Notes under the pieces: generated by a model
Seen by the model: only the letters and a program-made list of their open reading frames with translations
Databases searched by the model: none
What the model was told of the DNA's origin: nothing
Shown: positions 1 to 64,000 of the stretch, one piece after another
Layout of the letters: each line of letters starts with the position of its first letter
Position numbering within the stretch: the first letter of the stretch is position 1
Made by a program: the position numbers and the translations under genes
Source: Tetramitus jugosus
Taxonomy: Eukaryota > Protista > Heterolobosea
Assembly: GCA_937625935.1 (NCBI GenBank)
Contig: OW569394.1
Location: forward strand, 1 to 64,000
Direction of reading: 5' to 3'
DNA: 64,000 bases

Positions 1-876
1 CCAAACCCAAACCCAAACCCAAACCCAAACCCCAAACCCAAACCCAAACCCAAACCCAAACCCAAACCCAAACCCAAACCCAAACCCAAACCCAAACCCA
101 AACCCAAACCCAAACCCAAACCCAAACCCAAACCCAAACCCAAACCCAAACCCAAACCCAAACCCAAACCCAAACCCAAACCCAAACCCAAACCCAAACC
201 CAAACCCAAACCCAAACCCAAACCCAAACCCAAACCCAAACCCAAACCCAAACCCAAACCCAAACCCAAACCCAAACCCAAACCCAAACCCAAACCCAAA
301 CCCAAACCCAAACCCAAACCCAAACCCAAACCCAAACCCAAACCCAAACCCAAACCCAAACCCAAACCCAAACCCAAACCCAAACCCAAACCCAAACCCA
401 AACCCAAACCCAAACCCAAACCCAAACCCAAACCCAAACCCAAACCCAAACCCAAACCCAAACCCAAACCCAAACCCAAACCCAAACCCAAACCCAAACC
501 CAAACCCAAACCCAAACCCAAACCCAAACCCAAACCCAAACCCAAACCCAAACCCAAACCCAAACCCAAACCCAAACCCAAACCCAAACCCAAACCCAAA
601 CCCAAACCCAAACCCAAACCCAAACCCAAACCCAAACCCAAACCCAAACCCAAACCCAAACCCAAACCCAAACCCAAACCCAAACCCAAACCCAAACCCA
701 AACCCAAACCCAAACCCAAACCCAAACCCAAACCCAAACCCAAACCCAAACCCAAACCCAAACCCAAACCCAAACCCAAACCCAAACCCAAACCCAAACC
801 CAAACCCAAACCCAAACCCAAACCCAAACCCAAACCCAAACCCAAACCCAAACCCAAACCCAAACCCAAACCCAAA
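1..876. repeat. Telomeric array (CCCAAA)n, G-strand TTTGGG; chromosome terminus
   Basis: About 146 essentially perfect hexamers from base 1, one CCCCAAA variant near 29-35, abrupt junction to unique sequence at 877. Confidence 0.97.
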
Positions 877-1812
877 TTCACTTTCTTCTCAAAAATCAAA
901 AATTTCATCCAAATTCAAAACAGAATCGATCTATCATCTAAAATCTGGTCAAGCAAGATAAATGGAAGTTAAAGCCACTCAGCCCATTTCTATTTCCATC
1001 TTGTGACGTTCACTCCTTAGTTTTTGTCGAAAATAGAAATCTTCTCATTAATTGCTCAACATCTGGAAGGATAAAAGGCAATCAAGTGAGTAAATACATG
1101 TTTTATGAGCTATCAATTCTATTTCACTTCAGTTATGACGGGTTGGGTCTGGGTATTCAACTCTGCATCCAAGGAAGTCTGAACAAATAGAAATATATTT
1201 CTCTCATGAGCCAATCTCACTCCAAAATAGTATTTTCTGCAATATTTCTCAGTCAATTACGTTCATAGGTGTGAATTCTTATCAACCAGCAAGATCTACT
1301 CTTATTTTATGAAGATTGGGCCTGGACTTTCACTCTGCACTAATCTTACGAACTGAGAAGTTTAAATATTATTCTGCCTGTCAAATATGTCAAAATATTC
1401 CCTTCAACAATGAAATGTCTCGTTCACCATCAATAATTCGGTTCAAATTAATTGATTTCGCCAGAACAAGAGTGTTTCATAGCATTCACAAAACGAAACT
1501 CAAAAATTTAGCCTATTCTACCGAAAACATCCCATTCAACAACGAAATATCTCCATCATATCCAGATTATCTCTAAAACTGGTGGAAATATTTATCTCAA
1601 GAGAATTTCAAGTCAATCAAAAGTCATAGTATTGAAATGCAACTCAATGCGCCAAAAATCAACAAAAAATGACAGAAATAACAGATGTAATGCTTCAAAT
1701 GAATACAAGAGGTTTAAAATTCCTGTCTAAAATCTGTAAAAAATGTTCTCTTATCATACAGTCCAGTGCTAATCTCATGTTATTCTGAAAAAATCTAACA
1801 TAAAAAATCTGT

Positions 1813-1899
1813 TGCAGTTTTAATCCTGTTGGAGAGAAAATCTGTTAGATACAGCAGGGAGCGATCGTCTCTTCGAGACGATGCAGTTTTAATCCTGTT
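1813..1899. repeat. 18-bp direct repeat TGCAGTTTTAATCCTGTT flanking an 8-bp hairpin, among AAAATCTGT-like motifs
   Basis: Copies at 1813-1830 and 1882-1899; ATCGTCTC-ttc-GAGACGAT at 1864-1882. Confidence 0.85.
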
Positions 1900-1950
1900 A
1901 AATTCTGTTAGAGCTCGTTGAGATGAGTAAAATTCATACTGAAAAGTTCC

Positions 1951-2400
1951 TTTGGGTTGGGATTGGACTTATGACATAAATCCCGACCCAAACTCAAAAC
2001 TCTCCCAAAACCATATTTAGACACTCCTCTTCCATAAAAGGCAATGTTTTGTCGGTTCAGAAGCGAATATAAAGTCCCAAACCCAAACCCACCCCAGCGG
2101 AACCAGATAGTTCCTCTGCAAAAAAGCTTTTCTAGGCCGAAATGGCTGGTTCCGCCTATTTTTTCGAGACTCATCAGTCAATAGCTCATAGAGATTTGGG
2201 TTTTCTGAGCTCAAAACCCAACTCCATATCACAGTTTGGGGGATAGTTCAGAATCTATAGTGAGTTTTTCCACACAAAGCTTAAGCTGAACATTTCAAAC
2301 CATGGAGAATACAAAAACAACCTTTACAACGTACAGTTGACTGTATTCAGCCAGTCTTGGCTAGCCGATATGTGACAACCCAAACCCAAACCCAGACCCA
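1951..2400. repeat. Interstitial telomere-like repeats in both orientations, plus inverted repeats
   Basis: Inverted arms at 1951-1964/1979-1992, 2097-2106/2146-2155 and 2196-2204/2213-2221; CCCAAA runs at 2076-2090 and 2378-2400. Confidence 0.8.
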
Positions 2401-2642
2401 ATCAAAAACATTTTGATGAATAAAACATACCCAATGATTACTTTTTGTTTGTTTTTCTTTTTAGTTTTGTTGAAGCTTCACCCTTGATCGACAACCTGTT
2501 AAAACTAGGTTAGGAGCTGAACTGACAAATCATGAACAATGAATGGAATGAATGCTTAAACATAGATCTAGAAGACAAATGACAAAGGATCTCCATCGAG
2601 AGATTGAGTTGTTGTTTGCACCAGAGTCAAAAGGGCCAAGGC

Positions 2643-3630
2643 TTACGTGATAACCAAAACCCAAACCCAGTAACTTGGATTTTTCGACTTTGCAATGATC
2701 TGGACCGGTGGCTTGGGCAACATTAACAACAACACAATTGCTTGATGTTTCATGTCCGATGTTCCAGACAAACATTCAATGAGCCACTGGTATGGACACA
2801 CGATTTTTGTTTTCTTCACACACCAGTCAATCGCATGTTGTTTGGCTCGCAACCAATTGTACAGCAACCAGGGCTTTGCTGTCAACTCTTCTAGAAGCAA
2901 CTCTTTTCGATCCCATAAACAACTACCCAAACTACAAACCAACAACTCATCCTTGTCCAGTAAATTGACTAGTGCTTTCATGACAAACGCCGTCTCGAAG
3001 AACTTGACCAGTGTTGTAGGCTCACAGCTCAACAAGAATGCCATCCGTCTTAAATCATGGGGCTCGATCGCTACATTACCCGGTTGTTCAAATACAATTT
3101 GTAACCGCCCTCCATGGACACGATGTAGAAGCGTTCCCTTCTTCACAACCTCGAAGTATCGTGATCCAATCTCTAACAACTCTTCGCGTGGCACATTCCC
3201 TTTCGACACCACAGACAGTTTCTTCGAATTCACACCAACAAAACTCTCTAGTCCATTGTAACGGTTTAGATAATAATTGCCAACCATTGTTTTGAAATGG
3301 CGCATGTGTCTCTTCACCACCTGGAGGATCTGAGTATACAATAGGTTGTGTTGAAGGGTATGCAACTTGATCAGACTCTTGTTGCATTTGCTGTCTGACA
3401 GGTGCTTGCTGTCTAACAGCTTGTCTCACTTGTTGTGCGTTCTGAGACTTTTGTGTTGGTCTGATTCTCTGTTGCAAGTCAACCTTCATATCAGACAATT
3501 TGTTTAACAATGGTGTGATTGATACAGCTGTTGGCTCTTCTGGCATCTCTTCTTGATGTACCCAGCTTCCATAGTAGCTGTGGTTATCATCATCCTCATC
3601 ATAACGTTGGTGTTGTGCTCTGTTATTCAT
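2643..3630 (-). pseudogene. Orphan gene split across two overlapping frames (3630-3088 Q-rich N-terminus; 3365-2643 globular part)
   Basis: Two protein-like ORFs overlap out of frame; the last codons (WVWVLV) are telomere-like TGGGTTTGGGTTTTGG. Confidence 0.45.
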
Positions 3631-3771
3631 CTCGCTTGCTGTTTGGATTTTACTACCTAATACATTGTGTAGATAAAATTTTAAGAGTTTACAGCATAAT
3701 GATTAGTACTATAACTATTCTGAATAGTATCTTCGCTTTTCTTCAAGGAGAACGTTACATCAGTATCAAGG

Positions 3772-4518
3772 ATGTTCAAGGAAACTTCACTTCCATCGCC
3801 TGATGCAGATAGAATAATTCCTTCAATGAGGTTGTCACAGTTTATGAGTATGCTATACAATGCTGGAAAGCTGGATGTTACTCATTCACTATCTGATAGA
3901 GCTTCATTGAATAATCAGAAGCATGTGTTTGTAGCAAAGCCATTGCCAGTGAACTTTGTTGCAAGAACCTATCCTGTTGTGCCATTCTTGCATCCAGATC
4001 ATCCTACTCTAAGAATTCTAGGTGCAATCATGGCACCAGAGTTGCATAAAGAAATTAGAGAGAAAGGAGGTGCATATGGCTCAAGATCTGCAGTGGACTC
4101 AACTGGTATCTTCAAATTCTCTTCCTACAGAGATCCAAATACAATCAAATCCATTCATGACATTGATAAAGTAATTCAATGGATCTGCAATAGAACAGAT
4201 GTACCAATTACTACTCAACAGATCAATGAAGCAAAGCTAAAGGCTTTCCAGGCAATAGATGCTCCACATTCAAAAGTCAGAAGTTGGTTCCCATATCTCT
4301 TACATAAACCTGCAATAGTGAATGATGAAATTAGAAGATTATACAGATTGAAATTACTGGAAGTGAATGAATCTAATCTTGTATCTGCATGTGTTCAATA
4401 TTTAGAGAAGAATGAAAATAGATCAAGAATGTCTATTATTGGAAATAAGGATGAAGTTCCAGAAGAAATTAAATCTTCAGAAGAATGGATAATAGTGAAT
4501 GAAGAACTGTCAGTTTAA
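3772..4518 (+). CDS. C-terminal fragment of M16C presequence protease (PreP/Cym1/pitrilysin-like)
   Basis: LHKEIREKGGAYGS and FSSYRDPN motifs; no N-terminal HxxEH domain; stop codon shortly upstream in frame. Confidence 0.85.
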   Translation: MFKETSLPSPDADRIIPSMRLSQFMSMLYNAGKLDVTHSLSDRASLNNQKHVFVAKPLPVNFVARTYPVVPFLHPDHPTLRILGAIMAPELHKEIREKGGAYGSRSAVDSTGIFKFSSYRDPNTIKSIHDIDKVIQWICNRTDVPITTQQINEAKLKAFQAIDAPHSKVRSWFPYLLHKPAIVNDEIRRLYRLKLLEVNESNLVSACVQYLEKNENRSRMSIIGNKDEVPEEIKSSEEWIIVNEELSV

Positions 4519-5294
4519 TAATCTTCATCGAATTCTTGATCCTTCTGTTTAGTAATAATTGTATCAGAAGTAAAAAGCCATATTTGATTATTATTCATTT
4601 CAAATAGATATTCACTACGTTTGGCAAATGTTCCACTAGATACTTTTGATTTCAATGAATTAATGGATTGAAGTAATTCACGATATTTAGTTCTTTGTTC
4701 CATTGGAAAGTGAACATCTGTGACACTGCATCTACTTGGATCTAATTCATAGTTATCTTCCATTAAATGATCCGAACACACTTTAATTTCTGGTAGTGAG
4801 CTATTGAAATTGACATAATATTCTTCATCTATTGTTGTCACTTCATCTATATCATTAGTTGTGACAATATCTTCACGATCATCTGAAGAGTGTAACCTCA
4901 AGTCAAAACTTTTATCAATCTCAATCTCTAGAGTTAAATGGCTCCTTTGTTCAGTGTCACTGTCATCATCACTTCCATATGCTGCATCAACCCAAGCTTC
5001 ATACGATCCAAACAATGTTTCAGAATATCCCTTACTTTTGCTAATAAATGAACGATACAGTTCCAGTTGTTCATTGAAAATCATTGGTGTCACAATTGAT
5101 TTCCAATTAGAACACACTAATAGTATTGCATGTTTCTTCTTGAATTGCAAGTATTGAAATATCTGTTCTAATAGTTCAGCTGGTACACTTCCAAACAATC
5201 TACTGAATTCAGGAGTCGCTGTTGTATTAGCAACAGGATTTAACTTTCTCTTCTTATTTGTACTTTGTATGCCTCCGCGTTGTCTTCTCGTCAT
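4515..5294 (-). CDS. F-box protein
   Basis: VPAELLEQIFQYL...LLVCSNWKSI F-box; basic NLS-like N-terminus; stop overlaps the M16 ORF stop. Confidence 0.8.
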   Translation of the reverse strand: MTRRQRGGIQSTNKKRKLNPVANTTATPEFSRLFGSVPAELLEQIFQYLQFKKKHAILLVCSNWKSIVTPMIFNEQLELYRSFISKSKGYSETLFGSYEAWVDAAYGSDDDSDTEQRSHLTLEIEIDKSFDLRLHSSDDREDIVTTNDIDEVTTIDEEYYVNFNSSLPEIKVCSDHLMEDNYELDPSRCSVTDVHFPMEQRTKYRELLQSINSLKSKVSSGTFAKRSEYLFEMNNNQIWLFTSDTIITKQKDQEFDEDY

Positions 5295-5322
5295 TTTTTT
5301 TGCGTGTGTGACAAGTGGTCGA

Positions 5323-5335
5323 TTGGCGCCAAAAA
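5323..5335 (-). promoter_or_regulatory. E2F-like site TTTTGGCGCC upstream of the F-box gene
   Basis: Matches TTTSSCGC about 30 bp upstream of the ATG; palindromic TTGGCGCCAA core. Confidence 0.3.
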
Positions 5336-5474
5336 GTATCGTTGAATATTCTTCTGATCAACAACTCTACCTGAAGGTTCAACGTCTATTTTTAATAACA
5401 CAACAATTCCGCAAACAATTTGCATTTACAGTAGAAAGTTCTTTTCAAGCGTTTATTGTTCGGGTCTCAACTTC

Positions 5475-5828
5475 TTATCGAAATATTCTACTACTATGGA
5501 CACTAGTAGAATAAGTACAAGCACAATAGGACCGGTATAGTCTTTGTTGATCACACATTCTGTTGTAAATGCTGCAATAGCCGATACTACACAGGCGCAT
5601 AGAGAACATGTTATTTATTGCGTACTGTAAACCCTTTTCTGTTGGTTCTATCTTCATGAGAGACATGAGTATTAGCTCTACCATCAACAACACGAATGAT
5701 GTGATCAGAGCTATGAAACTGGATGCGACACTATCCATTCCATTGCAACGAAGTGTCGTGAATATTGTGAACGACTGTGTAAGGAAGATCAACGTCAGTA
5801 TCATTAGTATAGCTACTCCACCGTACAT
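5475..5828 (-). CDS. Small hypothetical membrane protein (2 TM)
   Basis: Two hydrophobic helices; ATG 5 bp after the upstream stop. Confidence 0.5.
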   Translation of the reverse strand: MYGGVAILMILTLIFLTQSFTIFTTLRCNGMDSVASSFIALITSFVLLMVELILMSLMKIEPTEKGLQYAINNMFSMRLCSIGYCSIYNRMCDQQRLYRSYCACTYSTSVHSSRIFR

Positions 5829-5833
5829 TTGTT

Positions 5834-7851
5834 TTATTGTTCAAAGTTCTTTCTGACAGCGAAGAATTCAATGTGAGTAGTACCCTTTGAGATCAACTTG
5901 GTGTATGGGTTCTGATTAGCAGCTTCAGACTTGTCTTGTTCAAGTGTGACGTAGCAGTAGGCAGTGATAAACTTTGCCAATTCGTCTGGAGATGAATAGA
6001 CTTGTCTGACTAGCTCAATATCAGAATGCCCAACCAAAGCATGGAAAGTGTAAGGATAGTCTTCTGCATCGATCAAGTATGGCTTCTCTTGTGCATCCAT
6101 GTCTTCTCCTTCCATCTTCGACAATCCACCCCCAAATAACATCTTCAGACCTTCATGTGACAATCTGTTGACGTTAACAAGTTCAGCAGACTCGTTAAAA
6201 GGTAGTGGTTGAACAAAGTTCATAGGCATAGTTAAAGGAAGCTTGATCTTGGTCTTTGGATCAACTGACATGAACACAATATCAACAGCCTTCTTCACTG
6301 CTTCATCAGTTATGGTATCAAACTGTGCCTTATTCTTACCAGTTATTGCTACAATCACCTTCTTCATGAACACAGGATCTATCTTTGGATATCTATCAGG
6401 TTGTAACAAGGTTTTCAGTCTTCTGACTTTCAGAACAAGTGGATAAGTAGTACTTGTTTCGGTAGTTTCAACTTCAGCTGCTTTAGAACCAGTCTTGTCC
6501 TTGTCAAAACCATCAACCAATTCCACGTCAAAGTGGTTAGAGTGAAGGATTCTATCTGAAGCAAATGGACTACTAAATCCAAGTTCTCTTACATGATTTC
6601 CCCACATAACAAACTCAGCTTTGACTGTTACATCTGTTTCAGCAGTGAACGATTCAAAGAGAGTTACATTGATGGAAGGGAAAGCCTTGTCGTTCTCTCT
6701 TTCTCTGGCTTTCTTAGCAGCATCTGTATCAGGTTCTTCTGAAGAAGTAGTAGCAACTGGTTTAGCACCGACTGTCTTTTTCTCTTTCAATTCAATAAAC
6801 TTGGTGATCAAACAAGAACCTCTACATGGATTTGAATCATGAGCATCCCAATCAATGTTATCAACGGTGTAAGAAGCACCATATAATCTGGAGTTGAGAA
6901 TAAAGGTCTTGTTGTCAACCAGAAGCTTCATCAAATGACTCTGGGAAATCAAATAGTCCTCTATCACTGACCAGCTTTAGATTAGCCATTCTAGCTTCAA
7001 GAGAAGTCTACAGAGATTGATTCACATGAGAGGAAGAACGAGATCTTATCCTTATTGTCAGTCTTAGCCTTATCAGTGGTCTCTGCTGGTTGATCAGTTG
7101 AAGCTGATGACTCTGAGTCTGTTGCCTCACCGTCTGTAGCAGTTTCACTTTTGGCAAATGACAATTCTTCAGTAGAATTATGTTCAATAGGTAGTGTGAA
7201 CTTGAGATCGTTTCTCTTGGTTAGACCTTGCATTGCTAGAAGCTGTCCTTCAACATATTTCACGGACTGACTTACTGAGTTCAGAGTAATCTTCTGATAT
7301 TGATAGAAGCGACTTGGAATACCCTTCTTTGCTCTATCTTCACCTCCCTTAGCATAGATCCAGATATCGATCTCCATGCCATCTCTGATAGCAGTTCCTG
7401 GCTTACCCTCGTAGAACACATTGTGCTTCATCTCTTCTTCTACTTCAGTTCCCTTCTTACCATTGACGGTATAAGGAATAATGTTCACACCAGTATCAAC
7501 ATCAAACCATGCAGCACCTGGCATCTTGGACATCTTCTGAGCATCACCTCTACTGTCAGTTACAAGAACCTTCAATCCAGTCATATCTGGGTTCTTACAA
7601 TCCTTCTGTTGCAGAACCAAACCATTGATCATTGGAAGTGAAGTGTCTCTGACCTTTGCTCCAGACTTTGGTGGTTCGATCTTCTTACCAGATACAGCCA
7701 TCGCCTTTGCAGCAGCAGAAGTCTTATATACTCTTGCTTTCTTAACTGGTGTAGGTTCAGAAGCAGGTTCTTCAGCAGGTCTCTTGACACCACGCGTTTC
7801 AGCTTCCAAAGGTTGATTAATAGCGAGTTCTGCGTCAGTAATGGATGTCAT
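5834..7851 (-). pseudogene. Large orphan protein (~670 aa) broken by two frameshifts (ORFs 7851-6997 and 6967-5834)
   Basis: Similar codon bias in both ORFs; third-frame bridge SLEARMANLKLVSDRGLFDFPESFDEA; likely ATG at 7851; basic NLS-like KRPAE..KKAR. Confidence 0.55.
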
Positions 7852-8056
7852 TTGATGTTGCAATGTGACTTGTTTTGTTTGTTTTGTTTGTTGTGATCTT
7901 GGCAATGTTCACAACCATTGTCGCTTTTAACTAGCGCATTTGAGAGTTGTTGTAATGGACCGTAGATGTCATTTTTCCGATGAGACCAACAATTGTCAAA
8001 GAGTCAATTCTCTCAAACCTTTCACACACACCACAACGAACACACTGAACAGCACT

Positions 8057-8932
8057 ATGAACCTCTACCAGACACGTCTTAACACACACATCCCACTTCT
8101 CGTAACCAACATCCATTCCTATCTCACTGTTGTTTACCCAACAGGCGTTGAATACTGGGAGACTGTATTTCCTCACGCGTATGCCACAATGTTATTGCAA
8201 CACCTCCAAGTCATTCAAACTAGTGATGTACTAGTATATATGTCAGAGAACGAGTCACAGAGGCTGCTATATACACCAACTCACCATACTGTCGAGGCAA
8301 GAGATACAACGCGCTCGGTCCAGGCATACACTGCTACTGTAAGAAGTTTTGGATCAATTGCAGAGAGGATAGTATCTGATTTTAAGATGGTTGTCGAGTA
8401 TCGCTCCAAGTCCGAAGTGATAGAAAGCCTGAGAGATTCTCTGATGGGTATTAGTGTCTCCTTTCCAGAGACTCTTGTTACCACAGATCCAAACCAAGTG
8501 TTCATGTATAACCAGATGATTGACATGATACTGAAGAATTATATCAATAGACCAGAGGCAGATGCACATAAGTTGTCTGTGTTGGAGCTGTCTGATTGTT
8601 ATACGTTAGGTTGTGAAGATGATTCTGTTGCAGCAGCAGCAATAGACATATTGAACGATCTGAACAGAGAGCTCAAAACTAAACATCCTCCTGTCATGCT
8701 GAAGCGCAGATCCCAGAATGTCCTGCCACGGACGTGTGTTAAACTGTCTGATGAGGACGACGATGAAATGGAAGAGCAACCAGTTCAAGAGATCATTCAG
8801 CAAGCAGCACCTTTGGGAGATATCACAGGACAACAGTTGTATGATGTGTTGGCTGGTCTGGAATTTTTTGGTGTCTCAAATGATCCAACTGATACAGTAG
8901 ATCGTTTATGCTATTCATCTCTTCTTCACTGA
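8057..8932 (+). CDS. Hypothetical protein, possibly extending by frameshift to 9169
   Basis: Long ORF, likely ATG at 8057, acidic C-terminal region; protein-like downstream frames. Confidence 0.55.
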   Translation: MNLYQTRLNTHIPLLVTNIHSYLTVVYPTGVEYWETVFPHAYATMLLQHLQVIQTSDVLVYMSENESQRLLYTPTHHTVEARDTTRSVQAYTATVRSFGSIAERIVSDFKMVVEYRSKSEVIESLRDSLMGISVSFPETLVTTDPNQVFMYNQMIDMILKNYINRPEADAHKLSVLELSDCYTLGCEDDSVAAAAIDILNDLNRELKTKHPPVMLKRRSQNVLPRTCVKLSDEDDDEMEEQPVQEIIQQAAPLGDITGQQLYDVLAGLEFFGVSNDPTDTVDRLCYSSLLH

Positions 8933-8977
8933 TCTGTGGCATAGTTGTTTATCTGTTTGTTTACACGAAAAACTCTG

Positions 8978-9064
8978 CTGTCCAATCAACATCTAATTTA
9001 TCAGTTGGCTCATCTGTCCTTTCAGCATCTAATGTATCAGTTGGCTCATCTGTCCAATCAGCAG
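8978..9064 (+). repeat. 36-bp tandem repeat, ~2.4 copies
   Basis: CTGTCC..TCA.CATCTAAT.TATCAGTTGGCTCAT units starting at 8978, 9014 and 9050. Confidence 0.85.
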
Positions 9065-9158
9065 TTTCTGGACAATATCAGTGAAGATGAACTCAACAAA
9101 CTAGTACAGACACACTGGGTGGATAGTATGATGTTTACACAAGAGGAAATAAATGATC

Positions 9159-9722
9159 TTATACTCTAATAAGTCTTCTAACTAATTCTTCGCGCGACTT
9201 CACACTCTCTACATGAACTACTACTATAGCTCTCCATACGATCAACACAACAAACAGAACAGCGTCACCAATAGCCAACCAGAGGACTGTATCGAACAAT
9301 GACTTGTGAATAGAACAGTACCAGAAGTTAGCACAGTCCAGTCTCACTATATTGTAAACTATTGCAAGTAATCCTCTAATACCAGCAGCTGCTAGTAACT
9401 CAAACATGAACAATCCATGAAGTACCTTTGTTCGTATCTCAGATATTAGATAGACCAGATACCAACCAATACCCAATCTGATAACGAAACTCATGAACAT
9501 GAACCAGATTATACTAAAGACCTTTGTTTCAGCTTGATCTTGTGCTCCAAGAGATTTGTATATTGGTATATCATCAGCAGCTAGATTTTTATTGGACCAA
9601 ACCATCTGTGTCTGCATAGCAAACTCTATTAAGAACATGATCAGACAAAGTGCGGATATGGCATAACCTATCCAACACAGTCCATCAAGAAGAATGTCTC
9701 TAACTAAAGATTTCTGACTCAT
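9159..9722 (-). CDS. Hypothetical 4-TM membrane protein
   Basis: Four hydrophobic segments, CANFWYC loop, basic tail. Confidence 0.7.
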   Translation of the reverse strand: MSQKSLVRDILLDGLCWIGYAISALCLIMFLIEFAMQTQMVWSNKNLAADDIPIYKSLGAQDQAETKVFSIIWFMFMSFVIRLGIGWYLVYLISEIRTKVLHGLFMFELLAAAGIRGLLAIVYNIVRLDCANFWYCSIHKSLFDTVLWLAIGDAVLFVVLIVWRAIVVVHVESVKSREELVRRLIRV

Positions 9723-9757
9723 TTACTGTCTGTAGCTTTACATGATAGCTGTACGAT

Positions 9758-31124: not shown

Positions 31125-34100
31125 ATGATTCTTCACTTCCATGTGATGAATTTGTCACAGGGCAATGGAAGAGAAATAGTGAAAAAGAACGAGACAAAGA
31201 ACTTGGTTTTTTCACTTTGTAACCAATTGATACCGAGGCACATTTTTGGGGCAATTATTGAGTTTATACCTGCATTTCCTTACTACTTTGTCATTCGATC
31301 TGTTTGTTCACAATGGTTGTATGAGTTTGAGGAGAAAATTTATGGTCAAGTTCATTACTTGGATCTTGTGAACGATGGCAAACCAAAGTTTTATGTTGTT
31401 CCACAACAACACACTAGCGGAGATGATGCGCAGATGGATGGCAAAGAAGGTAACAATGTTAAGATTGTCAGATATAAGCCAATTGATATGACAGGCAAAT
31501 ACTTTGACATTTCGACTTTGACTGAACCAGGTGTTGGGACACAAAGGTACAATCGTGTTCCAATCTATCACTTTTTGTCCCATGTTTTTCATAATGTCAG
31601 ACACTTGCGATTAGCATTTTCAACTTATAGCTCGCTTGAGATGTTTGATTGTTTGAAAACAATGCTACCAAGACTGACAAAACTTGAGAGATTGGATATT
31701 ATCGGTGCTCGATCATATAACTACTGGGGTGGCGCAACAGCAAACTTATTTGCGGAAAGTCTTTGTGATTTGGTTGCTCACCTGCCTTCATGGCTGAAAT
31801 CTTTGCATTTGATTGGCATTAAACTAGAATATGTTGAAGACACTTTCATTGTGCTCCAGTCATTGACGGATCGAGGAAGAAACATTTCAGGGGTGAAACA
31901 ATCTGGGAATACTGGTAGAATGATCGAGGCAAACATCAACGAATTACATCTGAATCATTGCTTTTTCGAGAGAAACTACTCTGTGGATTGTCGCAGAGTG
32001 ATCAAGGAACTGCGCCAGGTCATACCATCTCTGATCATTCTAGAATCACTCGACTGTAATGTCATATCTTCACACACAGATCTACCAAGTGTTTCGTACG
32101 CTGACTATATCAGATATATGACTGAAAGGGAGGGTATTGTGTTGTCTTATCTTGCTCAATACGATCTCGAAATGCAGAGGGACGATGTTATAGATGCCAT
32201 TGTGGATGCAGCTGTTAGTGAATATCCCCATTTTAAATCAGTCATCGATCGAAGCATGGCTGGAAGAGATTGGCAACTGCATCCCCGAACACCTCCTGAT
32301 TTATCTGTGATCATGCAACATCCTCGCGCAACATCCCATCTACTCTCTGTGTTAACAGACATTGAGAGAATGAAATATCCAGAACTAGTTTTAGATGTTA
32401 ATCATGCCTATCCTTATTGCGGGATACCAGATGCAGGAATGACTGTTCTTACATCCCTCATTCAAAATTGCAGAAGCGAAGATGCTCTTAAAGCTATTAA
32501 AACTGTTGTCACACAGTATGGAGCACTACTAGCGGTTGACAGTGCCAGAAATTATTTGTTAGAAGCATATTCGCTTCCAGACACTGAAATTCGCTCCAAA
32601 CTAGTTGAATATATATTGATGAAGAAACCAGATCTGGTCCTTCTAGGGGATTCTTCAGGAATCATTCGTTGTGATCAAAAGCAGTTACCTATGTTGCATT
32701 TGATGATCAAGTACTGCTTTGCCAACCCACAGGAGAATCTTGTTAACTTTCAGTACCTTGTTAGAAGAGGAGCATCATTATCAAATTTGAGTTCTCAAGG
32801 CGATAACTACTTGCATCTATCCTGTCAACTATTGGACACCAACTACTTGAAGTTCTTCCTTGCCAATGGATCAATGGATGATCTCTTTGTAAAGAATGCT
32901 CATAATCAAACTCCTCTCGAAATGGTGTTCCTGGACTCAGCATCAACCTACATGCATGGTAGTCATTCATCTCCCGGTCAATTTTTGGAATCCATAGATA
33001 AGTTATCTGTTTTGAAGCAGGGAAAAGAATGTATCTTCAAGGAATATGAAACATCATGTGGAACACTACTACACGCAGCAGTGAAGAACAGCTTCTATCA
33101 AGACTCTTCCATTGATTTTCTTCTAAAGAAGGGAGTTGATGCAAATGCACTTAACACCCATGGAGAGAATGTGCTATTCTCTTGCAAGAATCAAACTCCA
33201 CCCTTTCGATTTCTTTACACACTCTCAGCGGCTCGATTCGAGAAGAGAGTGAATCAATTGATCAATGCAGGGGCGCAAGTAGATTGTTTGAATAATGAAG
33301 GCACATCCGTTATCATGAAAGCCCTAGAGCAAGAGAACTATCCATTAACTAAGGCTATCATTGAAAAATTATCAGATGACAACATTGCAGAGCTTTTGAA
33401 AGATAGAAAAAGAAATGGAGTCAATGCTCTGCACTTTACAATCCCCCTATTGACAAACATAGTTGAAAAACTATCTAGCATGAACAGAAAGCAGAAGGTG
33501 TTATGTGAAGGAAACTATCCTATCGCACTTCGTTGCGCCAAGTTGTGCATCAAATACCATCCTGAGATGTTCAATGAGAGAGAACATGTCGATGGGGGCG
33601 TGGATCAAACTACTCCTAGTCCTCTTGAGATACTACTCAGCTCCTCTCACGGTCATTTCCTATTGAGTGATTTAGCCATCGATATGAGTGAGCTAGCCAA
33701 CAAACCGATTGTTCTTCCAGATAAGCAAGTAGCCCAGTTACCTGCTGTATTTGTTGCGCTGAGTAAGACCGGTAGTCATGTGCTATTTGACAAAATTTTG
33801 AGTCACACGACTGACGCTATGGCTTATGACAATTCAGATGTTCACAAATCCAATTTGTTGCAAATAACTGCCAGAAACAACTTCAGTATGTGTCAATCAG
33901 TGCTCAAGTACTGGAAAAAGCACTACTCAAAGAAAGAACTATGCGACCTGATCAGTAAACCTCTTGAGAATGACGATGTGAACGAAAGAAGACCTAGCAA
34001 CTCTGTCACTCTCTCATGCATCGAGGGACAATTCGAAGTGTTCAGTATTTTGTGGCCGTATGTCCATTCAAACGCAGAATTATTGGATAATCCTGTTGAG

Positions 34101-34901
34101 GTAGCAATGGACCACAATCAGTATAATTTTGCTTTGAACTGTATGATACAACACGGTATTTTACCCTCATCTAAATCTCGAATGCAATCAATCATTCGAT
34201 ATCATCTCTGCAATCAAAAGCTGAATAGAACTCATGACCTTAAAGTTGTTGATTGGTTGGAATGCTTGAGAGAAGAATCAGCAGCAGAAGGCTCTTGGAT
34301 TGATATCCTTTGTGCCACACCTGCTGAACCCAGCCAAGAAGAGAATGAGAATATGAGCACATTCAAATTGTTACTTGTGAATGCATTTTCGAATACTCTT
34401 GGTTGGTTCTTCAAACACTTTATGCACCATTCTAAATTTTCAGATGTGATTCTGTCCGTAGATGTTCAAACAGGGGAAACTTTACTACATCTATTGACAG
34501 GTGAATTGTTTCCAAGGAGTGAGTATGAATCTTGTCACGAAATTCTAAACCTAATACTCCAATACCTTGACTCTCTGGATGACAGTGAGAAGGTTTCGAG
34601 CTTTGTCAATCATCGAAATCAATTGGGTCAAACTTGTCTGCACCACATCGTCACCAATATAGATATTCATAGCATGATACCGACTCTTGTGCGATACGGA
34701 GCTGACATTACCATCACAGACAAGGAAGGCCATTCACCCTTGGACATTGCAAGTGCAAGCATAAAGAGAAGCATCATGAGACGAATGAATACTCAAAGTA
34801 AGACATCCAAGAGAAAAAGAGATACTACCTCATCAATCACCATCTCAGACGATAGCGAAGAAGATGAACCAATCGCAAAGAGAAGACGCCGCCGTACATA
34901 A
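31125..34901 (+). CDS. F-box + LRR-like + ankyrin-repeat protein
   Basis: IPRHIFGAIIEF...VCSQW; GDNYLHL, GTLLHAAV, GQTCLHH, GHSPLDIA ankyrin motifs; C-terminal KRRRRRT. Confidence 0.85.
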   Translation: MILHFHVMNLSQGNGREIVKKNETKNLVFSLCNQLIPRHIFGAIIEFIPAFPYYFVIRSVCSQWLYEFEEKIYGQVHYLDLVNDGKPKFYVVPQQHTSGDDAQMDGKEGNNVKIVRYKPIDMTGKYFDISTLTEPGVGTQRYNRVPIYHFLSHVFHNVRHLRLAFSTYSSLEMFDCLKTMLPRLTKLERLDIIGARSYNYWGGATANLFAESLCDLVAHLPSWLKSLHLIGIKLEYVEDTFIVLQSLTDRGRNISGVKQSGNTGRMIEANINELHLNHCFFERNYSVDCRRVIKELRQVIPSLIILESLDCNVISSHTDLPSVSYADYIRYMTEREGIVLSYLAQYDLEMQRDDVIDAIVDAAVSEYPHFKSVIDRSMAGRDWQLHPRTPPDLSVIMQHPRATSHLLSVLTDIERMKYPELVLDVNHAYPYCGIPDAGMTVLTSLIQNCRSEDALKAIKTVVTQYGALLAVDSARNYLLEAYSLPDTEIRSKLVEYILMKKPDLVLLGDSSGIIRCDQKQLPMLHLMIKYCFANPQENLVNFQYLVRRGASLSNLSSQGDNYLHLSCQLLDTNYLKFFLANGSMDDLFVKNAHNQTPLEMVFLDSASTYMHGSHSSPGQFLESIDKLSVLKQGKECIFKEYETSCGTLLHAAVKNSFYQDSSIDFLLKKGVDANALNTHGENVLFSCKNQTPPFRFLYTLSAARFEKRVNQLINAGAQVDCLNNEGTSVIMKALEQENYPLTKAIIEKLSDDNIAELLKDRKRNGVNALHFTIPLLTNIVEKLSSMNRKQKVLCEGNYPIALRCAKLCIKYHPEMFNEREHVDGGVDQTTPSPLEILLSSSHGHFLLSDLAIDMSELANKPIVLPDKQVAQLPAVFVALSKTGSHVLFDKILSHTTDAMAYDNSDVHKSNLLQITARNNFSMCQSVLKYWKKHYSKKELCDLISKPLENDDVNERRPSNSVTLSCIEGQFEVFSILWPYVHSNAELLDNPVEVAMDHNQYNFALNCMIQHGILPSSKSRMQSIIRYHLCNQKLNRTHDLKVVDWLECLREESAAEGSWIDILCATPAEPSQEENENMSTFKLLLVNAFSNTLGWFFKHFMHHSKFSDVILSVDVQTGETLLHLLTGELFPRSEYESCHEILNLILQYLDSLDDSEKVSSFVNHRNQLGQTCLHHIVTNIDIHSMIPTLVRYGADITITDKEGHSPLDIASASIKRSIMRRMNTQSKTSKRKRDTTSSITISDDSEEDEPIAKRRRRRT

Positions 34902-35024
34902 GTATGCGCCACTGGATCTGTAACGAATTTTTCTGATCCGCCATAACTCCGCCACTCCCAAAATAGATACCATACCGAAAAGAAGAAAAACAAAGCTGAA
35001 AAGTTTTTGCGCACGTTGGTCACA

Positions 35025-37652
35025 ATGGAGGATATCCCTGCTCAAGAACAACCAGATAAGATTGTTGAAACTGACCCGGCAATCGATGCCCAACAAGAAG
35101 TGCAAAATTTGCCATTTCAGGAAGTGTCCATTGCTCCCCAGAGCACACATGTTGAAAATGCAGTTCAAGAAGAGGTAAATGTGGCACCCAGTTCGTCCTC
35201 TTCAGCTTCTGCTGTAAACCTGACAGTACCCATTGCTGCACAAGCACAACAGGAACAACAAGATCAAACAAGAAGAGTAGAGGAAGATGAGGAAGATGAA
35301 GATGAAGATGAAGAAGTGGATAGTGAAGATGAAGGAGAAGAAGAAGAAAGAATTGTTGATCGATTTGAAAGTTTGTTTACAAATGTTGCGAGACCAGGTG
35401 ATTTTGCAGTTGGCTCCGTATTGTCTTCTGATTTTGCTGTTCCGGCCATTACTGTAAATGGTATTCCGTCCATGATTGGTTTACCTCTTGTTGAATCTCA
35501 AGCCAAGGAGATTATTGCTGTGGCATCGAAATCGCCCTTTGGTCGTCGAGAAGAAACGCTGTTTGATGACAATGTTCGTAACTCTTGGCAATTGGATCCC
35601 TCTCAATTCAAGATTAATAACACAAAGTGGAATAATCATGTCAAACAATTGCTTGATACAGGTGTGAGGCCAGGATTGGGCATTACAAATCTTCAAATCG
35701 GATGCAGTCTGTACAAGCTGTTGCTGTATGAGAAGGGAGGTCATTTCAAATTTCATAGAGATACAGAGAAGGAAGATGGAATGTTTGGTACGTTGATTAT
35801 TCAACTTCCATCGCTGTATGAAGGAGGTCAGATCACTGTCAGACATAGAAGAAGTGAACATACGTTTGATTTTGCCAAAGATGCTGCCTTTACTCCATAC
35901 TTTGCTGCATTTTATGCCGATTGTGAACATCAGATCCAAACGGTGACCAGTGGATATAGATTGTGTTTGATTTATAATCTTGTGTATCGTGGACCTGGTG
36001 AAGCTCCAAGAGTTCATGATCAAAGTGTAATCTATAATAATCTAATGAGATTACATAGAGAATGGATCGACAAGCCTGTTGCACCATCCAACCTCATCTA
36101 TATACTGGAACACAAATACTCAAAGTCAGGTTTAACCTTTTCGAATATGAAGGGCTTGGATGCAGCCATTCTTCAATTATTGAACAAGGCGAACACGGAA
36201 GGCAAATTTAATGTTTATCTAGCAATTCTAACTAAAGTTGAGATAGGTGCTGCTGACTATCATCGCGAATTTGTGGACGATGCTGAAACATCGGTAGAAC
36301 TCAGTAACTGGATGACTCCTGATAATAGAATGGCAAGCCTTCCCAAATACTCTATCGATCCAGATGAACAAGTTTTTCCATTCGACAGATATGAAGATCT
36401 GGAGATGAACAAGGAAGAATTCGAAGAAGCCACAGGAAACGAAGGAGCCACGTTAGAGAGATGGTATCAAACAGCGGTTATCGTCTTTTGGCCAGTTGAA
36501 AGATCAAACAATCTTTGGCTCGATATGGGAACAAATCTTGCAGTCCAGAAGCTTGGTTCAATGATTTCAGATGTAGTGGATCGAGATCAGATGATACAAT
36601 TCGCAAACAGGTTAATCACAAAGTGGGATTACAATGGAATAATTGTCCCCATGATTGAAAATATTAACCAGCTACGAGACACTCAATTGGCTATTCGTTT
36701 CTGTAATGAGGTGTTGGTCAAGAAATCATCCACGTATTCTTCGGGAGTTGGTCGCGCAATTAAGAGCTTAATAACTGTATTCGGTTGGAATACTATGCAA
36801 GAGTATGTCGCGCAATACATTCGGAGACTTGCCACTGAGGGATATGATGGAATGGAGAATGGAGTCAAATTTATTGGAGAACTTGCACCGACAACCATAG
36901 GTTCAACTATACAACCAAGCGACTATTTCATGTGTAATAATCTTGTCGATAGCATTTGGACTCAATATTGTTCGAGAGTGAGCAGCTCGTATTACTACTC
37001 TAGCTCCTCTGACCACGAAACCATTGGAAAGCTATTGGTTTATCTGTACAGATTGAACATGCAAGACAAAATATCCACCATAGTTACGTATATACTCCAG
37101 AACACTGAACGGTACAAGTCGGTGGCTTTTGTGTCCCCACTTGTGAAGAAATTAGTAACATCCATCGGAATCCCTTATTTCAAAGCGCTTGGCACCTCGC
37201 ATCCATTCTACATTGCTCTGGACACATGTATCACACGCATCAACAATGATATTAGGGAAGCTATTCGTCCTCCTACGGATTGGAATCTAAAAGTAACTGG
37301 ATACAACTGTCATGACCCTCGTTGTGCAAGCTGCACAAAGGTAAAAGCCTTTCTGAACAACCCAAGTCTGAGAGAGTTCTCAGTCAGAGCCAATCAATCC
37401 GAGAGAACACATGTTGAGCGTTTGGTGAGGTCACACACAAAGGATATTAAATTTGAAACGCTTCGAGTAGGAACTCCTCACACACTTAAAATGAGCAAAG
37501 AATGGAATAGTTATCGAGAATCAGTTGATTCCAGAAAGAAGGACGTGAGCGAGCTTAAACAATTGCAAGATATTCGAACAGCGATTCTTCAATCTGATAC
37601 AACTCCTGCACAACCAGTGAAGAAAGAAGAAGATGTCATTGTGATTGACTAA
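35025..37652 (+). CDS. 2OG-Fe(II) oxygenase domain protein with long helical C-terminus
   Basis: YKLLLYEKGGHFKFHRDTEK (HxD), FYADCEH, SGYRLCLIYNL; acidic N-terminus; ATG at 35025. Confidence 0.9.
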   Translation: MEDIPAQEQPDKIVETDPAIDAQQEVQNLPFQEVSIAPQSTHVENAVQEEVNVAPSSSSSASAVNLTVPIAAQAQQEQQDQTRRVEEDEEDEDEDEEVDSEDEGEEEERIVDRFESLFTNVARPGDFAVGSVLSSDFAVPAITVNGIPSMIGLPLVESQAKEIIAVASKSPFGRREETLFDDNVRNSWQLDPSQFKINNTKWNNHVKQLLDTGVRPGLGITNLQIGCSLYKLLLYEKGGHFKFHRDTEKEDGMFGTLIIQLPSLYEGGQITVRHRRSEHTFDFAKDAAFTPYFAAFYADCEHQIQTVTSGYRLCLIYNLVYRGPGEAPRVHDQSVIYNNLMRLHREWIDKPVAPSNLIYILEHKYSKSGLTFSNMKGLDAAILQLLNKANTEGKFNVYLAILTKVEIGAADYHREFVDDAETSVELSNWMTPDNRMASLPKYSIDPDEQVFPFDRYEDLEMNKEEFEEATGNEGATLERWYQTAVIVFWPVERSNNLWLDMGTNLAVQKLGSMISDVVDRDQMIQFANRLITKWDYNGIIVPMIENINQLRDTQLAIRFCNEVLVKKSSTYSSGVGRAIKSLITVFGWNTMQEYVAQYIRRLATEGYDGMENGVKFIGELAPTTIGSTIQPSDYFMCNNLVDSIWTQYCSRVSSSYYYSSSSDHETIGKLLVYLYRLNMQDKISTIVTYILQNTERYKSVAFVSPLVKKLVTSIGIPYFKALGTSHPFYIALDTCITRINNDIREAIRPPTDWNLKVTGYNCHDPRCASCTKVKAFLNNPSLREFSVRANQSERTHVERLVRSHTKDIKFETLRVGTPHTLKMSKEWNSYRESVDSRKKDVSELKQLQDIRTAILQSDTTPAQPVKKEEDVIVID

Positions 37653-37760
37653 TAAAGATCCAACTCCTTCTTAAGTAGGGCAGAATGTTCGAATGTCACA
37701 CCTTTACTCATAGTGAAAGTAGAGTTGAATCGAAACTCTCCTTCGTAGTCTGCAGTCGCA

Positions 37761-38165
37761 TCAGTTAAGACCCTTGAAAATTCGAACAATCTTCTTGAAA
37801 TGATTCGAATAATACGCAGTCACATAGTACCTGGGTGGTTGGACTCCTGAAGACCAATGATATCTCTGGAAATCTCTGCGTTGACTAACAAATGCCATAA
37901 TGAATTGATCCTCTTCAAGTGAATTTGCAAAGAACCTCTCACCTGCATTTCTTGAGGTAGTTGGTTCTCCCAATTGATCAATCAATTGCTCTACTGTTGG
38001 TACTGGCTGTGTTGTGACACTTGTTGCCGATCCGCTTGGAGCTTTGACAGAGTGAACCGAGTGAATGTCCGCGGCCCTTGTTTCCAAGTCTGGATAGTAA
38101 GGAAGTTGTTTGTCTTCACCAGCAGGTGGAGCTGAAGAGGTAGATTTTGATGCAGTTGATCCCAT
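37761..38165 (-). CDS. Small hypothetical protein with N-myristoylation motif
   Basis: MGSTAS (G2, S6); clean 134-aa ORF. Confidence 0.6.
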   Translation of the reverse strand: MGSTASKSTSSAPPAGEDKQLPYYPDLETRAADIHSVHSVKAPSGSATSVTTQPVPTVEQLIDQLGEPTTSRNAGERFFANSLEEDQFIMAFVSQRRDFQRYHWSSGVQPPRYYVTAYYSNHFKKIVRIFKGLN

Positions 38166-38443
38166 GTTACAGACAGCGTTGAGTGAAGCACTAATTTATG
38201 GCCATACGAACAAACCAAGAAATAAGGGTACTGCACATCGGAAAAACATTTTCTTCAACGAAATTACTGACTATTTTTCATAATCTCCGATTATCGAAAG
38301 TTGTTACAATAAACACACTTCGAACGCTCGCCATTGGCTGCATCCCTTCACCCCATTCTCCAAAACCCAACTCCAAAAACAACACCAACAACTCAACATG
38401 TGAAACAACAACATCAAAAAATTTATTTTTTTCTTCTGAGCTT

Positions 38444-41400
38444 TTAAGAAATTCTGCTGTTCCATGCCGTTCTTTCTCTTCTTTCAAAGCGAGTCGGTGT
38501 TGAAGGACTTCCAATCAGTTCAGCTTCACTGTTTGATGAGTCATTGTCATTAGCTGACGTCATATCTGTCATTTCAATATCAATTCTTGGTGATAACCTC
38601 TTTGATAACATCATGGACCTTAGTTTGTTATCATCTTCATTCTTGACCTTGTACATTCTTCTTGCAAAGCTTGAAAATTGTTCATCTTCTAATGAAGAGA
38701 CATTCTTGTCCAGAACAAACTCAAATTTCCATGCGTCTAGTTTGGCTTGTTTTTGCTTCTTTCTTCTCATGTTCAACAGTCGCCAAATCAAAACGATAGC
38801 GACAAAGAAGAACAGTGCTAAGAATAGGAGGAAAAAGAGGGAACCGGCAATGGAGGAAACAGCGACTACGACTCCCTTGGCAAACTGTTTGATGTTTGCC
38901 GCGGGCGCCACTTCCAAAAATTTCTTTGGAATTTCCGTCATGTTACATGTTGCGAATTGGCAAGTGACCCAGAGTCGATCAATGAGCACTGAGAGCATTG
39001 TTGTATCTAACGAAGCTTGTACGTGTCTTGATTTTTGTTGTGTGAGGCTTTGTCCAAGTGCAACATGTCCAGTTGATAACATTTGCTTGAATGCATAAAT
39101 TTGGTTTCTTTCAGTCAGGAATGACAATGTACAAACATTTGAGTATCCTTGCTTCAATGTCACATCGATCCGCCAAGGTTCATCAGGAATTGGATCCGAA
39201 CTGTTGGTCGAAATATTCTGTAAGGACAACCAATGGTTGAACAAGGTTACGTTCGTATTGATCATTTCAATCTCGGGTCTTACAAGTTTAAGAGTAAGAC
39301 TGTGAGGCACTCCCAGTGAAAAATTGGAACATGTTTCACTGATTTTATGCTCGAGAGGTCCCAGTTGATAAGTCGCGGATATCGTCTTGGAACCTGTGGA
39401 ATCAACACTGAGAATTGCACGTGCATTGTATGTTTCATCGTTTTCTGAAATGTATGAAAGCTCAATGAGATTACCAACTTGTCCAGGATCAATCACAAAC
39501 TCTACTGAGAGTTGTTGGTCAACTTGATCGACGAGAGCTTCCTTCGACTTTAGTATGGACCTTGGATACGAATCAGAGAGATGTGATATTATTTTGGTAA
39601 TGGAACGACTCGACGTTTCATCGAAGGATATCCATTCCGTGGATATAGCGTTCGATGCGGTTGGTTCAAAGCTATCCAGCATCGTATCTTTGTCAAATGA
39701 ATCATAGAATGACAATAAACTGGTGTCAAGATAATAGAAGAATGCGGTCGTTTCTCTTGGCGAGAAGTCTCTGTTTAACATTGAGACAGTCAGTTGTACA
39801 ACATGGTTGTTAGCGCCTTCGAAATGAGGCACTTCGCATGTTACATATCGAACAGAAACACTGGTCGAAGGAACTTCTATTGCAACTTCTCCATTGATTT
39901 CCTTCAATCGGAATGTGCAAGTGATATTCTTTTCCGTGGAGAACCATGAGCCATGAACAGTAATGATATCACCGTGCTTGGCAGTCGTAGGTGTTATTCT
40001 CTGAATCAATGGTTGGAAGTACACGAGTGACATGCCTGTTTGGGGAACGGGAGTTGAGTCTGCTACGGAGTAAATCATTATTCTAGTGAACTCAATGCTT
40101 GCCTTATCAGACGGCCACATGAATGATGGTTTGAAGCATGCATCACCAGCTAAGCCCACAGAGCTACATTTGACAAGTTGAGTGGTCACATTGACTCTCG
40201 CATTGGGATCTTCTAGTCGGATTCTAGATTTACCATCCATTGTCAAATGTTGTCCATTCAACCGAATCCAAGAATTCAAAGAGTCTGATGGAACACCAGA
40301 TGGAGAAATTAATTCAACTCTTGGTTCCCATTTACCTACAATTGAAAACTCTTTGCTTCTCAGTTCTCGAGGATAATTTGCAGGTGAAATATTGACAGGT
40401 TTGTTTCGAGGAATAATAGTGATGAGTCTCTTGAGTTTGTCATTGAGATAGATGTAGGAACTTGACTCCAACTTCACACCAGCAAAGAATCCCCCATAAA
40501 TATCAGAAACAAGTATGAGTTGATTCTCATGAACTCTTGATAAATAGTTTCTACGCATGATATGAACATCTCCATCCACGTGTAAAATTGCTTGCACATC
40601 TTGAACTGAAGGGAAGGATTCTAAAGCAACATGTTCAGAAAGTTCTCCAGATCGAGAAAGATGGAGGACAACAACAACGCCACTCGTTCTTCTTCGAGCA
40701 AACATGTACAGATCATCAGTCGTTGGGTCAATAGTAACGAATCGGTTATCGTTTTCTTCCACTAGAGGATAATACTCAGTAATAGCATGTACTCTATCAC
40801 CATCCTTGCTTGTTAAACTTAGGTGACTAACTCTAATACCTCCCATAAAGGAAACCACAATCAAAGAGTTTTGGCGAACAAATACTGCAGAGGAACTCAA
40901 TCGTGGGATACTTTGTGCAGGCGCAGGTCTCATAAGCTTCAAAGATTGAGAATCTACAGAATACAACCCTTCTTCTCTTAACAGATAGAACTGTTTTGAG
41001 TATTCACTGTATAGAGTGTGGGAAGCGTTCACTGACACGAAGCTGTACACTGATTTACCACAGTTCATATCAACCAGAGATATATTCTGATTGATTCCAT
41101 ATGGAATAGCGACCAGTAAAAATTCACCACTCGATTCACATTGGCTTCTCACTATCTCACAATCGGATCCAGAAAAGCGTGGTTGACATATGCATCTATC
41201 TGGAGCAACACACTCCCCTCGACCACTACAAACATTGGTCTGGTTTCCTAACTTACCATAGCATACTGGAATATTACATCCATCAGCCACATAACCTTTC
41301 AGGCAGTTACAATAGTTGGGCTTTTCACATAAACCATGTCCAGAACAAACATTGGATTCATTTGAGAGAGATCCGTAGCACCGAATAACATGACACTCAT

Positions 41401-44400
41401 CACCCACATAACCTGAGGAACAATCACACATATTCGGTTCTACACAAGAACCAGCTCCACTGCAAACTGAAGGATCTGAAGCAGGGATATCAAAACAGAT
41501 TGGAACAGAGCAATTACTTCCAGTGTACTGGTTCGTACAAGAGCATACATCGGGAGCAGTACAATTTCCATTACCGTAACATACTCCCTGAGCATCTTGA
41601 CTGATGCCAAAACAAATATTTAACTCACATTGGCTCCCTGTTTTGCCACTGAAACAGGAGCATGAATCGGGAGTAACACAGCCACCAAATCCATTACATA
41701 CGCTCCTGTTGTTTCCAGCAATACCAAAACATATTGGGATTTCACAATTCTCACCAGTAAACTCGTTCGAACATTTACATTCATCTGGTAATACACAAGC
41801 CCCGTTACCTGAACAAACTGTTGGATTGGTTTCATTCAAACCAAAGCACACATTAATTTCACATTGCACACCAATGCGGCCCGATCGACAGTCACATGAA
41901 TCAGGAGAAACACAAGTACCATTCATTGAACAAACATTCACATCAGTTGCGAGTTTTCCATAGCAAATAGGAATATCACAGTTAGGTCCTGTGTATCCAG
42001 TCTCTTCTCTACAAACACACTTGTTTGGAGCTACACACTTTCCATGACTACCACACACCAACGGATCAGATTCATTACGCGAATAACAAATATTAAGTTC
42101 ACATCTATCACCAGTTCGGCCTTCTATACAACTGCAAGTGTCCACACCAATACATGTTCCATTTGAGGAGCAAACATTAGGATCGGTTTCGTTAATTCCA
42201 AAACACATAGATAGTTGACATTCATATCCCGTTTTTCCAAATGTTCGACTACAATTGCATGTATCGGCATACACACACGTACCAACACTAGAGCAGACAT
42301 GTGGGAAGTAAGCAGCAACTCCGTAACATATTGGAATAGAACAATCTTTTCCTTCCCATCCATATGAACAGTTACATTTGTCCACAGAGTAACAAACTCC
42401 ATGTCCACTACAAACAATAGGATCAGACTCATTTCTATCATAACAAATGTTCAACTCACACGCTGGTCCAGTTCGACCCTGATCACACTGACATGTATCA
42501 GTGTACATACAGTTTCCTCGACCAGAGCACACAGCACGATAGTTGTTTCCAGCTATTCCGAAACAGACTGGTATGTTGCACTCTGTCCCGGTCCATTCAT
42601 TCCATGTACAGTTGCACTTATGAGGTGCCACACATCGTCCATGTTGATTACAAACTAACGAATCTGTTTCATTGTAGCCATAGCAAAAGTTCAACTCACA
42701 ATTGTCACCTGTTCTACCCTCGCTACATAAACAAACATCAGGTTCGTAACAAAATCCATACCGGGAACATACTGATCGATTGGTACCCCAAATACCATAA
42801 CACAAAGGAATACTACAATCTCGACTCACCCATCCATTAGTACAATTACATTTATCAGGTTTGTAACAATCACCATGAGTAGCACACACTTCAGGATCTG
42901 TTGTGTTCACTTCGAAGCAACTTGGGTAAAAACATTCCAACCCAGAGTATCCATAGTCACATTTACATGTGTCCGGAGCGACGCAATCTCCGTGGTCAGA
43001 GCAAACATTTAGAGTGTCGTTTGACAGTTTACTGTAACATATTGCGTGCTGACACTGCTTTCCAGCATAACCAACATCACAAACACATTCATGAGGAGAA
43101 CTACAAACACCATGTCCTGAACATACTGAAACATCAACATCTAGTTTTCCATAACAATCAATATACTGACAATCAGTACCATTAAAACCTGATTTACAGA
43201 TACACTGATCCGGTCGTTGACACATTCCTCGTCCATGACAAACAAAAGTTTCATTCTTCTCAAGGATTCCATTACAAACATTTTGTTCACATTCCAAACC
43301 ACCATAACCGCGAGTACAAACACAAAAGTCAACATTAATACAGTTGCCTTGTCCTAAATGAGAGTTACATGATGGTGGGACAGTCGTCAAGTTTTTGCCG
43401 TGACAAGTCAATGGAACACAATCACCTTTGGCATCAAACTTTGTCAAGCAAGTGCAATTATTGGGAGCAACACACGTTCCATTTTTACCAAAGTTGCATG
43501 ATGCAGGATTAGTAGCATTCAATCCGAAACATATTGGAGTGCTGCAATACACATCGGTATATCCAACTGAGCAATTGCATTTGTTGGGTGATAAGCAAGA
43601 ACCGTGGCCAGAGCAATCCAAGCTTGTTGATAGAACAAGATCAATAGAAGTACCAGGTGCTTGATAAATCGTTTCAATACCAGTGATTCTATCAAAGTAT
43701 CTACTGTAACACACGGGATAACTGCAGTTACCTCCAGTGTAGCCAGGGATGGGTTGAGAACTACATACACAATTCTCTGGCTCAACACAATAACCTTTTC
43801 CACTACACACTAATGGATCATTGGTATTTCTACCATGACATATTGTGTATTGACATCTATCACCATTGTATCCTGTTGTACAATTACAATTTCCTGGACC
43901 TATGCATTCTCCACGAGCAGAGCAAGCAAGTGGATTATTAGACAAGTATCCAAAGCAATTAATAAACTGACATCTGTCTCCTGACCATTTATCAGGATCA
44001 CAAATACATGTGTTCAGGTATTTGCATTCTCCACGACCAGTACACACATTTGGAGTGTCAGTCATGTTATAACCAAAACAAGATGTGAATTCGCAATTGT
44101 TTCCTGAGAAGCCAGATTTACACACACAGGTGTCTCTGGTGATACACGATCCATTTCCAGAACAAACATCAGTATCATCAGGTAACATGTTGAAGCAAGT
44201 CACTCCATTATACAGCAACATTGAATGAGACAATCCAGTTGAGAAGGATTCTGCATATCGCATGGTGAACTCACTACCGACAATGGCAGGTAACACTCGA
44301 TCAACATTGGAAAAGTCTCCCAATTGACCAAATGAGTTTGTACCCCAAGCAACCACTTCGCCATCGTCAGTCAGTGCAAATGAAGTGCCATTTCCACTCG

Positions 44401-47400
44401 AGCTAATACTCACAATATTGTAACCCAAGAGTGCTTCCAATCTTGTTGGTAGGCACCGATCAATAGTGGAGTTAATACCTAATTGACCCAGACTGTTGGC
44501 TCCCCAGCACCAAACTTGTCTTTTCAGAGTGAGGGCACAGCTGAAATATTCACCACCAGACACTTGAACAACAATTTCAGATTCTAATCCTGCTACTTTA
44601 ACGGGTACCAAGGATTTTACTGAGGAATGCCCTTGTCCCAGTTGACACCTTGCGTCATCACCCCAACCATATAAAGAACCATCGACTGTAGTTGCCAGTG
44701 AATGATAAGCACCAGCAAACACTGTCGCAGCATTTTTAATGCCAAATATACTTAGTACACGAATTGGAAGACCACCTGACTTGATTGAATCTTGTGTTCC
44801 ATCACCCAGTTGCCCCAGTCCGTTTTGCCCCCACGAGTAGACTGAACCACTGGCACTTAGGCCCAAACAGTGGACTCTACCGCATGAAACAAAAGACATC
44901 TTTGTCGAATTGAGGGGTACTACTAAAACTGGAGTTTGTGATGAACTGATTTGTTGTCCTATTCCGAGCTGGCCTTGTTGGTTATTACCCCAGCTGTACA
45001 ATGAACCTTCAGGAGTTGTTACAATGACCGAAGAGTATCCTACTGCAATGTTGGATGCAATAAGGTTCTTCTTGGAGAACTCAGTCAACACCAAGTTCGT
45101 CTTACTGATCAGTGTGTTGTCTCCTAATTGTCCTAGAGAGTTTTCTCCTACGGAATACATTCGACCATCACCACGAAGAATGATCGAGAATTCTTGACCT
45201 GCACCAACATATTGAACAGGAATGGTATTCAGGCTAGTCGATTTGATAATTTTGTTTGTACTCTGTGTGGTTCCTCGAACTAATTCACCTTTGGATCCTT
45301 TTCCAGTTCCAAAAAGAAAGCCCATTGTAACTCCATCACAGCTGCTTCCCTTGTGGTTCGGATGACAAACACAAGTGTTATTTGGAATACAAACACCATG
45401 ACCCGAGCAAACTGCTGGATCAGTGTTGAGGATACCATTACAAGACACTCCACTACAGTCACTCAACAAGAATTGATCTCTACACACACAGTTATCATCA
45501 CTCACACATTGTCCTCTTCCAGAACAGGAATTCTCATCATCTGCTAAAAATCCGTAGCATGTCGTACCGTTGTACAAAAATATAGTATGTTCGAATGAAG
45601 GAGCAATGTGATTAATAAATCGATGAGAATACTTGTTCACTACTGGTACTGGGAGCGCTTCCATACTTGAAATTCCACCATTTCCCAACTGACCAACATT
45701 GTTGATACCCCAAGAAAGAGATGATCCATTTGATTTTAGGACAAACACATAGTTTCGTCCAGCAAATATTGATTTTGAATCTTGTATTCTCTCGTCATAG
45801 AGTTGTACAGGATATCTTCTACGCTGGATATCAGTTTGATTGTCTCCTATTTGCCCTCGTGATGCCCCTCCCCAAGCAAATATTGTTGCATCAGCAAAGA
45901 TCACATAGGTGTTCTCCTCGGAGCCACCAATAGAAATGGGTGTCTTACCCTTGAATTGAGAGTTCAAGAGAGGAGTGGGTGAGTATCTGTTGAACACTAC
46001 ACCGTCTCCCAACTGACTATAGGAATTTGAGCCCCATACATACAAAACTCCATAAGGACCAATGCCAATTACGTGATTCCATCCAGAAGCCAGTTTCGAA
46101 ATTACAATTTGATCTATTACACCAACTCCCACTTGCAAGGGTGTGGATGAGAGCTGATTATCACCATTTCCTAATTGACCAGCATTATTTTGCCCCCAAG
46201 CAAATATGGTTCCATCGTCGATAAGAACTGTCGTGTGAGCTTCTCCACACACTGCTTGAACCACTTTTTTACCCTGAAGAGCTCCCGATATGAGAACTGG
46301 CTCATGTTTGTCAGCAAATGTTGAGTCACTGTTGCCTAGCTGGCCTCGATAGTTGTACCCCCAAGTATAAACTTGTCCGTTAGAATCCACAATGACAGTA
46401 TGAGCGACACCATTACATCCTGTGACTGCCTTAACGCCACTCAGACCCAAAGGTGCTCTAGGTAATAATCTTGTTATAGTTGTTCCGTCTCCCAATTGGC
46501 CTCTATCGTTCAGACCCCACCCAAACACCTCACCCGTTTCAGTAATTGCAATGGAATAATCCTTACCAGAAGAGATATGAGAAACAACCTTGCCAAATAG
46601 TTCGCCTCCAACAGCCACTGGATATGTCTGAGGCAAATTATAACCGTTTCCGAGTTGGCCCAACGCTCCTTTACCCAAGCTGAAGGCATATCCATTTACT
46701 ACTTGACTACAATCATCTCCAATATATCCGGAACGACAAACACACGAATCGGCTGCTAGGCACGCTCCTCGGCCAGAACAAACTCGAGTATCATTAGGCG
46801 GATAACCGAAGCAATAGAATAAGCTGCAGTCTGGCGCATTGTACTCTGGAGCACACTCGCAATGATCGTGGGCGGTGCAATTACCTTTGGTAGAACATAC
46901 AGTTGGATCGTCAGCAAATATGCCGAAACATACAGTACCATTGAAGAGATACAAAGAGAAATGATCACCAGAGACAGCAGCAGTGGGATAAATGTTTGGA
47001 AATTGTTTCTGGACTTGAACAACGTGATCAGTTCTTGTCTCATTGAAATATCCATTTCCTAACTGACCAAAAAAGTTGTCTGCCCAGGAGAATATGGTTT
47101 GGTTATCGGAGAGGGCATGAACGAATTGATCACCAGCACTAATAGACTGTATATTCACATCACTTGGTAAAATTGTTACCAATACAGGATTTTTCCTATC
47201 TATTGTTGTTTTATCACCCAGTTGACCAACGTTGTTCGCGCCCCAAGCATAAATTGAATTGTCAAATGCGATGACCATCGAAAAGGAGGCTCCAGCAGTG
47301 ATTTGCGATACGGGTTTTCCGTACAACAAACCCGGAACTTGGACTGGTAAGAACTTGTTGTTGTTTGTGCTATCTCCAAGCTGGCCTCTGTCATTCATTC

Positions 47401-50400
47401 CCCAACTATAAACTGTTCCATCAGATCCTAATGCCAAAGAATGATATTTTCCGGCTGTAATTTGGACAATTCTTTTGTTTGCCAACAATGCTCCCACTTT
47501 TCTAGGAGTGTACTTGAGAATGAAAGAGTTGTCTCCTAATTCGCCATGAAGATTATACCCCCACGTGTAAACAGACCCATTGAAGGAGAGTGCCATGCTG
47601 TGATAACCTCCACATGCGATAGCGACAATATCTTCGTACAACAAATCGCCTGTAACTCGAGTGGGTGTTAGCTGCAACGAGATTGGTGAATTGATTCCTA
47701 TTTGGCCAAATTCATTTGAGCCCCATGCAAAGACAGTTCCATTCCGGTCTAATGCCATGGCATGTTCCACTCCGCCACACAAACCGACAATGTCTGAGTC
47801 AGATAGGATATGTTGATTGATTCCTTTGGAGAGAGTTGATCCGTCTCCCAATTGACCATGCGAGTTATGACCCCAAGAGAAAACACGTCCGCTCGCGGTC
47901 TTAATGAGAGAGTACTCGTATCCGGGAGTGATTAAATTCACTGCTGAAGAAATGAGAGTGGCTCTTTCGACTGTTGGTCTGAACTCAATTCCTCTACTAC
48001 CTAATTGAGCAAAGGAGTCTTCTCCAGACGAGTACAGGTAGCCATAAGATTCCACTTCACAGTTTACGCCTGAAAAGCCCTGGAAACAAACACACGTGTC
48101 GAGAGAAACGCACCTACCCCCACCAGAGCATACATCGAGTGATGTTGCAGCAACACCATGACATTGAGCAATACTACAATCCTTTCCTCCGTAAGCAGGA
48201 GGGCATTCACAATGGTCCAAAGCTGTACAATTACCTCTCCAAGAACATACCGTTGGATCATCAAACACAATTCCAAAACACGATATTCCAGAGTACAAAA
48301 ACAGGGAATGAGTAGTTCCAGAAGAAACGCTCGTGATATGTCTTTCAGGTTTTGTGTTACCTACAGCCATAGAGTAGTTACGGCTTGTAAATGTGTAGTC
48401 TCCCAATTGGCCATAGGAATTTTCACCCCAACCATAGGCTGTTCCGTTTGATGCAAGAGCAATAACAAAGTTAGAGTTCTTTCCTACCGAAATGGATGTT
48501 ATTGGATGATCAACATTCAATAATACAATCTGAGGAAGAGATCGATAGTTGACAAGAGTATCCCATTCTCCTAGTTGAGCGTTGGGCAGATTAGCGCCCC
48601 ACGAAAACAGAGAGCCATTTCTCAAGAGAGCATAAGAACTCTCGATTCCAGCAGCAATCGATAGGACCGGTTCAGTACCAAAAAGATTTTGGGATTCAAC
48701 TTTGTATGGCAAACTCCTGCTGAAGATTGTACCATCTCCCAATTGACCCTTGTTGTTTCTACCCCATGAGTAAACAGACCCATCCGCATTCAGGGCAAGA
48801 GTATGGTAGTTGCCCGCTGATACCATTACAATATTTTTGATATTCAATATTCCTCCCACTAACGTAGGAATAGGAACAATACCTCCACTTGTACCGGAGC
48901 CTAACTCGCCAAATGAATTACTACCCCATGCGAAAACTCTTCCTGATGACGATATAGCGAGCGAGTGGGTGTATCCACATGCTATATCCACAATGATTTC
49001 GGGACCAAATTTTTCAGTAATATTAACTGGAATCCATGATGATTCTGTTGATCCAGTACCCAATTGACCGTGAGTGTTATTTCCCCAGGAGTATATATTG
49101 TGGTTCGAGTCAACAGCTAAGGTGAAGTGAACGCAAGCAACAAGTCGAATGATCGATCGCCCTTGAAATAGCTCTACTGGATAGTATCTGGTATAGGTAG
49201 TGTTGTCACCGAGTTGACCTTGGTCATTATTTCCAAAAGTTAGCACTCCTTCTTTCAAACTCACCACAAAAGAGCTTCCTCCTCCTGCTGTGACATAATT
49301 TACTGTTCGACCACTGATTAAACTTGATTGTCTTGGATAACTTTGAGAAATAAAGAATCCATCTCCCAATTGAGAGCTGGTATCATCGCCAGAAGCATAT
49401 AAAAATTGAAGATCGGTGCCATTACACATTGAACCCGTATAACCCGAATCGCAGATGCATGTATCAGTATACAAGCACATTCCATTACCAGAACATACAC
49501 GAGGATTATCGGCAGGAAGTCCATAACAACTTGCAATTGAGCAATTTGAGCCACTATAATCATCAATACAAAGACAGAAATCGTGAGCTATGCAGATACC
49601 TCTGAATGAACAAACTGTTGGATCATCTGCCAATACACCATCACAGAAAGTACCATTATACACCATTAATGAGTGAGAAAATCCTGTTGCAAAAGATACG
49701 ATATGACTACTTTGATAAGGCATTCGATAGGTTTCAGACGGGTACGGGATGATCGAAAGTGGATCATCCAGCGCTAAGTGCTTGTTATTGTTGTTTCCCC
49801 AAGCATAGCTTATACCATCATCCGTTGTCACTTGAACAACATCTGACCAAATACTTGCAGACAACACTGTGACATTATAAAGTCCAATCACTTTCACAGG
49901 AGTGGTTGACCATGGAATCGTTGAGTTAATTCCGAGTTGGCCGAATGAATTATCACCCCAAGCATACAACGATCCATCTTCGGTGATGGCATATGCTGTT
50001 TGCTTTCCAGCTGCAATTTTCTTGACTCCCAATCCTTTGAGTGATCCCAACACACGTCTTGCATGGAAAGTATCAGTGCTGATTTTGGTTCCATCAGCGA
50101 CTTGTCCTTTTGAGTTATCACCCCAGACATACACAACACCTCGATCAGTCAGTGCCATTGAGTAGCGATCACCAGCTGCAATCGAGATTACATTTTCGAA
50201 TCCTAATAATTCTCCTTGGGTAGCATCAGATTGAAGTAGTTTCGGAGCAGACAAGGCGGTATTTGCTCCCAATTGCTTATAGTTATTTTGTCCCCAGCCA
50301 TAGACGCTGCCGTTAGATGTTCTGACAAGAGTGTGTTGCCCACCACAAACTAATTCCACAACTTTTCCTCCATTGAAATTATCTGACGGAGCAGGAAGAA

Positions 50401-53400
50401 GCACTGGAAGAGGATTACCACTTCCCCAGATGAAAATCTCGTTCTTGTCTGAAACTGCGGTCGCATAAGAAGTGCTAACACAAGAGTGGACGATGCGAGT
50501 GGTACTCAATATTCGGCGTGGACGATTCGTGTGTGCTGTTGTTCCATCTCCAAGCAAGCTTATATTTCCTTTTCCCCAGGAGTACAACTCTCCATCTATT
50601 GTCAAAGCTAAAGAGTTGTCATAGCCTGAAGAGATATGCTTGATATAATTTCCATGCGTGAGTGGATATGAAGTCTGCACAGGTTCTAAGCGATTCTTAT
50701 AATAATCATCACCTAATTGTCCCCAACCGTTGTTTCCTGAAGTATACAACAATCCATAGACAGGCATCTCACACTGCGAGCCTGTATGCTCCCAATGACA
50801 AGAACATGAGTCCCAAGCAATACATGAGCCTTTTCCATTACAAACGTTACTACTGGTCGATTTGAGTCCAAAACAAATATTGATGCTACAATCTTGAGAC
50901 ACGTAGCCATCGTCACATTGACATGAATCGGTAGCTATGCACCGACCTCGACCAGAACAAACGTTATCATCATCAGCGAGTACACCAAAGCAATAAGTAT
51001 TGTTGTAAAGAACCAAGGAGTGGGCTAGTCCGCCGGCAAAACCCACGATGGATCTGGATTGACCTTCGAATGAAGCCATCAAATGGGGATATCGGATGAG
51101 TGTGCTCGATGTATTCAATCCTAAATGTTGATGAATGTTGTTACCCCACGCATACGCACCGTAAGGTGTTGAAACTTGAACTGTGTCCAAGTATGCACTT
51201 GCTGATACCCCGGTGATGTTGTGAATTTCAATTACTCTCACAGGCGTAGTCGAAAATGAGAGTATTGTTGAGTTGATTCCTAGCTGACCGAATGTGTTAT
51301 CACCCCAAGCATACAAAAGCCCATCTTCTGTGATTGCATAAGCGGTTTGTTTGCCAGCAGCAATGCTCTTTACCGAATAGTGTTTGAGTATGCCAGTTAC
51401 TCGTCGAGCAGCAAACTTATCTGTACTACTTGTCGTTCCATCACCAGCCTGACCTTTGGAGTTATCACCCCAAACATAGACAGCACCTCGATCAGTAAGT
51501 GCCATTGAGTATCCTTCACCAGCTGCAATCGAAATCACATTTTCAAAACTAAGAAATTCTCCCTTGTTGGGATCCGCTTGAATTTGCACGATCTTAGTTA
51601 ATGTCGTACCGTAAACTAACTTATCTCCCAGTTGATTAACGTTGTTGCTTCCCCAGCCATAAACTGTACCGTTTGACACTCTGAGCAAAGCATGTTGAGT
51701 TCCACAAGCCAATTCAACAACTTGTCCTCCACCATAGTTATCTGCTGGAGCGGGCAATACAACAGGAACATTGCTGTTGCTTCCCCAAAGATAGATTGCA
51801 TTTCCTTCTGTCAGAGCCAGTGCAAATGTTGAACCTGAACATGTATGAACGACTGGAGGTAACGTGCTCATAATCCTTGCAGGAATGCTTCGTTGGACAA
51901 GTGATCCGTCACCAAGAAGGCCGCGAAACGCGCTCACAGATTTACCGTGTCCCCATGAATACAACTCTCCTTCAACTGTAAGAGCGAAGGAATTGTAAGA
52001 GCTGGCCGATAACCTTTTCACATATTTTCCATTTGACAGAGGATACCATGCTTGAACTGGCGATAATCTATTACTAGAATGATCATCACCCAGTTGGCCA
52101 AACGAGTTGGTACCCATTGCGAATGTTAGGCCATAAACCGAGTGTTCGCATTGTGATCCACTGTAGTAGGGATCACATGCGCAAGTATCAAGTGCGACAC
52201 AATATCCACGGTGGGAACAAACAGGCAAGCTACTTTGGTTGTGTCCAAAACAGACATTGATACTGCAATCTTCACCCAAATAACCATCATCACATGAACA
52301 AAGATTTGGACCAACACATGAACCTCTCATTGAGCAAACATTTTCGTCATCAGACAGTATTCCGAAACAGTAAGCTCCATGATAAATAAACAAGGAGTGT
52401 CCACTACCAGAAGCGAAATTGACAATATATCTTGTTTGGTTTTCAAATCTGAATGTCTCAAGAGGATAAGGAATGATACTTTGAGTTGTAATTAGTGCTA
52501 AATGCTTGTTAGTATTGTTTCCCCAAGCGAAACTAAGTCCATCATCCGTTGTCACTTGAACAACATCTGACCAAATACTTGCAGACAACACCGTAATATT
52601 TTGAATATCGGTTACTCTGACAGGAGCAGTAGCCATGGTAATTGTTGAGTTAATTCCGAGTTGGCCGAATGAATTATCACCCCAAGCATACAACGATCCA
52701 TCTTCGGTGATGGCATATGCTGTTTGCTTTCCAGCTGCAATTTTCTTGACTCCCAATCCTTTGAGTGATCCCAACACACGTCTTGCATGGAAAGTATCAG
52801 TGCTGATTTTGGTTCCATCAGCGACTTGTCCTTTTGAGTTATCACCCCAGACATACACAACACCTCGATCAGTCAGTGCCATTGAGTAGCGATCACCAGC
52901 TGCAATCGAGATTACATTTTCGAATCCTAATAATTCTCCTTTGCCTGGATCGCCTTGGATTCTACGTATGATGCTTGACGCACCACCATACACAGCTATT
53001 TCACCCAGTTGATTCGCACTATTGCTTCCCCAGCCATAGACAGTACCGTTTGACACTCTGAGCAAAGCATGTTGAGTTCCACAAGCCAATTCAACAACTT
53101 GTCCTCCACCATAGTTATCCGCTGGAGCGGGCAATTCAACAGGAACATTGCTGTTGCTTCCCCAACGATAGATTATATTTCCTTCTGTCAGAGCCAGTGC
53201 AAATGTTGATCCTGCGCATGTATGAATCACTGGGGGCAAGGTGCTCATAATTCTCACAGGTCTATTTCTTTGGGTGAGTGTTCCATCTCCGAGCAGTCCA
53301 CTAGATGCTGTAAAACTTCCTCGTCCCCAGGAATACAACTCGCCGTCAATAGTCAAGGCCAAAGAATTCTCAGCTCCTGTCGCGATATGCTTAATATGTA

Positions 53401-56400
53401 TTCCATGTGTTAATGGATATGCTGTTTGTGTTGGTGGAACGACACGAGACGGTTCGTCAGTACTGTCACCTAGCTGGCCAAAATTGTTCATACCCACCGA
53501 GTACAAGAGACCATAAGACAATACCTCACAGTGTTGGCCAGAGTAGAATAATTCGCATGCACATGAATCAAGGGCAACACAATGTCCGTGTTGAGAACAA
53601 ACGAGCGAATCTGTTGAATTCTTGCCAAAACAGACATTGATACTGCAATCTTCACCCAAATAACCATCATCACAAGAGCAGAGATTTGGACCAACACATG
53701 AACCTCTCATTGAGCAAACATTTTCATCATCAGACAGTATTCCGAAGCAATATGAGCCATTGTAGACAAGCAAGGAGTGACTCACACCAGCAGAAACATC
53801 AACAACCCTGCTGACTTGACCTGGACGAACTGATGTAGGGACAGGATATCGTATCGGAGAAGTGCTTGTCACCAAAGATAGGTGCTGTTGAGCGTTATTT
53901 CCCCAAGCATAACTGAGGCCATCATCCGTTGTCACTTGAACAACATCCGACCAAATACTTGCAGACAACACTGTGACATTATAAAGTCCAATCACTTTCA
54001 CAGGAGTGGTTGACCATAGAATCGTTGAGTTAATTCCGAGTTGGCCGAATGAATTATCACCCCAAGCATACAACGACCCATCTTCGGTGATGGCATATGC
54101 TGCTTGTTTTCCAGCTGCAATTTTCTTTACCGTCAAGTTCAATAGACTACCACCCACTCGTTTTGCGTGAGTGGTCGAGAATGTTGTACCATCCCCCACT
54201 TGGCCTTGCGAGTTATCACCCCAGATGTACACTTGACCGAGTTCGGTCAGGACCATTGAAAAGCTGTCACCCGCAGCACTTGCTATAATCATCGAGTTGG
54301 TACCAAGTGCTTCGCCGAAGAGAGAAGATCTTTGTTGTGCAGTAATAAGTGTGAGAGGTGAGCCATACAAATACCTATCACCTAGTTGGTTGTTTGTGTT
54401 TGTTCCCCAACCATACACTCGACCATTCGATGTTCTGAACAGAGCATGTTGAGTTCCACAAGCCAATTCAACAACTTGTCCTCCACCATAGTTATCTGCT
54501 GGAGCTGCCAATACAACAGGAACATTGCTGTTGCTTCCCCAAAGATAGATTGCATTTCCTTCTGTCAGAGCCAGTGCAAATGTTGATCCTGCACATGTGT
54601 GAATCACTGGGGGCAAGGTGCTCATAATTCTCACAGGTCTATTTCTTTGGGTGAGTGTTCCATCTCCGAGCAGTCCACTAGATGCTGTAAAACTTCCTCT
54701 TCCCCAGGAATACAACTCTCCTTCAACGGACAAGGCAAACGAGTTGAAGGCTCCTGAGGATGAATATTTAACATACTTCCCATACGCCAAAGGGTATATC
54801 GTTTGAGTGGGGGTTAGTCGGACGGGATCATCAAGATCATCACCAAGCTGGCCCCAGTTATTCTTTCCAACAGAATATAGAAGTCCGTACACTGGAATAT
54901 CGCATTCACTGCCTGTGTAATAGTGGTGGCACGCACATGAGTTGAGATCAACACAAACACCATGACCTGAGCAAACTCCTGGATCGGTTTGATTTAGACC
55001 GAAACAAACACTAATACTACAATCATCTCCTAAATAGCCAGATGAACATGAACATTTGTCAGATGCAACACAAGCACCTCTTGAAGAACAAACATCATCA
55101 TATTCAGACAGTACTCCAAAACAGAATGTCCCATTAACCAACAATAGTGAATGCAAAGAAGAAGCCTCGGCTCCTACAATGAAGTTAGAATTAAACGGAC
55201 TAAGAACTAGAGAAGGAGCAATTGTTGCATCGTTAGTACCATCTCCTAGCTGGTAAGCAGTGTTTTCTCCAAAACCAAAAGCAGACCCATTCTTCAATGT
55301 AACAATCGCATATCGGTTCCATGTTCCTGCTGTTATTGTCGATGCATTTTCTATCAAATGGACTGGTGTTGGAAGAGTGTACTGAATAGTGTTGTTGGTA
55401 CCTAGTTGACCAACATCATTGCTACCCCAAGCAAACAGAGTACCGTCAGCAGAGATGGCATAGGACGAATAAGCACCTGCTGCAATGTTGACAATATGTG
55501 TTCTCAACAGAGTATCCTTGATCTGACGAGGATGTCTGTTACGAACAAGAGTATCATCGCCCAATTGGCCATTGCTGTTGCTTCCCCAGGTGTACACCTC
55601 CCCTCGACTGCTCAATGCCATGCTATGATGTTGACCCGCGGCTATTGCTATCACGTTGACATGAGAAAGAACACCTTTGATAGGACTCAGATCACCAACT
55701 CTCCTCGGCACTGTTTCTATCCGATTCTGTCCATAACCAACAGCTCCATACGCGTAATCATCACCAAATCCAAAAACATATCCTTCTCTTGTTAATATTA
55801 ATGTATGGACATGACCACAAGCTGCTTGCACAGGAGTTCCGCTGATACCAGAAACACTACTAGCTCCCACACTCAATAGAGAATTCCCAATTCCTAGTTG
55901 TCCTGATAGTACTCCATTAGTTGCTCCGTTCATCGTGTTGACTCCCCATGAGTAGACTTCACCAGTATTTAGAACTGCCACAGTGTGATAGGAACCACTA
56001 CACACACTCAATACTTTCTTTGTTGGTAGTAGATGGCTTGGATACAATCTATTGTTTGCTGATCCTGTTCCCAATCGATAAAAGGCACCACTTCCCCATA
56101 CAAATAGTTCTCCGAGTGTTGTAATTGCTAAAGACACATCAGGACCTGAAGAAATTTGTTGAATTTTTCTTCTACTTAATGAATCATAAGGTTTAATCCA
56201 TTCTGAAGTGGATGTCAGTTTGCCATTTCCCAGCTGACCCATGTTATTTCTACCGACGGACAGAACAGCACCAAATACATTAAGTTCGCAGAAATTTCCT
56301 GCATATCCAGCATCGCATTTGCAAGTATCATAGGCAATGCATGTTCCATGGCCAGAGCATACCTCTGGTTGAGTGTTGTTCAATTGGAAGCATGTAGTGA

Positions 56401-59400
56401 ACTCACAAGCCGGTCCAAAATAGTTCTCATCACAGTTGCAAGTATCAGTATCAGTACAATTACCTCGTGTCGAACAAGCCATGGTATCATCCATCGGATA
56501 ATCGAAACAATAGGTTGTATTGAACAGAAAAACACTAAAAATGTTTCCTGTGGCTGCTCCAACAATTTTCTTTGAGGCAAAAGGATTCACCACAGGTGTT
56601 GGCACCAGCTTAGACACAATACTTCCATCTGCTCCTTGTGAATTTGTGTTTAGTCCCCACGAATAGGCTGTACCGTCTGAAGCTGTGGCTACCACAGTAT
56701 AGAAACTGGCGCTCACGGAAACAATTTTGATTCCACTCAACGAAGACACAAGAACAGGATAAGTTAGATACGAAAGAGTGTTATTGACACCCAATTGTCC
56801 AACTGAATTAGCACCCCAAGAATATAATTCTCCATTTGCTGTTAGAGCATATGAAGAATAAGCTCCTGCAGCTACTTGAATCACAGGAAGTCCCAACAGA
56901 GTAGTGATGACCTGTAGAGGATGCACACTGCTTACCAAGGAGCTTTGTCCTAACTGACCCAAGTTGTTGGCGCCCCAGGTGTAAACCTCTCCTCTGCTTC
57001 CCAGAGCAATACTGTGAGCGTCACCCGTAGCAGCTTGGACAATGTTAATCGATGATAAAACACCCTTCCTAGGAGTGCTCGATCCGACTTGAATCGGAGT
57101 CCATCTATTACCCCCATCACCCAAACCAAGCTGTCCACTTCCTCCAATACCCCAAGAGTAAAGTCTACCAGTTGAAGAGCGAGCAATTGTGTGGGAAACA
57201 CCGCAACTGACAGCTACAATTGATAAATTCTCAAGAGTAGATATTTGTCTGGGTATTGTACTATAGTAGAACGTTCCTGACAGACCCAACACACCAACAA
57301 TAGGTGGATAGTAGTCGCTTGGGTTACCATTTGTTGGTACCAAACAAGGACATGTAGTTTCTGTACAAAACAGATTGACATCGTAGTTACACGAGATACG
57401 AGCATTTTGCGTGTTGAATCCCCATGAAAACACTTTGCCATCGGAGGTAACAGCAACAGCATGTTGCTGCCCTGCACAAGCACTAATGATCGAATATTCT
57501 GGTAGAATGTTCGCTGGTCTAATAGAATATAGAGTGGTTCCATTCGCTAAAATGTTGTACAACCTCTTTCCCCAAGAATATAACTTGTTTTTTCTTGATA
57601 TTGCGAGAGTAAAGTCGATACCCGAGTCAACATGCATCACGTGTTCTCCATAAGACAGTGGAAAAGATGTGCGAGTAAAATCAGATCGATCGAGGTAGTA
57701 ATCGTCCCCCAGTTGACCGAGGGTATTACTTCCAATCGTAAATGTTTCTCCATACAGCCAACCGCTGCAGTCATCACCTGTGAATCCGGATTCACATGAA
57801 CATGCATTAAACGAAACGCACACTCCATTTCCGGAACACACTGAAGGATCAGTTGAATTCGTTCCAAAACACGATGTGGAGCTACAATCGATTCCATAGT
57901 AACCTTCTTGGCACACGCAAGTGTCAGTAGCAATACACTCACCCCGCCAGGAACATACATAGGGATCATCTGAAAACAAACCAAAACAATAGGTTCCATT
58001 GAGCAATACGATTGAGTGCTGTAATCCAGAAGAGATAGCAACGATTGATCTGTTTGTGTATGTTTGAGTAACTGGATTCACATACAGCTTTCTTGTAGGT
58101 TGTGGACTAATAACTTTGCCAGTCCCACCATTTAGTAATTGATAAACATTTCCCAAGCCCCATCCGTATCCATCTCCATTATTGTCTCCCACAATTGCAT
58201 ATTCTCCAAAAGTACTCGCAGACAAGGTTGCGATCGATGTTAAATTTAGATCAACAGGAGTCAATGTTTGGCTGATGGTTGAACCAATACCCAACTCATA
58301 ATTGTTATTGTCTCCCCAGGAGAAAACCCTTCCTTCGGCACTCATCGCGTAGGATGATTCCATGCTTGCTGATATCGCTTTAAATGGCACTCTATACATT
58401 GGACCTTTGGATAGCAACTTTGGAAATCGACTCAGATTTGGATTTCTTGAGAGACCGTCACCTATTTGACCTCTACTGTTACTTCCCCAAACAAATACCT
58501 CTCCCTTATCACTGAGTGCCATACTGTGAAATGGTCCAGCAGTGATCGAAATGATTTTCGCATCACTCAGGGTACCTCCAGTTGCCAAAGAATGTGCAAC
58601 TCGCACAGGAAGGAACGCTCGAACACCGGAACCATAATTACCATTTCCCAGTTGACCAAATTCGTTATCACCCCATGCCCATAACTCACCACTCTCCATC
58701 AAAACCAAGCAATGATATTTTCCACATGCAACAGACACGGCAGTACCTGTCATTCCGGTAACCTCTCTAGGTGTGGTGCGCAAGTACACATTTGATCCTT
58801 GACCTAAGTATCCAACGATCGTTGGAGGGGAGCACGTAGTATATGACGAGGGACAACACTGAAGTTCTCCACAAAACCACGTGTAGGTATAGCAAGTTTT
58901 AGTATTGCACCTTGTGTAAGTGGAGGTAGATGCTCCGTTGAGAGTATCAGCACCCCATGAATACACTTTTCCATCGGTTGAAACTGCTGCGGCATGATAC
59001 TGAGCTGCTGAGGCTGAGATGAAGGTTGTTCCTGCAGGAGCATTCACAAGTACAGGTCTCGCTTCCTGTTGATTGTTCCCGTTTCCTAAATTATAATAAG
59101 GATTCCAACCCCATGAATAGAGCTTACCATCCAGAGCAATGGCCAACGAAAAATGATAGCCACTTGAAATGTATTGTACGTAGGTGTCTGTCGAAAGGGG
59201 AACAGAAGTAATTCCCAGGAGAGCACGAGTAGCCAATAACCCATCACCCAAAGAACCATAACTATTTACACCAGCTGTAAAAGCGTATCCGAACACTCGA
59301 TTCTCACACTTCTCTCCTGAATACACACCGTTCGTGCAAACACAAGTATTGAGAGCAATACAATGTCCTTTTGCGGAGCAAACACTGGGATCGCTTGAAT

Positions 59401-62400
59401 TGACCCCGAAACATGTTGTTAGTTCACACTCGGCACCAAAGTATCCGGCATCACAAGTACAAACATCATTTGCTGTGCATGTTCCTCTCCAGGTGCAAAC
59501 TAGTGGATCATCGGCCAAAACACCAAAACATCGCGTACCGTTTAGCAACAAGAGTGAATGTGTCGCTCCAGCACCTACACCAACCAAAAAAGTGGTTGGA
59601 AAATGTTTGTTCACTTTTTGGGGTACGGGCTGTAATCTTGTAGTGATAGTCTCGTCGCCCAATTGTGAATAACTATTTATGCCCCAAGAATATCCGACAC
59701 CTGTATCTGACAATGCAGTAACCCAGTTTGTCGATCTGCTCGTGAATATTTCTTTCACGAAAACACCTTCAAGGTTCTTAACTAACTTGGGTACCATTCG
59801 GACTGCTCCCACAGCCAACGAGGAATCTCCCAACAATCCATCTGCGTTGCTACCCCAAGAGTAAACTTCTCCATTTTTGGAGACTGCAAAAGAGCTGTAC
59901 ATACTTGCAGCGATATGCGTAATCTGATTTGGAAGACCTCGCGCCAGTAAAGTAGGAACTGATTTGCTTGTAAGAGTCATGTCACCCAGTTGACCTACGT
60001 TATTCAGTCCCCAAGAATATACTTGCCCAGAATCACCCAACGCAAGTGCGTGTCCATATCCAGCAGCCACCTTTGCGATATTGGTCAATCCTAATACCTT
60101 CTGTACTGAAAAAACATCAGCCACTATTGCAGTACCCAACTGGCCGAACGTTCCATGACCAACAGAGTAAACCGAACCGACATTGGTCAAAAACAAAGTA
60201 AAGTAGGTTCCACACACGAGAGATTTAGGAACTTCCCCCTGTGCAAATCCAGACACAACTGAAGGCGTAGTACCGACTGCAGATGTTCCTGTGACATAGT
60301 AGCCCCAACCTCTCACAGTACCATCTTGTATAATGGCCATGACTCTGTCATAACCAGCACAACAATCCAGAACATTATTCAATACGTTGATAGGTTTAAT
60401 TCTGTTCGTTGTTGACCCATCTCCAACTTGTCCTTTCGCATTATACCCCCAAGTGTACACTTTTCCATCTTGAGTGAGGGCAACTGAGAAGACGTCTCCG
60501 GCATCCACTCTCTTCAACACTTGTTTAGTTAACAGCCCTTGAAGCAACACAGCTTCGCTCGCATATCCAATTGAGGGAACATCCTCACTCGCTAGCTGAC
60601 CATACTCGTGACGTCCGATTCCATAGCCTATACCACTCACAACATTCTCACAATTCGAACCAGAATAACCCATATCGCATAAGCATAAATCTACCCCTGT
60701 ACAAGCTCCTCGTCCAGAACACACATTAGATGCGTTGTTCAGCACACCATGACAGTGAAATGAGTCACAATTCAAACCGGTGACTCCACTTTCACATGAA
60801 CACTGATCAAAGCTCATACAATTTCCGTGATAGGAACAAACTGAAGGATCATCAGCCAACACCCCGAAACATGAGAGTGAATTGTTGTAAATAACAAGGG
60901 TGTGATAACAACCGACCGACAAGCCTACGACCTGACGATCAGGAAAGAATAAGTTATACTTAATGGGTCGAATTTGCTGTGCTAGCGTTCCATCTCCGAG
61001 TTGGCCATTCGAATTACTACCCCATACGTATGCTGTGGACTGGGAAATGACACCCATCGAAGTGGCTGCTGCAGGGCATATGACATTAGATAGTCTGCGA
61101 GAAGTTTTATCGGCCAGTGGCGCTGCAACTGATTGATAATTGAGAGCGTACGACACCGCAGCCGAATTAATTCCCAATTGTCCCTCCACATTTCTACCGG
61201 CACCATACAGTATGCCATCTGCAATGACATAGGAGGATTGAGCAGATCCCGAAATTTCTGTCACCTTTTTGCCTGCTAACGGAGAAGTGGTCATAGGAAT
61301 GGCCTTCCATCTATCAGTGTAAGAGCCATCTCCCAGTTGACCATTGCCATTATGTCCCCAACGATACAATGTCCCATCGTCTGCGATGGCCATTGAAAAA
61401 TAAACTCCTGCTGCGATCGCTGCCACCTTTCTCTTGTAAACCATTCCTGTCAACAAAATTGTCTGGGGAAGGTATCTTGCATTGGTTGTTCCATCACCCA
61501 GCTGGCCCTGACCATTATAGCCCCAAGCTAACAGTGTTCCATTTCTCAGCAATGCCATGGCGTGAAAATAACCGCAAGCGACCGACGTGACATTTTCGCC
61601 CGAGAGAACTCCTTCTATTCTAAAAGGTGACGAGAAATGAGTAGTGTTGCCTGTTCCCAGTTGACCGTTAGAATTATCACCAAACGACCAGACAGCCCCC
61701 GTGTCATCAACAACCATGGAATATGCATATCCTGCACACATCGATCTCACATTTCCAAACGGTCCAGAAATCAAAACTGGACTCTGCTTATCAATGAGAG
61801 TACCATCTCCCAATTGCCCTCTGCTGTTTGCTCCGACTCCGTACAAGGTACCAGTGGACAGCAATACTAATGAAAATGATGTTCCAGATACGACAAAGTG
61901 AACAGATTGGCCGGAAAAAGACAAAGAAGGGACAGGAATCATTCTTTTCACTCCAGTTTTACCTAGATTATCTGCAAGTTGCCCCATACTATTATCTCCT
62001 GCACCATAGAGAAGTCCTTCATCCTTTGCATCGCAAGTCAGACCTGAATACCCTTGATCACACAAGCAAGTATCAATAGTCAAGCATTGCCCGTGACCAG
62101 AACATGTGGTTGGATTGGATGATTCTATTCCATAGCAGAAAGGCAAACTGCAATCACTACCCGTAAATCCGTCATTGCAGGAACAGATATCATTACCAGT
62201 ACAGTTTCCGTGACCAGAACACACGAGAGGATCAGACATGAAAATTGCAAAGCAAATGATCGAATCAACAAGATACAGATTATGATTAAAACCGACTCCT
62301 GTTTGCGTAATAGTACCCCAAACAACGGGAGATGTAATATTTTGCATCACAGTGTGAGTTCCTGTGACACCAATGCCAAACTGGCCTGTAAGATCTTGTC

Positions 62401-63712
62401 CCCAACCCCAAACTTGGTTGTTTTGTTCAACCACCTGAACACTCTCTGCCAAAAAACTAGAATAGATAGTCTGGATCACCTTTCCTGTAGCTATTGTCGC
62501 TTCGACAGGAACCATAGAAAGAGAGGAAATTGCAGTATTTCCTAGCTGACCGAGTGTATTGTCGCCCCAAGACATAACAATACCACTTTTCAGAACGGCA
62601 AATGAGGAGCTTTTTAAAGCTGCTATGGAAATAACCACATCACTTTGTGCGACAAAAAAAGGAACAGCGAACACCCCACCATCGCCGACACCCACCTGAC
62701 CTCTGTCTGAAGTACCCCATGCGTAAACACAACCCTTACTATCCAAAACGATATTATGTTTCTCTCCTGGTGCAATGTCAATCCATCGTATGACCTCTCC
62801 GTTCTCATCTGACTCGCTGATGCTTGTTGGTATTGGAACAGCCGAGCCAATTGCCTTACCATTACCAAGCTGACCATGCATATTAGCCCCCCAAACAAAC
62901 ATTGTTTTAGAAGAAGTTATAGCAGCTGAATGATATTTTCCACATGCAACTTTGACAACCTTTTGGAATGCGGCTGGTCCAGCTACCTTAACGGGGACTA
63001 ATGAGTTTGCTGTGGTTAATAGGCGACCTAACCATCCTCCGGCATTTGGGTCCACTGTCGTGTCTATATTGGTTCCCCAAGAATACACATTGCCATCTGA
63101 ATCTGCAGCTAACCCATGATAAAAACAAGCTGCAATAGACACAATTCTCTTCCCTTGCAAATCACCTCTCAATATAGAGGGAATCCTTTCATAAGTCGAA
63201 GAAAAACCCAATCCCAATTGAGCATAATTGTTCTTTCCCCATGCAAAGACTTCGCCTTTAGTGTTGAGAGCCAAAGAGAACCTGTCACCTGCTGAAACAG
63301 CCTCCACATGCATCAAACCCAAGTAATCACCAACTCTAATTTTCGTCAAACTATTCGACTGTGGTGTTAAGTCTCCTAGCTGTAAAAACGAATTATCACC
63401 AGCTGAAAATACCAGACCTCGGGTTCTTTGAGCACAATCTGGAAGCTCATAGTTATCATGACAAAAGCAAGTATCATTTGCGATACAAATGCCACGAGAT
63501 GAACATACAGAAGCATCAGTAGCGTCGATACCAGAGCACAATGTAGCTGAACTCACTTCTGAAAGAATGAATAAGCACCATCTTCTAGTTCATCATACAT
63601 CAATCAAAATCAACATACCTTTTGTACCTCCCCACAATAAGAGAAGAAATAGCAACAACACAACCGTCCTTGCTGTTATGAGTTTCTCGCGTACCCCTTC
63701 TTTGGGCTTCAT
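38444..63712 (-). CDS. Giant (~8400 aa) type I membrane protein: 14 RCC1/BLIP-II propellers separated by EGF pairs, 25-EGF stalk, IPT-like region, TM
   Basis: 25-kb open frame; signal-peptide exon 63712-63619 joined in frame by GT-AG intron 63618-63559; WGxNxxGQLG repeats; TM ~38770-38870. Confidence 0.93.
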
Positions 63713-64000
63713 TATTTGTAGTAGTATACAGATGACTTGATTGTGTTTTGTGCCCCAACAATCCGTTCGAAAGCAATAAGTCATTTTGAGATTACGTGAG
63801 CAGCTGTACGGTTGCTCCTCGTTGTTAGATAACACTATAAATGATTACACCGGCAGTTGGGTAAGCGGGTACTCCAGTACTACGACGTCTTTTTCCGAGT
63901 CTGTACAGAGTCGTCAATGGTATGCTTGCCGCACCAGTAATAGTAGTTCACTCAATCAAAATCGCTCCTTATACTGATATCCGACACCCGGTGAACATCC

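Follow-up and report, generated by a model that had tools for sequence, protein, structure and literature searches.

A spliced and transcribed giant gene of Tetramitus jugosus encodes a predicted single-pass membrane protein with 14 RCC1 propellers

The window, the whole stretch of 64,000 nucleotides of Tetramitus jugosus DNA that we analyzed (assembly GCA_937625935.1, contig OW569394.1, positions 1 to 64,000), is gene-dense eukaryotic DNA that is read with the standard genetic code. Positions 1-876 are a (CCCAAA)n telomere; a passage in PMC3622300 names TTTGGG as a candidate telomere repeat of Naegleria gruberi, in keeping with Heterolobosea. The GC content of the window is about 41%, above the 35-37% listed for Naegleria in part of PMC9928731. 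On the minus strand, a frame of 8,381 codons without stops extends over 38444-63589. The gene model and the ORF listing resolve this region into two exons: exon 1 (63619..63712, 94 nt), which holds the start codon (ATG at 63712) and a signal-peptide-like segment, and exon 2 (38444..63558, 25.1 kb), which is open until the stop codon. They are separated by a 60-nt GT-AG intron (63559..63618). The product is 8,402 amino acids long, in agreement with the earlier note, which had read about 8400 residues from the letters and placed nearly all of them in one 25-kb exon. On the plus strand, at 26346..30869, lies a paralogue without RCC1 units, in which a weak fibrinogen-like head is followed by an EGF array, the same membrane-proximal module as in the giant protein and a transmembrane segment (23% identity over 543 aa, E 2e-17).

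RNA contigs of two soil metatranscriptomes, which belong to different studies, lack the intron: 60 nt are skipped in run X4 and 63 nt in run X6. The longer skip is in frame and fits either a deletion of 3 nt in the strain or the use of another acceptor site 3 nt further downstream. In contigs of runs X1 and X9 the intron is retained, and the intron of another neighboring gene is likewise spliced in RNA contigs. Part of the 3' 9.6 kb of the giant gene was present in 20 public runs, seven of which hold at least half of its words, and contigs were mapped to the gene for six of the 20; the share present in X18-X20 was small. These runs were picked because the gene is present in them, and they are evidence of transcription, not of expression level or of one continuous transcript. 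Between 44001 and 64000, all 30 bins were covered in each of the four runs mapped there. The paralogue at 26.3-30.9 kb served as a control for DNA contamination; its depth did not rise above about 2 in X6 and X7 and was 0 in X4, and in the same RNA libraries every bin of the giant gene was covered. Among the 30 pieces listed per table, the longest RNA piece inside the ORF was 2,538 nt, and the gap totals of the gapped pieces inside the ORF were divisible by three in 11 of 11 cases; three pieces that extend upstream of the ORF had gap totals of 37, 40 and 43. Some indels of 1-2 nt within the ORF appeared among the rows listed, mostly as compensating pairs; at 51256-51258, however, only one member of such a pair was among the rows listed, for X4 and for X6. 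The giant gene is real, spliced and transcribed.

The encoded protein starts with the signal-peptide-like segment and an EGF module (63434..63541, assigned by cysteine spacing), followed by 14 RCC1 propellers with EGF pairs between them, 25 further EGF modules, several membrane-proximal domains, a transmembrane helix and a tail. The propeller array, U1-U14, occupies 44198..63433 with a period of 448-513 aa, and is supported by Pfam, alignment and a structural model. Judged by the spacing of their cysteines, there are 52 EGF modules (1 + 13 pairs + 25), which match the Pfam families EGF_2, EGF_Teneurin and EGF_TEN. The 14 blocks that separate the EGF modules are 385-451 aa long, and each contains seven RCC1 blades with Pfam RCC1 or WD40_RLD matches (PF00415, PF25390). 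Alignment of 56 units shows seven motif pairs per unit and blades of about 52 aa; the GQLG loop is missing from blade 3 in U7-U10, and each propeller carries 2-8 Cys. Hydropathy exceeds 2.0 in two places only, residues 11-29 and 8271-8289. The first was called signal-peptide-like from hydropathy only, and an independent relative, P0001, has a similar hydrophobic N-terminus immediately before its first EGF module. The second is the single transmembrane helix (38777..38845, hydropathy 3.15), which precedes a predicted cytoplasmic tail of 110 aa (38447..38776). The protein is thus predicted to be a single-pass type I membrane protein. The earlier note had described the signal peptide, the 14 propellers, the repeating unit of one propeller plus two EGF modules, the total of about 52 EGF modules, the single transmembrane segment and the tail of about 110 aa, and all of these stand. 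Its stalk survives in part: the 25 consecutive EGF_2- or teneurin-like modules are there (41159..44197, Pfam and cysteine spacing), but what lies between them and the transmembrane helix, approximately 770 aa, is a predicted folded, multi-domain region.

Repeat misassembly had been named at the outset as a result that would undo the whole description. Unit-to-unit amino acid identity is 25-37%, except among U7-U10 (49424..54901), where it is 57-68%, and the longest exact repeat in the gene is 298 nt. An assembly artefact, or several genes merged through misassembly, could draw on the facts that no single contig spans the whole gene in the runs examined and that no contig bridging the U7/U8 junction is among the pieces listed. 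However, units as divergent as these cannot be collapsed or duplicated copies, the depth of X1 is even over U7-U10, and X1 contigs bridge U6/U7, U8/U9 and U9/U10 with zero differences. P0001, an independent ORF of 7,087 aa, has the same domain order as the window protein. Repeat misassembly is therefore unlikely given the divergence of the units, the shortness of the longest exact repeat, the even depth and the bridged junctions; we regard it as largely refuted, and give an artefact of any of these kinds a very small chance.

An AlphaFold2 model of U12-U13, built from a 13-row alignment from the window and covering two of the 14 units, contains two all-beta propellers (mean pLDDT 77, pTM 0.53). 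These superimpose on the RCC1-like domains of HERC1, HERC2 and RPGR with rmsd 2.1-2.7 A, the match to the HERC2 RLD having rmsd 2.1 A and TMt 0.91. With seven RCC1 blades per domain and a seven-bladed fold in the model, the units have the hallmarks of the RLD superfamily. In every unit one blade is split, its third strand opening the unit and its first two strands closing it, so the chain would enter and leave at the same hairpin. We infer from this strand order that the propellers hang laterally off the EGF chain with one loop face outward; the EGF linkers are of low confidence (pLDDT 50-65), and the orientation of the domains is not fixed by the model.

A model of the C-terminal 768 aa (pLDDT 82, pTM 0.63) predicts a further propeller, two IPT-like domains and a beta-sandwich. 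The propeller (40325..41119) is not of the RCC1 type and, by its strand count alone, probably has six blades; its full-length Foldseek matches to propeller proteins are weak. Two predicted IPT/TIG (Ig-like) domains follow at 39728..40318, the first recognized from the strand pattern of the model and the second from Pfam TIG (E 9e-7). The predicted ConA-like or L-type-lectin-like beta-sandwich (38957..39643) was identified by structural alignment: VIA-align gives Z 16.8-15.2 and rmsd 2.9-3.5 A over 185-191 aligned residues, at 7-11% identity, to a phage CBM, a galectin-like protein, a legume-lectin-like domain of Entamoeba and ERGIC-53. A lectin-like fold predicted in this way is no proof of function. 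As to a possible YWTD kinship of the membrane-proximal propeller, the C-terminal model, searched as a whole, gave a weak match to the ROS1 leg region (TM 0.23). The C-terminal 905 aa had no usable match in the ESM Atlas, and a profile of them found nothing useful among solved sequences, its two matches at E <= 1 being a ciliary dynein chain and a sodium-channel subunit. Among 1.84 billion representatives, the membrane-proximal region was found in 29 proteins at E <= 0.001.

Few of the listed matches combine RCC1 and EGF modules. Among the 120 listed matches of 4,609-14,667 aa (573 scored, 417 passed) they are P0001-P0004, and among the 120 listed shorter matches (7,992 scored, 2,505 passed) they are P0170, P0199 and P0251, the last of which additionally has an RGS domain. 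Most of the other listed matches are multi-RCC1 proteins of 2,000-7,800 aa that lack EGF; those that carry names are bacterial. In P0001 there are 11 propellers and a stalk of 25 EGFs, and its C-terminal module is that of the window protein, with 35% identity over 924 columns; P0002-P0004 have at least 8-10 units and appear to be N-terminally truncated. The relatives that belong to the family, P0001-P0004, P0170 and P0199, share a repeated unit made of one propeller and two EGF modules, a stalk of 23-31 EGF modules and a transmembrane segment. The window protein has this same layout, with its C-terminal transmembrane helix, and with 14 units is the longest member found. The paralogue shares the EGF stalk and the C-terminal module but has another head, and the EGF stalk and membrane-proximal base thus appear to be a chassis that takes exchangeable heads. 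In openly accessible literature on extracellular, protist, amoeba and Naegleria RCC1/EGF proteins we found no description of an RCC1-EGF array protein. The main text of PMC9928731 mentions RCC1 once (as UVR8-like) and EGF never.

A quick, unrooted tree of 84 propellers, without rows for intracellular eukaryotic RCC1, was used to compare the units; the segments obtained from P0006, P0207 and P0149 were too short for inclusion. Each of the 14 window units falls with the P0001 unit at the same position (SH-aLRT 97-100), U7-U10 pair jointly with unit 7 of P0001, and P0002-P0004 and P0199 also contain orthologues of the last three to four units. A branch with SH-aLRT 92 separates the 56 family propellers from 25 presumed bacterial propellers, and the three propellers of P0251 lie outside the family on long branches. 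Because every unit pairs with the P0001 unit at its own position, the array is old and ordered, with distinct units and one younger fourfold expansion, U7-U10. Which two units share an identical DNA tract changes from place to place (298 nt in U8/U10, 100 nt in U7/U8, 78 nt in U7/U9), a pattern suggestive of segmental gene conversion among these four units. The earlier note had called the array multivalent. Since the propellers are mostly only 25-37% identical and their positions are kept in P0001, it is more likely to be multi-specific than to be 14 copies of one site, and the claim is refined to that extent.

We defined a loop face of the propeller as 35 variable columns around the G-x-x-H and G-x-N-x-x-GQLG motifs. 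In UVR8, BLIP-II and RCC1 the same propeller face binds partners, and some loop-face columns align with the Trp-Arg of the GWRHT motif of UVR8. By this analogy and by sequence, the loop face is the presumed binding face. Over 11 orthologous unit pairs (U8-U10 left out), identity was 23% on the loop face (n=384), 39% in the opposite turns, 39% in the linker loops and 71% in the core. A set of 215 columns of similar variability among paralogues had a mean identity of 34%, and none of 10,000 random column sets was as low as the loop face. By sequence comparison, the loop face is the most divergent surface class. Tyr, Phe and Trp make up 16.5% of it (n=486) and 6.1% of the other loops (n=1137). 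Such high divergence could reflect relaxed constraint, though the aromatic enrichment argues against this. Among U7-U10, the loop face had a dN/dS of 0.37, the linker loops one of 0.36 and the rest one of 0.23; dS is near saturation. None of these values exceeds 1, and a search for positive selection on the loop face among these units found none. A role in recognition or adhesion fits this variable, aromatic-rich face.

The same variability could instead serve as an identity code, if propellers of neighboring cells bound each other face to face in self or kin recognition. UVR8 dimerizes face to face; strain-level variation is present along with the variable face, and no more than about 40-64 kb separates the gene from the telomere. 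Allorecognition loci, however, usually show strong allelic diversification, whereas the strain differences here look modest (21 of 36 listed substitutions are synonymous, in a small best-supported subset of more than 900) and dN/dS is below 1, so we consider this explanation unlikely. It is also rather improbable that the protein is a structural component of a glycocalyx or coat, that is, a long and glycosylated spacer in which the propellers have no specific ligands and serve as bulk or as cross-links of the coat. The 112 N-glycosylation sequons in the 8,402 aa would suit such a spacer, as would a length that may reach about 130-155 nm with every EGF module, at 2.5-3 nm each, extended. The position-specific conservation of units, the aromatic enrichment on one face and the conserved tail favor specific binding over a coat.

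The reading we hold with moderate confidence, a little better than even, is that of a predicted single-pass surface receptor, whose propellers likely bind different extracellular targets, such as the surfaces of prey or particles, through their variable faces and whose tail would relay capture. The type I layout, the disulfide-rich EGF modules and the sequons speak in favor of it. The 25-EGF stalk would lift the propeller array away from the membrane, and the propellers would project sideways off the EGF chain with the loop face outward. Each propeller may have a separate target, be it on prey, on particles or on the substrate, several contacts together giving avidity, and the short conserved tail may couple capture to uptake or the cytoskeleton. 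The repertoire would change through whole-unit duplication and segmental exchange, as in U7-U10. A bolder form, which we put forward tentatively, is an independently built receptor of megalin scale: a germline array of 14 antibody-like sites with hypervariable aromatic faces, carried on an EGF backbone and renewed by duplication and gene conversion, that would tell bacterial prey or kin apart.

Most plausibly, and by analogy, the protein works like LRP1 or megalin without being a member of the LDL-receptor/LRP family. The portions of PMC11325810 and bioRxiv 10.1101/2025.06.10.658798 that describe LRP1 and LRP2 present giant type I receptors with beta-propeller and EGF repeats, membrane-proximal EGF modules and a short tail. 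The filament proposed in the earlier note is thus a putative shape: LRP1, which has a comparable propeller-EGF layout, is modeled as a bent dimer in part of the latter source (bioRxiv 10.1101/2025.06.10.658798). LRP propellers, eight in number, are of the YWTD type, whereas the 14 repeated propellers here are seven-bladed RCC1 propellers, and the window protein has no YWTD match in Pfam. The complement-type (LDLa) ligand repeats of LRP are absent by Pfam and by pattern search, as are the NPxY and YxxL motifs of its tail. Membership is ruled out by the lack of complement-type repeats, of a YWTD array and of NPxY. The window protein is about twice as long as LRP1.

The tail bears on a further alternative. 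One stretch of it is nearly identical in P0121, P0129 and P0130, a shorter A-R/S-K/R segment occurs in most of nine aligned tails, and an acidic Ser-Glu-x-x-Leu-Leu/Ile segment (Leu-Ile in the window protein) is found in the window protein, P0121 and P0130, three of the nine. A pattern search of the 110 aa found no NPxY, YxxPhi, YxxL or canonical [DE]xxxL[LI] motif. A megalin-like receptor that scavenges or sorts soluble macromolecules, and that travels through endosomes instead of gripping cells, would account for the propeller-EGF repeats, the membrane-proximal EGF run and the short tail, which parallel LRP1 as described in part of PMC11325810, and also for the acidic segment and for the resemblance in fold of the juxtamembrane domain to ERGIC-53/VIP36. 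But the dileucine-like segment is non-canonical and missing from six of the nine tails, a common fold with ERGIC-53/VIP36 proves no function, and the complement-type repeats, NPxY and YxxL of such receptors are lacking. We therefore think this explanation improbable, and retain the receptor for prey or particle surfaces as the preferred one.

Other families with similar parts were also compared. The earlier note held that RCC1 propellers are mostly intracellular in eukaryotes, which is overstated, given the extracellular propeller of the plant receptor-like kinase CRINKLY4 and the many bacterial multi-RCC1 giants. In the sections of PMC4617170 that treat it, CRINKLY4 has an extracellular seven-repeat propeller, a distant relative of RCC1, with a single transmembrane segment and presumed ligand binding, and CRINKLY4/ACR4 combines one propeller of approximately 39-aa Cys-bearing crinkly repeats with a TNFR domain and a kinase. 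The window protein instead has 14 canonical RCC1 propellers, EGF spacers and no kinase. The crinkly-repeat pattern C(X~10)CWG, as given in that part of PMC4617170, was sought in the 8,402 aa, which contain one CWG; with no TNFR match in Pfam, no kinase and a tail of 110 aa, membership in the CRINKLY4 family is ruled out. The bacterial giants carry several propellers in chains of 2,000-7,800 aa, together with cadherin-like, Ig, FN3 or choice-of-anchor domains and, unlike the window protein, without EGF spacers among the matches listed. BLIP-II matches the window propellers with E 2e-12. Teneurins share EGF modules of the EGF_Teneurin and EGF_TEN families; they are type II proteins with NHL, a YD-shell and a C-terminal toxin-like domain. 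The C-terminal transmembrane helix and the absence of Pfam matches to NHL, YD-shell and toxin-like domains rule out membership. A role like that of RCC1 proper, in the nucleus and in Ran exchange, is unlikely, as the predicted signal peptide and transmembrane helix put the propellers outside the cytosol.

The size and layout of the protein are unusual, yet it is built from known parts, and extracellular RCC1 is itself not new. Recognition of prey and surfaces by phagotrophic protists is poorly understood at the level of receptors. The gene provides a concrete, transcribed and modular candidate for such recognition, in which each unit of approximately 450 aa could be expressed and screened for ligands on its own. 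If the favored reading is true, the protein would represent convergence on the LRP/megalin design with a different propeller, and eukaryotes would be using the RCC1 fold as a variable scaffold for extracellular binding in more than CRINKLY4 with its one propeller.

RNA contigs that span the only intron of the giant gene (63555-63619) revealed two splice forms, of 60 nt and 63 nt, both of which keep the reading frame, consistent with the use of tandem acceptors. On the 5' side, contigs from the soil RNA runs X4 and X6 extend 2.4-3.1 kb upstream beyond the end of the window (63996 onward), and this extension may be either an extended 5' region or the joined-on transcript of a neighbour. In the encoded protein, the propeller units U4 and U5 (~56300-59300) carry Cys-rich loop insertions in blade 3, with 8 and 6 cysteines per propeller, respectively. 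In contrast, blade 3 of U7-U10, the younger fourfold expansion, is without the GQLG loop.

At its other end the window opens with a telomeric (CCCAAA)n array of ~146 copies (1-876). Near the telomere lies an ORF of 480 aa (9758-11200, minus strand), the first 215 aa of which resemble viral prohead proteases. This likeness comes from ESM Atlas feature matches (0.94-0.95; five of the six rows viral) that include Peptidase_S77, which makes up 92% of one cluster, and S78, with shares of 11% and 24%; searches of Pfam and PHROGs gave no match. The C-terminal half is low-complexity and scaffold-like, and orphan ORFs occupy 5834-9722 of the same region. Together, these ORFs may be what is left of an endogenous protist virus of the HK97 type.

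The plus strand at 16967-18451 encodes, in one frame, an NADPH-oxidase/ferric-reductase-type protein with a C-terminal SH3 domain, to our knowledge an unusual fusion. A small secreted-type gene with introns (24860-26100, plus strand) consists of two similar tandem units. Because 575 nt of it (25468-26044) are skipped in runs X3, X6 and X7, the data suggest that other strains or alleles have just one of the units.

A paralogue of the giant gene (26346-30869, plus strand) combines a head that weakly resembles fibrinogen (its Pfam match, E 6e-4, fell below the cut-off), an EGF array and the giant protein's membrane-proximal module, and had scarcely any coverage in three soil RNA runs. In a further relative, the EukProt protein P0251 (2,787 aa), modules of the RCC1 and EGF types are accompanied by several hydrophobic stretches, and an RGS domain lies at the C-terminus. 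Judged from this domain content, P0251 would couple an ectodomain related to that of the giant protein directly to G-protein regulation.
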